Notes under the pieces: model-generated | Database searches by the model: none | What the model was told of the DNA's origin: nothing | What the model saw: only the letters and a program-made list of their open reading frames with translations | Shown: positions 1 through 64,000 of the stretch, in pieces | Layout: every line of letters begins with the position of its first letter | How positions within the stretch are numbered: the stretch's first letter is position 1 | Made by a program: the position numbers and the translations under genes | Assembly (NCBI GenBank): GCA_902521325.1 | Contig: CABYRE010000004.1 | Location: 3,743-67,742 of the forward strand | DNA length: 64,000 bases | Reading direction: 5' to 3' | From: an uncultured Alphaproteobacteria bacterium | GTDB lineage: Bacteria; Pseudomonadota; Alphaproteobacteria; HIMB59; GCA-002718135

Positions 1-765
1 GGTAAACAAGTTCAAGTAATTAATAATATTATAGAAGAAGCTAAGAAAATTAATGTATCTTCACTGCATTTTAATTTTATTAATAAAGAATTTAATTGGA
101 CAGATATTGAGCACATCATGATTAGATCAGGAATTCAGTTTCATTGGCAAAATAAAGAATATAAAAATTTTGATGAATTCTTAAAAGATTTATCTTCACG
201 AAAAAGAAAAATTATAAGAAGGGAAAGACTATGTATTGAAAAAAATAATCTAACTGTAAAATTGCTTAATGGAGATGATATTAAAGAAGAGCATATAAGT
301 TTTTTTTACGATTGTTATTTAGATACAACAGGTAGAAAATGGGGCTCTACTTATTTAACTAAAGAATTTTTCTTTGAAATATTACATAATTTTAGAAATA
401 AAATATTACTTATAATGGCTTATCAAGAAGATAAAATGGTTGCCTCTGCAATTAATTTTATAAGCAAAACTCATTTATATGGACGATTATGGGGATCAAA
501 ATATGAAGTTCCATTTTTACACTTTGAACTCTGTTACTATCAAGCAATAGAATATGCCATTAAAAATAAAATTAAAATAGTAGAGGCTGGCGCTCAAGGT
601 GAACACAAATTACAGAGAGGGTATGTTCCCACAAAAACATGGAGTGCCCATTGGATAAAAGATCAAGAATTTAGCAATGCTATTAAAAATTTTCTTGATA
701 ATGAGAGTCAACTAATTGACAATCAAAAAAAGAAATTAGAGGACTTTTTACCTTTCAAAAATTAA
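1..765 (+). CDS. FemAB-like / GNAT-fold N-acetyltransferase family protein (COG3146, former DUF482 type), C-terminal part; 5' end outside window
   Basis: Frame 1 is open from base 1 with no stop before the listed ATG at 118. Conserved blocks LHFELCYYQAIE and VEAGAQGEHK are typical of this family. Confidence 0.7.
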   Translation, partial: GKQVQVINNIIEEAKKINVSSLHFNFINKEFNWTDIEHIMIRSGIQFHWQNKEYKNFDEFLKDLSSRKRKIIRRERLCIEKNNLTVKLLNGDDIKEEHISFFYDCYLDTTGRKWGSTYLTKEFFFEILHNFRNKILLIMAYQEDKMVASAINFISKTHLYGRLWGSKYEVPFLHFELCYYQAIEYAIKNKIKIVEAGAQGEHKLQRGYVPTKTWSAHWIKDQEFSNAIKNFLDNESQLIDNQKKKLEDFLPFKN

Positions 766-3035
766 GCTAATTCTTTTTTTACTTCTTGCTTATTTGAGAA
801 TTCAAAGTTAATTTTTTTATCTTTACATGTGATTTCAACATGTCCACCCTTAGCAAGTTTACCAAAAATGAGTTCTTCAGCCATCGGTTTTTTTACTTTT
901 TCTTGTATCACTCTTCCTAGTTCTCTAGCTCCGTATACTTCGTCATAACCCTCTTCAGCTAAAAATTCCTTTGCCTCTTTATTAATCGATAATGAAACAC
1001 CTTTGTCTTCAAGCTGTGCTTCAATTTCTATAATAAATTTATCTACTATAGAAAGTACAATATTTTTAGATAAATGATTAAAGTGGATAATTGAGTCTAT
1101 GCGATTTCTAAATTCTGGTGAAAAAATTCTATTTATCGCATCACTACTATCATCATTAGATCTTTTTGCATTAAAGCCAATTTTGTTTTTAGATACATCA
1201 ATTGCACCTGCGTTCGTTGTCATAATTAATATGACATTTCTAAAATCTATAGTCTTACCATTATGATCGGTTAGTTTTCCATAATCCATTACTTGTAAAA
1301 GAATGTTGAATAAATCATAGTGGGCTTTTTCAATTTCATCCAATAACAATACACAATGAGGGTTTTGATCAACTCCGTCAGTTAATAATCCACCTTGGTC
1401 GAAACCTACGTAACCAGGGGGAGCCCCAATAAGTCTACTCACGGTGTGACGCTCCATATATTCTGACATATCAAATCTAAGAAGTTTAATGCCAAGTGTG
1501 TTACTTAACTGTTTAGCTACCTCTGTCTTCCCTACCCCAGTAGGCCCAGAAAATAAATATGAGCCAATTGGCTTTCCATCTTCTCTTAGTCCTGCTCTTG
1601 CCAACTTAATGGAAGATGATAATTCTTCGATAGCTTTGTCTTGGCCAAAGACGAAATTTTTCAAATCTCTCTCTAAATTTTTTAAACTATTCTTATCACT
1701 TTGATTAACAGATTTTGTTGGAATTCTTGCCATCAAAGCAACTACTGCCTCAATATCTTTAGAAAGAATAATTTTTTTTCTTTTTTCTTCTGGCAATAAA
1801 TATTGAGAGGCTCCTGCTTCATCAATAACATCAATAGCTTTGTCTGGAAGTTTTCTATCACCTATATATTTATTGGATAACTCTACCGCACTAATTATTG
1901 CTTCTGGTGAATATTTAATATTATGATGTTCTTCATAGTAAGTTTTTAAACCTTCAAGAATTTTGACGGTCTCATCTTTTGATGGTTCCTTAACATCAAT
2001 TTTTTGGAATCGTCTGACTAAAGCTCTATCTTTTTCAAAATAGTTTTTAAATTCCTTATAGGTTGTTGAACCAATACATTTGAGAGTGCCATTTCCTAGA
2101 GACGGTTTTAATAAATTACTTGCATCCATTGAGCCTCCACTCGTTGCTCCTGCCCCAATAACTGTGTGGATTTCATCGATAAAAAGAACGGCTTTGTCTT
2201 TCTTTTGTAATTCTTTAAGAACTGCTTTTAATCTTTCTTCAAAATCACCTCTGTATCTTGTGCCTGCTAGTAAGGCACCCATATCTAAAGAATAAATCAC
2301 AGCATCCTCCATGATTTTAGGTACCTTTTTTTCTGTAATTCTTTTTGCTAAACCTTCAGCAATTGCTGTTTTTCCAACACCAGGGTCTCCAACAAATAAA
2401 GGATTATTCTTTTGCCTTCTACATAAGATTTGAATTGTTCTATCTAGTTCTTTGCTTCTTCCAATGAGCTTGTCAATTTTACCATCTTTTGATTTTTCAT
2501 TAAGGTTGATACAAAATTGACCTAAAGCACTCTTAGGTTTTTGTCGTTCACTATTATCATTTGTTTGACTATCTACAAATTCTTCATTTTCAAAACTTTC
2601 ATTAGCTTTAGAAATTCCATGTGAAATATACTGGACAGCATCTAATCTACTCATGTTTTGTTGATGAAGAAAATATACTGCATGGCTTTCTTTCTCAGAA
2701 AATAAAGCTACAATCATATTAGCTCCAGTAACACTCTCTCTTCCACTCGATTGCACGTGTATAGCAGCTCTTTGTAAAACTCTTTGAAAACCATTTGTTA
2801 GTTTTGGCTCACCTGTAAAATTTTCTTTAAGATTTTCTAAATCATTGATAATAAATTTTTCAACACTTTCTTTTAATTGTGAAATATCAACTGCGCATGC
2901 TTTGAGAACACTAATTGCATCTTGGTCTTCCAAAAGGGAATATAATAAATGCTCTAGAGTTACATACTCATGCTTATAGTTAGTTGCTAATTGATATGCT
3001 TCTCTTAATGTTTTTTCTAAATTTTGTGACAGCAT
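762..3035 (-). CDS. clpA: ATP-dependent Clp protease ATP-binding subunit ClpA
   Basis: Two AAA+ modules with Walker A GDPGVGKT and GPTGVGKT, and an N-terminal Clp repeat. Start placed at M8 (MLSQNLE, like E. coli MLNQELE), giving a TAATG junction with the clpS stop. The ORF track extends to 3056. Confidence 0.95.
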   Translation of the reverse strand: MLSQNLEKTLREAYQLATNYKHEYVTLEHLLYSLLEDQDAISVLKACAVDISQLKESVEKFIINDLENLKENFTGEPKLTNGFQRVLQRAAIHVQSSGRESVTGANMIVALFSEKESHAVYFLHQQNMSRLDAVQYISHGISKANESFENEEFVDSQTNDNSERQKPKSALGQFCINLNEKSKDGKIDKLIGRSKELDRTIQILCRRQKNNPLFVGDPGVGKTAIAEGLAKRITEKKVPKIMEDAVIYSLDMGALLAGTRYRGDFEERLKAVLKELQKKDKAVLFIDEIHTVIGAGATSGGSMDASNLLKPSLGNGTLKCIGSTTYKEFKNYFEKDRALVRRFQKIDVKEPSKDETVKILEGLKTYYEEHHNIKYSPEAIISAVELSNKYIGDRKLPDKAIDVIDEAGASQYLLPEEKRKKIILSKDIEAVVALMARIPTKSVNQSDKNSLKNLERDLKNFVFGQDKAIEELSSSIKLARAGLREDGKPIGSYLFSGPTGVGKTEVAKQLSNTLGIKLLRFDMSEYMERHTVSRLIGAPPGYVGFDQGGLLTDGVDQNPHCVLLLDEIEKAHYDLFNILLQVMDYGKLTDHNGKTIDFRNVILIMTTNAGAIDVSKNKIGFNAKRSNDDSSDAINRIFSPEFRNRIDSIIHFNHLSKNIVLSIVDKFIIEIEAQLEDKGVSLSINKEAKEFLAEEGYDEVYGARELGRVIQEKVKKPMAEELIFGKLAKGGHVEITCKDKKINFEFSNKQEVKKELA

Positions 3036-3367
3036 TAACTTTTTTCCATTGTGCATTGTAAGGGATGTTCATTTTTTTTTGCCATATCCATTACCGATTT
3101 ACATTTAGACTCAGCCACCTCATAAGTAAATATTCCGCAAACTCCTATACCATTTTTATGAACATGTAACATAATTTGTGTTGCCTCTTCTTGTTTTTTA
3201 TTAAATATTTTTTCTAAAACCATTACAACAAATTCCATTGGAGTATAGTCATCATTTAATAATAATACATTATACATAGAAGGTTTTTTTGTTTTTGGTT
3301 TAGTGTCTAATAACAGACCTCTTTGAAAATCCTCATTATTATTGTTATTTTGATCTTCATTTGCCAT
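3035..3367 (-). CDS. clpS: ATP-dependent Clp protease adaptor ClpS
   Basis: About 110 aa with the core [20 protein letters not shown]...[12 protein letters not shown] typical of ClpS, immediately upstream of clpA. Confidence 0.92.
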
Positions 3368-3450
3368 ATTTATTAAATAATATGTTTTAAAATATTTTAA
3401 AGTATTTTTATGTTTGAAAGCATCGAAAATCTTATGTTAATCAATGAAAA

Positions 3451-4548
3451 ATGAAAAAAAATTTATTATTCATCATAATTTTAAATAGTTTTTTACTATT
3501 AAGTTTTTCACCAAATATATTTGCTAAAAAAGCGGCAATTGTAATAGATTTTGATACTGAAGAAGTCTTATTTGAGGTCAACGCTGACACAAGAAATTAT
3601 CCAGCATCTCTAACAAAAATAATGACTCTTTACATTGTATTTGATTATATAAAAAAAGGAAGGCTAAGCTATGATAGTCAATTAAGTGTATCAAGTGTTG
3701 CTGCATCAAGATCGCCAAGTAAGTTATATTTAGAGGATGGTTCAAGTATTAAAGTTAGAGATGCAATTAATGCGCTTATAATTAAATCGGCAAATGATGT
3801 GGCTACAGTAGTAGCAGAAAATATTTCTGGAAGTGAGAAAGAATTTGCAAAACTTATGACAAGCTATGCAAAAAATCTAGGTATGAAAAACACAACATTT
3901 AAAAACGCATCTGGTCTTCCTAATAGAGCTCAATTAACAACTGCAAGAGATATTTCAAAACTATGTCATAAGCTTATTACAAATTTTCCAAATGAATATA
4001 GATTGTTCAGTAATACAAAGTTTTCTTACAAAGGTAAAACTTACAAAACTCATAATAAATTAATGTTAAGTTATGAAGGTGCGGATGGGATTAAAACGGG
4101 TTATATTAAGGCATCTGGTTTTCAATTAGCATTTTCAGCAGTAAGAGATGATAAAAGGCTAATTGGAATTATTTTTGGTGGAGACACAGGGAGTCAAAGA
4201 AATAAATCATTAAAAATTATAATGGATAAAGAATTTGCTGAACTAAACATAAAACCAAATAATAATAAAAAAGAAATTGTTACTAAAGATATAAAAGAAG
4301 TAAAAAAAAATAATTACTCAATTGTTGTTGGAACATTCAAATATAGAAATAGTGCAGAAAAACAAATCAAATTAATTAAAAGCAAATATCCAGTTTCTAC
4401 AAAAGATAAAATTTCAAATGTAGTACTTATAAAAGTTAGTGGCAAACAACTTTATGAATCTAGATTTGAAAATTTTTCTAAAGTAGAAGCATATACAGCT
4501 TGTAAAAGGCTAAAAAAATATAATCGTGATTGTTTTGTTAGATTGTAA
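3451..4548 (+). CDS. D-alanyl-D-alanine carboxypeptidase (peptidase S11, PBP5/6 type) with C-terminal SPOR domain
   Basis: Signal peptide present. Motifs SxxK (SLTK), SxN (SAN) and KTG (KTGY) are all found. The C-terminal about 80 aa (YSIVVGTFKYRNSAEKQI...) looks like a SPOR peptidoglycan-binding domain. Confidence 0.85.
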   Translation: MKKNLLFIIILNSFLLLSFSPNIFAKKAAIVIDFDTEEVLFEVNADTRNYPASLTKIMTLYIVFDYIKKGRLSYDSQLSVSSVAASRSPSKLYLEDGSSIKVRDAINALIIKSANDVATVVAENISGSEKEFAKLMTSYAKNLGMKNTTFKNASGLPNRAQLTTARDISKLCHKLITNFPNEYRLFSNTKFSYKGKTYKTHNKLMLSYEGADGIKTGYIKASGFQLAFSAVRDDKRLIGIIFGGDTGSQRNKSLKIIMDKEFAELNIKPNNNKKEIVTKDIKEVKKNNYSIVVGTFKYRNSAEKQIKLIKSKYPVSTKDKISNVVLIKVSGKQLYESRFENFSKVEAYTACKRLKKYNRDCFVRL

Positions 4549-5944
4549 ATTTATAATTTATACCGCTAATAGATAATTGATTTTCGATAATTGCTATCAA
4601 AGATTTAAGTCCTTCTTGAGAAGTTGACTCTGCTCTACAAGTCAGTTGGTTTTGAGTATTACTAGCTCTCATGAGAAACCACCCATCATCGTTTTCAACT
4701 CTTATACCGTCAATGTCTATTATATTTATTTCAGTATTTTTTATTCTTTCTTTAATCTGATCAATAATTAAAAATTTTTTTGTTTCATCAACATCAAATC
4801 TTGTTTCTGGTGTTGAAAATGTTTTTGGATAAACATTTATTAATTCATTTAGGGATTTTTCTTGATTACAAAGTATTCTAAGCAGTCGTAATGCTACATA
4901 CATCGCATCATCATACCCATAAAAATCATCAGCATAACAAATATGACCGCTCATTTCTCCAGATAATGGTGAATTCAATTCTTTCATTTTTTCTTTTATG
5001 GGTGAATGGCCAGTTTTAGACATTATAGGATCACAGTTTAGTTTTTTTGCTTCATCAAAAAATACTTTACTACATTTAACATCCATAATTATTTTTGGAT
5101 TATCATATAAATTTGCAATTTCATTACATAGTAATAACATATATTGATCTGCCCAAACTAAATTACCTAAATTATCTACAACACCTAAACGGTCTCCATC
5201 TCCGTCAAAGGCAAGACCTATGTCACAATGATTATCTTTAACTGTTTTTATCAATTGCTCCATATTCTTTGGAACCGTAGGATCTGGATGATGGTTAGGG
5301 AAATTACCATCAACTTTTTCATTTATTAAAATATTTTCAGAGTTATTTAAATTGTTTGTAACTTCCTTAATGACTGTTCCCATCGCACCATTACCAATAT
5401 CCCACGCAATTTTTATTCTCTTACTGAGATTAATATTTTGTAATAATCTCTTGGTATAATCTAATTTAATATCTTTACTAATAATCTCACCTTGTGCTAA
5501 TTTTAAATTATCCTGATCAATTAATTTTTGAAGGCTTTGGATATTTTCAGCATAAAAAGAATGTTTAGCTAGAACCATTTTAAAACCATTATATTCTGAA
5601 GGGTTGTGAGATCCTGTGACCATTATAACAGCATCCACTTCAAGATGGTAATGGGCAAAATAAGTCATTGGAGTTGGGCCCATACCAATATTGATAACTT
5701 TTGCTCCAGAGTCCTTTAATCCTTCGCAAAGAGCTTGATGTAAATCTGGTGATGTTAATCTTCCATCATAACCAGTAGCAACTATATTAGATTGTAATCG
5801 ATTAATTACAGTATATCCAAATGTTCTACCTATTGTATAGGCCGTATTTTGATTAATATTTTCTCCAACTACTCCTCTAATGTCATATTCTCTAAGAACC
5901 TCTTTATCAAAATTTTCAATTTTCAATTTATTTTCCAGTTCCAT
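4538..5944 (-). CDS. Phosphomannomutase / phosphoglucomutase (alpha-D-phosphohexomutase family)
   Basis: Active-site loop TGSHNPSEYNGFK and metal loop FDGDGDR. Confidence 0.9.
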   Translation of the reverse strand: MELENKLKIENFDKEVLREYDIRGVVGENINQNTAYTIGRTFGYTVINRLQSNIVATGYDGRLTSPDLHQALCEGLKDSGAKVINIGMGPTPMTYFAHYHLEVDAVIMVTGSHNPSEYNGFKMVLAKHSFYAENIQSLQKLIDQDNLKLAQGEIISKDIKLDYTKRLLQNINLSKRIKIAWDIGNGAMGTVIKEVTNNLNNSENILINEKVDGNFPNHHPDPTVPKNMEQLIKTVKDNHCDIGLAFDGDGDRLGVVDNLGNLVWADQYMLLLCNEIANLYDNPKIIMDVKCSKVFFDEAKKLNCDPIMSKTGHSPIKEKMKELNSPLSGEMSGHICYADDFYGYDDAMYVALRLLRILCNQEKSLNELINVYPKTFSTPETRFDVDETKKFLIIDQIKERIKNTEINIIDIDGIRVENDDGWFLMRASNTQNQLTCRAESTSQEGLKSLIAIIENQLSISGINYKFTI

Positions 5945-7223
5945 AGTATTTAAATCCCAACTCTTTTAAATCTTCTGGGATATAAATATTTCTTAAATCG
6001 AAAATTATTTTTTCTTTTAACAGTTTCGATATTTTTTTGAAATTTAATGCTCTAAATTCATTCCATTCTGTTCCAATAATAATGGCCGAAGCTCCTTTAC
6101 AAGCATCATAAGCAGAATTAAAATAAATAAGATTGGAATTTTCTATTTTAGCATTTTGCATTGCTTCAGGATCATAAGATTGAACTTTATATCCTTTGTC
6201 AAATAAATTAGATGCAATTTTCATAGAAGTAGAATCTCTAACATCATCAGTATTGGGTTTAAAGCTTAGACCTAAAAAACAAATAGTAGATTTATTCTTT
6301 ATATTTGAAACAATTTTATCTGAAATTTTTAATATACGTTCTTGGTTAGATTTATTAACTGCATCAATAATTGAAAAATCAATATTTTTATTTTTAGCTG
6401 TTGAAGCAAATGCCTTAACATCCTTTGGAAAGCATGATCCTCCAAATCCAGGTCCAGCATTCAAAAATTTAGAACCAATTCTTTTATCAATACCCATCGC
6501 GAATGCTACTTGCTGAACATCAGCACCAACAACTTCACACAAATCAGCAACCTCATTAATGAAAGCAATTTTTGTTGCTAGAAAACTATTAGATGCATAT
6601 TTAATTATCTCTGAAGTTTCAATGGATGTAGCTACAATTGGTGTTTCTTTAAGAAATAAAGGTCTATAAAGTTCCTTCATAATATTTTCAGATTTTTTAT
6701 TTTCTGTTCCAATAACTACTCTATCTGGTCTTATAAAATCATTAATGGCAGATCCTTCTCGAAGAAATTCTGGATTGGACACAACATCAAAAAGTTTTGG
6801 ATCAATTTTATTTGAAATAATTTTTTTTACTTCCCTTGTAGTTCCAACTGGAACTGTTGACTTAGTTACTACTAAGCAATATTGATTAATATTATCAGCA
6901 ATTTCTTCAGCAACTTGCCATACAAAACTTAAATCAGCCTCATCCTGTAATCTTCTTGTTGGAGTTCCTACAGTAATAAAAATTATATCTGTATTCTCTA
7001 AATTATTTTTTATTGTTGATGCAAAAGATATTAATTTTGTTTTATTTATATGCTTGTCTAGAAGTTCATCCATACCTGGTTCAAAAAATGGACACTTCCC
7101 TGATTTAAGCTTTTCAAGGCGTTTAATATCTTTGTCTACACAAGTTACAGTATAACCAAATTCAGCAAAACACGCTCCTGTAACCAGCCCTACATAACCT
7201 GTTCCAACTATTGTAAGATTCAT
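5928..7223 (-). CDS. ugd: UDP-glucose 6-dehydrogenase
   Basis: N-terminal GTGYVGLV Rossmann motif and catalytic GGSCFPKD. Length of 431 aa fits. Confidence 0.9.
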   Translation of the reverse strand: MNLTIVGTGYVGLVTGACFAEFGYTVTCVDKDIKRLEKLKSGKCPFFEPGMDELLDKHINKTKLISFASTIKNNLENTDIIFITVGTPTRRLQDEADLSFVWQVAEEIADNINQYCLVVTKSTVPVGTTREVKKIISNKIDPKLFDVVSNPEFLREGSAINDFIRPDRVVIGTENKKSENIMKELYRPLFLKETPIVATSIETSEIIKYASNSFLATKIAFINEVADLCEVVGADVQQVAFAMGIDKRIGSKFLNAGPGFGGSCFPKDVKAFASTAKNKNIDFSIIDAVNKSNQERILKISDKIVSNIKNKSTICFLGLSFKPNTDDVRDSTSMKIASNLFDKGYKVQSYDPEAMQNAKIENSNLIYFNSAYDACKGASAIIIGTEWNEFRALNFKKISKLLKEKIIFDLRNIYIPEDLKELGFKYYGTGK

Positions 7224-7339
7224 TATTCTACGATTGTATCTTTTATTTTGCTAAATAAACTAAATATTACTAGTTTGTTATAAATAATATTGAGAAAATT
7301 ACTGGAAAAAAGTAAATTTTTTATTAATTATAATTAACT

Positions 7340-8353
7340 ATGTCTAACGACCAAAAAAAACTAACAGGCATCAATAACATTTCAAATGAGTGGTTTAGAG
7401 CTAACATAGATCGCAAAACACTTAAAAACCTCTCTAAAAGAACTGATTACGAGGGCTGGAAACATATTATTATTTTTACACTATCACTTACCGGCCTTGG
7501 TATCTTATCAGCTTACTTCTGGCAAACTTGGTGGTTTGTACCATTCTATCTCGCGTATTGTATGTTCTGGGGTGGAGCGGATGCTATTTGGCATGAGTGT
7601 GGCCATAGAACAGCTTTTAAAACACGAAAGTTAAATGATTTCTTTTATCATATTGCAAGCTTTATGAATAACTTTGAACCCGTTAGATGGAGATGGAGTC
7701 ATTCTCTACATCATAGTTATACCGCTTCAGTTGATCCTCACGATTACGAAGCTGATGGAAGTATTTTTTCCAAACACACACTTTTAAGTTTTTTAATTAA
7801 TTTTTTTCCAGGAATTGGATTTTTTACCATACACAAATCATTATATATTGAAATTATCAAACATGCTCTTGGAATTAAAACTGATGTCATGAGAGATTGT
7901 ATACCTCAAGATAAAATTCAAGATTGTATTAATAGTTCAAGAATTTTTGTTTTTCTTTGGATATCAATAATTTTTTCTTCAATTTACTTTAGCTCATTAC
8001 TCCCAATATTATTATTTTTAGTTCCAAAATTTTTTGCAACTTTCAATGGTATTTGGGGCATTACTCAACATATGGGTTTACAAGAAAATACAAAAGATCA
8101 TCGTCTATCTACTAGGTCTGTAAGATTGAACCCTGTATTTAGTTTTATATATTGGAAAATGGAATATCATATTGAACATCATATGTTTCCAATGGTCCCA
8201 TCTTACAATCTTCCTAAATTATATGAAGTAATAAAAGATCAGTTACCAGAACCACAAACTTTATACTCTGCATATAGAGATATAATTCCAGCTGTTATTA
8301 AAAAATCAAAAAATCCAGATTATTATATACCAGTTCAAGTTCCAAATAATTAA
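7340..8353 (+). CDS. Membrane fatty-acid-desaturase-fold di-iron oxygenase (paralog 1)
   Basis: Three His boxes HECGH, HSLHH and HIEHH with hydrophobic segments between them. Paralog of 14586..15581. Confidence 0.8.
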   Translation: MSNDQKKLTGINNISNEWFRANIDRKTLKNLSKRTDYEGWKHIIIFTLSLTGLGILSAYFWQTWWFVPFYLAYCMFWGGADAIWHECGHRTAFKTRKLNDFFYHIASFMNNFEPVRWRWSHSLHHSYTASVDPHDYEADGSIFSKHTLLSFLINFFPGIGFFTIHKSLYIEIIKHALGIKTDVMRDCIPQDKIQDCINSSRIFVFLWISIIFSSIYFSSLLPILLFLVPKFFATFNGIWGITQHMGLQENTKDHRLSTRSVRLNPVFSFIYWKMEYHIEHHMFPMVPSYNLPKLYEVIKDQLPEPQTLYSAYRDIIPAVIKKSKNPDYYIPVQVPNN

Positions 8354-8399
8354 ACTATACTTGACACATCTCTACCTTTAGTTTTATCTAAACATTAAT

Positions 8400-9836
8400 A
8401 TGGAATTAAGAAATTTTATTGATGGTAAATTCATTAATTCACTCTCTAGAAAAAACATTCCTGTTTTAAATCCAGCTAACCAAAAAATTGTTGGTAATAT
8501 TGATGAGGCTTTAGACGAGGAAATAGATTTAGCTTTTAAAGCTGCAAAAAGAGCATTTGATAAAAGAATTTTAGTAGATATGGATGTAAAAGATAAATCG
8601 AATATGATGAGAGCAATAGCTCAAAAATTAAGAGAGCGAAAAGAGGAAGGTGGTAAACTTCTTAGCCAAGAAAATGGTAAAACTATTAAACAATGTATTG
8701 ATGAATTCAAAGGTGCTGCAGATACCTTCGATTTTTATGCAGGACTCACAGATAAAATAGAAAATAAACTAATACCTTCTGGGCAAGATACTTTAAATTA
8801 TATTGTTCTTGAACCTTTTGGTGTATCTCTGCAAATCGTGCCGTGGAACTATCCTGTTTCTATATTTTCAGGTATGGTTGCACAAAACTGGATTGTTGGA
8901 AATACAATTGTTATAAAGCCCCCCGAGTTATGTCCTATATCCTCTAACTTTTACGGTCAAATTTTTGAAGACGTTGGTGTACCTGAAGGAATTATAAATA
9001 TTGTTCATGGTTACGGCGAAACAACTGGACGAAAACTAGTTCAACACCCTGGAAGTGATTATATTGTTTTTACAGGATCGCCAGAAGTAGCATCCGAAAT
9101 TCTGAAAGAAACAGCAGATAGAATTATACCTACTCATTTTGAATTAGGAGGAAAGTCTGCAGCTATAATCTATCCTGATGCTGACATTGACAAAGCTGTT
9201 GATAGTACAATTAAGGGAATTTTTAAACCTAATGCTGGTCAAATATGTGTAGCAATGTCTAGAGTTATTGTTCACCCAAAAATAAAAGATGAATATATGA
9301 CAAAGCTAGTTGCAAAAACTCAAAAACTAAAAATTGGCTCAGGAGACGAAGATGGAACTGAAGTAACACCTTTAATATCAAGTAATCAAATGCAAAGGGT
9401 ATCAAATTACGTGAAATCAGGAATACAATCTGGAGCTACATTGACAATAGGTGGAGATAAAGCTGAAAGAGATGATGGAAATTTCTATCAACCAACTATT
9501 TTTGATAACGTCAAAGTTGAATCTACAATTGCTCAAGAAGAAATTTTTGGTCCTGTAACATCAGTATTTGATTTTGAAGATGAAGAAGATGCAATAAATA
9601 TAGCTAACTCAACTAAATATGGACTAGCCTCTGGTGTATTTACAGCTGATGATCGAAAAGCTAAATGGACTGCAGATCGAATTCAAGCTGGAATTATTTG
9701 GCAAAATGATTGGTTTATAGATGGAAATAATCTCCCCGGAGGAGGATATAAAAGATCAGGATATGGAAGAGATGGCGGTGTAGATGGTGTATATAGCCAT
9801 GGACAAACTAAAAGAATAAGTAAAAGACTGTACTAG
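8400..9836 (+). CDS. NAD(P)-dependent aldehyde dehydrogenase
   Basis: Catalytic motifs ELGGKS and GQICVAMSR (Cys), plus EEIFGPV. Close paralog of 48497..49930. Confidence 0.9.
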   Translation: MELRNFIDGKFINSLSRKNIPVLNPANQKIVGNIDEALDEEIDLAFKAAKRAFDKRILVDMDVKDKSNMMRAIAQKLRERKEEGGKLLSQENGKTIKQCIDEFKGAADTFDFYAGLTDKIENKLIPSGQDTLNYIVLEPFGVSLQIVPWNYPVSIFSGMVAQNWIVGNTIVIKPPELCPISSNFYGQIFEDVGVPEGIINIVHGYGETTGRKLVQHPGSDYIVFTGSPEVASEILKETADRIIPTHFELGGKSAAIIYPDADIDKAVDSTIKGIFKPNAGQICVAMSRVIVHPKIKDEYMTKLVAKTQKLKIGSGDEDGTEVTPLISSNQMQRVSNYVKSGIQSGATLTIGGDKAERDDGNFYQPTIFDNVKVESTIAQEEIFGPVTSVFDFEDEEDAINIANSTKYGLASGVFTADDRKAKWTADRIQAGIIWQNDWFIDGNNLPGGGYKRSGYGRDGGVDGVYSHGQTKRISKRLY

Positions 9837-9865
9837 TTGACATTCGTAAGTAATTTTAGTTAAAC
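9837..9865 (+). promoter_or_regulatory. Candidate sigma70-type promoter for the SBP gene (TTGACA-N17-TTAAAC)
   Basis: Perfect -35 hexamer directly after the ALDH stop. The -10 is weak. Pattern match only. Confidence 0.25.
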
Positions 9866-9915
9866 TTTATTATTATTTATTATTATTATTATTCATTTTA
9901 TTCATGGGAGGAATT

Positions 9916-10911
9916 ATGAAAATTTTTAAAATATTACTTATTACTTTATTTCTTTTTCCAGTTTCTATGCAAGCTTATGCTGCACCAACTGGCCAAGATC
10001 TAGGTGATAAATGGTGCTCAGATGTAAAAATGCATTTCTATGCTGGAGGTCCTGAAGCTGGAGGTTTTGCAGGAATAGTTGCAGCAGGAGCTATGAATGC
10101 TATTAGAGATACTGGAGCTGATGCTGAAATTATATACTCAGAATGGGATTTTGAAAAAATGGTCCGTCAACTTAGAGAGTCAGTTGGACTTGGTGTTGAT
10201 GCTATTGCAATGATGGGGCATCCGGGAGATGAAGCTCTAATGCCTTTAGCAAAACAAGCTGCTGAAAAAGGTATTCTAATGACTTATCAAAACGTTGATC
10301 CATCAGGTGTAAGAGCAAAATTTGGTGGCGGATACGTAGGAGCAAATTTGGCAACTCAGGGAAAAGCTCTTGCAAGAGAAGCAATTAGGCAATTTGGTTT
10401 CAAAGCTGGAGATCACGCTATAGTTATGGTTCCTATTGGGGATTACGCTAGAGCTCAAAGAGAAGATGGTGCAAGAATCATATTTGAAGAACACGGAATG
10501 ACAGTTACTGTTCTTGATGGACAACCAGCTTATGCTTCCGATCCGAATATGACTATCCCAGTTTTCTCAGCAGCGTTAAATGCAAATCCTGAAACAAAAG
10601 TAATTGTTCACTCTGGAAGTGATGTAATGAATGTTGCAGAAGGTATTGCCAAAGCTGCAGGTTATGGGCCAAATGAGTTACTTCAAATTGGATTTGATAC
10701 TAGCCCACAAATTATGTCGGCGTTTGAAAAAGGATATGTTCATCTAACATCTGATCAACAACCTTTCCTTCAAGGGTATCTTCCAGTGTTATCACTTTGT
10801 CAAACAGCTGTACTTGGTACTGGTGCAATAAACCAAGATACTGGTGCAGGATTTGTTGATACAAATAACTATCAAGCTGTTAAAGCTCTTGCTGATGCAG
10901 GTCTAAGATAG
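9916..10911 (+). CDS. Sugar ABC transporter periplasmic substrate-binding protein (type I PBP, ribose/CUT2-like)
   Basis: Start moved to the ATG preceded by GGGAGG (9906-9911). Signal peptide MKIFKILLITLFLFPVSMQAYA. Followed by CUT2-type ATPase and permease genes. Confidence 0.8.
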   Translation: MKIFKILLITLFLFPVSMQAYAAPTGQDLGDKWCSDVKMHFYAGGPEAGGFAGIVAAGAMNAIRDTGADAEIIYSEWDFEKMVRQLRESVGLGVDAIAMMGHPGDEALMPLAKQAAEKGILMTYQNVDPSGVRAKFGGGYVGANLATQGKALAREAIRQFGFKAGDHAIVMVPIGDYARAQREDGARIIFEEHGMTVTVLDGQPAYASDPNMTIPVFSAALNANPETKVIVHSGSDVMNVAEGIAKAAGYGPNELLQIGFDTSPQIMSAFEKGYVHLTSDQQPFLQGYLPVLSLCQTAVLGTGAINQDTGAGFVDTNNYQAVKALADAGLR

Positions 10912-10921
10912 GAAAATATAT

Positions 10922-10947
10922 TGCTAACCCATTTTAATGGGTTAGCA
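10922..10947 (+). terminator. Intercistronic stem-loop after the SBP gene (11-bp perfect stem, 4-nt loop); partial terminator or mRNA stabiliser
   Basis: TGCTAACCCAT-TTTA-ATGGGTTAGCA, seen directly. The U-tract is weak (TTCAAAAATTT). Confidence 0.5.
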
Positions 10948-10958
10948 TTCAAAAATTT

Positions 10959-11705
10959 ATGGAAAATATCATTGAGCTAAATAATGTTACAAAAAGATTT
11001 GGCGGTATTACTGCTCTAAACAAAGCATCATTAAAAGTAACCAAGGGTGAAGTGGTAGGTTTAATAGGTGATAATGGCGCAGGCAAATCAACATTAATTA
11101 AAACACTAGTAGGCGTATATAGTCCTGATGAAGGTGATATTCTTATAAGAGGAAAAAAAATAAATGCTTGGAATGCACTCAAGGCTAGAGAGTCTGGTAT
11201 AGAAACTGTTTTTCAAGATAGAGCTTTAACTCCACAACAATCAATCGTTAAAAATATTTTTATGGGGAAGGAACTTAGATATCCATTTGGTTTTATAAAA
11301 GAAAAAGAACAAATTTTTGAAGCAAATAGATTAATAAGAGAGATAGGTTTTACGTCAAAACTAATAAACGCTGAATCTCCAGTTGGAAATTTATCTGGAG
11401 GTGAAAGACAAGGAGTAGCAATTGCAAGAGCAATTTATAATAAAGCAGAATTAATTGTTCTTGATGAGCCCACAAATAACTTATCATTAAATGAAACACA
11501 AAAAGTTTTTGATTTTGTCTTAAATGTAAAAAAATCAAATAGATCAGTTCTATTTATTGGTCATAATATTTATCATGTATACGACATATCAGATAGATTT
11601 GTAATTTTAGATAGAGGAGAAGTCGTTCATCAAATAAATAAGAATGATATATCTACTCCAGAAGAACTAATGAAGTTAATGCGAGAAACAATAAAGGAAC
11701 ATTGA
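10959..11705 (+). CDS. Sugar ABC transporter ATP-binding protein (single NBD)
   Basis: Walker A GDNGAGKST, signature LSGGERQ and Walker B LIVLDEP. Confidence 0.9.
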   Translation: MENIIELNNVTKRFGGITALNKASLKVTKGEVVGLIGDNGAGKSTLIKTLVGVYSPDEGDILIRGKKINAWNALKARESGIETVFQDRALTPQQSIVKNIFMGKELRYPFGFIKEKEQIFEANRLIREIGFTSKLINAESPVGNLSGGERQGVAIARAIYNKAELIVLDEPTNNLSLNETQKVFDFVLNVKKSNRSVLFIGHNIYHVYDISDRFVILDRGEVVHQINKNDISTPEELMKLMRETIKEH

Positions 11706-12679
11706 TGAGTAAGAAAAATTCATATCTTAGTAACTACTTTCACAGAAATGGAAGAGCTCTAGGAAGCATTGGATACTTTGTACTTTTAATGGTAATTTTT
11801 TTAATAGGTGCGCCAGAAGCTTGGATAAGACCAAACCTTCATCAATCAGTATTTGTCATGATGCCAACTTTGATATTTTTAACTATACCATTAGTTTTTT
11901 TAGTTGCATCTGGTGAAATAGATCTTTCTTTTGCTTCTACTTACGCTGTAGCAGCTTACGTTTTTGCTTTACTCGTTAAAAATGGAGTCGATCCAGCTAT
12001 TTGTTTAGTTCTGGGCATTTTTACTGGAGCAGCTATAGGTGCTCTTGTTGGAACATTAATTGTTGTATTTAGACTTTCCTCTCTTGTTGCTTCACTTGGA
12101 GTATTATTTTTACTGAGAGGTGTAATTCTCTTATTATCAAACAGCAGATCAATTACGATTATGGAAGTAGAGAACCACTGGATCTACCCTCTTTTAGTTG
12201 GAAATTTTTATGGCTTCCCAATGCAAATTTTTTGGGCAGCAATATTTGTAATTTTTTGTTACTATTTTTTTAACAAACATGTTTTTGGTATTCATATTCA
12301 GCATGTAGGAGATAATTCTGTTAGTGCAGAACAGATGGGTATTAATGTAAATGCTGTTAAGATTAAAGCTTTCATGTTTGTGGGTGTCGGCGCTGCTATT
12401 GGTGGAATTTTTACAACGATGATTACTTATACATTTTTTCCTACTCAAGGATTTGGTTATTTATTGCTTGCTCTAGCTGCTGTTTTTGTTGGAGGCACTC
12501 CTTACTGGGGAGGGTTAGGAACTATTATTGGAGCAGTATTTGGCGTTGGTATTATTGCCTATATGGAAATAGGAATTATTGCTATTGGCTGGAGTGGTGA
12601 GTGGAGGCAATTCTTTAACGGATTAATTATATTGCTAGCATTATTAGGACATCGGTTACACGGAGAAAGAGTTAGATAG
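11705..12679 (+). CDS. Sugar ABC transporter permease (CUT2 / RbsC-like)
   Basis: Multi-pass hydrophobic protein. Its ATG overlaps the ATPase stop (TGATG). The ORF track lists a TTG at 11702. Confidence 0.85.
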   Translation: MSKKNSYLSNYFHRNGRALGSIGYFVLLMVIFLIGAPEAWIRPNLHQSVFVMMPTLIFLTIPLVFLVASGEIDLSFASTYAVAAYVFALLVKNGVDPAICLVLGIFTGAAIGALVGTLIVVFRLSSLVASLGVLFLLRGVILLLSNSRSITIMEVENHWIYPLLVGNFYGFPMQIFWAAIFVIFCYYFFNKHVFGIHIQHVGDNSVSAEQMGINVNAVKIKAFMFVGVGAAIGGIFTTMITYTFFPTQGFGYLLLALAAVFVGGTPYWGGLGTIIGAVFGVGIIAYMEIGIIAIGWSGEWRQFFNGLIILLALLGHRLHGERVR

Positions 12680-12685
12680 TATTAG

Positions 12686-13468
12686 ATGATTAATGTTGTA
12701 ATTTGGAATGAAAATATTCATGAAGTAGAAAATGAAGAAGTTAAAAAAATTTATCCCAAAGGTATTCATAACTGCATAAAAGATTTTTTATCAACTGATA
12801 ATAGCTTAGAAATTAAAACTGCAACACTCAAAGAAGATCAAAATGGATTAAGTGAAGAATTATTAAAAAATTGTGATGTTGTTATTTGGTGGGGTCACAA
12901 AGCACATGAAGAGGTATTAGATAAGACAGTTGATTTAGTACAAAGACGAGTTCTTGAAGGAATGGGTTTGATAGTATTACATTCCGGACATCATTCTAAG
13001 ATATTTAAAAGATTAATGGGTACTAATTGTAATTTAACCTGGAGAGAATATGGTGAAAAAGAAAGATTATGGATATGCAATCCTGGCCATCCTATCTGTG
13101 AAGGTTTGGAGCCACATTTTGAACTAGAAATGGAAGAAATGTATGGTGAGCCTTTTCAAGTTCCATCTCCAGATGAAACACTTTTTACTAGTTGGTTTGA
13201 AGGAGGAGAAACGTTTAGATCTGGATTATTATATAGAAGAGGGAATGGTCAAATATTTTATTTTCGACCAGGCCATGAAGCTTATCCAACTTATCATAAT
13301 ATTAATGTGCAAATTGTAATTAAAAATGCAATACATTTTGTAAAACAGAAACATAAAGTTTTGTGGGAAGACATTCATTCTCCTACTCCAAAAAGTAATA
13401 GACCAAAACCTATTGAAAAGATTAGTAAGAAAGGTTTTAGTGTAGGACATCCAACAGAAGAAAAATAA
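12686..13468 (+). CDS. ThuA-like (trehalose-utilisation, class-I glutamine-amidotransferase-like fold) protein
   Basis: N-terminal VVIWNENIHE...YPKGIH and central VIWWGHKAH...VLHSGHHSK blocks are characteristic of the ThuA family. Paired with a Gfo/Idh/MocA gene, as in thuAB. Confidence 0.75.
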   Translation: MINVVIWNENIHEVENEEVKKIYPKGIHNCIKDFLSTDNSLEIKTATLKEDQNGLSEELLKNCDVVIWWGHKAHEEVLDKTVDLVQRRVLEGMGLIVLHSGHHSKIFKRLMGTNCNLTWREYGEKERLWICNPGHPICEGLEPHFELEMEEMYGEPFQVPSPDETLFTSWFEGGETFRSGLLYRRGNGQIFYFRPGHEAYPTYHNINVQIVIKNAIHFVKQKHKVLWEDIHSPTPKSNRPKPIEKISKKGFSVGHPTEEK

Positions 13469-13469
13469 A

Positions 13470-14525
13470 ATGAAAATTGGTATTGTCGGAACAGGAAATA
13501 TCTCTTCAAGGCATCTTGATGAATTTAACAATATGCCAAATGTTAATGTTGAAGCTGTTTGTGATACAAATCAAAAAAATTTAGAAATATTTTTATCAAA
13601 TAACAAAGATTCAGATATCAGAGGGTATTTGAGTTTAGGAGAGATGCTTGAAAAAGAAAAAACTTTTGATGGAATAAGTAATACAACGCCTGATAAGTTT
13701 CATAAAGAAACAACGTTGCAAATTTTAAAAAGTGGTTATAATGTTTTTTGTGAGAAACCACTTGCTGAAAATTTTAGTGATGCAAAAGATATGGTTAATG
13801 CAGCAGCTCAATCTAAAAAAATTAATATGGTTAATTTTACTTACAGAGAGTCAAGTGCATATCAAAAATTAGTTGAAATATTAAAATCTGGAGAAATTGG
13901 GAATCCGAGACATATTAGTGCTTGCTATTATCAGTCTTGGCTAGCAAGTAATAAATGGGGTGATTGGAGAGAGGAAGACAAATGGCTGTGGAGACTTTCA
14001 ACTAAACATGGAAGTAACGGTGCATTAGGAGATACAGGTGTTCATATTTTTGATTTTGCTGTTAATGCTGTAGGTGATATTAAAGAGATATGTACTGATT
14101 TAAAAACATACTTCGATAAAGGAAATAAAATAAAAGAATATACATTAGATGCTAATGATGGATTCAATTCGTTAGTGAGATTTGAAAATGGAGCTATCGG
14201 AACAATAACCAATACAAGATATGCAACTGGACATGCAAACTCATTGATTCTAGAAGTATTTTGTACGAATGGTGCTGTAAAAGTTGAGCTAGATGAGGAA
14301 AGGACTAAGTGGTCAACATTACATATTTGTATTGATGAAAATATTAATAAAATGTCATGGGATACAATTGAATGTCCAAAAACTCCAAGCAATTATCAAA
14401 ACTTTATAAAATCAATAAAAACAAATTTGAATATGCAGCCCGATTTTTATCAAGGCGCTAAAATTCAAAATATTATTGATAAATGTATAGAAAGTAATGA
14501 AATTGGAAGTTGGGTTGACATTTAG
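13470..14525 (+). CDS. Gfo/Idh/MocA family oxidoreductase (ThuB-like partner)
   Basis: N-terminal Rossmann motif KIGIVGTGNIS and an EKP motif (FCEKPLA). Confidence 0.85.
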   Translation: MKIGIVGTGNISSRHLDEFNNMPNVNVEAVCDTNQKNLEIFLSNNKDSDIRGYLSLGEMLEKEKTFDGISNTTPDKFHKETTLQILKSGYNVFCEKPLAENFSDAKDMVNAAAQSKKINMVNFTYRESSAYQKLVEILKSGEIGNPRHISACYYQSWLASNKWGDWREEDKWLWRLSTKHGSNGALGDTGVHIFDFAVNAVGDIKEICTDLKTYFDKGNKIKEYTLDANDGFNSLVRFENGAIGTITNTRYATGHANSLILEVFCTNGAVKVELDEERTKWSTLHICIDENINKMSWDTIECPKTPSNYQNFIKSIKTNLNMQPDFYQGAKIQNIIDKCIESNEIGSWVDI

Positions 14526-14585
14526 TGGGACAAAATAGTTAATATTTATCTTTTAATTTTCATGATAGTTTTATAAATAAAAGTT

Positions 14586-15581
14586 ATGCCAGAAAAATTA
14601 GATAATGTTGATGAAAAATGGTTTAGAGCCGAAATAAGTAAAAAAGATCTAAAAGAGTTATCAAGAAAAAGTGATCTTAAAGGATTACAACATGTAACCA
14701 TATACTTTATTCTCTTATTTATTTTTGGATATATGTCCGTAGCTACATGGGGAACATGGTGGACGATTTTATGGTTATGGCTATACGGTGTTCTTTTTTA
14801 TTCAAGTAACCCAATTTGGCATGAATGTGGACATAGAACTGCGTTTAAATCAAAATTTCTAAATGAATTTTTCTATCAAATTGGTTCTTTTATGACTGAT
14901 TTTGAACCAACTAGATGGACTTGGAGTCATTTTAGACATCATAGTAATACCTCTTCCGTTGCTGATCCTCATGATTTTGAAGCAGCTTTGTTTCATAATT
15001 ATCCAAGTCTGAAAAGTTTCCTATTTAGTTTTGCTCCGTTTTATGAACTTATTAAATTCAAAGACTCCTTTAAATTTGAAACTATCAAGCACGCGTTGGG
15101 AATTACGACACCTGTTATGAAGGAATGTATTCCTCAAAATGAAATTTGGAAATGTCGTCTTATTTCAAGAATACACGTTTCTTTATGGATTGCTTCTTTT
15201 GCTCTATCATTTTATTTAATGAACCCTCTTCCTGCATTATTAATATTTTTTCCTAGGTACTGGGGCAACATTGTTAACATATTTAATATGACTCAGCACA
15301 TAGGACTTCCAGAAGATATTAAAGATCACAGGTTCACAACTAGATCTGTACGTTTTAATCCAATTTTTAGTTTTTTATATTGGCACATGGAATATCATGT
15401 AGAGCATCATATGTTTCCTTCCGTACCGTCATACAACTTACCTAAATTAAGTGATTTAATTAAAAATCAATTACCTAAAGCAAATACTAGTTTATACGAT
15501 GCATATAGGGAAATTATACCAGCAATTATCAGGCAGCATAAGGATAATTCCTATTATATATCAAAAATTGTACCATCATAA
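14586..15581 (+). CDS. Membrane fatty-acid-desaturase-fold di-iron oxygenase (paralog 2)
   Basis: His boxes HECGH, HFRHH and HVEHH. Alignable end to end with 7340..8353. Confidence 0.8.
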   Translation: MPEKLDNVDEKWFRAEISKKDLKELSRKSDLKGLQHVTIYFILLFIFGYMSVATWGTWWTILWLWLYGVLFYSSNPIWHECGHRTAFKSKFLNEFFYQIGSFMTDFEPTRWTWSHFRHHSNTSSVADPHDFEAALFHNYPSLKSFLFSFAPFYELIKFKDSFKFETIKHALGITTPVMKECIPQNEIWKCRLISRIHVSLWIASFALSFYLMNPLPALLIFFPRYWGNIVNIFNMTQHIGLPEDIKDHRFTTRSVRFNPIFSFLYWHMEYHVEHHMFPSVPSYNLPKLSDLIKNQLPKANTSLYDAYREIIPAIIRQHKDNSYYISKIVPS

Positions 15582-15643
15582 ACTACATACTTACGATACA
15601 TTTACAGTCGATTATTCATTTAAGCTCAACAAATTTAAAACTG

Positions 15644-15693
15644 TTATAAATTGACAGTAAATATCAACATTAGTAAGTCATTATAAATTGACA
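15644..15693 (+). promoter_or_regulatory. Two perfect copies of TTATAAATTGACA (15644-15656 and 15681-15693), 37 nt apart, upstream of the CUT1 SBP gene
   Basis: Seen directly. Each copy contains TTGACA. Could be tandem -35 elements or protein-binding sites. Confidence 0.4.
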
Positions 15694-15739
15694 ATAAGTA
15701 ATGATCGGATATTTGTTTTTTTATAATTTAGGAGGATTA

Positions 15740-17050
15740 ATGAAATACTCAATTAAAAGTCTAATAGTATTTATTTCTTCATTATTTTTTAGTTTCTCTG
15801 CATTTGCAGGAGGTCATGCTTATACTGGTCCAGATTTAACTGGCCAAAAGGTAGTTATGTTTGGTCCTTGGTTATCACCAGAACAAGAAACAATGAGAGA
15901 AGTTGGTGCTATATTTGAAAAAGCTACAGGAGCTACATTTGAATATGGTGGATCAGATAGTTTTGAACAACAAGTTATGATCGATCTAAAAGCTGGAAGT
16001 GCTGCTGATCTAGTTGTATTTCCACAACCAGGTCTAGCTGCAAACGCAGCAGCTATGGGAGGGTTAGTTCCTCTTGGAGATGACATAAAGCAAATGGTTT
16101 TAGATAACTATGCTGCTGGTCAATCATGGGTTGATCTCTCAACTTATGCGGATGAAAATGGTAATGATCAGTTTAATGCAATTTTCTTCAGAACAAATGT
16201 AAAAAGTTTAGTTTGGTATTCACCAGATAACTTTGAAGATAATGGTTACGAAGTACCTGGAACTATGGAGGAATTAATTGCATTAACAAGGCAAATGGCA
16301 TCAGATGGAAATACTCCATGGTGTATTGGTCTAGGTTCAGGTGCAGCAACTGGTTGGCCTGCAACTGACTGGATGGAAGATATCATGCTAAGAACGCACA
16401 CACCTGATGTTTATGACATGTGGGTATCCAACGAAATGCCTTTTAATGACCCAAGAGTTATTGAAGCAATGGATTTCTTTGGAACTTTTGCATTGAATGA
16501 TAAGTTTGTAAATGGTGGATCTAAAGCAGTAGCAACTACTGATTTTAGAGATGCTCCAAATGGACTTTTCACTTCACCTGCAGAATGTATGATGCATAGA
16601 CAAGCTAGTTTTATACCTGCATTTTTCCCTGAAGGTGTAGAAGCTGGTGTTGATTATGATTTCTTTTACTTCCCAGCATATGCAACTAAAGATTTAGGAA
16701 CTCCTGTACTTGGAGCTGGAACATTAGTAGCAGCTACTAATGATAACCAAGCAACAATAGAGTTTATTAAATTTTTAATGCATCCCGAAGCTCATGAATA
16801 TTGGATGGCTAAGGGTGGCTTCCTAACACCTCATAAAGGCGTTGACGGAAGTAAATATGCTAGTGAAACTTTTAGAAAACTAGGTGAAATTCTAACAGGC
16901 GCAACAACGTTTAGATTTGATGCGTCAGACTTAATGCCTGGTGCTATTGGTGCTGGAACTTTCTGGACTGGTATGGTTGACTATACTAACGGAAAATCTG
17001 CCCAAGATGTAACGGATGCGATCCAAGATAGTTGGGACGCAATTAAGTAA
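15740..17050 (+). CDS. Sugar ABC transporter substrate-binding protein (CUT1, family-1 SBP)
   Basis: Start moved to the ATG preceded by GGAGG (15731-15735). Signal peptide MKYSIKSLIVFISSLFFSFSAFA. Followed by MalF/MalG-type permeases and a MalK-type ATPase. Confidence 0.85.
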   Translation: MKYSIKSLIVFISSLFFSFSAFAGGHAYTGPDLTGQKVVMFGPWLSPEQETMREVGAIFEKATGATFEYGGSDSFEQQVMIDLKAGSAADLVVFPQPGLAANAAAMGGLVPLGDDIKQMVLDNYAAGQSWVDLSTYADENGNDQFNAIFFRTNVKSLVWYSPDNFEDNGYEVPGTMEELIALTRQMASDGNTPWCIGLGSGAATGWPATDWMEDIMLRTHTPDVYDMWVSNEMPFNDPRVIEAMDFFGTFALNDKFVNGGSKAVATTDFRDAPNGLFTSPAECMMHRQASFIPAFFPEGVEAGVDYDFFYFPAYATKDLGTPVLGAGTLVAATNDNQATIEFIKFLMHPEAHEYWMAKGGFLTPHKGVDGSKYASETFRKLGEILTGATTFRFDASDLMPGAIGAGTFWTGMVDYTNGKSAQDVTDAIQDSWDAIK

Positions 17051-17065
17051 CTTTTCAATTATTAG

Positions 17066-17100
17066 CAGGCGAACAATTAACTTGTTCGCCTGTTTTTTTT
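17066..17100 (+). terminator. Rho-independent terminator/attenuator directly after the SBP gene
   Basis: 11-bp perfect stem CAGGCGAACAA / TTGTTCGCCTG with a 5-nt loop, followed by T8. Confidence 0.8.
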
Positions 17101-17116
17101 ATATATTTACTCATTA

Positions 17117-18100
17117 ATGACTATCCTAAATTTAGTATTCATTGTTTTTTTAGGAGTATTATTTTTTATAGCCTACTTTCATATCTCAAATTATATTTTA
17201 GATGTTTATGGTAATAAAACTTTAAAGAGATTTAATTTTGAAAATTCAATCAGAGTCATAGTTTTTATAGCACCTGCATTTATTGTTTTATTTATTTTTA
17301 TTTTATATCCAGTATTTGAAACTATTAGGCTTAGCTTTTATGATAAATTTGGAAGAGAATTTGTTGGACTATATAATTACAAATGGGCAATTAACGACCC
17401 TGAATTTAGAAGAAGTATATTAAATAATTTAGTTTGGTTATTAGTTGTTCCGACTTTAAGTACTTTTTTTGGATTAGTCATTGCTAACTTAGCTGATAGA
17501 ATTTGGTGGGGATCAATTGCAAAATCTATAATATTTATGCCTATGGCAATATCATTTGTTGGTGCTGGAGTTATTTGGAAATTTATTTATGAATATAGAG
17601 GACCTGACAACACACAAATTGGATTATTAAATGCAATTATAGTTTCACTTGGTTATGAGCCACAAGCATGGTTAACAATACCAATGTGGAATAATTTCTT
17701 TTTGATGGCTATTATGATTTGGATACAAACTGGATTAGCTCTAGTTATTTTTAGTGCTGCATTAAGAAGTGTACCAAAAGAAATGCTTGAAGCAGCTAGA
17801 ATTGATGGAGCTAGTGAATTAAAAATTTTTTTTTCAATTATAATTCCCTATTTAGAACAAACGATACTTGTTATTTGGACTTTAATTACAATAATTGTTT
17901 TAAGAATTTTTGATATTATTTTTGCCATGACTAATGGGGAATGGCAAACTGGCGTCTTAGCTAACTTAATGTACGACTGGATGTTTAGAGGTGGTGGTGA
18001 CTCGGGAAGAGGAAGTGTTTTAGCTATTGTTATTATGATAGGTGTCATACCAATCTTAGCATGGAATTTATACAAACATAGACAGGAACAAAAAATTTAA
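17117..18100 (+). CDS. Sugar ABC transporter permease (MalF/UgpA-like)
   Basis: Six hydrophobic segments and an EAA-type loop (EAARIDGASELKIFFSIIIP). Confidence 0.88.
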   Translation: MTILNLVFIVFLGVLFFIAYFHISNYILDVYGNKTLKRFNFENSIRVIVFIAPAFIVLFIFILYPVFETIRLSFYDKFGREFVGLYNYKWAINDPEFRRSILNNLVWLLVVPTLSTFFGLVIANLADRIWWGSIAKSIIFMPMAISFVGAGVIWKFIYEYRGPDNTQIGLLNAIIVSLGYEPQAWLTIPMWNNFFLMAIMIWIQTGLALVIFSAALRSVPKEMLEAARIDGASELKIFFSIIIPYLEQTILVIWTLITIIVLRIFDIIFAMTNGEWQTGVLANLMYDWMFRGGGDSGRGSVLAIVIMIGVIPILAWNLYKHRQEQKI

Positions 18101-19239
18101 TGAAGAAATTTTCAATATCATCTATCTTGTCTCAATTACTACTACTGTTTTTTGTTATTATATGGATCATTCCTACATTTGGTCTTTTTATTAGCTCCTT
18201 AAGAGATAAAGATTTGTTAGCTATAAGTGGATGGTGGACTTCCTTAACTACTACAGAAATAAATGAAATTTATAGAATGTCGGGAATGGAAAGCCAAATT
18301 GAAGAAGATGGTTATTTCAAAATTAAAGGAAAGTTATTTGAAGTTAATTCAGGAAAAAAAATAGGAAGTTTTGGTATTACTTCAAAGAAAATTAATGAAT
18401 TTAATATTGGAGATGTAGCAATTTTTAAAGATGAAAGTGAAGTACTTCTTGATGAAGATGGAAATTATGAATGGAGATCAAGAACACAATTTACAAAGAA
18501 AAAAGGTAAAAGATTATTTACTACATCCTTAAGCCCTCCTGCATTTACTTTTGAAAATTATAGAGAAGTTTTATTCAAAGAAGGAATTGGCAGAGCTTTT
18601 ATTAATACAATGGCAGTAGCATTACCTTCAACACTAATTCCATTAATAATATGCTCTTTCTTTGCATACTCCTTAACTTGGATGAAATTTTATGGAAGAG
18701 ATACTTTATTAGCAATAATAATTGCCTCTCTTGTTGTTCCTCTTCAAATGTCTCTAATTCCAATACTTACAATCTATAATGATTTTGGACAATTATTTGG
18801 AGTAGCGGCTAAGTCCTATCCCGGTGTTTGGATGGCACATACTGGTTTTGGATTAGCCTCAACTACTTTTCTATTAAGAAATTTTTTAAAAAGCTTACCT
18901 AATGAAATGATGGAAGCTGCTAAAGTTGATGGTGCTTCTCATTATGATATTTTTTTACGCATAATTATTCCTCTTTCGATACCAGCTTTTGCTTCAATAT
19001 TTATTTTACAATTTTTATGGTGTTGGAATGATCTTTTAGTAGGTTTAGTATTTTTAGATCAGGTTCCAAGTGAAATAATATTAACCGCAAAATTAAAAGA
19101 ATTACTTGGATCTAGAGGAGAAAACTGGGAAATTTTAACTACTGGAGCTTTTGTATCAATGACCGTACCTTTATTTATCTTTTTTGCCTTACAGAGATAT
19201 TTTATACGAGGTTTAGTAGCTGGATCAGTGAAAGGGTAA
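18100..19239 (+). CDS. Sugar ABC transporter permease (MalG/UgpE-like) with enlarged first periplasmic loop
   Basis: EAA loop EAAKVDGASHYDIFLRIIIP and a TAATG junction with the upstream permease. About 130 residues lie between TM1 and TM2. Confidence 0.88.
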   Translation: MKKFSISSILSQLLLLFFVIIWIIPTFGLFISSLRDKDLLAISGWWTSLTTTEINEIYRMSGMESQIEEDGYFKIKGKLFEVNSGKKIGSFGITSKKINEFNIGDVAIFKDESEVLLDEDGNYEWRSRTQFTKKKGKRLFTTSLSPPAFTFENYREVLFKEGIGRAFINTMAVALPSTLIPLIICSFFAYSLTWMKFYGRDTLLAIIIASLVVPLQMSLIPILTIYNDFGQLFGVAAKSYPGVWMAHTGFGLASTTFLLRNFLKSLPNEMMEAAKVDGASHYDIFLRIIIPLSIPAFASIFILQFLWCWNDLLVGLVFLDQVPSEIILTAKLKELLGSRGENWEILTTGAFVSMTVPLFIFFALQRYFIRGLVAGSVKG

Positions 19240-19252
19240 ATACTAAAAAGTA

Positions 19253-19281
19253 TTGATTTTTCAATAAATATACCTTTAAAT
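19253..19281 (+). promoter_or_regulatory. Candidate internal promoter for the ATPase gene (TTGATT-N17-TTAAAT)
   Basis: Pattern match in a 103-nt spacer, which is unusually long for this operon. Confidence 0.25.
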
Positions 19282-19342
19282 ATAATTATATTTGTATGAT
19301 GATGTATTCATACACTTGAAAGATCGCTCAAAGGAGGATGAA

Positions 19343-20422
19343 GTGGCAGATATAAATATAAATACTGTTAATAAATATTTTGGAGACGTCCATGTAATTA
19401 AGGATATTTCTCTTGATATAAAAAGTCAATCATTCACAGTTCTAGTTGGTCCAAGTGGTTGTGGTAAATCAACTATGTTAAGAATGATAGCAGGACTGGA
19501 AGACATTAATTCAGGTACAATTTCAATTGATGGCCAAGTAGTAAATGATTTACCGCCAAAACAAAGAAATATCGCAATGGTATTTCAATCGTATGCATTA
19601 TACCCTCACATGACTGTATTTGATAATATGGCTTTTGGTTTAAAATTAGAAAAAAGATCAAAAGATGAAATTAATGAAAGAGTTAATGAGGCAGCAAGAA
19701 TTCTTCAAATAGAAGATTATCTTCAAAGAAAACCAAAACAACTTTCAGGTGGTCAAAGACAGCGTGTTGCTATTGGAAGAGCAATTACTAGAAAGCCAAA
19801 AGTTTTCCTATTTGATGAACCGCTTTCAAACCTTGATGCTGCATTAAGGGTTCAAATGAGAGTTGAATTAGCAAAACTGCATAATGAACTAGAAGCAACA
19901 ATGATTTACGTTACACACGATCAGACAGAAGCTATGACCCTAGCTGATGATATTGTTGTACTTGATACAGGTATCGTTTCACAAAAAGGATCACCACTAG
20001 AACTTTATGATAAACCAAATAATATGTTTGTAGGTGGATTTATTGGATCCCCAAAAATGAATTTCATTTCAAGTAAGATATTAAGCAAAAGTTCTGATGC
20101 TACAGAAGTTGATATTATGGGAATGTCAAAAATATCAGTCTCAAAAATGTCAGCGTCATCCTCAGAGGGTGATTCAGTTACTTTAGGCATTAGACCAGAG
20201 CACTTAATAGTAAATGGTGATGCAGATGGATCTTGGGAAAGTAAAGTATTTGTTGTCGAAAAGCTTGGTGACGTTTCTTACCTATACCTTGAAAAAGATG
20301 GAGAGCCATTAGTTGCTGAAACTGAAGGACATTCAGAAATCAAAGTTGGTGATACTGTAAAAGTTGGATTCCCTGCTGGAAGATGCCAATTATTTGATAG
20401 TTCAGGCGAAGCATTTAAATAA
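19343..20422 (+). CDS. Sugar ABC transporter ATP-binding protein (MalK/UgpC/MsiK-like)
   Basis: Walker A GPSGCGKST, signature LSGGQRQR and Walker B LFDEPLS, plus a C-terminal regulatory/TOBE-like domain. Start set at the GTG 5 nt after AGGAGG. The ORF track lists a TTG at 19292. Confidence 0.9.
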   Translation: MADININTVNKYFGDVHVIKDISLDIKSQSFTVLVGPSGCGKSTMLRMIAGLEDINSGTISIDGQVVNDLPPKQRNIAMVFQSYALYPHMTVFDNMAFGLKLEKRSKDEINERVNEAARILQIEDYLQRKPKQLSGGQRQRVAIGRAITRKPKVFLFDEPLSNLDAALRVQMRVELAKLHNELEATMIYVTHDQTEAMTLADDIVVLDTGIVSQKGSPLELYDKPNNMFVGGFIGSPKMNFISSKILSKSSDATEVDIMGMSKISVSKMSASSSEGDSVTLGIRPEHLIVNGDADGSWESKVFVVEKLGDVSYLYLEKDGEPLVAETEGHSEIKVGDTVKVGFPAGRCQLFDSSGEAFK

Positions 20423-20437
20423 TAGAATCGTATTAAT

Positions 20438-20475
20438 TATTGCCCCTAATATAAGGGGCAATACATCCCTTTTTT
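20438..20475 (+). terminator. Probable rho-independent terminator of the CUT1 operon
   Basis: Stem TTATTGCCCCT / AGGGGCAATA(A) with a 6-nt loop. A T6 run starts 6 nt downstream. Confidence 0.55.
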
Positions 20476-20617
20476 AAAAATTTTAAATAAATATCATGAT
20501 TATAAACTATTATTATAATGGGCAGAGGGTTCATATTATTTCCTCCTATAAGAAGTATTCCTCTTATAAAACTTTTCTGCCCACCAAATTTGAAAAGTTA
20601 TTTAAGAGGGATACCAA

Positions 20618-21769
20618 TTATAGTTTTTGTTGAGCAGTCCAAGAATTTTTCCTATTTATGGGAATATGATTTTGAAGAGTTAAAAGAACATTTTCAGCTA
20701 ATTTCCTGTATGTTGTTAATTTCCCCCCATAAATGCTTAGTAAAGGTGCTTGTGAATCATCCTCATTTAAGTCAAATATATAGTCTCTAGTAACTTTTGA
20801 AGCTTCTTTGAAATCTTCAATAAGCGGTCTAATTCCAGAATAAGAATTGACGACATCATCTCTTGATATTTGTTTAACAAAATATTTATTTACTGAGTTT
20901 AATAAATAATCAATTTCACTTTCATCAATTTTAGGGTTTTCTGGAGAAAAAACTTCTGTTTCAGTAGTGCCAATAAGAGAATATTCATCTTTATACGGTA
21001 TTACAAAAATTATTCTGTTATCTTCATTTTGTAAAGTGAAAGCTTTTTTCTGACTGTAAAGACTTTTAGTTATTATATGACTACCTTTCACAAGTCGAAT
21101 TGATTTATTTGAATTTAATTTAATAACATTATTTAAAACTTCATTTATCCAAGGTCCAGCAGCATTAATAAGAATTTTTGATTTAAGTATAGTGTTATCA
21201 TCTAAAGTTATGTCCCAAATATTTTTATTTCGTTTTGCGTCTATAACTTTTCTATTTTGAATAATCATAGCACCTTTTTTCTTTGCATCTTCAACATTTA
21301 ACTGAACAAGTTTTTTATCATCAACTTGTAAATCATAATATTGGAAACCAATTTTAAATTGATCTTTTAAAATATTAGGAATTTCCTTTTTAATATTTAT
21401 AGTTGAAGATTTTGGTATAGTCATTTTGCCACCAATATTATCATATAAAAATAATCCTAATTTAATTAACCATTTAGGTCTTAAAGATTTTTGATGCGGT
21501 ATAATAAAAGGTAATGGTGTTGTTATATTACTGGCAATTTTTTTAATTACTTCTCTTTCCTTTAGAGATTCACGTACAAGGCGAAATTCATAATTTTCAA
21601 GATACCTTAATCCACCATGTATTAATTTTGTAGACCAAGACGAAGTGGCTGAGCCAACTGTGTTTTTTTCAACCAAACAAACTTTTAAATTTCTTCCTGA
21701 GGCGTCTCTTACAATTCCAGCACCATTAATACCCCCTCCAATAACTAGAATATCAAAAATTTCATTCAT
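20618..21769 (-). CDS. FAD-dependent glycerol-3-phosphate dehydrogenase-like oxidoreductase (GlpD type, short form)
   Basis: N-terminal DILVIGGGINGAG, plus KLIHGGLRYLE and GGKLTTYRKLAE blocks as in GlpD. At 383 aa it lacks the C-terminal domain. Confidence 0.8.
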   Translation of the reverse strand: MNEIFDILVIGGGINGAGIVRDASGRNLKVCLVEKNTVGSATSSWSTKLIHGGLRYLENYEFRLVRESLKEREVIKKIASNITTPLPFIIPHQKSLRPKWLIKLGLFLYDNIGGKMTIPKSSTINIKKEIPNILKDQFKIGFQYYDLQVDDKKLVQLNVEDAKKKGAMIIQNRKVIDAKRNKNIWDITLDDNTILKSKILINAAGPWINEVLNNVIKLNSNKSIRLVKGSHIITKSLYSQKKAFTLQNEDNRIIFVIPYKDEYSLIGTTETEVFSPENPKIDESEIDYLLNSVNKYFVKQISRDDVVNSYSGIRPLIEDFKEASKVTRDYIFDLNEDDSQAPLLSIYGGKLTTYRKLAENVLLTLQNHIPINRKNSWTAQQKL

Positions 21770-21776
21770 AATTAAA

Positions 21777-22367
21777 TTAAATAAATCTATTAATTTCTTG
21801 AATTATTATTTCAGGGTTAGTTAAATGTATAGTTAAAAAACCAAGTTTGTTTGCAGCCTCAATATTCTCTTTTTTATCATCTATAAAAACAGTTTCTTGT
21901 GGAATTAGATTAAAACGGTTTAATGCTAATTTATATATTTGAGCATCAGGTTTAACTAATTTTTCTTTTCCAGAAATTATTAAACCATCAAACTTATTTA
22001 AAAATGGGTATTTTTTATCCATACCTTGAAATGTTTCCCAGGACCAATTTGATAAAACATAACACTCATATTTATTACTTTTCAAATCATCTAAAACATT
22101 AACTGAATGCTGAAAGATTTTCCTGAACATTCTATGATGATTTTTATAATATAATTTTATTTTATCTTTATAATCAGGATAATTCTTTATTAGATCAGTT
22201 TCTGCATCTTTTATGAGTCTTCCAGCATCTTGTTGGATATTCCATTCATCATTACAAATATTATTAAGGAAATTATCTCTTTCTTCTTTATCTTTAAATA
22301 CATCTTTATAAAAATAATGAGGGTCCCAGTCAAAAAAAACACCTCCTAAATCAAAAAGAAATTTCAT
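21777..22367 (-). CDS. HAD-superfamily hydrolase/phosphatase
   Basis: Motif I FDLGGV at the N-terminus and motif IV FIDDKKEN near the C-terminus. Confidence 0.7.
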   Translation of the reverse strand: MKFLFDLGGVFFDWDPHYFYKDVFKDKEERDNFLNNICNDEWNIQQDAGRLIKDAETDLIKNYPDYKDKIKLYYKNHHRMFRKIFQHSVNVLDDLKSNKYECYVLSNWSWETFQGMDKKYPFLNKFDGLIISGKEKLVKPDAQIYKLALNRFNLIPQETVFIDDKKENIEAANKLGFLTIHLTNPEIIIQEINRFI

Positions 22368-22399
22368 GTATAAGTATTTTGTTTATAAATAAATATTAA

Positions 22400-23260
22400 A
22401 TGAGTGCATTAATAGACTATATTCAAATAGAAATACACAAAACATATAATAAAAAATATTCCAAAAAATACATAGAAGATAAATTAATTCCAATCATAAA
22501 TTATATTTGCTCTAGTAAATCAAAAAAATTCCTGTTTGGAGGGTCTCAGGGTATTGGAAAGTCATCATTTATTAATATCATCGCTAAAACTATTGAAAAA
22601 TTTTATAATAAAAAAATACTTTTGCTTAATTTAGATAATTATTATTTATCAAAAAAACAACGATTAATATTATCAAAACAAATACATCAATTGTTAATAA
22701 CTAGAGGTGTCCCAGGAACACATGATATTAAAAAATTGGTTAAAAATATAAAACAATTCAATAAAGGTAAATCCCCCATTACAATCCCCATATTTGATAA
22801 ATTGATTGATGACACATCTAAATCAACAAAAAAAACTAAAACTAAATATGATATTCTTTTCTTAGAAGGTTGGTGCTGTGGAAGTTCTGAAATTCCTAAA
22901 AAAATTCTATATAAAAATATAAATAATTTAGAAAAAATTAAAGATCCAAGATATCAATGGAGAAATTTCTATAATAATAAATTAAAATTAGAATATAAAA
23001 AATTATTTAAACTATTTGATGAACTTATTTTTTTAAAAACATCCTCTTTTGATAATGTTTTTAAATGGCGGTTAAAGCAGGAAAAAACTAATCAATCAAA
23101 AAATAAAAAATCGAAAAGAATGACTCCAAATGAAATTAAAATTTTTATTCAACATTATGAGAAGATAACTAAATGGATGTTAAAGGATTTAAACAAAAAA
23201 GCTCAAATCGTTATTAAATTTGAAAAAAATCATAAAATTTCCTCAATAAATTTTAACTAG
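22400..23260 (+). CDS. P-loop kinase, D-glycerate 3-kinase-like (COG4240 type)
   Basis: Walker A GGSQGIGKSSF, a RGVPGTHD block and LEGWCCG resemble the plant/cyanobacterial GLYK and yeast Tda10 family. Recalled from memory. Confidence 0.55.
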   Translation: MSALIDYIQIEIHKTYNKKYSKKYIEDKLIPIINYICSSKSKKFLFGGSQGIGKSSFINIIAKTIEKFYNKKILLLNLDNYYLSKKQRLILSKQIHQLLITRGVPGTHDIKKLVKNIKQFNKGKSPITIPIFDKLIDDTSKSTKKTKTKYDILFLEGWCCGSSEIPKKILYKNINNLEKIKDPRYQWRNFYNNKLKLEYKKLFKLFDELIFLKTSSFDNVFKWRLKQEKTNQSKNKKSKRMTPNEIKIFIQHYEKITKWMLKDLNKKAQIVIKFEKNHKISSINFN

Positions 23261-23715
23261 AAGAAAATCCATCTTTTTACAGAATCACAATATCTTTCAA
23301 ATTCATCTCCAAATTTATCTTTTAAATACTTTTCCTCTTCATATATGACAAAATTATTTAACCAAAAAAATAATCCAATGGAGCAAAGAAAATACATAAT
23401 ATTTTCAAAAGTAAGAAACATTCCAAAATGAAATAAAACAAAACACAGATAAATTGGGTTTCGAGAATAAGCAAAAATTCCCGTTTTTATAATTTTATTT
23501 GTTTCAGTTTGTGGAAGTAATTTCTCTTCATGCGCGTTAAATGCATTTCGTGAAGAAAAAAATACAATTGGCATTAATATTATAATTAATATTCCTAAAA
23601 GATTAAGGATATACAACAGTGGATATTTAGGGAAAATAAATTCGCCTAAAATGTAGGAGGCTATTAAAAGATAAACTGAAATATACAGTGGATTGCCTTT
23701 TACATCTGGTCCCAT
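23257..23715 (-). CDS. Membrane methyltransferase family protein (isoprenylcysteine carboxyl / phospholipid methyltransferase-like)
   Basis: About four hydrophobic segments. Blocks GIFAYSRNPIYL and EEKYL resemble ICMT/PEMT family motifs. Confidence 0.55.
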   Translation of the reverse strand: MGPDVKGNPLYISVYLLIASYILGEFIFPKYPLLYILNLLGILIIILMPIVFFSSRNAFNAHEEKLLPQTETNKIIKTGIFAYSRNPIYLCFVLFHFGMFLTFENIMYFLCSIGLFFWLNNFVIYEEEKYLKDKFGDEFERYCDSVKRWIFF

Positions 23716-24375
23716 TTAAAGTTCCTCTATTGCCTTACCTAGACTTTCATAATCACTAAATACATTCAAAGCACCATTGTCAAATAATTCATTTTTCTCT
23801 CTATTTGAATGCCAATGTTTTCCTGCAGTAAGACCAAATACTCTTATTTTTGCTGCAGTAGCTGCTTTAACACCTACTCCACTATCTTCAATAATGACTG
23901 TTTCTTCTCTATCAAGTGAATTATCATTTAAAACCTTTAAGTATATATCTGGATCAGGTTTTGGTCTTTTAACCATATCAAATGAGTAAACCTGATCACT
24001 TAAAAATGTTTTATCTAAACCAACAATTTTCAAACCATCCAGAATTCTGTCTTTATTACTATTAGATCCAATGTAGTGATTTCTATCTGATTTACTAATA
24101 TAATCTTTTGCTCCTTCAACTAATTTTAAATCCTTTGAAAAGACCTCTGAAACAATCTCATATATTTCATTTGTAAATTTTTTTTTATTTTCAATATTAT
24201 ATTTTGCAGATAATAAATTTATTACTTCAACGGTTTTATTTCCAGCGTATTTATAAAATTGTTCCTCTTTAAAAGAATGACCAAATTTTTTAAAATATTT
24301 TGAAAATGCTTTAGAGACCAAAACTTCACTATCAACTATTACACCATCAAAATCAAAAATTATATTTTTAATCAT
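23716..24375 (-). CDS. HAD-superfamily hydrolase (beta-phosphoglucomutase / sugar-phosphatase-like)
   Basis: Motif I IIFDFDGVIVDSE and motif IV IEDSGVGVKAA. Confidence 0.75.
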   Translation of the reverse strand: MIKNIIFDFDGVIVDSEVLVSKAFSKYFKKFGHSFKEEQFYKYAGNKTVEVINLLSAKYNIENKKKFTNEIYEIVSEVFSKDLKLVEGAKDYISKSDRNHYIGSNSNKDRILDGLKIVGLDKTFLSDQVYSFDMVKRPKPDPDIYLKVLNDNSLDREETVIIEDSGVGVKAATAAKIRVFGLTAGKHWHSNREKNELFDNGALNVFSDYESLGKAIEEL

Positions 24376-24376
24376 T

Positions 24377-25477
24377 TTATATTTCTGTCTTTTTATATTC
24401 TGATTTATCTAACCAGTCAGGATTAATCTCGATACCCCAACCAGGAGTATCTTCGATTTTAACCATTCCGTTAGATATTTTAAAAGGATCACCTATAAAT
24501 AAATTCTGTTGCCATGGATAATAATCTTTACCCTCAATTGAAAATTCAAGATAGGGTCCTGAATTATTTATTGCTTTTAAAAAATGCATTGTGCAGATTG
24601 TTACTAAAGATAAATTAGCAGTATGTGGAGTGCATATAAAACCGCCTTTTTCAATAATTTTAGCGACCTTTAAAGCTTTTGTTAATCCTCCCATATACAT
24701 AACATCTGGCTGAAAAATATTTACAATTTTTCTGTTAACCATATCTCTCCAAATTCGCAGATCACAATCCTGTTCTCCCCCAGTTACATCTATCTTCAAA
24801 CTATCAGTAACCTTTTTGGTTTCTGCTGGCTTCCAGTAAGGACAAGGTTCTTCAAAATGAGTGACATTATTGTCTTCTAAAAGTTTGCCAATTTCTATTG
24901 CTTGATTAGAGTTATAGCAACTATTAGCGTCTACCATTTTAATTACACTTTTATCTAAAGATGAGTTTATTGTTTTTACTATACTAGCCGTTCTTCCTTC
25001 CCATTCATCAATCCCCCTTCCACATTCAGAGCCAACTCTAAATTTAAATGCATTAATGCCTTTTTCATCAAAGAGTTTTTTAAATCTATTTGCTTCATCA
25101 TCTGGTGTAATATCTCTTTTCATTGATGAACCATAAATTCTTAAATTACCAGGAGACCCTCCTATCAATGAAACTACAGGTTTACTTTCAATTTTACCTT
25201 TCAAATCCCACAACGCTGTATCTAAACCAGCAATTGCACGTAAAAGATATGATCCTGGAAATTTATGCTCTCTTTCAAAGATAAAATCTTCTAAATCATC
25301 AAAATCAAAATACTCTTTTCCTAAAACCCAGGGTGCTACTTGTTTGTGAAAAATTTGAGCTGTGATATCTGCATGATAAGTTGACATTTGACCATAACCA
25401 ATTGAACCATCCTCAACTGTTATTTTTACAAAACTTACATATGGTTTTGTGAATGTTTCAAGTTTAACAATTTTCAT
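24377..25477 (-). CDS. Enolase-superfamily enzyme (mandelate racemase/muconate lactonizing family, probable acid-sugar dehydratase)
   Basis: Metal-ligand pattern MVDAN / FEEP / GGEQD with N-terminal capping-domain architecture. Confidence 0.8.
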   Translation of the reverse strand: MKIVKLETFTKPYVSFVKITVEDGSIGYGQMSTYHADITAQIFHKQVAPWVLGKEYFDFDDLEDFIFEREHKFPGSYLLRAIAGLDTALWDLKGKIESKPVVSLIGGSPGNLRIYGSSMKRDITPDDEANRFKKLFDEKGINAFKFRVGSECGRGIDEWEGRTASIVKTINSSLDKSVIKMVDANSCYNSNQAIEIGKLLEDNNVTHFEEPCPYWKPAETKKVTDSLKIDVTGGEQDCDLRIWRDMVNRKIVNIFQPDVMYMGGLTKALKVAKIIEKGGFICTPHTANLSLVTICTMHFLKAINNSGPYLEFSIEGKDYYPWQQNLFIGDPFKISNGMVKIEDTPGWGIEINPDWLDKSEYKKTEI

Positions 25478-25480
25478 AAA

Positions 25481-27094
25481 TTAAATCTTATTTAAATCCT
25501 CAATAATAAATTTACTTCCAAGATTAGCAAGCATCATTACAGGGGCATTTATATTACCAGAAGTAATATTTGGAAAAACAGATGCATCAGCAATCCAAAG
25601 ATTCTCCATTCCATGAACTTTTAATCTTTCAGAAACAACTCCCTTTTTAGGGTCTTCATCCATTTTACAAGTACCACACGGATGATAAATAGAAACTGCA
25701 TTAGATTTAAAGTGATCAATCATTTCTTCTTCAGTAGCATTTAAAAGATCATGAGTAACACTTTCATTTCTTATTTTTTTTATACTATTTGTATTCGCCA
25801 AAACTTTAGAAAAATTAATTGCACATTTAACATCATATATATCTTCTTCATGTGATAGAAAATTTGGATCAATCACAGGTGCATCATCAAAATTAGGAGA
25901 GTTCAATGCAACTCTACCCAAACTTTTTGGTCGACAAGAATTATAACCAATAATAAAACCATTAAATTTGTCTGTTTTTAGAAGAGGTCTTTTATTTCTA
26001 TGAGTGATAGAATAAGTTAACGGATTAAAATAAATCTGTAAGTTGGGATAATGATGTTTTGAATGCCAATTTACATATCCCCCAGACTGATTAATACTTA
26101 GTGATAATGGTCCTTTCCTATTATAAATATATTTTAACACAGAAGTAATTCTGCCTGGCCAAGTTCCTAAGGATTTATTTAGTGAATGATGATGCGTTTT
26201 AAATAAATAATCTAACCCAAGATGATCCTGAAAATTTCTTCCAACATTAGAATTATCAATTATTATTTCTTTATCAAATTTTTTTAAATGCTCTTTGTCA
26301 CCAATACCAGAATGCATTAACAAGTAAGGTGTCATTATTGAGCCAGAACATAAAATTGCTCCATGAGATAGGTGTATTATTTGTTCTATTGATTTATTTT
26401 GAATTTTAATACCAATAATTTTTTTATCTTTAATTATTAAATTTTTAACTAGAGTATTGTCTAATATTGTTAGTCTAGGATTTTTTAATACAGGCTTTAA
26501 AAAAACTTTTGATGATGAATGTCTAGTACCGTTGTAAGTATTAATATTATAATGACCTACTTGATTTTCGATTGATGTAGTTAAATTTGTATTTTTTTTA
26601 ATACCAATTTCATTACTAGCATCAAAAAAATATTCTAAAATTGGATGATGATGCTTACTTACATTATTTACTGGAATCTTTTCTTTTGTAAGAAATTCTT
26701 TATCATCATTTATTTGTTGCTCCATAGAACTGTATACTTTTTTTATATTTTCAAAACTCCATTCCTTGTTCTTACCCCAATTCTCATAATCTGTTTTTAA
26801 TCCTCTTGCATACACCATTGCGTTTATTGAGCCAGAACCACCTAAAACTTTACCTCTCGGATAATATATTTGCCTTTTCCATAAATTATCTTGTTTTTCT
26901 GAATAGAAGTTCCAATTAATTTTTTTATTATAAAATGTCATTCCATAACCAAGAGGAACATCAATAATAGGATTGTTATCTTTTGGTCCAGCCTCAATAA
27001 GGACTATATTAAAATTAGTTTCATTAAGAAGTTTATTTGCTATTATACTTCCTGCAGAGCCTGCACCAATAATTGCTATATCAATATTATTCAA
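25481..27094 (-). CDS. GMC-family FAD oxidoreductase (choline/sugar dehydrogenase-like)
   Basis: N-terminal IIGAGSAGS, plus GGSGSINAMVY and the C-terminal HPCGTCKM active-site region. Confidence 0.88.
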   Translation of the reverse strand: MNNIDIAIIGAGSAGSIIANKLLNETNFNIVLIEAGPKDNNPIIDVPLGYGMTFYNKKINWNFYSEKQDNLWKRQIYYPRGKVLGGSGSINAMVYARGLKTDYENWGKNKEWSFENIKKVYSSMEQQINDDKEFLTKEKIPVNNVSKHHHPILEYFFDASNEIGIKKNTNLTTSIENQVGHYNINTYNGTRHSSSKVFLKPVLKNPRLTILDNTLVKNLIIKDKKIIGIKIQNKSIEQIIHLSHGAILCSGSIMTPYLLMHSGIGDKEHLKKFDKEIIIDNSNVGRNFQDHLGLDYLFKTHHHSLNKSLGTWPGRITSVLKYIYNRKGPLSLSINQSGGYVNWHSKHHYPNLQIYFNPLTYSITHRNKRPLLKTDKFNGFIIGYNSCRPKSLGRVALNSPNFDDAPVIDPNFLSHEEDIYDVKCAINFSKVLANTNSIKKIRNESVTHDLLNATEEEMIDHFKSNAVSIYHPCGTCKMDEDPKKGVVSERLKVHGMENLWIADASVFPNITSGNINAPVMMLANLGSKFIIEDLNKI

Positions 27095-27095
27095 A

Positions 27096-28118
27096 TTAGA
27101 ATGTTTGTGTTACTTTAGTTAAATATCTAGGATTGTCTGGATCTAATCCCTTTTCAAAAGAGTAATTAACAACCCATGGATAAAATTTTGATAGTACTAT
27201 TATTGGATCTAATTCTATCATTTCATTAGTGTTATATCTTAATTTTGTATTTGAGTTTTTATCATAGGTAATTTCATAGTGAAGATTAGTTAGTGAAATA
27301 ATTTGACTAGAATCTTTTGCTACTATCATCCCACTTTTATCTCTAAGCGATATAGTAAATAACTTGAATGAGTTTTCTATCAAGCTTTTTGGACCATGCA
27401 TTACTTCAGCGCTACTAAAAGGTTCTATCATTTCTTGACATAACTCTTTAAACTTTAAAGATATTTCATTAGAAATTGCGTATCCAACACCCCTACTAAT
27501 TATATATCCATTACTTATCGTTTTATCTAATATATTTGGACTCCATTGATTTTGATTATCTAAAATTAAATGATCGCTTAGCTTTTCAATTTGCTTATTA
27601 ATATCTTTTTTATTTAGAGTATTAAAAACAAGCTTTAAAATTATCAATAAAGACAAAACAAAAGTTTTTGTTGCTGCAACACTTTTTTCTTCTCCTGCAT
27701 TTATATCAAAAAAATAATTGGATGTTTTTATAATGGGGCTATTTAAATTGTTACTTATTAATATGGTCTTTGCTCCCATTTTTTGGACCATTTTATGACA
27801 TTCGACTAAATCTTCACTTTTTCCAGATTGAGAAATAATGAAAACCAGTGCTCTTGAAAAATCAAATTTTGATTCCTCTAAAGTTATTATAGACGGAGGC
27901 ATGCTATATGTTGGTAAACCAAGATATTTTGCAAACATATAAGACAAATAAAGAGCTGCACAATCTGAAGTACCTCTTGCCACAGTTACAACATAATCAA
28001 TTTTTTTTTCTGATATTAAATTTGATATTTCTTGGTAATTATTTTTATCATTCAAGCTAAAATGATTAATTTTATTTGGAATTGAGAGTGCTTCGGATAA
28101 AACTTGAGAACTAGACAT
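27096..28118 (-). CDS. Double-SIS-domain sugar-phosphate isomerase/deaminase (GlmS C-terminal-like; AgaS / NagB-II type)
   Basis: Two SIS repeats (VARGTSD... and ISQSGKSEDL). 8-nt overlap with nagA. Confidence 0.75.
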   Translation of the reverse strand: MSSSQVLSEALSIPNKINHFSLNDKNNYQEISNLISEKKIDYVVTVARGTSDCAALYLSYMFAKYLGLPTYSMPPSIITLEESKFDFSRALVFIISQSGKSEDLVECHKMVQKMGAKTILISNNLNSPIIKTSNYFFDINAGEEKSVAATKTFVLSLLIILKLVFNTLNKKDINKQIEKLSDHLILDNQNQWSPNILDKTISNGYIISRGVGYAISNEISLKFKELCQEMIEPFSSAEVMHGPKSLIENSFKLFTISLRDKSGMIVAKDSSQIISLTNLHYEITYDKNSNTKLRYNTNEMIELDPIIVLSKFYPWVVNYSFEKGLDPDNPRYLTKVTQTF

Positions 28119-29205
28119 TAATTTTTTTTCCTCTTAAATAAACTTCTTTTAGGTTAAATTCTTTATCTAAAATAAGAAAATTACTTAAAAAATTTTTTTG
28201 AATTATACCAATATTATCTAGATTCAAATATTTAGAAGCATTATAACTAGTTAAAGCAACTGCTTCTTCTAATGAAAAATCCATTGATATTAAATTTTTA
28301 AAAGTTTGATCCATAGTAACAATACTTCCTGCTAAAGTACCATCAGACTTAATTTTTACTGAATTATTTTCTTTTTTTATATTATTTTTTGCAAAAATAT
28401 ATTCTCCATCATTCAGTCCGCTTGCGTTAATAGAATCTGTTATTGTATACAAACCAGGAATACATTTTTTTGCAATTTTTATTGCTTCTTTACTAACATG
28501 AATATTATCACAAATTATTTCAGCATATTTTCCTTTTGAAAGAGCAGCTGATAAAACTCCTGGGGATCTATGATCATTACCAGACATAGCATTATACAAA
28601 TGTGTAAAACCAATTTCATGATCTTTCATAATTTTTTCACAGCAATCAAAGTCTGCCAAAGTGTGACCAAATTGAATCTTAATATTTAACTCCACTAAAT
28701 CATTTATAAATTCTTGCATTCCATCAATTTCTGGAGCTAAAGTAATGATTTTTACATCAGAAATTTCAAGAATTTTTTTTATAAAATCTAAAGATGGTTT
28801 CTCAGTTAAATTTGGTTGAGCACCAAGTTTATTAGGATTTATAAAAGGTCCCTCTAAATGAACTCCAAGAATATTATTACCATTATCTCTCTTTATTTCC
28901 TTAAATCCTTTTAACGCTGTAATAGTATTTTTTAAGGTATTAGTCCAAGTAGTTGGCATTATTGAAGTTGTCCCATGCCGTAAATGATATTTTGACATTT
29001 CAATAATTGATTGTGAGCCCTCCATTACATCAAAACCATTACCACCATGACAATGGAGATCAACAAATCCAGGAATTATAATATTATCATAATCTACAGA
29101 GTCTTTTATTTTCAAGTCGATAATTTTTTCGTTGAAAAATATATCTCCAACATATGAAGAGTTATGATTTATAATTTTCCCACTAATTTTATTTTGATCA
29201 GTCAT
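28111..29205 (-). CDS. nagA: N-acetylglucosamine-6-phosphate deacetylase
   Basis: Motifs DLHCHGG, HLEGPF and THLYNAM match NagA. Confidence 0.88.
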   Translation of the reverse strand: MTDQNKISGKIINHNSSYVGDIFFNEKIIDLKIKDSVDYDNIIIPGFVDLHCHGGNGFDVMEGSQSIIEMSKYHLRHGTTSIMPTTWTNTLKNTITALKGFKEIKRDNGNNILGVHLEGPFINPNKLGAQPNLTEKPSLDFIKKILEISDVKIITLAPEIDGMQEFINDLVELNIKIQFGHTLADFDCCEKIMKDHEIGFTHLYNAMSGNDHRSPGVLSAALSKGKYAEIICDNIHVSKEAIKIAKKCIPGLYTITDSINASGLNDGEYIFAKNNIKKENNSVKIKSDGTLAGSIVTMDQTFKNLISMDFSLEEAVALTSYNASKYLNLDNIGIIQKNFLSNFLILDKEFNLKEVYLRGKKINV

Positions 29206-29260
29206 CTAACTTTAATATCTTATATAGCAATTTCTTGATTTTTAAAAAAATTTAAAAAAC

Positions 29261-29989
29261 TTATAAATGAGGATTAATCTTACTAAATTTTTTCTCTAAT
29301 ATATCATTATTTTTTTTAGCATTTGGCATATTTACACTGATGTAAAATGGGAATAATTTTTCATTTTTTAAGATATTTGCAACTTCAATTAAAATTGAAT
29401 TTAAAATAAAAGATCCGGTAATTGTTGAAGCTGGCCCAACCACTTTGTCTTTAATATTTATAATAGCATCACCAGGTGGAATCTTATTATCAATAAATAT
29501 ATCCGTTATTTCAAATAACCTTTTATTCAATTTAGATAAAGGAGCTTGCTTTGAAAATTTAACAGATGTTAGTGAAATAGTTTTTATTTTCTTTTTCTTA
29601 GCAATCAAAGCCGCTTCTACTGGTGCGTGATTGACACCCGAATTAGATACAATCATCAAAATATCTTTGCTAGTAATTTTATATTTAGCTAGAGCTTTTT
29701 TTGCAATATTTGGAGTTCTTTCAAGAGCAGTAGCTTTTCTTGCTCCTTTTTTAAAACTGAGATCATCATCTCTTATTGGGCATGCTGCAGCAAAACCTCC
29801 TGCTCTGTGAAATGACTCTTCTCCAAGTAATCTAGAGTGTCCAGTTCCAAAAATATATAACTGCCCACCCTTTTTATATGATTTACTAATTAACTTAGCA
29901 CACTGTAAGAATTTTTTTTCTTCTTCTTTTAATATCTTCTTTAAAATCGAATTTATCTTTGATGAATATGATCTTATTAATTTACTCAT
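29261..29989 (-). CDS. SIS-domain protein (UPF0309 type)
   Basis: Single SIS fold with FGTGHS and VSNSGVN blocks. Confidence 0.65.
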   Translation of the reverse strand: MSKLIRSYSSKINSILKKILKEEEKKFLQCAKLISKSYKKGGQLYIFGTGHSRLLGEESFHRAGGFAAACPIRDDDLSFKKGARKATALERTPNIAKKALAKYKITSKDILMIVSNSGVNHAPVEAALIAKKKKIKTISLTSVKFSKQAPLSKLNKRLFEITDIFIDNKIPPGDAIINIKDKVVGPASTITGSFILNSILIEVANILKNEKLFPFYISVNMPNAKKNNDILEKKFSKINPHL

Positions 29990-30007
29990 TTGATTTTTAA
30001 ACTAGAT

Positions 30008-30030
30008 GCTAGGGCAATATTTGCCCTAGC
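30008..30030 (-). terminator. Intercistronic stem-loop just downstream of the SBP gene
   Basis: GCTAGGGCAA-TAT-TTGCCCTAGC, a 10-bp palindromic stem. No strong U-tract. Confidence 0.45.
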
Positions 30031-30042
30031 AAAATAATGTAA

Positions 30043-31254
30043 TTATTTGTATTCTTCTAACTCTTCAGCTGCTTCAGCTACTAAATCCGCAGCATCTCCT
30101 TCACCAAGAATTACACCTTGGATCATTGAGTTCATAACAGTTTGAAAAGCTTTATAGTCTACAAACAGTGGCTCTGGTCCACCATCACCAATTGCATCAA
30201 TAAACATCATCCAATAATCTTCATTATATGGAGCTTCTTTTCCAATTTGAGGATATTGCATAATTGGAGTTAAGCCCCAATCAGTGTCAAGACTGTATTG
30301 AGAGTCACCTGATGCGATTATACTAGCTATTTCCATTGCCTCTTTCTCAACACCAGTGTTTGAAAAAACAGCAAGACTATCTGTTATTAAAAGAGTACCT
30401 TGACTTCCTTGTGGTCCAGCAGGAATTCTAACTGTTTTTACATTTAGACCTTCCTTATGCTGACCTCTACCCCAAGGTCCATTAATATACATAGCAATTT
30501 TTTCATCATTAAAGAGTTCTGTTAACTGAGATCTCTCCCAAGCCAAAGGACCTTCTTGAGAAACATTTGCTAATTTTCCATAAAATTCTAATGTTTCAAC
30601 TGCATTAGATGAATTTAAAGTTATTTCGTTTGTAACTGGATCAATGACTTGTCCACCATTACTGTATAGGTAATTTAAGAATTGGTGCATAGTGTTATCA
30701 AAATCTTTACCAGCTAGTCCAATTCCTGATGCTCCATCAACATTTTTTGTTACAGCTTCAGCCATTGAATATAGTTCATCCCAAGTTTGAGGACCTTCAC
30801 ATGCAACACCAGCCTTTTCTAAAAGACCACAATTCATGAAGAGTGCTTTAGTAGAAAACGCATGAGGAAAACCCCAAGTTTTACCCATATGAGTAACTGT
30901 ATTTAAGATACCTGGTTGATACATTGCTTGTTGTGAAGCAGGAATATTTGTTTCCAAGATATGTCCGTTTTCTGCAAGACCTTTTAAAGTTCTAGATCCA
31001 ACATATGAAAATGCAACGGGATCACCGGCAATAGCAAGATTGATTACTTTATCCTGACATGTTCCCCAAGGAACAGCCTCTAGAGTTACGTTAACTCCGG
31101 GATTGTCTTCCATATACTTATCAGCTATTTCAACATAATTAGGTCGAAGATCACTACCACAGAATACACCGTGTACGTCAGCAGCATATGCCTTAAAGCC
31201 AACAAGTGAAAGTATAGCAATTGTAAGAAATGAAGATAGTTTTTTGAAAGTCAT
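30043..31254 (-). CDS. Sugar ABC transporter substrate-binding protein (CUT1, family-1 SBP)
   Basis: Signal peptide MTFKKLSSFLTIAILSLVGFKAYA, with GGAGG 4 nt upstream of the ATG. Sits downstream of three CUT1 permease genes. Confidence 0.85.
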   Translation of the reverse strand: MTFKKLSSFLTIAILSLVGFKAYAADVHGVFCGSDLRPNYVEIADKYMEDNPGVNVTLEAVPWGTCQDKVINLAIAGDPVAFSYVGSRTLKGLAENGHILETNIPASQQAMYQPGILNTVTHMGKTWGFPHAFSTKALFMNCGLLEKAGVACEGPQTWDELYSMAEAVTKNVDGASGIGLAGKDFDNTMHQFLNYLYSNGGQVIDPVTNEITLNSSNAVETLEFYGKLANVSQEGPLAWERSQLTELFNDEKIAMYINGPWGRGQHKEGLNVKTVRIPAGPQGSQGTLLITDSLAVFSNTGVEKEAMEIASIIASGDSQYSLDTDWGLTPIMQYPQIGKEAPYNEDYWMMFIDAIGDGGPEPLFVDYKAFQTVMNSMIQGVILGEGDAADLVAEAAEELEEYK

Positions 31255-31329
31255 ATTTCCTCCATTTAAATATAGAACAGAGATAACATTAACAGGCTCT
31301 ATGAAGCAAGTTAGTTTTTGGATATTTCT

Positions 31330-32169
31330 CTAGTTTTTTACTGCCCCAGAAGTCAATCCAGCAACAATATATTTCTGTAAGAAAAGAAAAATAATTAAGA
31401 CAGGGGCTATCCCAACAAGAGAAGCCGCCATCATTTCATTCCACTTAACTGTGGTGTAACCAATAAATTCATATAAACCTGAGGGAATAGGCATGTATTC
31501 TTTCTTCTGATTAAAAGTTATCGCAAATAAGAACTGTTGAGCATAAGATCCTATGAAAGCATATATCCCTACAACTACAAGGCCAGGTGTACTAAGAGGC
31601 GCAATTATGTGTCTGAGTATTTGTACTCTTGATGCACCATCTACAAAAGCAGCTTCCTCTAAATCAATTGGTATTTTTTCAAAGTATGATTTTAATAACC
31701 ATATTGCAGTAGGTATTAAGAAGGCAACACCTGGCACTATCATAGCTTGGTATGTATTTAATAAACCAAAGGTTCTTAAAACTTTATATAATGGTATCAA
31801 AAGTACTGCTCCAGAAAACATATTAATTGCTAATAAAATATACAAAGATGAATTCTTAAAAGGAAATCTAAATCTCGCGTAAGAGTAAGCTGCTGGAATT
31901 ACAAAAAGCAAAGTAACTATAGAAGTTACTGAGGCAAGGAAGAAGCTATTAAAAATATATCGTGGAAGCATTGGTACAGTATTCCACATTTCTCTATATG
32001 CCCAAAAAGATAAATCATCTGAATAAAACTGATAGGGAGAACGAAACAAATGATCTAATGGTCGTAATGAAGCATAAAACATTTCTACAAATGGTAAAAG
32101 TATAAAAGTCATGAAAACTAGTATACCTAAATATAAGATTATCTTTTCGTATAAATTATATTTATCCAA
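31330..32169 (-). CDS. Sugar ABC transporter permease (MalG-like), duplicate copy B
   Basis: EAA loop EEAAFVDGASRVQILRHIIAP. I favour the TTG at 32169, which aligns with the Met start of copy A and leaves a 1-nt gap after copy A's stop. The ORF track ATG at 32208 would overlap copy A by 38 nt. Confidence 0.85.
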   Translation of the reverse strand: MDKYNLYEKIILYLGILVFMTFILLPFVEMFYASLRPLDHLFRSPYQFYSDDLSFWAYREMWNTVPMLPRYIFNSFFLASVTSIVTLLFVIPAAYSYARFRFPFKNSSLYILLAINMFSGAVLLIPLYKVLRTFGLLNTYQAMIVPGVAFLIPTAIWLLKSYFEKIPIDLEEAAFVDGASRVQILRHIIAPLSTPGLVVVGIYAFIGSYAQQFLFAITFNQKKEYMPIPSGLYEFIGYTTVKWNEMMAASLVGIAPVLIIFLFLQKYIVAGLTSGAVKN

Positions 32170-32170
32170 T

Positions 32171-33010
32171 TTAGTTTTTAACTGCTCCTGCAGTAAGTCC
32201 TTCAACAATATATTTTTGTAAAAAAATAAAAACTAATAAAACAGGTGCTATCCCAACAAGAGAAGCCGCCATCATTTCATTCCATTTAACACTTTGATAT
32301 CCTATAAATTCATAGAGTCCAGAAGGAATAGGCATATATTCTTTTTTTTGATTAAACGTAATTGCAAATAAGAACTGCTGTGCATAAGCACCTATAAAAG
32401 CATATATTCCAACTACAACCAATCCAGGAGTACTTAGTGGAGCTATTATATGTCGTAAAATTTGAACCCTTGAAGCTCCATCTACAAAAGCAGCTTCCTC
32501 TAAATCAATTGGTATTTTTTCAAAGTATGATTTTAATAACCAAATAGATGTAGGAATTAAAAATGCTACTCCAGGTACAATCATTGCTTGATAACTATTC
32601 AACAAACCAAAAGTTCTTAAAACTTTATATAATGGTATCAAAAGTACAGCTCCAGAAAACATATTTATTGCAAGCAATACATATAAACTTGTGTTCTTTG
32701 CTGGAAATTTGAAACGAGCATAAGAATATGCTGCTGGGATTACAAAAATAAGTGTTATTACTGCAACTGAAGTTGCTAAAAAAAAACTATTAAATATATA
32801 TCTTCCAAGCATTGGAACTGTATTCCACATTTCTCTATATGCCCAAAAAGATAAATCATCAGAATAAAACTGATACGGTGAGCGAAATAAATGATCTAAT
32901 GGACGAAGGGATGCATAAAACATTTCTACAAAAGGCAGAAGTATAAAAGTCATAAAGATTAAAATACCTGAATAGATAAATATTTTTTCAAAAGTATTAT
33001 ATTTATTCAT
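32171..33010 (-). CDS. Sugar ABC transporter permease (MalG-like), duplicate copy A
   Basis: Same architecture and the identical EAA loop. Start set at M10 (MNKYN), overlapping the upstream permease stop by 8 nt. The ORF track start is 33037. Confidence 0.85.
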   Translation of the reverse strand: MNKYNTFEKIFIYSGILIFMTFILLPFVEMFYASLRPLDHLFRSPYQFYSDDLSFWAYREMWNTVPMLGRYIFNSFFLATSVAVITLIFVIPAAYSYARFKFPAKNTSLYVLLAINMFSGAVLLIPLYKVLRTFGLLNSYQAMIVPGVAFLIPTSIWLLKSYFEKIPIDLEEAAFVDGASRVQILRHIIAPLSTPGLVVVGIYAFIGAYAQQFLFAITFNQKKEYMPIPSGLYEFIGYQSVKWNEMMAASLVGIAPVLLVFIFLQKYIVEGLTAGAVKN

Positions 33011-33902
33011 GAGAAATTTTCTTATTAATTCTTGCAAGTAGAGCTAGGTAGAAACCAGCAAATAAAGTTAATAAAATCATAACAACTACAGCTCTTGCTG
33101 CTCCTCTTCCAAATTTATAATTTCCTAAAGCTTGTTTGTATGTATCTATTATTAATGTTGTTGTTGCACCCCTTGGTCCACCTTCAGTTAATATCCAAAT
33201 TATTTCAAATGAATTGAAAGTCCAAATCGCAGACAGTAATGACATAGTAATTATTACTGGAGTTATTTGAGGAAGGGTAATTTTAAAAAATCTATCCCAT
33301 CTTGAAGCACCATCGCAATAAGCTGCCTCGTATAAATCTCTTGGAACACCTTGCATTGCGGCGAGAAAAAAAACTGTTACCATTGGTGTTCCAACCCAAA
33401 CATCTGCTATTATTGTAGAAATAAAAGCACTTTGCTTGTATGCAAGAAAACCAAATGGACCATCTAAAATACCAGTTCTCATTCCAACACCAGCAATTAT
33501 CCCAAAATATCCATTGTATAACCATAACCAACCCAACATTCCAATTGCAATAGGCACTACCCAGGGAGGCATTACAAGAACTCTAAATATTGATCTTCCT
33601 TTTAAATTCGCATTTAATAAAACAGCTCCAATTAAACCAATAATAAGTTTTAAAGACACTGAAAAAAACATCCAAACAAAAGTTCTAGTTACTATCCCAT
33701 TAAATTTTTTACTTGAAAGCATTTTTTGATAATTTTCAAATCCAACATAATCTTCTCCAGCTAAACTTGAATTTGTGAATGAAAGTCTGATTGTTTCCAA
33801 TAATGGCCATGCAACAATAAGAACTATATAAAGTGCAGCTGGAGCAATCAAAGCATATGCTAAATATGTCTGTGAATTATATGATTTTAATTTTTGTTTC
33901 AT
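33003..33902 (-). CDS. Sugar ABC transporter permease (MalF/UgpA-like)
   Basis: Six hydrophobic segments and EAA loop EAAYCDGASRWDRFFKITLP. Confidence 0.88.
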   Translation of the reverse strand: MKQKLKSYNSQTYLAYALIAPAALYIVLIVAWPLLETIRLSFTNSSLAGEDYVGFENYQKMLSSKKFNGIVTRTFVWMFFSVSLKLIIGLIGAVLLNANLKGRSIFRVLVMPPWVVPIAIGMLGWLWLYNGYFGIIAGVGMRTGILDGPFGFLAYKQSAFISTIIADVWVGTPMVTVFFLAAMQGVPRDLYEAAYCDGASRWDRFFKITLPQITPVIITMSLLSAIWTFNSFEIIWILTEGGPRGATTTLIIDTYKQALGNYKFGRGAARAVVVMILLTLFAGFYLALLARINKKISHE

Positions 33903-33905
33903 ATG

Positions 33906-35051
33906 CTAGTTTAATAAAGAGTCAAATTTATCCCAAGTACTTTTTAAGTCAATTACTTTACCAGTATTTCTAGACTCATCAATTTTCATTGCTACAATTC
34001 CTGCTTCCATACACTCTATTACACCAACTGGTAATTCTTTATTATTTTTTAACAAATAATCATTAATGTCTTTAGCCATTAAACTGTCTGCACCATAGTG
34101 ACCTTTTATTTCTTTGCCAAAAGCTGCTCCATAATCTTCATCAATAAGTACATTATTATTTTCATCATGAGCTTTCATAAATCCTCTAACAAAATCTCCC
34201 TCAATCATTCCTGCAGATCCTATAACTGCAAATCTTCTAAATTCGTCTGGAACTTTCATATTAGTGTGAAAAGATAGTACTGCTTTATTTGCATATTCTA
34301 TTATTGCTACTTGATGATCGACGATATCAGCATCACTATCAAAAACATTTGATTTTGATTCCCAACCTTTCAGCCTGTCTTTTGTATATTGTTCATGAGA
34401 ACCCTCTGGAAGATTATCGGGTATAAAAGATCTTCTTGAACCAAAACTAGCAACTTTAATAGGTCTGCTCTTCGTAATCATTGAATAGAAGTCAATGTCA
34501 TGGCAACATTTCTCCAGTATAAAGCCTCCAGAATATTTTTGTTTTCTTCTCCAGTTTCTCATAAAAAAAGCACCATGCGAGGGTACGATATGTTCTGAAG
34601 CTTCAATCGATATTATATTTCCAATAGCATTTTGATCTAATAATTTTCTCACAGATCTTGCCTGTTGCGAATATCTAAGAACTAAGCCAACTATAATTCT
34701 TTCTTTGCCATATTCTTTTATTAATTTTGCTAACTCAAAAGTTTCTTGTTCGCTTATTACTATAGGTTTCTCAGCAAATATTTGTAATCCTGCTCTTAAT
34801 CCAAGCTTAATATGATCTAGATGTAAATGATTAGGGGACCCAATCATTAACATATCTAGTTTCTCACGATCCAACATTTCGTTTAAACTTGAATATGATT
34901 TATTTGGAAAAAAATTATTTTTCTCAGCAAAATCTTTACCTATTGGCTGAGGATCTACATAAGCAACCATTTCAAAATTTGGATTAACTTTTGAAAATTC
35001 ATTATAAACACCTGCTGTCCTACTCCCAAAACCGACTGCGCCTATTTTCAT
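33906..35051 (-). CDS. Gfo/Idh/MocA family NAD(P)-binding oxidoreductase
   Basis: N-terminal KIGAVGFGSR Rossmann motif and the EKP motif (FAEKPIV). Confidence 0.8.
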   Translation of the reverse strand: MKIGAVGFGSRTAGVYNEFSKVNPNFEMVAYVDPQPIGKDFAEKNNFFPNKSYSSLNEMLDREKLDMLMIGSPNHLHLDHIKLGLRAGLQIFAEKPIVISEQETFELAKLIKEYGKERIIVGLVLRYSQQARSVRKLLDQNAIGNIISIEASEHIVPSHGAFFMRNWRRKQKYSGGFILEKCCHDIDFYSMITKSRPIKVASFGSRRSFIPDNLPEGSHEQYTKDRLKGWESKSNVFDSDADIVDHQVAIIEYANKAVLSFHTNMKVPDEFRRFAVIGSAGMIEGDFVRGFMKAHDENNNVLIDEDYGAAFGKEIKGHYGADSLMAKDINDYLLKNNKELPVGVIECMEAGIVAMKIDESRNTGKVIDLKSTWDKFDSLLN

Positions 35052-35069
35052 ATTTATTTTACTTTAACA

Positions 35070-36932
35070 TTAAAAATTGTGATATCGCCAGCCTAATTTT
35101 TTTAAAAAATCCATAGAATTTAGAAGTGCTGAACGATATTCTATCCATTTTCTTGAAATTTTTCCTTTCCATGCAACTTCTGACAAAGTTGCTAATCTTG
35201 GATTGATCATTTGATCAAAAAATTTTTTATCTGTAATTGTCTCAGACCACAGTTGACCTTGTAACCCTTTTATAAATTCTGATTTCTTTATATCTTTTAT
35301 TGGGTCCCATTCATAAATATCTTTTACTTCAATAGTTGCAGCCCAACAAATACCTCTTTCTTCAGTTGAATTATTATAAGCCATATCAAAATATGTTTTT
35401 TGACCTGGGCAAAGTATAGTCTCAAATCCTTTATTTGTAGTTTCTTTTGCAACTTCTGAATGCTCCCATGAAAAGATCAAACATGATTTATCAATTTTTC
35501 CAGCACTTCCACCCACACCATGATCGATATGAGGAGACACTGCAGCCTCATTCCATGCAGCTGTTCTTTTATTTTTTGATTTTAGAAAATCTATTAAAAA
35601 ATTCATATAGTAATCTTGATATTCCTCTTGTGATTTAATATTATTTTTTTTCATAAACTCGATAATTGCTGGAGAACCTTCCCACGCATTACTTGGTCTT
35701 TCATCAACGCCAACATGAATTACATCATATGAGAAAATATCACTTACTTCATTCAACATATCTTTTAAAAAAGTAACAGTTTTTTCTAAGGAAGGATTTA
35801 TGGTATTATTTTTATACGAACCAACATCTTCACTAACTATATTTGAAGACTGTTCTCTAAGTTCTGGCATGATTTCTAGTAATGCCCAAGAATGTGCTGG
35901 TAAATCAATTTCAGGCATAATCTCGATATTTAATTTTTTTGCATACATAATTAAATCTTTGATATCTTCATGTGAGTAATATCCGCCGTATTTATCATAA
36001 CCACTCCCGTAAAATGGTGGTATTTTATAATTATATCCTCTGTATCCTCCATTTAATGCTAGATTTGGATATTTTTTAATTTCAATTCTCCACGCTTCGT
36101 TATCTGTTAAATGCCAGTGAAATCTATTAAGCTTAAATAATGCCATGTAATTAAATAAACGTTTGATTTCATCAATAGTATAGAATTGTCTTGCACAATC
36201 GAGATGCATTCCTCTCCATTGATATTTTGGATTATCGTGTATTGTACAAATTGGAAGCTTTGTTTGATAGAAAGAAATTAAATGAACTAAAGATATAAGA
36301 CCATATAGCTTTCCACCATAAGTATTGTATTTAATCTCAATATTATCTTTTGTTATCTGCATAAAATATTGATCGTTTAATAACTGATCATCTTTTTTAA
36401 AGGAAATTGGAAATCCTTTTTCAGAAGTAAAATTAATATCCAATTTGGAAATAATATTTTGCAAATTAGAAATAATTTCAATTTCCGTATTTAGATTAAA
36501 TATTTTATTTTCAATATTTATAAATTCATTTTGTAAATGAATTTTTTCTGGCTCAGGAATAATTGGTATAAAATTTTTTGTTTTTAAATCTTCATAAGTT
36601 TTCTTTTTAATTGGTTTTTCAAATATCAAATCTGAAACATTTATATTTAATATACTATTGTTTAATGTATCAATAATGAAAAAACCTTCCGGACCACAGG
36701 AAAGGTTGAAGTTACCAATTTTAGGAATTTGTAAATCTAATAAAATTGTATTTTTTTTTATAGATAACTCGTAATAACGTCCAATTTGCTTAATTATTTC
36801 ACCTCCTGATATAGATTTTATTGAATAAACTAATGAGAAACACAATTTTAAATTTGAATCTACTAATTTATCATCAAGAATAATTTTTAATTTATTTTCA
36901 TTTGTAAAAGATATATTAATTTGATTAGTCAT
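35070..36932 (-). CDS. Beta-N-acetylhexosaminidase (glycoside hydrolase family 20), cytoplasmic
   Basis: Motifs HLDCARQF and HWHLTDNEAWRIE, with a catalytic Asp-Glu pair in HVGVDE. No signal peptide. Confidence 0.88.
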   Translation of the reverse strand: MTNQINISFTNENKLKIILDDKLVDSNLKLCFSLVYSIKSISGGEIIKQIGRYYELSIKKNTILLDLQIPKIGNFNLSCGPEGFFIIDTLNNSILNINVSDLIFEKPIKKKTYEDLKTKNFIPIIPEPEKIHLQNEFINIENKIFNLNTEIEIISNLQNIISKLDINFTSEKGFPISFKKDDQLLNDQYFMQITKDNIEIKYNTYGGKLYGLISLVHLISFYQTKLPICTIHDNPKYQWRGMHLDCARQFYTIDEIKRLFNYMALFKLNRFHWHLTDNEAWRIEIKKYPNLALNGGYRGYNYKIPPFYGSGYDKYGGYYSHEDIKDLIMYAKKLNIEIMPEIDLPAHSWALLEIMPELREQSSNIVSEDVGSYKNNTINPSLEKTVTFLKDMLNEVSDIFSYDVIHVGVDERPSNAWEGSPAIIEFMKKNNIKSQEEYQDYYMNFLIDFLKSKNKRTAAWNEAAVSPHIDHGVGGSAGKIDKSCLIFSWEHSEVAKETTNKGFETILCPGQKTYFDMAYNNSTEERGICWAATIEVKDIYEWDPIKDIKKSEFIKGLQGQLWSETITDKKFFDQMINPRLATLSEVAWKGKISRKWIEYRSALLNSMDFLKKLGWRYHNF

Positions 36933-36945
36933 AACTAGTAATTTT

Positions 36946-38013
36946 ATGAGTTTTAAAGATATATTTAATATAGATGCAGAAGTAAAGGAAAGTGCTCATG
37001 CAAGAGTAAATTTAATTGGTGAACATACCGATTATACTGGTGGATATGTCATGCCTACGCTTTTGTCTTTTAAAAATACCATTGAGATATCTAAAAATAA
37101 TTCTAATGAATTCACAGTTTATTCTCAATATTTTAAAGAAAAAAAAACATTCAATGATTTCAAAAAATCACGCAACAATGAGTGGGTTGATTATATAAAA
37201 GGTTGTTTGTATATTTTTTTTGATGAATATAAGATTTCATCTAGATATTTAAATATTTATATTTTATCTGATATACCTTTAGAAAGAGGTATTTCATCAT
37301 CTTCAGCATTGTGTGTTGCTACACTAAAAGCACTTAATACTTTTTTTGAAACAAAAATCAAAGATCCAGAAATTGCAAAATTAGCAAAGAAAGTAGAATT
37401 CAACTATATAGGTGTTTCAGGTGGAATAATGGATCAAATGGTATCTTCTATTGGTATTCATGGCAAAGCATTCTTTATGAATTGTAAGAATTTAGAATAC
37501 GAACTTATTAATTTTCCAGAAAATTGGAAATTTTGTTTGATTGACTCTGAAGTACAACGAAATTTAAGAGATAGCTCTTATAATGAAAGATTTGCTGAAC
37601 TCCAAGAGGCTGAAAAAAAACTTGGTGTAGAATATTTGGGTGGAGTTAAAAAAGAAAATTTTCAATCAGATAAATTTGACAATAATACTATTGCAAAAAG
37701 AGCAATGCATGTAGTTTTTGAAAATGATAGAGTGATTAATGCGAAAAAAAATTTAATAGAAAATAATATTTACGAGTTTGGAAATTTAATGAATGAAAGT
37801 CACGAATCATATTCTAAAGATTTTGAAGCATCTACTTTGGATGTTGATTTAATTGTTAAAAGATCTGTTGAATGTGGTGCTTTAGGCGCTAGATTGACTG
37901 GTGGTGGATTTGGTGGTTTTACAGTTTCGTTAATTGAAAGAAATAATTTTAGTAATTGGTATAGTAAAATATTAAATTTTTACCCAGCTGAAAAGATTTT
38001 CGAAGTCAATTAG
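36946..38013 (+). CDS. galK: Galactokinase (GHMP kinase family)
   Basis: Galactokinase signature RVNLIGEHTDYTGG, GHMP motif ERGISSSSA and C-terminal GARLTGGGFGG. Confidence 0.85.
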   Translation: MSFKDIFNIDAEVKESAHARVNLIGEHTDYTGGYVMPTLLSFKNTIEISKNNSNEFTVYSQYFKEKKTFNDFKKSRNNEWVDYIKGCLYIFFDEYKISSRYLNIYILSDIPLERGISSSSALCVATLKALNTFFETKIKDPEIAKLAKKVEFNYIGVSGGIMDQMVSSIGIHGKAFFMNCKNLEYELINFPENWKFCLIDSEVQRNLRDSSYNERFAELQEAEKKLGVEYLGGVKKENFQSDKFDNNTIAKRAMHVVFENDRVINAKKNLIENNIYEFGNLMNESHESYSKDFEASTLDVDLIVKRSVECGALGARLTGGGFGGFTVSLIERNNFSNWYSKILNFYPAEKIFEVN

Positions 38014-39086
38014 GGTTTTAATAACCTTCTAAGCTTACCTTCAGTTACATCATGGTCAATATAACATCCTTGTAGATGTCTAAAACCAGTATTTGGATCA
38101 AATTTTGTTCTTCCATGTAATAATCTCAAGTTATCAAACATTGCAATCATTCCTTTAGATAATCTAAATTTAATTTTGAAATCATCGGAATTACAAAGTT
38201 TGAAAATATATTTTCTAGCCTTATAAAAAAGATCGAGATTATTTTCGTCTAATAATGGGACATAATCAAGTCTACCGCTAAAACGAATTTGTCTAAAATT
38301 ATTATTATGATCAAGTTCAATTAATTTTGCTTCATCAACTAGAATAGTATCAATATCTGTAAACCTAAAAGTAACATTAGTATTAGTTAATACTTTATAG
38401 AATTTAGGTTGGTTGTGTTTTAAAAAATTTGCAACGCTAAAACCATCAACCAAACTAGAGTCGCCTCCTGTAGATTCATTCGCAATACAATGAAGTAATT
38501 GAATTCCAGGAACAGGCTTTCTATATGGATTATCCGAATGTGATGTTAACTCTAAAGCAGTATAGGCAAGATCATTTGGATTAGGTTTAGAAACGACATT
38601 AAATAATTTTCCAAAATTTGTTGATCTGACAGGGCCTAATTTTTCAGCAAAATTAATAACTTCATTTTCTTCTGCTTTTGTATTTTTGATTATCACATAA
38701 CCATATTGATAAAATACTTTAAGCATTTTAATTAGCTCATCATCATTCTCAAAAATTTTATTATTATTAAAAATTTCAAGATTATGATTATTTACGTCCC
38801 ATATCTTTTTTTCAGGTATGACATCAATATTATTGATTTCATTATAAAGATCATCGATATTAAAATAACCTTTTGCTCCATCACTAAATTCAACATTTAA
38901 TATATTTTCGTTAATACTATGAGAATTTATAAATAGATTATCATCTAAGAGGCTTGGTTCATATAAACGTTGTAGATTATTTTGGTCTACAAATTCACTC
39001 CCATTTAATCTTTCACGAAGCCAAATACTATGAAGTTTAAACTCTGATAATTTTCCTTCATTAATAGAAATTATTTTTTTTCCCAT
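38010..39086 (-). CDS. Fe(II)/2-oxoglutarate dioxygenase of the gamma-butyrobetaine / trimethyllysine hydroxylase (BBOX/TMLH) family
   Basis: Strong blocks shared with human BBOX1, recalled from memory: HSD facial-triad start, PGIQLLHCI, TGGDSSLVDGF, DNLRLLHGR and RHLQGCY. N-terminal DUF971-like domain (SIWLRERL). Confidence 0.82.
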   Translation of the reverse strand: MGKKIISINEGKLSEFKLHSIWLRERLNGSEFVDQNNLQRLYEPSLLDDNLFINSHSINENILNVEFSDGAKGYFNIDDLYNEINNIDVIPEKKIWDVNNHNLEIFNNNKIFENDDELIKMLKVFYQYGYVIIKNTKAEENEVINFAEKLGPVRSTNFGKLFNVVSKPNPNDLAYTALELTSHSDNPYRKPVPGIQLLHCIANESTGGDSSLVDGFSVANFLKHNQPKFYKVLTNTNVTFRFTDIDTILVDEAKLIELDHNNNFRQIRFSGRLDYVPLLDENNLDLFYKARKYIFKLCNSDDFKIKFRLSKGMIAMFDNLRLLHGRTKFDPNTGFRHLQGCYIDHDVTEGKLRRLLKP

Positions 39087-39172
39087 TTTTAGTTTATTAA
39101 TTAATATTTAAATTTGTGTAAATTATAAATTATAGTTAAAAATTAAAAAATGGTTGAGAAATAAATGATTAA

Positions 39173-40003
39173 TTATTCTCCTAATAGAGAATGATCCAAA
39201 ACTCTAGTTTCATAGGCTGAATAAGAATGCCAGCCATGTATTGTTTGATCAAAATCAATTACACTACCTGTCATTAATCCAGATTCTTCTGAGCACATAA
39301 AAGCTAATCCTTTTGCCACATCAATAGGTTTTATCAATCTATTAAAAGGAGCCTTTTTTTCTTCATCTTGTAACCAATTAGGATTTTTTTTGTGAACCCT
39401 TGTCTGTATATCATGTTCAGCAGGAGTATCTGTCCATCCAATATTTAAAGCATTTACTCTTATTTGATAACTGGCAACAGAGTTTGCAATATTTTTTGTC
39501 ATTGTAGCTAAAGCAGCTTTTGACCCACTATAAGCAACAATAAATGGCATACCACTATACATTGCCATAGATAATACATTTGCAATTGTTCCTTTATTCT
39601 TATCTCTAATCATTATTTTAATTGTCTCTTGCATTAATATGAAAGGTGCACGGGTATTAATATTATAATTATTTTCATAATTTTCTAGAGTAGCACTTAG
39701 AATTGTTCCTCTTTCTGTATATCCGGCAACATTAATTAAAGAATTTATCGTTCCAAATTTTTTATCGGTCTCCGAAACAATTTTTTTGCAATCATCAACA
39801 TTTTTAAGGTCTGCTTTTATATACAAACACTCAGTGCCTAATTTTTCAATCTGATTTTTAACTTCAAGACCTTTATTTTCTTGTCTCCCACAAATTGTAA
39901 TTGCTTTAGCACCTCTGTTAGCTAATAATCTCGCTGTTTCAGCACCACTACCTTGTGTACTGCCTGTAACTATAATGATCTTATCTTTAAATTGTTCATT
40001 CAT
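39173..40003 (-). CDS. Short-chain dehydrogenase/reductase (SDR)
   Basis: TGSTQGSG cofactor motif and catalytic YSGSK. Confidence 0.85.
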   Translation of the reverse strand: MNEQFKDKIIIVTGSTQGSGAETARLLANRGAKAITICGRQENKGLEVKNQIEKLGTECLYIKADLKNVDDCKKIVSETDKKFGTINSLINVAGYTERGTILSATLENYENNYNINTRAPFILMQETIKIMIRDKNKGTIANVLSMAMYSGMPFIVAYSGSKAALATMTKNIANSVASYQIRVNALNIGWTDTPAEHDIQTRVHKKNPNWLQDEEKKAPFNRLIKPIDVAKGLAFMCSEESGLMTGSVIDFDQTIHGWHSYSAYETRVLDHSLLGE

Positions 40004-40018
40004 AAAATTTATCTATAA

Positions 40019-41020
40019 CTAAAATTTTGGTTTTACAACTTTATTTGATTTTACTGATTTAGTAGCTGAATTAGCAAGAATTAAAGCTTTCTTTCCGTCC
40101 TCAAAAGTGACTGATGTATTTTTTTTATTTTTTATTGATTTAATAAATTGATCTAATTGTATTTGATAAGCATCTTTGTATCTTTCGATAAAAAAATTTT
40201 TAATAGGTTTTTTTGCAAAGGATAAATTTTGATTGTAGTAATTGATATCATTATTAGGAACATTATCAGAAATTAACATTCCATTACTTCCAAATACTTC
40301 GAGTCTTTGATCATATCCATAGACAGCTCTTCTTGAATTATTTATATGAATTAAAACCCCTTTTTTTGATTTCAAAAAACACATGGTTGTATCATAATCA
40401 TTGGTAACCTTAAAATCATTTGAGACATTTACAGAACCTTGTGCAAAAACTTCTACAATTGGATCATTATTAAGAATAAATCGTGCCAAATCAAAATCAT
40501 GAATTGAACAATCTCTAAAAATTCCACCCGATTGTTTTAAATAATTAATACCAGGTGGAGAAGGATCCCTGCTTGTGATTACAATCATTTCAATTTTCCC
40601 AATCTTTCCTGAAAGAACCTCACTTTGAACTTTACTATGATTAGGATCAAATCTACGATTAAAACCAATTTGAATAGTTGGTTTATATTTTTTAATTTTT
40701 TTCCAACATTTATTTACTTTATTTATATCTAAATCAATTGGCTTTTCACATAATATAGCTTTATTACATTCTGCTCCTAGAGAAATATAATCTGTATGAG
40801 TTGGAGTGGCAGAAGCAATTAAAATAGCTTTTATTTGATCTGAAGAAATTGCTTCCTTTGCAGTCTTTGCAACTTCACAACTATATTTTTTTGCAATTTT
40901 TTTAGCAGAGATTGTATCAATATCATAAACGTATTTGAGGTTCGCTTCTGGATGAGCATTTATGATTGAAGCATGCAATTTCCCAATTCTTCCTGTTCCC
41001 AATAAGGCAAAATTAATCAT
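40019..41020 (-). CDS. Gfo/Idh/MocA oxidoreductase (inositol 2-dehydrogenase-like)
   Basis: N-terminal LGTGRIGKLH and the EKP motif (LCEKPI). At 333 aa it fits IolG-type enzymes. Confidence 0.75.
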   Translation of the reverse strand: MINFALLGTGRIGKLHASIINAHPEANLKYVYDIDTISAKKIAKKYSCEVAKTAKEAISSDQIKAILIASATPTHTDYISLGAECNKAILCEKPIDLDINKVNKCWKKIKKYKPTIQIGFNRRFDPNHSKVQSEVLSGKIGKIEMIVITSRDPSPPGINYLKQSGGIFRDCSIHDFDLARFILNNDPIVEVFAQGSVNVSNDFKVTNDYDTTMCFLKSKKGVLIHINNSRRAVYGYDQRLEVFGSNGMLISDNVPNNDINYYNQNLSFAKKPIKNFFIERYKDAYQIQLDQFIKSIKNKKNTSVTFEDGKKALILANSATKSVKSNKVVKPKF

Positions 41021-41021
41021 T

Positions 41022-42209
41022 TTAAATTTTTATCCACTTTGAATTTAAATTAGAAGATTTTTTTGCTGCATAAATAAATTTAATACCAGCAACACCATCA
41101 TCAATGGTTGGGAAGAAATATTTTTTATTTTTATTGTGAATCTGATCAGCAAATTCCGAATAAATATTTGCAAAGGCTTCAAAAAAACCCTCTGGATGAC
41201 CAGCAGCTATTCTTGAAGAGGTAAGTGAAAAATTAGATACTAATTTACTTGCTCTTGTAATAACTTTCATTGGCTTATCTAGTTCTGTAAACTTTAAATT
41301 ATTTGGATCATCCTGTAACCACTCTATTGAACCTTTTGTTCCATAAACTCTTATTTTTAGACCATTTTCTCCACCAGTGGCAGCAGACGATACCCAGATT
41401 ATACCTCTTGCCTTATTGTGCATTCTTAATAAAACAAAAGCATTATCATCTACTGAAATTTCTGAAGATAATGAATTTACTTCTGCTGAAATTTCATTTG
41501 CTTCTAATCCAGTGACATATCTCAACAAATGATACGCATGAGTTCCAATTTCAGATAATATCATTGAGGGTCCAGATTGTTTTTTATCTAATCTCCATTT
41601 TAATGTTGCTTTTTCATCTCTCTTTTTTACCCCGACTGTATAACCTTGAGGATACTCAACATTAATTAAATTAATTTTTCCTAATTTATGATTTGAAATA
41701 ATATTTTTTGCCTCTCTTAGCATTGGATAGCTTGAGTAATTGTGTGTTAATGCAAATACAATTTTATTTTTTAAAATAACTTTTTTTAATTTAACAGCAT
41801 CCTCGACTGTTGCAGTTAAAGGTTTGTCACAAATAATATGTATACCTTTTTCAATAAATGCTTTTGCTATCTTATAATGATCACCCGATGGAGTCATTAT
41901 TCCAAGCGCTTGAATACCATCATTTCTTTTTGACTCAGCGGATGCCATAGACTTATAATCACTGTAACAACGATCATCAGCTAATCCTAATGACGAACCA
42001 AAAGATTTAGATTTTTTTTTATCTTTTGAAAATATTCCAGCAACAAATTCAAATTTATTATCAAATCTTGCTGATAACCTATGTGTGTATCCAATAAATG
42101 AATTTGGACCTCCACCAATAAAACCAATTCTAATTTTATTTTTATTATTTAAAGTATCATTTCTAAGTAAGTCTAATCGACCAAAAGCAATTTTGGATTT
42201 TTTTTTCAT
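41022..42209 (-). CDS. Gfo/Idh/MocA family oxidoreductase (long form)
   Basis: Rossmann motif IGFIGGGPNSFIG and the DKP variant of the EKP motif (ICDKPL). Confidence 0.8.
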   Translation of the reverse strand: MKKKSKIAFGRLDLLRNDTLNNKNKIRIGFIGGGPNSFIGYTHRLSARFDNKFEFVAGIFSKDKKKSKSFGSSLGLADDRCYSDYKSMASAESKRNDGIQALGIMTPSGDHYKIAKAFIEKGIHIICDKPLTATVEDAVKLKKVILKNKIVFALTHNYSSYPMLREAKNIISNHKLGKINLINVEYPQGYTVGVKKRDEKATLKWRLDKKQSGPSMILSEIGTHAYHLLRYVTGLEANEISAEVNSLSSEISVDDNAFVLLRMHNKARGIIWVSSAATGGENGLKIRVYGTKGSIEWLQDDPNNLKFTELDKPMKVITRASKLVSNFSLTSSRIAAGHPEGFFEAFANIYSEFADQIHNKNKKYFFPTIDDGVAGIKFIYAAKKSSNLNSKWIKI

Positions 42210-42979
42210 TAATTAACTATGCCGCCATCAATTACATAATTTTGCGCGGTACAACCAGAACTTTGATCAGATGCAAAAAACAAAACTGGCTTTGATATAT
42301 CTTCAGGCATAAGCATTCTCTTAATACATTGTCTCTCAAGTTGAGTTTTTTTAATTTCTGGAGTAAGCCATAATTTTTTTTGCCTCTCCGTAATGATCCA
42401 GCCAGGAACAATACAATTTACTCTGATGTTATAGACACCTAAATCTCTTGCTAAAGTTCTTGTTAAACCCATAATAGCAGATTTTGCAGTGGTATATCCA
42501 GGCATACCGCCTTGAGAAATCATCCATGAAAAACTTCCTATATTTACAATAGAACCTTTGCCTAAATCTTTCATGTCTTTATAAACAGCTTGAGTTGCAA
42601 AAAAATAATGTCTCAAATTAATATTCATTCTATCATCCCAATATTCAGGGGTGACACTATCTAGATCATGTCTCTCATCATTTGCTGCATTATTTACTAG
42701 AATTGAAATTGGACCAATTTCTTTTTTTACTTTTTCTAATGAGCTTTTAAGTTGTTCTATATTTTTTAAATCACATTTTACAAATAGACTATCAACATCA
42801 TATTTGATTTTGATTTTTTTTTCTAACTCATTACCTAATTCATCATTTATATCTAAAAATGCAACTTTTGATTTTTGAGAAACAAATTGTTCGACGATAC
42901 TTTCCCCAATTCCTGAGGCACCTCCTGTAATAAGAACTACTCTATCTTTAAGTGATGGATAAGTTGCAATTTCGTTCAT
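42209..42979 (-). CDS. Short-chain dehydrogenase/reductase (SDR, KduD/FabG-like)
   Basis: TGGASGIG motif, NNAA and catalytic YTTAK. Confidence 0.85.
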   Translation of the reverse strand: MNEIATYPSLKDRVVLITGGASGIGESIVEQFVSQKSKVAFLDINDELGNELEKKIKIKYDVDSLFVKCDLKNIEQLKSSLEKVKKEIGPISILVNNAANDERHDLDSVTPEYWDDRMNINLRHYFFATQAVYKDMKDLGKGSIVNIGSFSWMISQGGMPGYTTAKSAIMGLTRTLARDLGVYNIRVNCIVPGWIITERQKKLWLTPEIKKTQLERQCIKRMLMPEDISKPVLFFASDQSSGCTAQNYVIDGGIVN

Positions 42980-42994
42980 GATTATTTATGTTAT

Positions 42995-44512
42995 ATGTTT
43001 ATCAAAAATATGTTTAACATAATCAAATTAAATGAAAAAGATAATATTGGAATTGCTCCAATGGATATTCCTGAAAATATTAATATAAATTATGGAATTA
43101 GATCAATTGATAATATTCCCTATGGTCATAAAATTTCTTTAAAAAAAATTAAAAGTGGTGATTTTATTTTTAAGTATGGACAAATAATTGGAATATCTAA
43201 TCAAAATATAGAACCTGGGGAACATGTACATTCACATAATATGGGATATAGTGATTTCAAAAGAGAATATACACGTGATAATTTTAAAAATGATATTATT
43301 AAAAATGTAAAAACAGAATACTTTAAAGGTTTCAAAAGAAATAATGGATCATCCGGTACTAGAAATTATATAGGTTTAATTAGTACAGTTAATTGCTCTG
43401 CAACAGTTGTTAAAAAAATATCTGATAAAATAAATAATTATTTAAAGAATAATAATTTTGACAACATTGATGGGGCGGTCTGTTTAAAACATTCATCTGG
43501 CTGTGGGATGAATACCACTGGATACGCTATGAATATATTAAGTAGAACAATTGAAGGTTTTAAAATTCATCCTAACTTTGGAAAAGTTTTTGTTATTGGA
43601 CTTGGATGTGAATGTACCCAAATAAGTTTGTATAATAATGATAAGGAAAAAAGTAATATTGAATATTTAAATATTCAAGATGAAGGTGGAACAAATGAAA
43701 TTATAAAAAAAGTAACTTCTAGAATTATAAATCAGTTAAATGAAATTAATTATATTTCGAGAACAAATATTCCAATTTCAGAACTGACAATTGCTTTACA
43801 ATGTGGTGGTTCAGATTCGTATTCTGGTATAACTGCAAATCCCGCATTAGGCCTAGCATCAGATATGATCATTGATCATGGAGGAACAACATTGCTGTCA
43901 GAGACTCCAGAAATATATGGGGCAGAACATTTATTATTTGAAAAATCATCAAATGAAAAAAATGTAGAAAAATTAAACAATCAAATAAAGTGGTGGAAAG
44001 AGTATGTTGCTAAAAACGATAGTACATTAGATAATAATCCAAGTCCTGGTAACAAGAGGGGAGGATTAACAACGATTTTGGAAAAATCTTTAGGTGCTGT
44101 ATCAAAAGCTGGGAATAGAAATATGGTTGACGTTCTGGATTATGCTGAAAAGGTTAAAACCAAAGGTTTTAACTTTATGAATTCTCCAGGTTTCGATCCT
44201 GTATCTGTAACAGGTCAGGTTGCTTCCGGTGCTAATGTTATTTGTTTTACAACAGGTCAAGGTTCGTGCTTTGGATTTAAACCTACTCCAAGTATTAAAA
44301 TAGCTTCTAATACAAATATGTATAATAAACTTAGTGAAGATATGGACATTAATGCCGGAACTATTATGGATAATGTTTCAAGTGTTGATGAAGTTGGCAA
44401 AGAAATATTTAATAAAATAATTTCAGTTGCATCAGGTGAAAAATCAAAAAGTGAATTAAATGGTTATGGTGATGATGAATTCAATCCATGGATAATTGGA
44501 GCAACACTATAA
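42995..44512 (+). CDS. UxaA-family sugar-acid dehydratase (altronate / galactarate dehydratase-like)
   Basis: N-terminal SAF domain (HKISLKKIKSGDFIFKYGQIIG...GEHVHSHN) followed by a large Cys-containing UxaA C-terminal domain. Confidence 0.8.
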   Translation: MFIKNMFNIIKLNEKDNIGIAPMDIPENININYGIRSIDNIPYGHKISLKKIKSGDFIFKYGQIIGISNQNIEPGEHVHSHNMGYSDFKREYTRDNFKNDIIKNVKTEYFKGFKRNNGSSGTRNYIGLISTVNCSATVVKKISDKINNYLKNNNFDNIDGAVCLKHSSGCGMNTTGYAMNILSRTIEGFKIHPNFGKVFVIGLGCECTQISLYNNDKEKSNIEYLNIQDEGGTNEIIKKVTSRIINQLNEINYISRTNIPISELTIALQCGGSDSYSGITANPALGLASDMIIDHGGTTLLSETPEIYGAEHLLFEKSSNEKNVEKLNNQIKWWKEYVAKNDSTLDNNPSPGNKRGGLTTILEKSLGAVSKAGNRNMVDVLDYAEKVKTKGFNFMNSPGFDPVSVTGQVASGANVICFTTGQGSCFGFKPTPSIKIASNTNMYNKLSEDMDINAGTIMDNVSSVDEVGKEIFNKIISVASGEKSKSELNGYGDDEFNPWIIGATL

Positions 44513-44514
44513 AT

Positions 44515-45663
44515 TTATAAATCACCTTTAAAGGCATTAACATACATTTTTAAAAAATCTTCCGCGTTAACTGGTATAGGATTTGTACTTGTAGAGGGAT
44601 CATTAAAAGCCATTAAACTCATTTTTTCTAAATTTTTATCATCATCAATTATTTCACTTAAAGTGTGAGGAATATTTAAATTTGATCGAAGCTCTAAAAT
44701 CCAATGCATAAAGTTTTTAAATGTTGCTGATTTCAGATTTATATATCTTGAGATATCAATAATTTTTTCTTCAATGCCTTTTTTATTATATTGTAAAACA
44801 TATGGCATAAATACAGCATTAGTTAATCCATGATGTGTATTATAAATTGCACCTACAGGATGACTTAAAGAATGGATAGCACCTAAACCTTTTTGAAAAG
44901 CTATTGAACCCATAGATGAAGATACTAGCATATGCGATCTAGCTTCTAGGTTTAATCCATTATTAAAAGCAAGAACAAGATTATTTTTTACTAATCTAAT
45001 GCCTTCTAATGCAATACCTTGTGAATAAGGATGGAAAATATTCGACAAATATGCTTCTAAGCAATGAGCTAGTGCATCCATTCCTGTAAAGGCTGTTAGA
45101 TTTGCAGGAAGTGGAATTGTCAAATTTGGATCAAGGATAACAATTGATGGAAGCATTTTTGGATGGAAAATTATTTTTTTTTCTTGTGTTTGTTCATTAG
45201 TAAAGACTGACGCTCTTCCAGTTTCAGAACCTGTTCCAGCTGTAGTAGGTAGAGCAATTATAGGATAAATTGAATCTGCATTAGCTCTAGTCCACCAGTC
45301 ACCAATATCTTCAAAATCCCAGATTGGTCTTTCTTGCTTGGACATAAATGCAATTGCCTTTCCTGTATCCATACCCGAGCCTCCACCAACAGCTATTACT
45401 CCATCATGTTTATTTTCATTAAATGCTTTAACACCATCTTCAACATTCTTACCTGTAGGATTTGATTTAACATCACTAAAAACAATTGCCTGTTTATCTA
45501 AACAATCATTTAACTTATTAATAATGTTTGTTTTTAAAATTCCATTATCAGTAACAATTAATGGTTTTTGAATATTTAATTCTTCACAGGCTTTTTGTAT
45601 TTCTTTTATTCTATCAACACCAAACCAGATTGTAGTAGGATAATTCCAATTTATATTTTCCAT
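44515..45663 (-). CDS. Iron-containing (group III) alcohol dehydrogenase
   Basis: GGGSGMDTGKAIA motif and a His-rich metal site (HCLEAY, HSLSHPVG). Confidence 0.85.
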   Translation of the reverse strand: MENINWNYPTTIWFGVDRIKEIQKACEELNIQKPLIVTDNGILKTNIINKLNDCLDKQAIVFSDVKSNPTGKNVEDGVKAFNENKHDGVIAVGGGSGMDTGKAIAFMSKQERPIWDFEDIGDWWTRANADSIYPIIALPTTAGTGSETGRASVFTNEQTQEKKIIFHPKMLPSIVILDPNLTIPLPANLTAFTGMDALAHCLEAYLSNIFHPYSQGIALEGIRLVKNNLVLAFNNGLNLEARSHMLVSSSMGSIAFQKGLGAIHSLSHPVGAIYNTHHGLTNAVFMPYVLQYNKKGIEEKIIDISRYINLKSATFKNFMHWILELRSNLNIPHTLSEIIDDDKNLEKMSLMAFNDPSTSTNPIPVNAEDFLKMYVNAFKGDL

Positions 45664-45667
45664 AATC

Positions 45668-47044
45668 TTAAATATTTCTTATATGATAACTTTTTGCTCT
45701 TGTTAAATGATCAAATCCTAGAACAGATAAAGTAACGCCAATTCCAGTATCTTTTATACCAGTCCATGCTAAGCCAGGATCTAAGTAATCACATCTATTC
45801 ATAAAAAAAGTTCCTGTTTCAACATTTTTTCCAAAATTTTCCGCAAAAGACTTATCATTTGTCCAAATACTTGCTGTTAATCCATAAGAGCTATCATTCA
45901 TTAACGATAAAGCTTCATTTTCATTTTCTACTTTCATTATTCCAACTGAAGGACCAAATATTTCTTCCATCATATATTTCATCGAATGATCGACATTGAT
46001 GAGTGCACTTGGGCTTACATAACAATTATTACCATCATCTAAGTTAAATTTTTTGTTATCTATAATGTTTTTTCCACCTTGACTAATTGCGTTGTTAACT
46101 TCAGATCTAATATTATTTGCAGCAGATTGCTTTACTACTGGACCTAAATTTGTTTCCATCTCTAGTGGATTTCCTAAAATATATTTCTCAGTTACATCTT
46201 TAAATTTTTCTACAAATGTATTGTATATTTTTTTATCAACATAAATTCTTTCAATACCGCAACAAGATTGACCAGAATTGAAGTATGAACCATCAACTAA
46301 ATTTTCAACAGCATGATTTAAATTACAATCAGCCCTAACATAAGCAGGATCTTTTCCGCCTAACTCTAAACCAGCTCCAATAAATCTAGTACCTATAGAT
46401 TTCTTTATTTGTTTTCCCCCACTTACAGAACCTGTAAATAAAACATGATTAATTCTTGAATCGGAAATTATTCTTGATGTTTGATCATGATTTAAATGTA
46501 AATACTGAAAAATATCTTTTGGTAATGAAGATTGTTTAGCTGCGTCATATAATTCTTCAGCACAAAGTGGAGTTTGAGAAGAATGTTTTAATATAACTGC
46601 ATTACCCGCAAGTAAACTTGGAACAATCGAATTAACAGAAGTGTTGAAAGGGTAATTCCAGGGAGCAATTACAAATATAGTCCCCAATGGTTCTTTTTTT
46701 ATATAATTATCAAATTCATCATTTTTAATTGATACAACTCTTGACAGTGCTCTATCAGCATTTTCAATCATATAACGAGCTCTTTCTTCAAAACCTCGCA
46801 TCTCTCCTGGGCACTGTGCTATAGGTCTGCCTATCTGCTTACATAAATTACTAGAAACATCCTTATTCTTTAAAAAAATTTCTACAAAATTTAAAACTGA
46901 CTTTTTTCTCTCTTCTAGAGATAAATTTTTCCAATGCTCTCTTACAGAATAGGAATTGCTGAGACTTGTTTCTATATCTTCTTCTATTGCATATTCTCTT
47001 TTAAGTAAAACGGAGTTATCTATTGGAGTAATGGTCTCAAACAT
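45668..47044 (-). CDS. Aldehyde dehydrogenase family protein
   Basis: LELGGKDP and GQSCCGIER catalytic motifs. Confidence 0.88.
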   Translation of the reverse strand: MFETITPIDNSVLLKREYAIEEDIETSLSNSYSVREHWKNLSLEERKKSVLNFVEIFLKNKDVSSNLCKQIGRPIAQCPGEMRGFEERARYMIENADRALSRVVSIKNDEFDNYIKKEPLGTIFVIAPWNYPFNTSVNSIVPSLLAGNAVILKHSSQTPLCAEELYDAAKQSSLPKDIFQYLHLNHDQTSRIISDSRINHVLFTGSVSGGKQIKKSIGTRFIGAGLELGGKDPAYVRADCNLNHAVENLVDGSYFNSGQSCCGIERIYVDKKIYNTFVEKFKDVTEKYILGNPLEMETNLGPVVKQSAANNIRSEVNNAISQGGKNIIDNKKFNLDDGNNCYVSPSALINVDHSMKYMMEEIFGPSVGIMKVENENEALSLMNDSSYGLTASIWTNDKSFAENFGKNVETGTFFMNRCDYLDPGLAWTGIKDTGIGVTLSVLGFDHLTRAKSYHIRNI

Positions 47045-47053
47045 TTAGTGATA

Positions 47054-48412
47054 TTAGCCTCGTTCGAAGTATCTTCGTAATTGCCAGTCATTAACTGAAC
47101 CATCATAATCTTTTTGTTCCCATTCAGCAGCATGGATATAATGATCTAGTACATCTTGTGGAAATATCTCTTTTAAGAATTTAGATTTTTTAGCAAGTTG
47201 AATTGCTTCATTAAGTGTTTTAGGAACTTCATTTAATTTTTTCTCATAAATATTCCCTGAATAAGGCTTATCTAATTTAAGTTTATTTTTAATACCATAT
47301 AATCCAGCACCAACTAAAGCAGCAAAAGAAAGATAAGGATTAACATCTGCTCCTGGGACTCGACATTCAATTCTTATGGATGATCCATGACCAGCTAATC
47401 TAAACCCAGCAGTACGATTATCAATTCCCCAAACAGATTTTGTAGGAGCAAATGATCCATCTTGAAATCTTTTATATGAATTAATATTTGGTGCTAAAAA
47501 AATTGATATATCTGGTAATAATTTAATTTGTCCCGCAAGATAACTTTTAAAAACATTAGACATTCCATATTTATCCTTAGGGTTATAAAAAATATTTTTC
47601 TTTGTTTTCTTATCAAATAAAGAGTTATGAATATGACATGAACTTCCACAAACTTCTTTTTTATATTTAGCCATAAAGGTCACAGCCTTGTTATATTTAT
47701 AAGCAATTTCTTTTGTCGCATTTTTAATTAAAATATGATTGTCAGCCATGTTTAATGCATCTGAAAAAACAACATTGATTTCTTCTTGTCCTGGAGCTGC
47801 TTCACCCTTAGAGCATTCTACATAAATTCCACTTTCTAGAAGAGAATTTCTTAATTCCTGCATCACATCCTCTTCTTTTGTAGTTTGGAAAATCATGTAA
47901 TCTTCAATATACCAAGAAGATTCTTTAAGTTTTGTATAATTATTATTATGAATTTCTTCATAGGTTTGATTGAAAAGAAAAAATTCTAATTCTGAACCAA
48001 CCATAGATTGAAATCCCATTTTGTCCGCCTTAGCTAAAACATCTTTTAATACTTGTCTTGTTGAATGAATAAGCGGTTTTTTTCCTGAATGGTCTAAACA
48101 ATCACAAATTACTATAGCTGTTTTATTTAACCAATTAGCGATCTTTATTGTTTTGAGATCTGGAATTACAGTCATATCTCCATAACCAGTTTCCCATGAA
48201 GAAGATTTGTATCCAGGTACAGTAAACATGTCCATATCAACAGTATAGAGATAGTCACACATATGTGTTTCTTTATAAACATAATCGATAAATGCTTTTC
48301 CAGTAACTCTTTTACCATTTAGTCTACCTTGCATATCTGATACACAAACTAAAACAGTATCTATTTCTTTTTTTGTTATTAATTTTTTTAACTGATTGAA
48401 TGTAATACTCAT
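47054..48412 (-). CDS. Glutamine-synthetase-family gamma-glutamyl-amine ligase (PuuA / GlnA3 / GmaS-like)
   Basis: GS catalytic domain blocks GSELEFFLF, GSSCHIHNSL and NPYL. Operon context with ALDH and ADH rather than nitrogen-regulation genes. Confidence 0.75.
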   Translation of the reverse strand: MSITFNQLKKLITKKEIDTVLVCVSDMQGRLNGKRVTGKAFIDYVYKETHMCDYLYTVDMDMFTVPGYKSSSWETGYGDMTVIPDLKTIKIANWLNKTAIVICDCLDHSGKKPLIHSTRQVLKDVLAKADKMGFQSMVGSELEFFLFNQTYEEIHNNNYTKLKESSWYIEDYMIFQTTKEEDVMQELRNSLLESGIYVECSKGEAAPGQEEINVVFSDALNMADNHILIKNATKEIAYKYNKAVTFMAKYKKEVCGSSCHIHNSLFDKKTKKNIFYNPKDKYGMSNVFKSYLAGQIKLLPDISIFLAPNINSYKRFQDGSFAPTKSVWGIDNRTAGFRLAGHGSSIRIECRVPGADVNPYLSFAALVGAGLYGIKNKLKLDKPYSGNIYEKKLNEVPKTLNEAIQLAKKSKFLKEIFPQDVLDHYIHAAEWEQKDYDGSVNDWQLRRYFERG

Positions 48413-48496
48413 GTTTCTTAAAATTAAATTTGTATCATTTTCATATCCTAAATGATAAAGAATGAAACAAAAATAATTAATTAAAAAACGCAGAAA

Positions 48497-49930
48497 ATGG
48501 AAAAATATAAGAATTATATAAATAATAAATGGATTGAAAGTGAGTCCAAGGAAACAATAAAGGTTGATGATCCATCAAATGGTAAAATCATTGGTGAAAT
48601 TTCATGTGCAAAAAAAAATGAAGTTGATCTTGCAGTAGAAGCAGCTAAAAATTCTTATAACAGCAGAGTACTGGTAGATATGCCTTTACTCTCGAGAGCA
48701 AAACTTATGCGAAAGATTGCTGAAGAAACAAGAAAAGTTTCTAAAGAAGGAGGAGAACTTCTTTGTTATGAAAATGGAAAAAATATTGCTTCAGCAATTA
48801 AAGAGTTCAATGATGTAGCTGATATGTTTGATTATTACGCTGGCTTAACTGATAAACTTGAAGGTAAAACAATACCTGTAGCAAAAAATGTTTTTGATTA
48901 CACAATTTTAGAACCTTTTGGTGTATCGGCACATGTTGTGCCTTGGAATTTCCCATTATCAATGATTGGAAGATCACTATCTTGTTCATTTGCCACAGGA
49001 AATTCAACAATCATTAAAACTGCAGAATTAACTCCTTTGTCAGCAACAATTTTTGCAAAGGCAATACAAAATGCAGATGTACCAGAAGGATTAATCAATA
49101 TAATTTGTGGATATGGCAATGAAGCAGGATCTTATCTTGTATCTCATGAAGATGTAAATCATATAGTATTTACAGGCTCAGTTGCCACTGGAAAAAAAAT
49201 ACTTCATGCTTGTGCTGATAAAGCTATTCCTGCTGTAGTTGAATTGGGAGGTAAGTCAGCTGGTATTGTTTACCCTGACGCTGATCTAAATGAAGTTCTA
49301 GAAAGTGCTCGTTCAGGAATATTTAGTGTTGCAGGACAAATTTGTACAGCGATGTCTAGATTGGTAGTTCATAAGTCAATTAAAGATGAATTAGTAGATA
49401 AGCTTGTTGATATGAGTAAATCTTTAAAAATTGGACCTGGTATAGAAAAAGATACAGACCTAACTCCTGTAATATCAGAAAATCAACTACAAAAAGTTGA
49501 AGGTTATGCAAGATCAGGAATTCAAGAAGGGGCAGAAGCAGCGTACGGTGGAAAAAGATTAGAGCGTGAAGGATATTTTATGGAACCAACTGTTCTAAAC
49601 AATGTTAAACAAAATATGACTGTAGCCAGAGAAGAAATATTTGGTCCAGTACTCTCAGTTCTTGAATATGAAGATCAAGAGGAAGCCATAAATATTGCAA
49701 ATGATACTGAGTACGGATTAGGTGCAGGAGTTTTTACTAAAGATCTTAAGAAAGCATCTTGGACTGCAAGCAAATTAGAAGCTGGTCAAGTATATGTAAA
49801 TAAATGGTTCACCGGAAATCATGCAACACCTTTTGGAGGTTATAAACAATCAGGATATAGCCGTGAAAAAGGAGTAGATGGACTTAAATCTTATCTTCAA
49901 GTTAAGAATGTAGGTATTAGCTTAAGCTAA
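48497..49930 (+). CDS. NAD(P)-dependent aldehyde dehydrogenase
   Basis: VELGGKS, GQICTAMSR and EEIFGPV. Paralog of 8400..9836. Confidence 0.9.
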   Translation: MEKYKNYINNKWIESESKETIKVDDPSNGKIIGEISCAKKNEVDLAVEAAKNSYNSRVLVDMPLLSRAKLMRKIAEETRKVSKEGGELLCYENGKNIASAIKEFNDVADMFDYYAGLTDKLEGKTIPVAKNVFDYTILEPFGVSAHVVPWNFPLSMIGRSLSCSFATGNSTIIKTAELTPLSATIFAKAIQNADVPEGLINIICGYGNEAGSYLVSHEDVNHIVFTGSVATGKKILHACADKAIPAVVELGGKSAGIVYPDADLNEVLESARSGIFSVAGQICTAMSRLVVHKSIKDELVDKLVDMSKSLKIGPGIEKDTDLTPVISENQLQKVEGYARSGIQEGAEAAYGGKRLEREGYFMEPTVLNNVKQNMTVAREEIFGPVLSVLEYEDQEEAINIANDTEYGLGAGVFTKDLKKASWTASKLEAGQVYVNKWFTGNHATPFGGYKQSGYSREKGVDGLKSYLQVKNVGISLS

Positions 49931-49935
49931 TAATA

Positions 49936-51411
49936 TTAACCCATAGTAAAAGGATCACTCATTGGTTTCCGAGAAACATTAAACCAAGTAGTTTTTACTC
50001 TGGTATATTCTTTTATTGATTCTTGACCTGCCTCTTTGCCATATCCACTATCTTTCATACCTCCAAATGGTGCCATTGGAGAAATTAAACGGTAGGTGTT
50101 TACAAAAACTATTCCAGCTCTAATTGCTTTTGAAACTCTCATTCCTCTTCCCAAATCTTTTGTATAAACACCAGATGATAATCCATACTTGTTATCATTC
50201 ATAAGGTTTACTAATTCATCTTCTTTTTCAAATTTCATCACAGATAAAACTGGGCCAAACAATTCATTTTCTGCTGTAGGTAAATTATGATTTTCGCATT
50301 CTATGATAGTTGCTGGAAAATAATATCCTTTATTAGATAAAGAGGATCTTTTTCCACCACACTTTATTACTCCGCCTTGTTGAACAGTATCATTTATATT
50401 TTTTTCAATTACTTCAAGCTGTTTAAGACTATTCAAAGGTCCCATTTGTGTTTCATCTGACATAGGTGGTCCTAATTTTATTTTTTTAGCTTTATCTATA
50501 AGTTTGTTTAGAAATATCTCGTAGATAGATGATTGAATATATAATCTTGATCCTGCAATACAACTCTGACCACTAGCACCAAATATACCTGCAGTTATTC
50601 CATTAAGTGCATTTTCTTGATCAGCATCATCAAAGACTGCAACTGGACTTTTTCCACCAAGTTCTAGACTTACTTGAGACAAATTATATGATGAATTTTT
50701 TACAATATGCCTTGCTGTTTCAGGTCCACCTGTAAAAGCAATCCTTTCAACTAAATGGTGTTGTGTTAATGCTTTGCCACAAGGATCCCCTAGACCAGTT
50801 ATAATATTAACAACTCCTTTTGGCATTCCCGTTTTTTCAATAAGTTTAGCAAATTCTAATAGTGTAACTGGTGCTAATTCAGATGCTTTAATGACAACAG
50901 TATTTCCCATAGCTAGAGCTGGAGCCAATTTTACAGCTGTAAGAAGCATTTGAGAATTCCAAGGAATAATTGCAGCCACTACTCCTATTGGCACTCTAGT
51001 AGTTGTAACTTGCATATCTTCTTTATCAATAGGTATAACAGCTCCCTCAACTTTATCTGCTAGTCCTGCAAAGTAATCATAATACTCTGAAATATAATTA
51101 GCTTGTGTCTTTGTTTCACGAAATAACTTCCCTGTATCAATTGTTTCAATTTTACCAAGATGTTCAGCATTCTCTCGTAATTCATTTGCTATTAATCGTA
51201 AATATTTAGCTCTTTCACGCGGGTGTAATTGTGACCAAGAACTATCAAAAGCTTTTTGTGCACTTTGTACTGCAAAATCAACATCTTGATCATTTGCTTC
51301 TGGTACAGAAGCCCAAACTTCATTATTTTCTGGATTGAGTGTTTCTATTTTTTTATCAGATGATGAATTGACCCATTCACCGTTAATAAACATTTTATAT
51401 TCTTGTATCAT
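49936..51411 (-). CDS. NAD(P)-dependent aldehyde dehydrogenase
   Basis: LELGGKSP, GQSCIAGSR and NELFGPV. Confidence 0.9.
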   Translation of the reverse strand: MIQEYKMFINGEWVNSSSDKKIETLNPENNEVWASVPEANDQDVDFAVQSAQKAFDSSWSQLHPRERAKYLRLIANELRENAEHLGKIETIDTGKLFRETKTQANYISEYYDYFAGLADKVEGAVIPIDKEDMQVTTTRVPIGVVAAIIPWNSQMLLTAVKLAPALAMGNTVVIKASELAPVTLLEFAKLIEKTGMPKGVVNIITGLGDPCGKALTQHHLVERIAFTGGPETARHIVKNSSYNLSQVSLELGGKSPVAVFDDADQENALNGITAGIFGASGQSCIAGSRLYIQSSIYEIFLNKLIDKAKKIKLGPPMSDETQMGPLNSLKQLEVIEKNINDTVQQGGVIKCGGKRSSLSNKGYYFPATIIECENHNLPTAENELFGPVLSVMKFEKEDELVNLMNDNKYGLSSGVYTKDLGRGMRVSKAIRAGIVFVNTYRLISPMAPFGGMKDSGYGKEAGQESIKEYTRVKTTWFNVSRKPMSDPFTMG

Positions 51412-51412
51412 A

Positions 51413-52195
51413 TTAAGTATTTAGAAATTTTTTTATTATCATATTTACATTTGAGGAATACTCAATACTGCATAAGTGTTTAGCATTAGTAATTTTAAAA
51501 AATTGTGAGTTAATAAGTTCCTTTGATAAGTTTTGTGACATTTTCACTGTAGAACCCTGATCTTTTGTACCAGTTAAAACAAGAGAAGGTACTTTTATTT
51601 TTTTAATTTCTTTTGTACTATCTTTGAAATAAGAAAATAGTTTGTATGATTTTAAAAAATTTAAATAATCTTTGTTTTTTTTATTAAGAGTAGTTAAAAT
51701 ATATTTTTTTATCTTTGGGTTGTTATTAATAAATTTAGGACTTAACCATCTTTTTAAAGCCAAATTGGATATTGGTATATTTTTCTTTGCTTTTTTGTAT
51801 CTTTCTCTGACATTATATTTTTCCAAATTATCTCTTTTAAAAACAGTAGATATTAAAATTAATTTATTAACTTTTTTTTGATATTTTTTAGCAAAATTTA
51901 GAGCAACTAAAGAACCAAATGAAAAACCTACAAGATTTATTTTTTTAATATTTAAATTATTTAACAAATTATTTAATTGTTTTGAAAAATCTTCAAAATT
52001 AACACTTTTTTTATTTAGTGGTGTTTTTCCATGTCCTAATAGATCATAGACTAAAATTGAATTGTTTTTAAAAGATCTAATTTGAGGAAACCACATTTCA
52101 TGATCCAGACCAACACCATGAATAAAAACTATAGGAATATTTTTTCTTTTATAAAATTTATAATAATTTTGATTTTTATCAAAATTCTTTAACAT
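51413..52195 (-). CDS. Alpha/beta-fold hydrolase
   Basis: HGVG oxyanion region and nucleophile elbow GFSFGS. Extremely Lys/Asn-rich. Confidence 0.75.
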   Translation of the reverse strand: MLKNFDKNQNYYKFYKRKNIPIVFIHGVGLDHEMWFPQIRSFKNNSILVYDLLGHGKTPLNKKSVNFEDFSKQLNNLLNNLNIKKINLVGFSFGSLVALNFAKKYQKKVNKLILISTVFKRDNLEKYNVRERYKKAKKNIPISNLALKRWLSPKFINNNPKIKKYILTTLNKKNKDYLNFLKSYKLFSYFKDSTKEIKKIKVPSLVLTGTKDQGSTVKMSQNLSKELINSQFFKITNAKHLCSIEYSSNVNMIIKKFLNT

Positions 52196-52783
52196 TTATT
52201 TTGGCTCTATACCCATTTCTTTCATATCTTGATATCTATCACCAGTCCTAGCATGAGCTCTGCCTGTTGTTGCTCCTCCAATAGCGATTACAATTTCATT
52301 GTCAAATGGAGCATCGTGAATTGTAAATTCATGTGTTAAATAATAAGGTCTTAGACCAGCATCTGTTTTGTGCATCATAGGAATTGAAATTTTTGATCCA
52401 GCAGGACCTCTAGTATTAGTAAAACTTAAATAAGAAGTTCCACCTACGGCATCTCTAAAAATGTTACCAAACCGCAGAGTGTGTATAAAAGCTGAAGCAT
52501 GTTCAATTTCGCCATTTAAACCTACTATGCCTGCTTTCCCATAAGCTAAAATTTTTTCTGGTGAACCTATTTCTTTTACAAGTTCAGGGACAAGAATAGC
52601 CCCTAACTTTGGTGCAAGATCTAAAATTATAGGTTTTAAATCTTCAACAAATCCCTTATCTTTCCATGGATTTTCAAAAACTGCTGCTACAGAAACTAGT
52701 AGCACTGGATCCTTAGCCTCTTTTCCTCCTTCGATGAAAGTTTTATCTACAAATTTATTAAATTTACGTAACTTCAATTCCAT
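52196..52783 (-). CDS. Amino-acid-synthesis family protein (Pfam AA_synth, DUF1185-type); function unknown
   Basis: About 195 aa. Blocks GKAGIVGLNGEIEHASAFIH and HDAPFDNEIVIAIG match my memory of this family. Needs HMM confirmation. Confidence 0.6.
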   Translation of the reverse strand: MELKLRKFNKFVDKTFIEGGKEAKDPVLLVSVAAVFENPWKDKGFVEDLKPIILDLAPKLGAILVPELVKEIGSPEKILAYGKAGIVGLNGEIEHASAFIHTLRFGNIFRDAVGGTSYLSFTNTRGPAGSKISIPMMHKTDAGLRPYYLTHEFTIHDAPFDNEIVIAIGGATTGRAHARTGDRYQDMKEMGIEPK

Positions 52784-52785
52784 TA

Positions 52786-53952
52786 TTAACTGGCAATTTG
52801 AATATTTGATTCATCAAGTTTTATTTTCGGCATTACTTCATTTGTAAATAATTTTATACTTCTCATACATGCTTCATGATCAATTCCTGGAAAGTTTGAC
52901 CAAACTTGTAAATTTTGTAGATTTAATTCTGATTTTAATTCATTAATTTTATTAACCACGTATTCCGGTGTTCCAAAAAGTAAATTTCTTTTATGTAAAA
53001 AATCATAATTTAATAAATCTAATTTATGGTCAGTTTCTGGAAGTATTTCACCTGGGTCCATATGATTACCTAAACCCCGCCAGTGACAAACCCAACGCAT
53101 ATAATTTACTATATGTTCTCCAGCAAGTTTTTCAGCTTCTTCCATTGTATCAGCTATAAACATATCTCTAACAAGACAGATGCCTTCTCCAAGAGGAACT
53201 TCTCGGTTTTCAGCTTTTGATTTTGCTTCCTTGTAGAGTAGAAATCTTTTCTTGAGTGCTTTAACAGTAGGTATCCACATTATAGTATTTATTCCATTTA
53301 CTGCTGCCCACTCTATTGATGAGGGGCTATCAACTACTTGCCAAATTGCTGGATGAGGTTTTTGAAATGGTTTTGGGACAATGCTAATTTTTTTTACTTC
53401 ATTAGTATCTATATCCAAGAACTCTTCACTTGGTGGACTCATATCATGTTGCCATTTAAAGTTTGGTGCAGGATAAGTGTAAAACTCTCCTTTGTGATTA
53501 AAAAATTTTTCTGTCCAAGCTTTTTTCATTATGCTTAATGTCTCTTCAAATAATCTAAAGTTTTTTGCTTGATCTTTGAGATCGGCCTCTTTATTCATAT
53601 TTATTGCTTCTCTTCCGTATACACCTCTTCCAATTCCAACCTCTACTCTGCCTTCAGATAATTGATCTAAAAAAGCTATATCTTCAGCTAGACGGATAGG
53701 ATTATGAAAAGTTATTACATTACATGCTTGTCCAATTTTTATTTTTTTTGTTCTTGCAGCAACATCTGTTCCCATCATCAGAGGATTAGTACAAGACTCC
53801 ATACCTTCATGATTGAAATGGTGCTCTGTAAACCAAATTGAATCCCAATTGTTTTCATCACAAAAAACTGATATTTCTCTTGCTTCTTCTAATAATTGAT
53901 TAAATGGTTTGTGTTTCCAATTAGTCGTATTACAAAAATATCCAAATTTCAT
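52786..53952 (-). CDS. Luciferase-like (LLM class) flavin-dependent monooxygenase
   Basis: N-terminal MKFGYF...SIWFTEHHF signature of bacterial luciferase-like proteins. Confidence 0.82.
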   Translation of the reverse strand: MKFGYFCNTTNWKHKPFNQLLEEAREISVFCDENNWDSIWFTEHHFNHEGMESCTNPLMMGTDVAARTKKIKIGQACNVITFHNPIRLAEDIAFLDQLSEGRVEVGIGRGVYGREAINMNKEADLKDQAKNFRLFEETLSIMKKAWTEKFFNHKGEFYTYPAPNFKWQHDMSPPSEEFLDIDTNEVKKISIVPKPFQKPHPAIWQVVDSPSSIEWAAVNGINTIMWIPTVKALKKRFLLYKEAKSKAENREVPLGEGICLVRDMFIADTMEEAEKLAGEHIVNYMRWVCHWRGLGNHMDPGEILPETDHKLDLLNYDFLHKRNLLFGTPEYVVNKINELKSELNLQNLQVWSNFPGIDHEACMRSIKLFTNEVMPKIKLDESNIQIAS

Positions 53953-54030
53953 TTTAATAAAATTTATATTAAGTTACGACCGATCCCACTTTCGTAATAA
54001 TTATACGCTGAGTTATGTATCGTTAATGAT

Positions 54031-54060
54031 ATAATATCACTATTATTACAATTGTTGCAA
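54031..54060 (-). promoter_or_regulatory. Candidate promoter for the LLM operon (TTGCAA-N18-TATTAT on the minus strand)
   Basis: Pattern match in the 117-nt spacer upstream of 53952. Confidence 0.3.
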
Positions 54061-54069
54061 TAGATTAAA

Positions 54070-55299
54070 CTAAAATCTTGATGGAGAATAAGCAGTAATA
54101 TCAATATTTGGCACTTGATCCTTTGATAAACTATCAATAATTTTTCCTGTCACAGCTCCTAAGGTCCAGCCAACATGTTGATGTCCAAAGGCATAAATAA
54201 CATTATTATTCTGTTTAGATTTTCCAATAATTGGAAGTGAGTCAGGTAAAGTTGGTCTTCTACCCATCCATGTTGATTTAATATCTCCTAGTTGAGGTAA
54301 AACTTTTCTTGATTGTCTTTCTATCATTTCAAGACGTTTCTTATTTGAAGGTTTTGTTAATCCTGCAATTTCAACAGTTCCTGCGGCTCTGATACCATTA
54401 TGAATTTGTATTAAATAAAATCCAGATTCAGACCAAGCAACTGGTCGATTAATCAATTTTTCATTTGTTTTAAATAAAATATGATATCCTCTTTCAGTAT
54501 CAAGTGGAAATTTGTCACCAACCATATTTGCAATTTGATTCGACCAAGCACCAGCACTTATAATTACTTTATCAAAGTTTATTTTTTTATCTTCTAAAAA
54601 TAATTCTATTCTGCTTTCATTTTGAAATATATTTTTAACATTTTGCTTTATATAAATACCACCTATCTCTAAAAATTTTTCGAAAATTTTTGTGCTAATA
54701 GCTAAAGGATTTGTTGTGTGTCTTGATCCAGTAAACACTTGACCCGCATAATAAACATCAGCAATGTTTGGTTCTAATTCTTTAACCTCATTTTTAGTTA
54801 AATTTCTAACTTTAACTCTATTATTTTTTCTAATTACATTTGCGTATTCATAATCTTCAAAAGATTTTTTAGTATCAAATAAATATAAATTTTCTTCATC
54901 ACTTATATACTCTTGCACATCTATATCTTTGAAAATTTCATCATAAGATAGCTGTGAATGCTTTAATAGATTTGTAAGTGAACTAGCAATCTCATCAACT
55001 TTTTCTTTTTTGCAATTTTTGAGAAAACTTAAAGCCCAAGGTAAATTTTTAAGAATATAAAAAAAATCAACAGCTAAAGGACCATCTTTTCTCAATAGCA
55101 TTTTAGGTATATCCCATATTAATCCAGGGTAATTTACAGGAACATTTGCATAGTCAGCAAAACTACATGCATGACCAAAACTGGTCATTGTACCCGGATC
55201 TTCTCTATCTATAAGAGTTACATTAAAGCCAGATTTTTTTAGAAAATAAGCACTACAGATACCTACTATTCCAGCACCAATAACAGCAATGTCCTTCAC
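54070..55299 (-). CDS. FAD-dependent amine/amino-acid oxidoreductase (DadA / PuuB / DAO family)
   Basis: The dinucleotide motif VIGAGIVG lies right after the proposed GTG start (VKDIAVIGAG), 4 nt after the permease stop. The ORF track ATG at 55356 would overlap the permease by 53 nt. Confidence 0.8.
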   Translation of the reverse strand: MKDIAVIGAGIVGICSAYFLKKSGFNVTLIDREDPGTMTSFGHACSFADYANVPVNYPGLIWDIPKMLLRKDGPLAVDFFYILKNLPWALSFLKNCKKEKVDEIASSLTNLLKHSQLSYDEIFKDIDVQEYISDEENLYLFDTKKSFEDYEYANVIRKNNRVKVRNLTKNEVKELEPNIADVYYAGQVFTGSRHTTNPLAISTKIFEKFLEIGGIYIKQNVKNIFQNESRIELFLEDKKINFDKVIISAGAWSNQIANMVGDKFPLDTERGYHILFKTNEKLINRPVAWSESGFYLIQIHNGIRAAGTVEIAGLTKPSNKKRLEMIERQSRKVLPQLGDIKSTWMGRRPTLPDSLPIIGKSKQNNNVIYAFGHQHVGWTLGAVTGKIIDSLSKDQVPNIDITAYSPSRF

Positions 55300-55303
55300 T
55301 ATT

Positions 55304-56200
55304 TTATCGAGCTTTAATACCTCTGAGTTTTTCAGACCTTCTTCTAAGTAGCTCAACTGTGGTTAATAAAAAGATTGAGAGTAAAACTAAACATGTTGCC
55401 ATGCATAATATAACGGGGCTTATTTCTTGACGTATTCCAGCCCACATTTGTTTAGGAATTGTTAATTGATCAATACTTGCCATAAACATAACTATAACTA
55501 CTTCATCGAAAGATGTAATAAAAGCAAATAAAGCTCCTGATATAATACCTGGTAAAATCAACGGCATAATAACTTTAAAAAATGTTCTCATTGGTTTAGC
55601 GCCTAAGCTCTGTGCAGCTTTTACCATATTCATATCGAAACCAACTAATGTTGCCGTTACAGTAATTACTACAAAGGGTGTAGCAAGAGCAACATGTGCA
55701 AGAATTACACCTGTGAAAGTATAAACAAGACTTATTCTTGCATAGAAAAAGAACATTCCTGCAGCTGTTATAATTAGTGGAACAATCATTGGTGAAATTA
55801 ATATTGCCATTATCAAACCTTTATATGGCATATGTGGCCTACTTAAACCTAATGCGGCTAATGTTCCTAAGGCTGTAGCAATAACAGTTGCTATAATACC
55901 AATATAAAAACTATTTACTGTACCTTTCATCCATTTTGTTGAACAAGGAACAGTAGAAGAAACAACATCAGCACTACAATCACCAATCATGTTTCTATAC
56001 CATCTAATTGACCATGCTTCTGGATCAGGAGGCCATGCAAGCATTCCTTCAGTAAAAACCATAAATGGAGAAACGCTAAAAGATATTGGAATAATTGCAA
56101 ATAGTGGTGCAATTAAAAAAAAGAAAACCACCGCACAAAAAAATAAGTAAAAATAATAATAGGTTCTTTGTACTGGTGTAGCGTAACTTGGAAGAGCCAT
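55304..56200 (-). CDS. Polyamine/opine-type ABC transporter permease (PotC-like)
   Basis: Six hydrophobic segments and EAA-type loop AAQSLGAKPMRTFFKVIMP. Confidence 0.85.
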   Translation of the reverse strand: MALPSYATPVQRTYYYFYLFFCAVVFFFLIAPLFAIIPISFSVSPFMVFTEGMLAWPPDPEAWSIRWYRNMIGDCSADVVSSTVPCSTKWMKGTVNSFYIGIIATVIATALGTLAALGLSRPHMPYKGLIMAILISPMIVPLIITAAGMFFFYARISLVYTFTGVILAHVALATPFVVITVTATLVGFDMNMVKAAQSLGAKPMRTFFKVIMPLILPGIISGALFAFITSFDEVVIVMFMASIDQLTIPKQMWAGIRQEISPVILCMATCLVLLSIFLLTTVELLRRRSEKLRGIKAR

Positions 56201-56203
56201 TTT

Positions 56204-57481
56204 TTATCCTAACTTTATGTTGTCTATTCCGACAATTTTATTGTACAGCCAATAGAAGATCAGCATTATACCAAGAAGTATAGCACCAAGAGCAGCACAT
56301 AATCCCCAATTAAGTGTAGTTTTTAAATGATAAGCAATCCAGCTCCCAATCAATTTACCATCTTTTCCGCCAACTAATTCGGGTGTTATAAAATACCCAA
56401 TAGCAAGTACAAAAACTAATAAACCACCAGCGCTTATACCAGGAATAGTTTGTGGTAAGTAAACTCGCCAAAATGCAGTTGCAGGTTTTGCTCCTAAATT
56501 TTGAGCAGCTCTCATGTGACTTTTTGGAATTACTCTCATTACACTGTACAAAGGTAAAATCATAAATGGTAATAAAATTTGAGTCATCGCAATTAAAGTT
56601 CCAGTTTCATTATAAACCATTTGTATTCGGCCATCGTCGCTTATGATACCTAACCAAACTAAAATACCATTTATGACTCCATTTTGTTGAAGCATTACAA
56701 TCCATGCTGTTGTTCTTACAAGTAGAGAAGTCCAAAATGGAAGCAATACAAAAATCATTAGAAGATTACTGTATCTTAAAGGTAAATTAGCTAAAAGATG
56801 AGCAACCGGGAAGCCAAGAATTAAGCAAAAAATTGTTACATAAACACTTACCTTAAAAGTTCTAAGCCAAGTATTCATATACATTCTTCTTTTCTCATCT
56901 TGCAAAGCAACATCCCCATTTTCATCAAATGTTCTATCAATAGCGTTCCAATAGTAAATTGAAGATCTATCATTCACCATTTGATTAAATGAGTACCAGT
57001 AAGTTGGATCTGCCCAGAGCTTATTTATTTTAATAAATGTATCTTTATACGAAACTGGTTCTTCACCCTTTTTAACGATTTTTTTTATTTCTCTCGTAGT
57101 TTTTTTTATTAAACTTTTCCAACCAGATTTAGCGTAATTCATTCTGGTTAAGGCTTTACCTATTTGTCTCTTATCTCCATTGGCTAATTCAAAAAAAAGG
57201 CTTTTGTATACTTCTTCAGGTGGTAGTTCGTCGGCTCCTTTATCCCAATTTTTGTATTCATCAAAAGTATTAGGAAAAACTGAATTAATCTGGCTATCAT
57301 CAATACTCCTGAGAAGCATATCTCCAATTGGCATTACAAAAGTGACAAAAATAAAAAGTAGTAAAGGAAAAACGAGAAGAAAAGCACGAAGTTTATTTCT
57401 TCTTTCAGCTTTACGAAGACTTTGTTTAAGTGGAATTCCGTCAGTAGTTAATAATTCAGCTGTAGAAATAGTAACCTCCAA
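56204..57481 (-). CDS. Polyamine/opine-type ABC transporter permease (PotB-like) with a ~150-residue first periplasmic loop
   Basis: EAA loop AAQNLGAKPATAFWRVYLP. The start is uncertain: the TTG at 57481 abuts the upstream terminator, and an in-frame ATT 12 nt downstream (57469) lies 5 nt after GGAGG. Confidence 0.82.
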   Translation of the reverse strand: MEVTISTAELLTTDGIPLKQSLRKAERRNKLRAFLLVFPLLLFIFVTFVMPIGDMLLRSIDDSQINSVFPNTFDEYKNWDKGADELPPEEVYKSLFFELANGDKRQIGKALTRMNYAKSGWKSLIKKTTREIKKIVKKGEEPVSYKDTFIKINKLWADPTYWYSFNQMVNDRSSIYYWNAIDRTFDENGDVALQDEKRRMYMNTWLRTFKVSVYVTIFCLILGFPVAHLLANLPLRYSNLLMIFVLLPFWTSLLVRTTAWIVMLQQNGVINGILVWLGIISDDGRIQMVYNETGTLIAMTQILLPFMILPLYSVMRVIPKSHMRAAQNLGAKPATAFWRVYLPQTIPGISAGGLLVFVLAIGYFITPELVGGKDGKLIGSWIAYHLKTTLNWGLCAALGAILLGIMLIFYWLYNKIVGIDNIKLG

Positions 57482-57509
57482 ATAAAAAGGCGAGATAATT
57501 CTCGCCTTT
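57481..57509 (-). terminator. Rho-independent terminator/attenuator after the SBP gene
   Basis: On the minus strand: AAAGGCGAG-AATTAT-CTCGCCTTT followed by TTATT. Confidence 0.65.
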
Positions 57510-57540
57510 AGATTAAATTACAAAGTTTAATTTATCAAGC

Positions 57541-58644
57541 TTAGTTAGCCATCCACGCAGCATAACGTTCATTAATTTCTGCACCGTAATCTGACCACCA
57601 TTGTGGATCACTCACGATTGAAACTTTTAAACGATCTGGAGTATTAGGCATATGAGGCATAATATCAACTCCGCCTGGACCCCAAGGTTCATTATTTTGA
57701 ATGATTGGAATACCAGATGCTCTCATTGGTCCATATGTAATATATTTGGCTTGTTCAGCTTGTGCTTCTGGAGTTGAAGCGTGCATCATAAAATCAAGAG
57801 CTGCATCTCTATTAGGAGCTCCAGCAGTTAGACAAAGATACTCTTGGTCTAGAACCTGACCTTCCCAAATATACTCAAAGTTTTCACCTTCAGCTAAGTT
57901 AGCTGCACCAACACGACCATTATAAGCAACTGCCATTACAACTTCACCACTTTTTATTAATTCAAGAGGTTGTGAACCTGCTGACCAGAATACTACATCA
58001 TCTTTAATTCTGTCCATAACTTCAAATGCTCTATCAATAGCACCTGTTTGGTTAGCTAAAACTGTTGGCACTGCAGTTGGTTTTACACCATCTGCTACCA
58101 TAGCTTTTTCTATAATACCTGTTGCCCAAGTATGAATACCTCTTTTACCAGGAAATTTTTCCGTATCAAAGAAATCGGCCATACTGTCTGGCTTTTCACC
58201 AGGAAACGCATCTGGGTCGTAGAATACTACATAAGTCCAGAAAATTTGTGGTACACAACAGTCCCAACCAGAGTGGTATTCAAGACCGTTATTTTCCATA
58301 TCTTCCGCAATTGACTCACCATTTGGTCCTGGTACACCCATTGAAGCGATTTCACTTGAAATATCTTCAAATAGTCCCTCATCACATCCAGTGATTGCAT
58401 CAGATGGTAAAACATCAACTAAATCCCAAGTAACACTTCCACTTTCTACTTGAGCTCTTACTTCACCTAAACCTCCATTGTAGTTTTCAAACACAATTGA
58501 GCCAGGATCAGAATATGTATCTGCATAAGCTTTTTGTTGACTTTCTGTATAAGCACCACCCCATGAAGCAACAGTTACAGCATTAGCTGCAAACGGCGCA
58601 AAAATGATAGATGCGAATAAGAAGGCTTTTGTAAATTTAGACAT
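57541..58644 (-). CDS. ABC transporter substrate-binding protein (PotD/PotF-like, family-1 SBP)
   Basis: Signal peptide MSKFTKAFLFASIIFAPFAANA, with GGAGG 6 nt upstream of the ATG. Flanked by PotA/B/C-like genes. Confidence 0.82.
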   Translation of the reverse strand: MSKFTKAFLFASIIFAPFAANAVTVASWGGAYTESQQKAYADTYSDPGSIVFENYNGGLGEVRAQVESGSVTWDLVDVLPSDAITGCDEGLFEDISSEIASMGVPGPNGESIAEDMENNGLEYHSGWDCCVPQIFWTYVVFYDPDAFPGEKPDSMADFFDTEKFPGKRGIHTWATGIIEKAMVADGVKPTAVPTVLANQTGAIDRAFEVMDRIKDDVVFWSAGSQPLELIKSGEVVMAVAYNGRVGAANLAEGENFEYIWEGQVLDQEYLCLTAGAPNRDAALDFMMHASTPEAQAEQAKYITYGPMRASGIPIIQNNEPWGPGGVDIMPHMPNTPDRLKVSIVSDPQWWSDYGAEINERYAAWMAN

Positions 58645-58774
58645 ATATATCCTCCTATTTTAATTAATTAATCTTAAGATTATGTCCGTAATGACTTAGT
58701 AATAACATGTAGCTTAATTAAAAAAAAGTCTTAAAAATAAAAAAAAAGGGCTAATTATAAAGATATTTTTAAAA

Positions 58775-59863
58775 CTAAATGTCGAGAGCCCTAACATCAT
58801 CAGGATTCCAGCTTAAATTTAATAAGTCTCCCTCTTTGTGACTAAAACTTCCTTCATTTGGAACTTTCACAATAAATTCATCATTTCCACAAACGTTTAA
58901 TCTTGCTCTTATATGATCGCCTAAATATATTAATTCTTGAATCTTGCCCTCAAAATTATTTGATTCTGGATTTGTACTGTCAATAGTAACTCTTTCTGGT
59001 CTTATTGAAAGTTGAGTTTTGTCACCTTTTTCATTTACATTTATTTTTAATGCTTTTACTTTTCCAAAACCATTATCAAGTTCAACTGTACATGTATCTC
59101 CATTAACATCTGCTACCACTCCATTAAGAGTATTATTTTCTCCAATAAATTTGGCAACAAATGAATTTTCAGGTTTTTCATATAAAATATCTGGTGTCGA
59201 TAATTGTTGAACAACTCCATCATTAAAAACAGCTATTCTATTTGACATTGTTAGCGCTTCACTTTGATCATGTGTAACATATACTACTGTAATTCCTATT
59301 CTGTCGTGAATATGTTTTATTTCATATTGCATTTGTTCACGTAAATTTTTATCAAGGGCGCCTAGAGGCTCATCCATTAATACCAAACGTGGTTCAAAGA
59401 CAAGAGCTCTAGCTAGAGCAACTCTCTGTTGTTGACCTCCAGATAATTGTGCAGGAAATCTGGTACCAAAATTACCAAGCTCAACCATATCAAGTGCCTT
59501 CTGTACTTTTTCTTTTGTCTCGGGTTTTGGTATTTTTCTAACTTCTAAAGGAAAGGATAGATTTTCTTCAACTGTCATGTGAGGAAATAGAGCATAGTTT
59601 TGAAATACCATTCCAATTTCTCGTTCATAAGGAGGTATTTTACTTATTGGTTTAGTATCTAAAAATATTTCGCCATTTGTAGGTGTTTCAAATCCAGCTA
59701 GCATCATCAAAGTTGTTGTTTTACCTGATCCTGATGGACCCAACATTGTTACAAATTCACCTTTAGCAATATCCAAGTTTAAATTTTTTACTACCAGTAC
59801 TTCTCCATCATAACTTTTATCAATCTTTTCAAATTTTACGAAACTTTGAGATGGATTATTCAT
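58775..59863 (-). CDS. ABC transporter ATP-binding protein (PotA-like)
   Basis: Walker A GPSGSGKTT, signature LSGGQQQR and Walker B LMDEPLG. Start set at M18 (MNNPSQ). The ORF track extension to 59914 overlaps the divergent neighbour. Confidence 0.88.
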   Translation of the reverse strand: MNNPSQSFVKFEKIDKSYDGEVLVVKNLNLDIAKGEFVTMLGPSGSGKTTTLMMLAGFETPTNGEIFLDTKPISKIPPYEREIGMVFQNYALFPHMTVEENLSFPLEVRKIPKPETKEKVQKALDMVELGNFGTRFPAQLSGGQQQRVALARALVFEPRLVLMDEPLGALDKNLREQMQYEIKHIHDRIGITVVYVTHDQSEALTMSNRIAVFNDGVVQQLSTPDILYEKPENSFVAKFIGENNTLNGVVADVNGDTCTVELDNGFGKVKALKINVNEKGDKTQLSIRPERVTIDSTNPESNNFEGKIQELIYLGDHIRARLNVCGNDEFIVKVPNEGSFSHKEGDLLNLSWNPDDVRALDI

Positions 59864-59929
59864 ATTAAATATTTGTAATGGTGCTTGAATAACTGGACGA
59901 AACCAAATAGTCAAAAGTTAATTTTAAAA

Positions 59930-60793
59930 ATGTTCATATTTGGTGTTATTTTTGCTTTAGTTGCCGGAATTTTATTTGGCTTAATTGGGCCTACTACTAA
60001 AATAGCTTATAATGCAGGTGCATCAGTAGGTTTAGCTATATTTTTACGATATGTAGTTGCTTCAATTATAATATTACCTTTTATACCCTATCAAAAAAAT
60101 CTTCTTAGTAATTTTAAAAAAAATATATATTACTTTTTATCAATATCAGTTGGTTCAATATTTTTAACTCTAGGATTATTAACTTCAGTTGTATTTATCG
60201 AAGTTAGCCTCACTATCCTAATTTTTTGTCTTTATCCAATATATGTACTTCTGTATTCAATTATTGTTGATAAAGAAAAAATTTATTTAACTGTAAAAAT
60301 TCTTTTTTTTCTAACATTTTTAGGGATTATTTTAGTTGTAGGTCCATCTTTTAAAGTAATAAATTTAGTAGGTATGTTTTTAGCTTTTCTAGCTTCTCTT
60401 GGAGCTACAAGTATGATTGTAACAAATCAAAAAATGTCATTAAGAGGGATATCTCCTATACCAATAAATATATTTATAAATGTTTTTAATACTTTTTTCT
60501 TTTTTGTAATATTAAAAATATTTTTTTCTTTAAATTTTAATTTTGATATCGGCATTTATCTTTTAATTATAATTCCTTCAATTTGTTATAGTTTGGCACT
60601 GTTGTCACAATTAATTGCTATTCCAAAAATTGGTCAATCATATACAGCATTATTTTTATACTTAGAGCCCGTGGTGGGTGTACTGGGCGCTGTTTTTTTA
60701 TTAAAGGAAAATTTAGAAACGTATCAAATAGTTGGGGCTTCTATTGTAATATTAAGTTTATTATCTGCTTCTTTTATTAGTAGCAGAAATTAA
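59930..60793 (+). CDS. DMT-superfamily (EamA-like) transporter
   Basis: About ten hydrophobic segments in two repeats. Start set at the first ATG (MFIFGV). The ORF track lists a TTG at 59885. Confidence 0.75.
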   Translation: MFIFGVIFALVAGILFGLIGPTTKIAYNAGASVGLAIFLRYVVASIIILPFIPYQKNLLSNFKKNIYYFLSISVGSIFLTLGLLTSVVFIEVSLTILIFCLYPIYVLLYSIIVDKEKIYLTVKILFFLTFLGIILVVGPSFKVINLVGMFLAFLASLGATSMIVTNQKMSLRGISPIPINIFINVFNTFFFFVILKIFFSLNFNFDIGIYLLIIIPSICYSLALLSQLIAIPKIGQSYTALFLYLEPVVGVLGAVFLLKENLETYQIVGASIVILSLLSASFISSRN

Positions 60794-61776
60794 AATTGAT
60801 TTTTCATAAAGTTAAACCAATTCTGACCAATAATTTTTGTGGAAACTTTTTCTGGAATATTATTTTCACACATTAAATTAAATAAATTATTTAAGTCACT
60901 TGGTTGTTTATACCAACTTGGTAAGTTGGGCCATTTAGGGTTTTTATCTTTAGATTCACCGTAATCAATATCTTTTGTCCACTTACCATTTCTCATCCAC
61001 ATGACAACATTGTCAGGCCAATTTAAACAAAGATCTGACCCTATTCCAATATTATCTTCACCAATTAAGTTTATTAACTCCTTAATCATTTCGCAAAAAT
61101 CTTCTGCGGTGCAATCACCTAAATTTTTAAGATGGTAAGGATACAAACTTAAACCAATAAAACCATTTTTATTAACAAGTTTTTTTAAAATATCAGTATC
61201 AATATTTCTTTTCGATTTGTGAAAGAAGCTTGGATTAGCATGAGAAATTGCTACTGGCTTATTTGACACTTCAATGGCATCAAGACAAGTTTGCTTACCT
61301 GCATGACTTAAGTCTACAATCATTCCAAGACGATTCATTTCTTCAATAACAGCTTTTCCAAATCGTGAAACACCTGAATCTTTTGGCTCAAAACATCCTC
61401 CAGCAAGTGGAGTTTGATTATTATAAGTGAGTTGCATGAATCTTACACCTGCTTCAAAAAATTTTTCAATTAAAAAAATATCATTTGCTATTGGAGCAGA
61501 GTTTTGAAAACCAAAAATAATTGCAACTTTATTATTTTTTTTAGCATCCAAAATATCTTCTGTAGTTTTTGCGTGAGCAATAATGTCATGATGCTCTCTA
61601 AAAAGATGGTGCCAATAATTAATTTTTTCAAATGACTCTTCAGTATTTTCCCAATAGACTAATGTCACATGGATTGCAGATAATCTAGCTTGGTGGGCAT
61701 TTTCAAATAATTCCCTATTCCAATTACAATACTCGAGACCATCAATTAAAAGTATATCTTCACTTATTTTTGACAT
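60790..61776 (-). CDS. Peptidase-M19 (renal/membrane dipeptidase) fold protein, variant metal site
   Basis: Alignable by eye with human DPEP1 through FGKAVIEEMNRLGMIVDLSH, ISHANP and GIGSD. The DGHND and VEGG positions are replaced here. Confidence 0.75.
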   Translation of the reverse strand: MSKISEDILLIDGLEYCNWNRELFENAHQARLSAIHVTLVYWENTEESFEKINYWHHLFREHHDIIAHAKTTEDILDAKKNNKVAIIFGFQNSAPIANDIFLIEKFFEAGVRFMQLTYNNQTPLAGGCFEPKDSGVSRFGKAVIEEMNRLGMIVDLSHAGKQTCLDAIEVSNKPVAISHANPSFFHKSKRNIDTDILKKLVNKNGFIGLSLYPYHLKNLGDCTAEDFCEMIKELINLIGEDNIGIGSDLCLNWPDNVVMWMRNGKWTKDIDYGESKDKNPKWPNLPSWYKQPSDLNNLFNLMCENNIPEKVSTKIIGQNWFNFMKNQF

Positions 61777-61830
61777 AGATTAATACTTCTATTAATGAAA
61801 AAACCAAAATTAACTATACATATTTAATAA

Positions 61831-63495
61831 ATGTTACAAAAAGTAAGAGATAAGGATAACTTCATGAAACTATCAAGAATGGGATCACGCTATCCCTCGC
61901 GCCTTAGTTTTTCTAGAAGTATGTTAAGAAGATTAATTAACGACAAGTGGGAAATAAATAAATCAAAATTTGATTTAGATAAAGATGGTTATGGTACAGT
62001 TGTGTATGAAATTATTATTAATAAAGATATTTATTCACTTGTATGTTTCTCTGCTTTTCTAGATGATAAAGATAGAAGTGATAGAGTTATTGCAAGTAAA
62101 TGGGATACGGCCTACACGTTACATGTAGGTAAATTATCAAACAAAGATCTAAATAGATTAAAAAAAACAATTCCTCTTCAAGAATCGGGACGAAATTCTC
62201 CAAACGCATTAATTCTAAGTAGAGCAAATAAAAGTGTTAGGTTGTTTCAGTATGTTGTTGATTGTCTTTCAAATGGTAATCAGCCCGATATTAAGGAAAT
62301 AAATAAAGTTGGATATTTATTAAGAACTACTGCTGTTTATGGTAGTGGTAAATTTGGTTTATCAGATTTTACTAATACAAAAAATACAACTGTTTTCAAT
62401 CAACCTTTTAGGGCAGAAATGTTGTCAGTATATTTAATTAGAGAATTTAGTGTTGAATTAGTTGAACATGTTGCAAAGCAAATTAATCCAAAAAAGGCTG
62501 TAAAGTTAGATAGAAAAATTAAACAACATTTTGGTATTGGTAATTCAACAGGTTTAGGTATGGCACCTTTTATTATTAAACATCCAAAGTTGATTAATAA
62601 ATGGATGATACAGTACACAAAGACATTACAGGAAATTGCTCAAATTAATTTAGATAATATAGTTTTTGAAAAGTATAAAAAACTTTTGAATAAAGCTTTA
62701 AATTATCTTGAAGAAGTAAGCACAAGTGATCAATTCCAAATTAATAAAAATAAAGTAACTACTGAGGATTTAAAAAAATATATTTTTTATATTAATGACT
62801 TAGATCTTTCTCAAAAATTTAAATGGTTAGATATCTTAGATTATTGTGATTCGAATTTTAATAATGATACTCAAGAAATTGCGAGAGTACAACTAATTGA
62901 ATTGTATCCTCAAGTATCAGAAGAATTAGCAGAAGATATGGCAGATGAGGAGATAATGGATATTGATGGAAATCAATCTATTGGAGATTTGAATAAAATA
63001 ATCAATGATAAATATTCTTGGATAAAAAATATTGATTTTAATAACAAAGATAGCGATTATTTATTTTGGTATGTTTCAGCAGCAAAGTTAGAACCTAGAT
63101 TAGGTGAAAGATATAATGAACAAGGAAGTGAGTTAGAGCAAAATTTAGGAATTGCAAAAATGGTTAATGATTTATTTAAGCAAATTAAAAATATAGATGA
63201 AAATCAATTAATTTGTGAATTTTTATTAACACATCCTGAATACAGAGGAATTGTTAAAAGAATACAATCTTTAAAAAATTATCCTTATTCGGAAGTCCAA
63301 GATAATGTTCTCGATAAAAAAACAATACCAATTGATATGTTAAGATTTAAATTATCTTTTTTTGGTGCCAATCGATATGATCCTAAGTCAGATAGATGGT
63401 TAAGAGTAAGTTTTTTTTCTGGAGCTCCTTATTTATCAGATCTAAATAATAAAAATGTTGATGAATGGGGTTTTGCAACAATGAATTCATATTAA
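61831..63495 (+). CDS. Hypothetical protein (554 aa, soluble, no motif recognised)
   Basis: Long uninterrupted ORF with host-like codon bias and no membrane segments. An alternative start at M12 (61864) is possible. Confidence 0.6.
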   Translation: MLQKVRDKDNFMKLSRMGSRYPSRLSFSRSMLRRLINDKWEINKSKFDLDKDGYGTVVYEIIINKDIYSLVCFSAFLDDKDRSDRVIASKWDTAYTLHVGKLSNKDLNRLKKTIPLQESGRNSPNALILSRANKSVRLFQYVVDCLSNGNQPDIKEINKVGYLLRTTAVYGSGKFGLSDFTNTKNTTVFNQPFRAEMLSVYLIREFSVELVEHVAKQINPKKAVKLDRKIKQHFGIGNSTGLGMAPFIIKHPKLINKWMIQYTKTLQEIAQINLDNIVFEKYKKLLNKALNYLEEVSTSDQFQINKNKVTTEDLKKYIFYINDLDLSQKFKWLDILDYCDSNFNNDTQEIARVQLIELYPQVSEELAEDMADEEIMDIDGNQSIGDLNKIINDKYSWIKNIDFNNKDSDYLFWYVSAAKLEPRLGERYNEQGSELEQNLGIAKMVNDLFKQIKNIDENQLICEFLLTHPEYRGIVKRIQSLKNYPYSEVQDNVLDKKTIPIDMLRFKLSFFGANRYDPKSDRWLRVSFFSGAPYLSDLNNKNVDEWGFATMNSY

Positions 63496-63500
63496 TATCT

Positions 63501-64000
63501 GTGAGTTACTCTTACTATGAAGTCTACACTAACTCACAGCGAGCTTTTTCAGGATTAGGATTCACATATGGATCAGATGAAGATGCTGCATTTATTACAA
63601 CTTGGCTTGAAATACTTGGTTTAGACGGAATCAAATTATTAACATTAAAAATTAAAGAATTAGATAACACTTTTAATGCCAGCATAGATCCATCAAATAT
63701 AAATGATGAGTTTGATTGTAATAATAAGTCTTCATTAATGATAGGGCCAGGATTAATTGATTATTTAATATCAAAAGTAGATAAAAAAGAAAATTTAAAA
63801 TTAACTTTAAAAAATTGCAATGATCCCATATTCCTAATACCTTTGCTTTATAAGTATGCAAAAAAAAATATCAATTCACAGTTTTTGTTAGATCAAAAAG
63901 TTGATACTCAAATAACAAATAAAAATATTAGTATTAATAGAGATATTATCTCTACAAATTATCAAAGAAATTTTGATCTTTTACTTACAAAAAATATTTT
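63501..64000 (+). CDS. Hypothetical protein, N-terminal part (runs off window end)
   Basis: A GTG 5 nt after the previous stop opens a frame with no stop through base 64000 (VSYSYYEVYTNSQRAFSGLGFTYGSDEDAAFITTWLEILGLDG...). It is absent from the ORF track because it has no stop. Confidence 0.5.
   Translation, partial: MSYSYYEVYTNSQRAFSGLGFTYGSDEDAAFITTWLEILGLDGIKLLTLKIKELDNTFNASIDPSNINDEFDCNNKSSLMIGPGLIDYLISKVDKKENLKLTLKNCNDPIFLIPLLYKYAKKNINSQFLLDQKVDTQITNKNISINRDIISTNYQRNFDLLLTKNI

Follow-up and report, generated by a model that had tools for sequence, protein, structure and literature searches.

Among described systems, the closest to the locus analysed here is the rhizobial mocDEF system. 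According to papers cited in two articles (PMC10107442, PMC5789663), mocDEF is needed for the catabolism of rhizopine (3-O-methyl-scyllo-inosamine), and this is the sole genetic function reported there for the family. Root exudate in which pinitol (3-O-methyl-chiro-inositol) is the principal compound induces the mocDEF homologues of R. mesoamericanum 1.5- to 2.1-fold. Rhizobial MocD-like genes adjoin genes for a MocE-family Rieske ferredoxin and an FAD reductase, in clusters that run from LacI to the MocD-like gene, the MocE-family ferredoxin, the FAD reductase and a PanB-like gene; one of the encoded proteins is annotated 'hydrocarbon oxygenase MocD-like'. The MocD-like, MocE and PanB-like genes adjoin a CUT2 transporter, iolG and iolC in Marivivens, and three Gfo/Idh/MocA dehydrogenase (GFO) genes together with several TIM-barrel genes in Acidiphilium. 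We know of no member of the MocD-type family with a known substrate, nor of any biochemical characterization of MocD itself.

Four other systems invite comparison. The ThuAB (thuEFGKAB) route of rhizobia and Agrobacterium converts disaccharides into 3-keto derivatives. In marine bacteria, the oxidative O-demethylation of a sugar, coupled with handling of the formaldehyde, has a functional precedent in the P450/ferredoxin/reductase system that acts on 6-O-methyl-D-galactose in Flavobacteriia (PMC6292453, PMC9400963). AlkB/AlkG and stearoyl-CoA desaturase possess a membrane di-iron fold with His boxes. Finally, GntB, an L-arginine gamma-hydroxylase of guanitoxin biosynthesis, is a membrane enzyme of the FA_desaturase fold with a small polar substrate.

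The window, by which we mean the whole 64-kb stretch of DNA that was analysed, carries on its forward strand a cassette encoding a CUT2 importer, two MocD-family di-iron oxygenases, an aldehyde dehydrogenase (ALDH) and a ThuA/ThuB-type NAD-dependent dehydrogenase pair. The gene content proposed in the initial annotation for the interval between the oxygenases was confirmed by Pfam matches for the ALDH, the binding protein, the single-NBD ATPase, the permease, ThuA and GFO. The ALDH (8400..9836; Aldedh, PF00171, 490 bits) is NAD(P)-dependent and nearest to betaine-aldehyde and aminoaldehyde dehydrogenases, with scores below all curated cut-offs (433 bits to the BADH model TIGR01804, cut-off 669) and BADHs as top PDB matches (~347 bits). 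The periplasmic binding protein SBP2 of the CUT2 (ribose-type) ABC importer (9916..10911; PF13407, Peripla_BP_4) bears a signal peptide; its longest ORF starts at 9904, and the start at 9916 retained in the initial annotation is the better fit to 331-aa homologues. The AF2 model of SBP2 is nearest to monosaccharide- and cyclitol-binding proteins, at ~20-25% identity. A palindromic hairpin with an 11-bp stem (10922..10947), picked out by a consensus scan only, lies directly past the SBP2 stop codon and may be an intra-operon attenuator or mRNA stabilizer. The ABC ATPase of 248 aa (10959..11705) has one ABC_tran domain (PF00005) and matches only the N-terminal halves of double-NBD sugar ATPases, and the CUT2 permease (11702..12679; BPD_transp_2, PF02653) matches ribose and arabinose permease models weakly. 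The ThuA-like protein (12686..13468; ThuA, PF06283) scores 316 bits against the ThuA-like protein of PDB 1t0b. The ThuB-type dehydrogenase GFO (13470..14525; GFO_IDH_MocA) has scyllo-inositol/L-glucose dehydrogenase and 6a3f as top PDB matches and levoglucosan dehydrogenase as top, sub-threshold NCBIfam match.

The two oxygenases, DES1 (7340..8353; PF00487, 124 bits) and DES2 (14586..15581; PF00487, 112 bits), both of the FA_desaturase fold, lie at the coordinates first given for them and had been described as paralogues retaining all His boxes, and the alignment bears this out: they share 51% identity and 68% similarity over 329 aa end to end (E = 8e-118), and HECGH, HSLHH/HFRHH and HIEHH/HVEHH are read in their translations, accompanied by an invariant QH. 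Four TM helices are predicted in DES1, whose AF2 model (pLDDT 91.8) retrieves desaturase-like subunits and AlkB as top PDB folds; a PDB sequence search with the DES proteins found no relative. In a neighbour-joining tree, the clade of DES2 is sister to the entire DES1 clade, and DES2 is on this evidence an old paralogue of DES1. Its orthologues are 77-95% identical, one cluster comprising 2919 member sequences. All cassette genes are under purifying selection, with dN/dS values of 0.02-0.12 overall, 0.04-0.10 for DES1 and 0.02-0.07 for DES2. Some database entries label DES relatives 'stearoyl-CoA 9-desaturase'.

Both proteins remain far from curated models of the fold: against DesA, DesB, CrtR and GntB they score 20-44 bits (cut-offs 380-500), and with the lipid-desaturase and CrtR models they do not exceed 39 bits, none of the cut-offs of 475-500 being reached. 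Judged from these profiles, DES1 and DES2 are not lipid desaturases. The highest NCBIfam score of DES1 is the weak one to GntB (44 bits against a cut-off of 380), which is moreover biosynthetic, cyanobacterial and devoid of transporter context. AlkB (8f6t) is retrieved by Foldseek at E = 0.016 and SCD1 weakly, but structure-based alignment with them gives only 12-16% identity, the cassette lacks alkane or lipid genes, and the partner elsewhere in the family is a Rieske protein rather than rubredoxin or cytochrome b5.

The closest annotated relatives of DES1 are the rhizobial MocD-like proteins encoded beside MocE-family ferredoxins, at 38-39% identity over the full length (E ~1e-66), which share its His boxes and its N-terminal motif; at the sequence level, the MocD precedent invoked earlier is a matter of true homology within one subfamily of the fold. 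The likeness extends to the neighbourhood, since a CUT2-type binding protein, Gfo/Idh/MocA dehydrogenases and LacI regulators are associated in both cases, and sister cassettes possess a degenerate PanB-like gene as well as a Rieske gene of the MocE-like kind. It has limits. MocR, MocC and the iol gene set are absent here, SBP2 is not a rhizopine SBP (this model is its top NCBIfam match, a weak one with 68 of the 420 bits required), the cassette adds an ALDH, either GH4 or ThuAB, and the second paralogue DES2, and its hosts are free-living oligotrophic marine bacteria.

The electron-transfer partners differ as well. The window had been reported to lack them, and neither a sensitive phmmer search nor a Cys-motif scan, covering all six frames, detected a Rieske protein, a ferredoxin or a MocF-type reductase in its 64 kb. 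In 11 loci DES1 has as its neighbour a divergent MocE-like Rieske gene, which scores 116 bits against TIGR02377 (cut-off 136). Relatives with 35-42% identity carry a Rieske fusion, with or without a reductase, and distant ones, in the manner of AlkB systems, are fused to rubredoxin and rubredoxin reductase. The Rieske gene of the fuller cassettes answers part of the electron-donor question.

Relatives are encoded by 557 species genomes. DES1, which belongs to a clade travelling with the CUT2 transporter, is kept at its cassette position in 80 loci, and gene content was counted in the 61 related loci with enough flanking sequence. The CUT2 transporter is present in 56 of these and the ALDH, immediately 3' of DES1, in 51; together with DES1 itself they form the conserved core, from which the ALDH is sometimes missing. 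The complete order DES1-ALDH-SBP-ATPase-permease-ThuA-GFO-DES2 recurs in 30 of the 61, and the gene arrangement in the window is not due to chance. The slot 3' of the permease is filled by ThuA and GFO in 44 loci and by GH4 in 12, never by both among the 61, so that the pair is interchangeable with a GH4 enzyme. Conservation of the neighbourhood, which the initial annotation had proposed to check, holds over several marine lineages, the cassette being kept in SAR11, a group abundant in the ocean, in Rhodobacteraceae and in other marine bacteria, but the bracket of two oxygenases is not a conserved unit: DES2 occurs in about half of the loci, and such bracketing is thus confined to a single lineage. 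DES2 was found together with a Rieske or PanB-like gene in none of the 61. SBP2 is 86-94% identical among SAR11, Rhodobacteraceae, MarineAlpha5 and a gammaproteobacterium, and this very high conservation suggests that the cassette has spread by horizontal transfer.

The reading that we favour, with a confidence falling somewhat short of an even chance, combines uptake of a methylated sugar or cyclitol, O-demethylation by the oxygenases and ThuAB-type oxidation. It draws on the kinship with MocD, the conserved linkage, the Rieske partners and fusions, the homology of ThuA and GFO to a rhizobial pair, the purifying selection and the P450 precedent. The CUT2 importer would bring in a monosaccharide-sized carbohydrate or cyclitol decorated with a methyl ether or similar alkyl group. 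DES1 and DES2 would hydroxylate the O-methyl carbon at the expense of O2 and two electrons, and the hemiacetal would collapse into the free hydroxyl compound and formaldehyde; the two enzymes most likely differ in the position that they attack or in the methylation of their substrates. The ThuA/ThuB-type pair, or the GH4 enzyme in other versions of the cassette, would then oxidize a ring hydroxyl to a ketone and open the way to further breakdown, while the ALDH would oxidize the aldehyde by-product and, in fuller cassettes, the degenerate PanB-like protein would probably take the one-carbon unit. Electrons would normally arrive via the MocE-like Rieske ferredoxin, whose adjacent gene would have been lost in the lineage of the window, so that the donor must be encoded elsewhere. 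By analogy, the chemistry, formaldehyde release and ecological role would resemble those of the flavobacterial P450 system, although the latter relies on a soluble haem protein instead of a membrane di-iron one and belongs to polysaccharide utilization loci of another host group.

Several observations run against this reading. GH4 and ThuAB enzymes are known to act on glycosides, but the ligands of CUT2 binding proteins are usually no larger than a monosaccharide. SBP2 is remote from the rhizopine SBP and from any liganded structure, the 64 kb hold no electron-transfer gene, and none of the marine cassettes examined comes with a MocF-type reductase. The ALDH does not resemble known formaldehyde dehydrogenases. 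The annotated parts of the window contain no iol genes, and a cyclitol product would therefore have no obvious downstream route here. Horizontal spread also means that the many loci are not independent evidence.

In an alternative that we consider unlikely, the oxygenases would hydroxylate a carbon other than that of an O-methyl group, yielding an organic aldehyde that the ALDH turns into an acid. In a deoxy or C-methyl sugar or cyclitol the target could be a methyl or methylene; in a small heteroside, for instance a glycosylglycerol, it could be an aglycone carbon, and the reaction would then resemble ether cleavage by alkylglycerol monooxygenase. In favour of this alternative are the position of the ALDH right after DES1, its proximity to dehydrogenases of substituted aldehydes rather than formaldehyde, and the CoxLSM-type Mo-hydroxylase or Mo-cofactor maturation genes that adjoin where the ALDH is absent. 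The GH4 and ThuAB partners indicate a glycoside, an SBP2 homologue in a Chloroflexi genome neighbours a GH31 enzyme and an aldo-keto reductase, other SAR11 paralogue clades lie in clusters resembling deoxy-sugar or branched-sugar routes, and GntB, the top though weak NCBIfam match, hydroxylates a carbon of a free amino acid. On the other hand, the sole genetically supported role reported for the nearest family concerns a methyl ether, and the PanB-like partner, seen in three clades, is more easily explained by one-carbon handling.

It is less probable still that two modules became adjacent through an accident of insertion, DES1-ALDH-CUT2 on one side and ThuA-GFO-DES2 serving a CUT1 substrate through a thuEFGKAB-like disaccharide 3-keto route on the other, the bracket being functionally meaningless. 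The pair does resemble its rhizobial counterparts, as previously noted: ThuA is 56% identical to that of R. johnstonii pRL12 and GFO aligns along its entire length with the GFO adjoining rhizobial thuA at 42% identity (E = 6e-93), the genes being adjacent in the same order. Rhizobial thuAB follows a CUT1 transporter, whereas here the pair follows a CUT2 importer and is flanked by oxygenases. A CUT1 module does lie downstream (15701..20463, forward strand), with an SBP (15701-17050) followed by a hairpin (17064-17094), two permeases (17117-18100 and 18100-19239), a MalK-type ATPase (19292-20422) and a terminator-like hairpin (20438-20463), and no terminator separates DES2 from the CUT1 SBP in the window. 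In other SAR11 genomes the DES/CUT2 cassette sits inside the CUT1 module, flanked by the CUT1 permeases and by MalK, the latter next to ThuA-GFO, and about half of the loci do without DES2. Against two modules, Rhodobacteraceae and gammaproteobacterial cassettes devoid of a CUT1 system carry GH4 in this position, and GH4 was never found together with ThuA+GFO. Several sister genomes have a divergent LacI gene between DES2 and the CUT1 SBP, so that ThuA-GFO-DES2 stays with the CUT2 operon. The CUT1 SBP is unrelated to ThuE, and a PDB search gave no match between it and the glucose-binding SAR11_0769 (8HQQ); whether the CUT1 module takes part in the same pathway is uncertain.

Oxidative cleavage of a C-S or C-N bond, through desulfonation of sulfoquinovose or its glycerol glycoside or through N-demethylation of an amino sugar or inosamine, with a sugar aldehyde passed to the ALDH, appears very improbable. 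Hydroxylation beside a sulfonate or amine does yield an aldehyde, the established routes for sulfoquinovose make joint use of a glycosidase, an oxygenase and an enzyme that handles the aldehyde, the ALDH is similar to aminoaldehyde dehydrogenases, and related clusters include a GH4 or GH31 partner; yet neither a sulfite exporter nor a sulfite oxidase is encoded in the cassette, the PanB-like partner is unaccounted for, and to our knowledge no member of the family performs such chemistry. That DES1 and DES2 serve membrane adaptation as conventional desaturases or hydroxylases of acyl lipids, placed among sugar genes by coincidence, is scarcely credible despite the FA_desaturase Pfam family and the stearoyl-CoA 9-desaturase names of certain relatives, given the scores of 24-39 bits against desaturase cut-offs of 500, the CUT2 linkage persisting over several bacterial lineages, the Rieske ferredoxins in place of lipid genes as partners or fusions, the MocD-like nearest annotated relatives and the absence of lipid genes from every locus looked at.

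Marine Alphaproteobacteria thus share a conserved cassette for catabolic uptake, of which the window carries a copy in a SAR11 genome, and its task, on the reading favoured here, would be to strip methyl groups off methylated sugars or cyclitols.

The ORFs named in the initial annotation are present in the window as described there, and the two that it placed at the ends of the unit, DES1 (7340-8353) and DES2 (14586-15581), do align end to end at roughly half identity with all three His boxes retained (51% across 329 residues, E = 8e-118, pairwise alignment). Both match the FA_desaturase family (PF00487; 124 bits for DES1 and 112 bits for DES2, Pfam). Their His boxes (HECGH, HSLHH or HFRHH, HIEHH or HVEHH) and a QH motif occupy positions that do not vary among 65 aligned homologs, and the FA_desaturase-fold membrane protein with three His boxes that is expected of the MocD family is found in each of them. 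A PDB sequence search with DES1 returned no match. The AlphaFold (AF2) model of DES1 (pLDDT 91.8), in which hydrophobic helices pair at 36-88 and 190-243, predicts a fold of the membrane desaturase/AlkB type; Foldseek ranked the desaturase-like subunits of chloroplast Ycf2-FtsHi complexes first, then AlkB and, weakly, SCD1 (E > 0.7).

Genes of this type are routinely annotated as 'fatty acid desaturase' or 'stearoyl-CoA 9-desaturase', labels that our analysis corrects. An identity as acyl-lipid or acyl-CoA desaturases (DesA, DesB, SCD), which the initial annotation had proposed to check, is rejected because both proteins fall below every curated lipid-desaturase cut-off and lipid context is absent: no curated desaturase or hydroxylase family of NCBIfam is reached by either (DesA 27-31 bits and DesB 24-39 bits against cut-offs of 500; GntB, DesA, DesB and CrtR together 20-44 bits against 380-500), and no lipid gene was found near the cassette in any locus. 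The nearest annotated relatives of DES1 are rhizobial proteins sharing 38-39% identity over their full length (E about 1e-66), one of which carries the annotation 'hydrocarbon oxygenase MocD-like'. Their genes lie in the order LacI, desaturase-family protein, MocE-family 2Fe-2S ferredoxin, FAD-dependent oxidoreductase and '3-methyl-2-oxobutanoate hydroxymethyltransferase'. With these MocE-linked proteins standing in for MocD, the oxygenase of the rhizobial rhizopine (3-O-methyl-scyllo-inosamine) locus, DES1 is closer to MocD homologs than to characterized lipid desaturases or hydroxylases. Chromosomal mocDEF homologs of a different rhizobium were reported to be 60-79% identical to MocD of S. 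meliloti L5-30. Since full-length rhizobial relatives have MocE neighbors, the MocD precedent invoked in the initial annotation amounts to homology. The subfamily is small, with 100 representatives at 50% clustering (E <= 1e-30) among 1.84 billion proteins.

The six genes lying between DES1 and DES2 were assigned by Pfam as they had been by eye: an aldehyde dehydrogenase (ALDH), a Peripla_BP_4 binding protein (SBP2, 9916-10911; signal cleavage site AYA), a 248-aa single-NBD ATPase, a BPD_transp_2 permease, a ThuA-like protein and a Gfo/Idh/MocA dehydrogenase (GFO). Scanning a single genome of each species for the pattern yielded 557 genomes with a relative, and the best 80 loci were taken; they belong mostly to SAR11 single-cell genomes, with some Rhodobacteraceae/Paracoccaceae, MarineAlpha5 and SAR116 and one gammaproteobacterium. 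To class their ORFs, we compared them by BLASTP with a reference set drawn from the window and the first loci retrieved; gene counts cover the 61 loci having enough flanking sequence. The recurrent cassette consists of DES1, SBP, ATPase and permease genes followed by either GH4 or ThuA and GFO, with an optional Rieske gene divergent from DES1, optional ALDH and PanB-like genes after DES1 and an optional terminal DES2. The CUT2 transporter is encoded in 56/61 loci, ALDH in 51/61, ThuA with GFO in 44/61 and GH4 in 12/61, the last two never together (0/61). A PanB-like gene occurs in 15/61 loci, in 11 of which a Rieske gene accompanies it; Rieske never occurs without PanB-like, and DES2 (30/61) is found with neither (0/61). 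Of the bracketed neighborhood whose conservation had been in question, the DES1/CUT2 core thus recurs, but the DES2 bracket is specific to a lineage. The exact arrangement of the window is always found at one chromosomal site, adjoining PGM and UDP-glucose dehydrogenase genes. Other SAR11 genomes carry the cassette inserted within a CUT1 sugar transporter, between the permeases and the MalK ATPase. The window has a G+C content of about 30%, and some of its proteins exactly match single-cell assembly GCA_902514655.1, from the same series as the recovered SAR11 genomes.

When the window was compared with six loci (L066, L072, L074 and L080-L082), SBP2 identity reached 86-94% among SAR11, Rhodobacteraceae, MarineAlpha5 and the gammaproteobacterium, against 63-75% for DES1 in the same cassettes. 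This gap points to horizontal spread, to a binding protein under exceptionally tight constraint, or to both; because SBP2 is conserved far above DES1, the cassette has probably spread horizontally and the loci are not fully independent evidence. The dN/dS ratios of DES1, DES2, ALDH, SBP2, ThuA and GFO range from 0.02 to 0.12. Nucleotide identity is mosaic, the window sharing 93% with locus L011 in DES1 and 81% in DES2, and 82% and 91%, respectively, with locus L032, a pattern that indicates recombination between SAR11 lineages inside the operon (7340-15581).

A neighbor-joining tree that takes the rhizobial proteins as its outgroup places the DES2 clade as sister of the DES1 clade as a whole, and a DES2-like gene standing in tandem with a DES1-like gene at locus L083 falls within the DES2 clade. 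The tree rules out a recent tandem duplication of DES1 as the origin of DES2. By its sister-clade placement, DES2 is an old paralog appended to the end of the operon by one SAR11 lineage, the bracket being a lineage-specific trait and not a conserved feature. One DES2 protein cluster gathers 2919 metagenomic sequences. Searches with DES2 uncovered two further SAR11 paralog clades: proteins of 326 aa (L093, 9001-9981), whose gene neighbors a split transketolase, an FGGY kinase, a TIM-barrel isomerase, another CUT2 transporter, PhyH, GFO and a PanB-like gene, and proteins of 333 aa (L095, 9001-10002), encoded near GFO, SDR, Amidohydro_2, an aldo-keto reductase, 2OG oxygenases and an ApbA/PanE-like reductase. 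Judging by gene context, the whole MocD-like family is wired to carbohydrate-type clusters.

As had been noted at the outset, the window provides no electron-transfer partner: a sensitive search of the 64 kb in six reading frames recovered no Rieske protein, no MocF-type reductase and no ferredoxin motif, and the adjacent MocE-type Rieske [2Fe-2S] ferredoxin typical of the MocD family is missing. The small Rieske gene divergent from DES1 in the sister cassettes of 11/61 loci is best described by the MocE family model (TIGR02377; 116 bits, cut-off 136). The MocF-type FAD ferredoxin reductase, present in rhizobial and Acidiphilium clusters, is absent from the window and from all 80 marine loci. 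Relatives at 35-42% identity bear a C-terminal Rieske fusion, one of them adding an FNR-type reductase, and more distant ones are fused to rubredoxin with or without rubredoxin reductase (fusion proteins P0359, P0362, P0364, P0365, P0378, P0389 and P0482-P0484). The divergent Rieske gene and the Rieske/reductase fusions indicate that DES1/DES2-type proteins are electron-transfer-dependent oxygenases with a predicted Rieske-type donor.

The PanB-like gene of the sister cassettes is absent from the window; members of its family lie at L066 12573-13352, L074 11074-11871, L007 13020-13820 and L104 11344-12144. Its product scores 98-136 bits against PanB models with cut-offs of 207 and 272. In alignment against E. 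coli PanB, the GDSLG segment is deleted and other residues stand in place of Asp84, Lys112 and Glu114; the equivalent of Asp45 is likewise absent, and those of His136 and Glu181 are kept; we take the positions compared to be metal- and keto-acid-binding residues. Model scores and missing active-site residues lead us to reject a genuine PanB and the link to pantothenate that it would imply, and the family is probably misannotated as '3-methyl-2-oxobutanoate hydroxymethyltransferase'. We therefore flag it as carrying the annotation of a pantothenate enzyme while missing PanB active-site residues. PanB-like genes are always found in the company of MocD-like genes: in rhizobia, Marivivens, the marine DES1 cassettes and the 326-aa SAR11 clade, the marine and Marivivens versions sharing 45% identity. 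Molybdenum enzymes were also observed in sister loci: a three-subunit Mo-hydroxylase of the CoxLSM/xanthine dehydrogenase type adjoins the Rieske gene in a Rhodobacteraceae locus (L074, 5908-9496), and XdhC and MobA-like Mo-enzyme maturation factors are encoded after DES1 in a different alphaproteobacterial group (L084, 11008-12668). Such a Mo-hydroxylase may be an alternative aldehyde-oxidizing partner where ALDH is missing.

What the oxygenases act upon can be approached through their relatives. According to papers cited in PMC10107442 and PMC5789663, the requirement of mocDEF for methylated rhizopine catabolism is the only genetic role reported for the MocD family. The mocDEF homologs of R. 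mesoamericanum are induced 1.5-2.1-fold by a root exudate whose main component is pinitol. A plasmid of Marivivens sp. LCG002 (L104, 8938-18960) carries MocD-like, MocE and PanB-like genes and, immediately next to them, a TIM-barrel gene, a CUT2 transporter, iolG and iolC; the MocD-like cluster of Acidiphilium has three GFO genes and several genes for TIM-barrel proteins as its neighbors. Together, the mocDEF role, the pinitol induction and these two contexts favor O-demethylation of a methylated cyclitol or sugar as the putative reaction, the PanB-like protein and ALDH then dealing with the C1 or aldehyde product. A comparable chemistry is known in marine Flavobacteriia, where P450-dependent demethylation of 6-O-methyl-galactose is coupled to formaldehyde detoxification (PMC6292453, PMC9400963). 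Marivivens sp. LCG002 offers a cultured and tractable marine host in which to probe O-methyl-inositol demethylation.

A serious rival holds that the oxygenases hydroxylate a non-ether carbon, or cleave a heteroside on its aglycone side, ALDH oxidizing an organic aldehyde. It draws on a Chloroflexi homolog of SBP2 (about 55% identity) whose gene is followed by those of an aldo-keto reductase and a GH31 enzyme, a context that hints at a small glycoside ligand instead, on the absence of iol genes from the annotated parts of the window, and on the generic likeness of SBP2, whose model matches binders of monosaccharides and cyclitols in a structure search, at identities no higher than about 20-25%. 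The rhizopine-binding protein model gives SBP2 68 bits against a cut-off of 420, and the annotated parts of the window showed nothing like MocR or MocC. On plasmids, the closest relatives of SBP2 (Microvirga, Photobacterium, Phyllobacterium, Shinella) are encoded in generic sugar-acid neighborhoods devoid of a rhizopine locus, and a relative in a 6.2-Mb genome lies in an unrelated gene context.

The remaining partners outline the rest of the putative pathway. The importer shows the composition of a CUT2 system (Peripla_BP_4, BPD_transp_2 permease, sugar-type ATPase), with the atypical feature that the 248-aa ATPase has a single NBD versus the fused double NBD. ALDH lies nearest to betaine-aldehyde and aminoaldehyde dehydrogenases and below all cut-offs. 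A ThuA-domain protein (PF06283) adjacent to a ThuB-type Gfo/Idh/MocA oxidoreductase, the signature of ThuAB, is present: ThuA is 56% identical to R. johnstonii pRL12 ThuA, and GFO shares 42% identity along its entire length with the product of the ThuB-type gene beside it. The best solved relatives of GFO in a PDB search are a scyllo-inositol/L-glucose dehydrogenase and the entry 6a3f; a GH109-type NAD-dependent glycosidase was considered for GFO, and the matches were to sugar and inositol dehydrogenases with none of that type. The GH4 enzyme that replaces ThuA-GFO elsewhere is a divergent member, for which the closest matches are an alpha-galactosidase model (279-288 bits, below its cut-off of 486) and the alpha-galacturonidase LplD. 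GH4 catalysis starts with the NAD-dependent oxidation of a sugar hydroxyl, and the same first step has been proposed for ThuAB.

Alternatively, ThuA, GFO and DES2 may serve the neighboring CUT1 system (15701-20463). ThuA-GFO is co-oriented with the CUT2 importer, and in Rhodobacteraceae and the gammaproteobacterium the cassette stands alone with GH4 and has no CUT1 system, which assigns GH4, and by position also ThuA-GFO, to the DES/CUT2 unit. As to the CUT1 binding protein itself, it is unrelated to the protein at the ThuE position, which excludes a ThuE-like role, and a PDB search gave no match to 8HQQ, on which ground orthology to the glucose-binding SAR11_0769 is rejected.

All genes from DES1 to DES2 are co-oriented and either overlap or are separated by 1-67 bp. 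Strong hairpins lie inside the apparent operons directly 3' of the SBP2 gene (10922-10947) and directly 3' of the CUT1 binding-protein gene (17064-17094); their position fits a differential mRNA stability or an attenuation through which binding protein would be made in excess. Downstream of MalK lies a terminator-like hairpin (20438-20463). Rfam identified no RNA family and no riboswitch in the whole window, and a promoter scan was uninformative, matches being fewer than in shuffled sequence.

Two further clusters were observed in the window (Pfam, via loci L089 and L090). The first, a carbohydrate cluster mostly on the minus strand (24300-40003), encodes a SIS-domain protein, a CUT1 binding protein with three permease ORFs, a Gfo/Idh/MocA dehydrogenase, a GH20 hexosaminidase-family enzyme, a GHMP (galactokinase-like) kinase, an SDR and a TauD-family Fe/2OG dioxygenase, whose presence suggests that sugar decorations may again be removed oxidatively. 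The second (41022-52195) comprises GFO, SDR, an altronate-dehydratase-like GD_AH protein, Fe-ADH, three more ALDH genes, a glutamine-synthetase-like protein and an alpha/beta hydrolase.

By analogy, the DES system, being homologous to MocDEF, would work similarly. Three features of the rhizopine locus are nevertheless missing from the window: a Rieske gene alongside, a reductase and a binding protein of rhizopine type. The window adds to the MocDEF scheme an ALDH, a ThuAB step (GH4 elsewhere) and a second paralog; its hosts are oligotrophic marine bacteria, in contrast to the rhizobia harboring MocDEF. No description or characterization of the DES/CUT2 cassette was found in the literature searched, the nearest mention being a remark of 2007 on a mocD-like read from metagenomic DNA of the deep Mediterranean. 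A broader reading, which we advance as an improbable conjecture, would have SAR11 and other dominant marine Alphaproteobacteria hold an unrecognized membrane di-iron oxygenase family of at least four paralog clades, each tied to a carbohydrate uptake or catabolism cluster and stripping methyl or alkyl decorations from sugars and cyclitols of marine dissolved organic matter; the C1 unit would enter the tetrahydrofolate-linked oxidation of SAR11, the degenerate PanB-like protein would be a new hydroxymethyl/formaldehyde-to-folate transferase, and the lineage of the window would use a non-Rieske donor.

The cassette matters by the abundance of its hosts and by making the uncharacterized MocD family amenable to experiment. 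SAR11 is the most abundant heterotroph of the surface ocean, with a small genome and few catabolic genes; the target of a cassette that is conserved and strongly selected in such a genome is therefore likely a common component of dissolved organic matter. If demethylation of sugars or cyclitols is true, a missing enzyme would be identified for a compound class known from marine organic matter, and carbohydrate use by SAR11 would be linked to C1 oxidation. The MocD family, reportedly proposed on genetic grounds in 1998, would then gain its first testable biochemical setting.

Follow-up and report, generated by a model that had tools for sequence, protein, structure and literature searches.

A tandem pair of MalG-type permease genes held apart at a few residues despite gene conversion, at a probable CUT1 importer locus of HIMB59 ocean bacteria

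Type I ABC importers usually diversify by means of extra binding proteins or through the duplication of whole operons. In the HisJ/ArgT-HisQMP2 and LivJ/LivK systems, one translocator works with several binding proteins, the range being widened by duplicating one component. The Streptomyces importers NgcEFG and DasABC, CUT1 systems for GlcNAc or chitobiose, are encoded in operons that have no ATPase gene and share the MalK-type ATPase MsiK, whereas the SugC ATPase of LpqY-SugABC is encoded within its own operon. In the maltose system, the C-terminal tail of the G subunit, MalG, contacts the ATPase, MalK, and a role has reportedly been described for Gln256 of MalG. An example of whole-operon duplication is provided by mal1/mal2 of the Thermotogales (PMC2246101). 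Residues 236-262 in loop P3, on MalG's periplasmic side, form the scoop loop, which touches the binding protein and enters its sugar cleft (PMC6906923). A literature search for three-permease operons, duplicated permeases and MalG paralogues returned duplications of whole operons and irrelevant hits only, with no described duplication of a membrane subunit, and the comparative-genomics paper on AEGEAN-169 does not mention the locus considered here.

This locus lies in a stretch of 64,000 nucleotides (the window) from a member of the HIMB59/AEGEAN-169 group of abundant, genome-streamlined ocean bacteria. HisJ/ArgT and LivJ/LivK have duplicated a soluble binding protein, whereas here a membrane subunit is duplicated, giving three permease genes as against only two in NgcEFG and DasABC. 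The features of the locus, in the order of transcription, and the candidate ATPase are as follows.

35070..36932, minus strand: GH20 beta-N-acetylhexosaminidase, which opens the cluster (Pfam Glyco_hydro_20, E = 5e-98)
33906..35051, minus strand: Gfo/Idh/MocA-family oxidoreductase (Pfam GFO_IDH_MocA N- and C-terminal domains)
33003..33902, minus strand: single MalF/UgpA-type permease F, 299 aa (Pfam BPD_transp_1, 68 bits)
32171..33010, minus strand: MalG/SugB-type permease copy A (p1, Q-type; Pfam BPD_transp_1, AlphaFold2 model, Foldseek)
32170..32170, minus strand: 1-nt spacer between the stop of A and the TTG of B (TAA-A-TTG), conserved in 45 two-copy genomes
31330..32169, minus strand: MalG/SugB-type permease copy B (p2, T-type; TTG start; Pfam BPD_transp_1)
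31255..31329, minus strand: conserved spacer of 75 nt ahead of the gene for the binding protein; GGAGG lies 5 nt before the ATG
30043..31254, minus strand: single solute-binding protein (SBP), SBP_bac_1, 403 aa (Pfam E = 6.5e-30)
30007..30031, minus strand: G+C-rich stem-loop of 11 bp directly past the SBP stop, without a T-tract
27096..29989, minus strand: downstream catabolic block (SIS_2, NagA, NagB-II-like SIS)
29261-29989, minus strand: SIS_2 protein of this block
28111-29205, minus strand: NagA deacetylase (TIGR00221, 243 bits, exceeding the cut-off of 225.65)
27096-28118, minus strand: NagB-II-like SIS protein (228 bits with the NagB-II model, under the cut-off of 430)
19292..20422, plus strand: ATPase of MalK/UgpC type, which closes another sugar ABC operon (15701-20422)

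An F-type permease adjacent to an SBP_bac_1 binding protein is the arrangement of a CUT1 importer, and the locus appears to encode a MalFGK2-like system, probably for N-acetylhexosamine-containing sugars. The NCBIfam models closest to the F subunit, UgpA and MalF, both score under their cut-offs, and the top solved relative of the SBP is CbpB (7x0i, E = 2.6e-21). It had been proposed that the paired permeases share one MalF-like partner and one binding protein; indeed, F is present once in every locus examined, the SBP is likewise single-copy everywhere, and no second SBP copy occurs within the window. No ATPase gene belongs to the operon, and the cluster in the window contains no ROK-type sugar kinase. 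The only candidate energiser of MalK type in the window is the ATPase at 19292..20422, which has a Walker A motif (GPSGCGKS), the LSGGQ signature and the Pfam domains ABC_tran, OB_MalK and TOBE_2, and scores 465 bits with the UgpC subfamily model (cut-off 432); we infer that it pairs with the F-G-G system.

The nearest outside relatives are orthologous, GH20-linked operons of Rhodobacterales (Flavimaricola marinus, L090; a metagenome contig, L093), which have the same F-G-SBP order, share the GH20, Gfo/Idh/MocA and SIS neighbours, with the Gfo/Idh/MocA gene adjoining the transporter there too, and carry one G subunit, of the Q-type defined below and about 60-70% identical to copy A. Unlike the HIMB59 locus, these clusters also encode an ATPase of MalK type, a regulator (GntR or RpiR) and a kinase of the ROK type. 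The mycobacterial trehalose importer LpqY-SugABC differs in its single SugB, its substrate and its gene context. With E. coli MalFGK2-MalE (type I, CUT1), the locus shares the kinds of partners, namely a permease of F type, a binding protein of the SBP_bac_1 family and, as a candidate, an ATPase of MalK type. It departs from this system in its two G genes, in the missing operon ATPase and in the short, UgpA-like F subunit of 299 aa, which has no large P2 loop as in MalF.

Both G copies pass the gathering cut-off of Pfam BPD_transp_1 (26.4 bits), with 37.6 bits for copy A and 47.5 bits for copy B. From residue 172 onwards both contain the same EAA loop, EAAFVDGASRVQILRHIIAP, counted as an instance of the EAA-x3-G-x9-I-x-LP coupling motif of the cytoplasmic loop after TM4, with AP, not LP, as its final pair. 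The AlphaFold2 model of copy A (mean pLDDT 79.5) has six long helices, with TM1 spanning residues 6-35. Foldseek comparison of this model gave TM-scores of 0.83-0.86 for SugB, the closest solved G structure (PDB 7cad, 8ja7; E = 4e-33 by sequence), 0.78-0.81 for MalG and about 0.75 for SugA, so that a G-type fold fits better than an F-type one and the copies are of the MalG/SugB type. Besides the fold, they have in common with MalG the EAA loop, a loop P3 that aligns with its scoop loop and a C-terminal tail of the form GLTAG-VK, although they are only about 25-28% identical to it. Scores with the NCBIfam equivalog models were below the cut-offs (MalG 115 versus 261 bits, GlcU 99 versus 340, UgpE 85 versus 297), and by sequence the copies are members of the family that are orthologous to none of the named transporters (E. 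coli MalG, UgpE, archaeal GlcU).

The two genes comprise 279 codons and a stop each. Copy A has an ATG start, with an 8-nt overlap at the stop codon of the MalF-like gene, and copy B starts with TTG, 1 nt past the TAA of copy A. The original prediction of a tandem pair of 279 codons each, with a 1-nt gap and about 89% identity, agrees with the coordinates and the counts: 250 of the 280 aligned protein positions match (89.6% with the start codon left out), as do 675 of 840 nt (80%), and 100 codons differ only synonymously against 30 that differ non-synonymously. Stretches that had been expected to be identical in protein sequence are so (residues 19-68 and the EAA loop), and the differences between the copies are chemically conservative (S/T/A/V/I/L/Q). 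Of the proposed substitution sites, the TM2 difference is correct (ATSVAVITLIF versus ASVTSIVTLLF, residues 79-89), but it had been overlooked that the copies also differ in periplasmic loop P3 (239/240) and in their C-terminal tails (270, 274). Tryptic peptides diagnostic between the copies would be ...GLYEFIGYQSVK versus ...GLYEFIGYTTVK, the discriminating region being codons 236-279.

By the Nei-Gojobori method, dS between the copies is 1.29 and dN 0.082; the resulting dN/dS of 0.064 is far from the value near 1 of an inactivated copy. Among orthologues, pN is 0.03-0.07 and pS 0.58-0.72 for each copy (pN/pS about 0.05-0.1), synonymous sites between genomes thus being near saturation. Among the copies, more than 90 in all, a single one contains a frameshift and none a nonsense codon. 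That both copies are old and under purifying selection, as had been supposed, is strongly supported, and neither is a decaying duplicate.

The F-G-G-SBP layout with its TAA-N-TTG junction is present in 44 other species-representative HIMB59 genomes and in nine independent metagenome contigs, whose genomic context was obtained via copy A; the pair is kept intact in about 50 related species. Counts of 45 below refer to the fully covered two-copy genomes, all of which have the junction of stop, one nucleotide and TTG. Such recurrence bears on whether two alleles of one gene could have been joined in tandem by the assembly or by mixing of strains. The repeat does disturb assemblies: an apparent triplication in the metagenome scaffold L079 is a scaffolding artefact, the order being copy A, residues 1-62 of B, 100 N, residues 46-279 of A, and B, and three SAGs have seemingly collapsed chimeric single genes with breakpoints where relatives have identical tracts. 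However, the same junction recurs across 45 genomes (single-cell or MAG) that belong to different species, and across contigs produced by various assemblers and projects, strains cannot mix within a single-cell genome, and the copies differ in start codon and flanks. The artefact is effectively refuted, in line with the original prediction, and the genes are real.

A further concern is that copy B may not be made at full length, starting instead at the internal ATG of Met20 (260 aa) or persisting as an untranslated, silent passenger. Automatic annotation gives the 260-aa form in all metagenome contigs, TTG is a weak start and no Shine-Dalgarno sequence is found upstream. The database look-up with the exact sequence of copy B returned zero matches; public gene calls begin at Met20. 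Against this, the TTG is invariant in 45/45 genomes, always 1 nt past the stop, codons 2-19 of copy B are constrained like those of copy A (pN 0.08 versus pS 0.43), initiation at Met20 would cut away half of the modelled TM1, and all 45 B copies are without stops or frameshifts despite the near-saturated synonymous divergence. We regard a truncated or silent copy B as improbable.

The two copies, old as they are, have not evolved independently. Tracts of 131-706 nt identical between A and B are found at positions that vary by genome, and a Bonferroni-corrected run test on polymorphic sites was significant in 38 of 45 genomes (p <= 0.0005 in the window itself). Over codons 21-235, pS is 0.46 within a genome as against 0.68 between genomes. 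Long runs of identity, their varied placement and the lower pS within genomes are what characterises concerted evolution of tandem paralogues; A and B swap sequence through gene conversion, and in many genomes this makes most of the gene alike. Codons 20-235 are converted frequently, and conversion never crosses codons 236-279. In L029, for instance, the copies are identical at nt 5-710, yet differ past codon 236. The positions at which the copies are told apart are listed below.

32291..32296, minus strand: copy A codons 239-240, Gln-Ser, tip of the periplasmic P3 loop, fixed 45/45
31450..31455, minus strand: copy B codons 239-240, Thr-Thr, tip of the P3 loop, fixed 45/45
32762..32770, minus strand: copy A codons 81-83, Ser-Val-Ala, TM2, x-V-A form
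31921..31929, minus strand: copy B codons 81-83, Val-Thr-Ser, TM2, V-T-S form
32189..32191, minus strand: copy A codon 274, Ala, C-terminal GLTAGAVKN tail, fixed 45/45
31348..31350, minus strand: copy B codon 274, Ser, GLTSGAVKN tail, fixed 45/45

Thus, Q239/S240 in copy A versus T239/T240 in copy B, and A274 versus S274, are fixed in 45/45 genomes. At position 239 the family consensus is Gln, present in 36 of 43 outside sequences and shared with E. coli MalG, and Thr239 is therefore derived; Ala274 is likewise the consensus (39 of 40 sequences) and Ser274 derived. Residues 239/240 lie in the unstructured TM5-TM6 loop of the AlphaFold2 model and align with Q256/N257 of E. coli MalG. The only differences that are invariably maintained are thus at the scoop-loop position and in the C-terminal tail, and the locus offers a clean example of selection keeping a few residues apart despite ongoing gene conversion.

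Two types of G subunit can be distinguished across relatives: the Q-type, with x-V-A in TM2 and Gln at the tip of the scoop loop, and the T-type, with V-T-S and a Thr-Thr tip. Typically, x-V-A occurs in p1, in the single-copy genes of group V and in p1 of L096, and V-T-S in p2 and in the single-copy genes of group IV, p2 of L096 having A-T-S. Either type occurs alone, the T-type as the sole G subunit in group IV genomes and the Q-type in group V, in group VI and in the relatives from Rhodobacterales. L096 and L097 show a second two-copy architecture, with a 15-nt spacer and an ATG start, again combining a Q-type with a T-type gene. Within the two-copy clade, the SAGs L009 (AG-461-E22), L028 (AG-426-C22) and L060 (AG-910-K03) have a single, chimeric gene, its head from p1 and its tail from p2.

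That all three permease genes are co-transcribed and conserved could indicate an obligate membrane assembly of three subunits (F, A and B), or an A-B heterodimer in place of F-G. However, related lineages and the nearest outside relatives manage with F and one G of either type, and the F protein is 92-100% conserved across the two-copy lineages (groups I-III). We know of no type I importer with three transmembrane domains, and consider such an assembly highly improbable.

Another possibility is that copy B merely boosts or secures the supply of G, the fixed differences being neutral and conversion rarely reaching the end of the repeat. The conservative nature of the substitutions, the frequent conversion over most of the gene and the existence of single-copy relatives and of chimeric single genes all speak for such redundancy. 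On the contrary, in a 1:1 complex, surplus G would be useless unless F were in surplus too, and there is a single F gene; neutral sites should vary, and yet positions 239, 240 and 274 are invariant in each copy at near-saturated synonymous divergence; Gln239 is conserved as far as E. coli MalG; and the pairing of Q-type with T-type recurs in L096 with another junction. Moreover, streamlined genomes seldom retain neutral duplicates (PMC10308909). Redundancy or dosage is on balance unlikely.

The reading that we favour, with moderate confidence, is that an interchangeable pair of MalG-type subunits and one MalF-type partner would give two isoforms of the same importer; the alternative translocator assemblies of the original prediction are in this sense plausible, and are backed indirectly by relatives that have either type as their only G and by the alignment of fixed differences with the scoop loop. 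Both copies would be translated, with translation of B probably coupled to termination of A at TAA-A-TTG, and each paralogue alone would pair with the single MalF-type subunit, the single SBP and a MalK-type ATPase encoded elsewhere. Conversion would keep most of both genes alike, and the 3' module would be held different in the P3 tip (QS versus TT), TM6 and the tail (A274 versus S274), with the linked TM2 motif usually differing as well. Since the P3 residues align with the scoop loop, the likeliest functional difference would be in the take-over of ligand from the SBP, that is in the range of ligands or the rate of their release, and possibly in ATPase coupling. We infer the alternative assembly with F, the translation from TTG and any functional difference from these patterns of conservation. 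Counting against two isoforms, much of the protein is freely exchanged by conversion, which implies that the copies are broadly interchangeable, and the chimeric single genes of L009, L028 and L060, if real, would mean that one copy is dispensable. The unconverted 3' end could also owe its protection partly to mechanics rather than selection, given the edge of the repeat and a divergence that leaves no identical blocks for recombination.

Here, a single membrane subunit has been duplicated and long kept in a genome that sheds redundancy. If the isoforms differ, they would constitute a natural experiment on the roles of the scoop loop and the G subunit in substrate hand-over, and would give streamlined oligotrophs an economical means of widening uptake, at a cost of 840 bp. 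It is possible, if doubtful, that the pair is part of an ancient two-state polymorphism of MalG-type subunits in HIMB59, in which membrane subunits are swapped so that one SBP could pass different ligands, for example mono- versus di-N-acetylhexosamines. The two types would then be found together as tandem paralogues or singly as alternative alleles, and this would be the first natural type I importer whose specificity or kinetics is tuned by alternative transmembrane domains, not binding proteins.

The two types may stem from one old duplication followed by reciprocal losses or from two separate origins. In a nucleotide neighbour-joining tree of all copies, p1 and p2 of group III are intermixed because of gene conversion. 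The protein neighbour-joining tree (200 bootstraps) has a p2 clade at 92.5% and places p2 of L096 with group IV at 95%, with 2-29% at its deep nodes. The transporter cassette itself appears to travel between lineages independently of the flanking genes.

The MalG-type permease pair lies in a window of about 30% G+C, which is most closely related to HIMB59/AEGEAN-169 alphaproteobacterial genomes, both single-cell and metagenome-assembled, from a group reported as streamlined (PMC10734472, PMC10308909). The gene cluster comprises, in order:

35070-36932, minus strand: GH20 hexosaminidase
33906-35051, minus strand: Gfo/Idh/MocA oxidoreductase
33003-33902, minus strand: MalF/UgpA-type permease (F)
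32171-33010, minus strand: MalG-type permease (G), copy A (p1), its ATG start overlapping the F stop
31330-32169, minus strand: MalG-type permease, copy B (p2), its TTG start one nucleotide past the TAA of A
30043-31254, minus strand: SBP_bac_1 binding protein (SBP), 3' of copy B
29261-29989, minus strand: SIS_2 protein, 3' of the SBP gene
28111-29205, minus strand: NagA, 3' of the SIS_2 gene
27096-28118, minus strand: NagB-II-like protein, the last listed gene

The original prediction of a diverged tandem pair proved accurate in its coordinates and in the extent of divergence: A and B share 89.6% of protein and 80% of DNA positions, with 100 codons differing synonymously only and 30 non-synonymously (dS 1.29, dN 0.082, dN/dS 0.064). 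The earlier claim that the pair is no assembly artefact holds as well. Scanning GTDB at one genome per species gave 77 loci, in which the cluster genes were placed by tblastn; both G copies are complete and intact in 44, and 6 further loci carry both, with one cut at a contig end or otherwise incomplete. F-A-B is also present, with the same junction, in 9 independent metagenome contigs (ENA, JGI and TARA assemblies), and the TTG start lies one nucleotide past a TAA or TAG in 45/45 position-2 copies, the window counted. Among more than 90 G copies there were no nonsense codons and one frameshift, in p1 of L031, a single-cell genome (SAG), where a one-base insertion in a T-run (~8770) shifts the frame at about codon 257; the insertion may reflect a sequencing error, or else this is the sole pseudogenised copy seen. 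An apparent third G copy in metagenome scaffold L079 (1988-2980) was rejected as a mis-scaffold across a 100-N gap within the repeat. In L061 (5050-10538), p2-SBP-SIS_2-NagA runs opposite to F-p1 and the breakpoint falls within the G copies; the cause is either an inversion between the repeats or an MDA chimera in the SAG. The F gene of L024 (1172-2069; MAG HIMB59-LRMED-199) was recovered by tblastn in two pieces (residues 1-94 and 95-298), a probable frameshift or sequencing error.

Both copies are old and under purifying selection of similar strength, as predicted: when the three two-copy groups are compared, each copy shows a pN of 0.03-0.07 against a pS of 0.58-0.72, which is near saturation, and the distance to single-copy outgroups is equal for both (pN 0.093 each). 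Public gene calls (loci L078-L087) give copy B as a 260-aa protein from Met20. However, codons 2-19 of B are as constrained as those of A, which supports the TTG start over the Met20 start of automatic annotation, and TM1 spans residues 6-35 in the AlphaFold2 model. Judged from this constraint and the conserved TTG, the true product is probably 279 aa and the deposited annotation truncated.

The two copies swap sequence, with their 3' ends exempt. Per-codon maps of p1/p2 differences reveal blocks of full nucleotide identity whose position varies by genome: nt 58-188 in L002, L004, L007 and L010, nt 434-686 in L012, nt 469-707 in L013 and nt 5-710 in L029. Permutation of runs of matching polymorphic sites was significant after Bonferroni correction in 38/45 genomes, the window's own pair giving p <= 0.0005. 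Across codons 21-235, pS between p1 and p2 is 0.46 within genomes, below the 0.68 seen between genomes; across codons 236-279 it shows no such reduction (0.62 within, 0.51 between).

Certain residues stay different throughout. Fixed in 45/45 genomes are Q239/S240 in p1 against T239/T240 in p2, A274 against S274, and the ATG against the TTG start; nearly fixed are F/L7 versus Y, I12 versus L, G69 versus P, (S/C)-V-A versus V-T-S at 81-83, and S139 versus T. In an alignment of 48 sequences, p2 departs from the family consensus at Q239, G69, V82, A208 and A274, and p1 at T139, F104, A270 and L262, so that neither is simply a decaying copy, in line with the original prediction. Superposition of the G model gives TM-scores of 0.83-0.86 with SugB and 0.78-0.81 with MalG. 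Residues 239/240 align by HMMER with E. coli MalG Q256/N257, within the P3 loop (residues 236-262), which in MalG enters the MalE sugar site and is required for maltose transfer (PMC6906923). In the AlphaFold2 model, residues 234-242 form an unstructured periplasmic loop preceding TM6, G69 and S139 lie at the periplasmic face, and residues 270/274 at the cytoplasmic end of TM6 and in the tail.

Loci with a single G belong to three lineages. The TM2 and P3-loop motifs travel linked. Group IV (L041, L047, L048, L050; F 91% identical to that of the window) has one T-type G (V-T-S + TT, p2-like); group V (L053, L059, L062; F 85-87%) has one Q-type G (C-V-A + Q, p1-like); the single G of group VI (L064-L076; F 71-73%) is also Q-type. 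Beyond HIMB59, the closest relatives belong to the Rhodobacterales, whose G shares about 60-70% identity with copy A. Their cluster combines GH20, a regulator, F, a single G, SBP, Gfo/Idh/MocA and SIS proteins with a MalK-type ATPase, which indicates an ancestral state of one G with the ATPase within the operon. Moreover, L096 and L097, from a lineage of metagenome contigs only, carry a Q-type copy and, after a spacer of 15 nt, a T-type copy that starts with ATG and is sister to the group IV genes (bootstrap 95%). These copies (L096 4146-5840, and L097) are 87% identical in protein, with NanE and ROK genes downstream. Bootstrap support is low at the deep nodes of the G tree, and two histories are possible: either the duplication predates groups I-V with reciprocal loss, or the Q-plus-T pair arose twice. 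Under either history each type suffices as the sole G in some lineage, which favours alternative pairing with F over an obligate complex of three subunits.

Single G genes within the two-copy clade are chimeric. In L009 (4066-4902) and L028 (8001-8837) a p1 head to about codon 208 joins a p2 tail from codon 239, while in L060 (2647-3483) the switch falls between codons 21 and 69. The three breakpoints differ. The genes look like unequal-crossover deletions. Assembly collapse in SAGs is possible, given that L008, a relative of L009, has a 71-nt tract of identity just where the L009 gene switches, and that scaffold L079 shows the repeat misleading assemblers.

Overall, the evidence supports two real, long-maintained, non-identical G subunits, and the simplest reading is that each can pair with F. 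The chief competing explanation is redundancy, in which the differences are neutral and sheltered from conversion at the repeat edge; however, the diagnostic residues are invariant per copy across species with saturated synonymous sites, Gln239 is kept across the wider family, and the Q-plus-T pair recurs with another junction. From the location of the invariant differences, any functional distinction would most likely concern how the binding protein hands over ligand or how the subunit couples to the ATPase, and may be small, the substitutions being conservative. In the limited literature searched, no account was found of tandem alternative G-type subunits in a CUT1 importer, and the F-G-G locus goes unmentioned in the AEGEAN-169 genomics paper.

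The sole MalK/UgpC-type ATPase in the window (19292-20422) ends a different, second CUT1 sugar ABC operon (15701-20422, plus strand: SBP, two permeases and the ATPase), and may also serve the ATPase-less F-G-G system as a shared, MsiK-like energiser. In group VI, GH20, SIS_2 and NagA are 89-98% identical to the window and F, the single G and SBP only 73-80%; group III (L013/L016-L018/L024-L026/L029) is reversed, with the cassette at 91-94% and GH20 and NagA at about 57%. Such opposite patterns imply that the cassette (30043-33902 in the window) has a history apart from that of its flanks, and point to exchange of F-G-SBP by recombination among HIMB59 lineages.

Around the amino-sugar cluster (24377-27094, 33906-35051, 36946-39086) are genes for a GMC oxidoreductase, a protein of the enolase superfamily (MR_MLE), a Gfo/Idh/MocA dehydrogenase, a TauD-family dioxygenase and a galactokinase, which scores 259 bits against TIGR00131 (cut-off 226.65); for this reason, what is imported may be something other than plain chitobiose. 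Finally, the spacer ahead of the SBP gene (31255-31329; AACTTGCTTCATAGAGCC.GTTAATGTTATC ... GGAGG) is strongly conserved among genomes, and just past the SBP stop lies a G+C-rich hairpin of 11 bp that lacks a T-tract (30007-30031); together they suggest that the SBP message could be separately controlled or stabilised.
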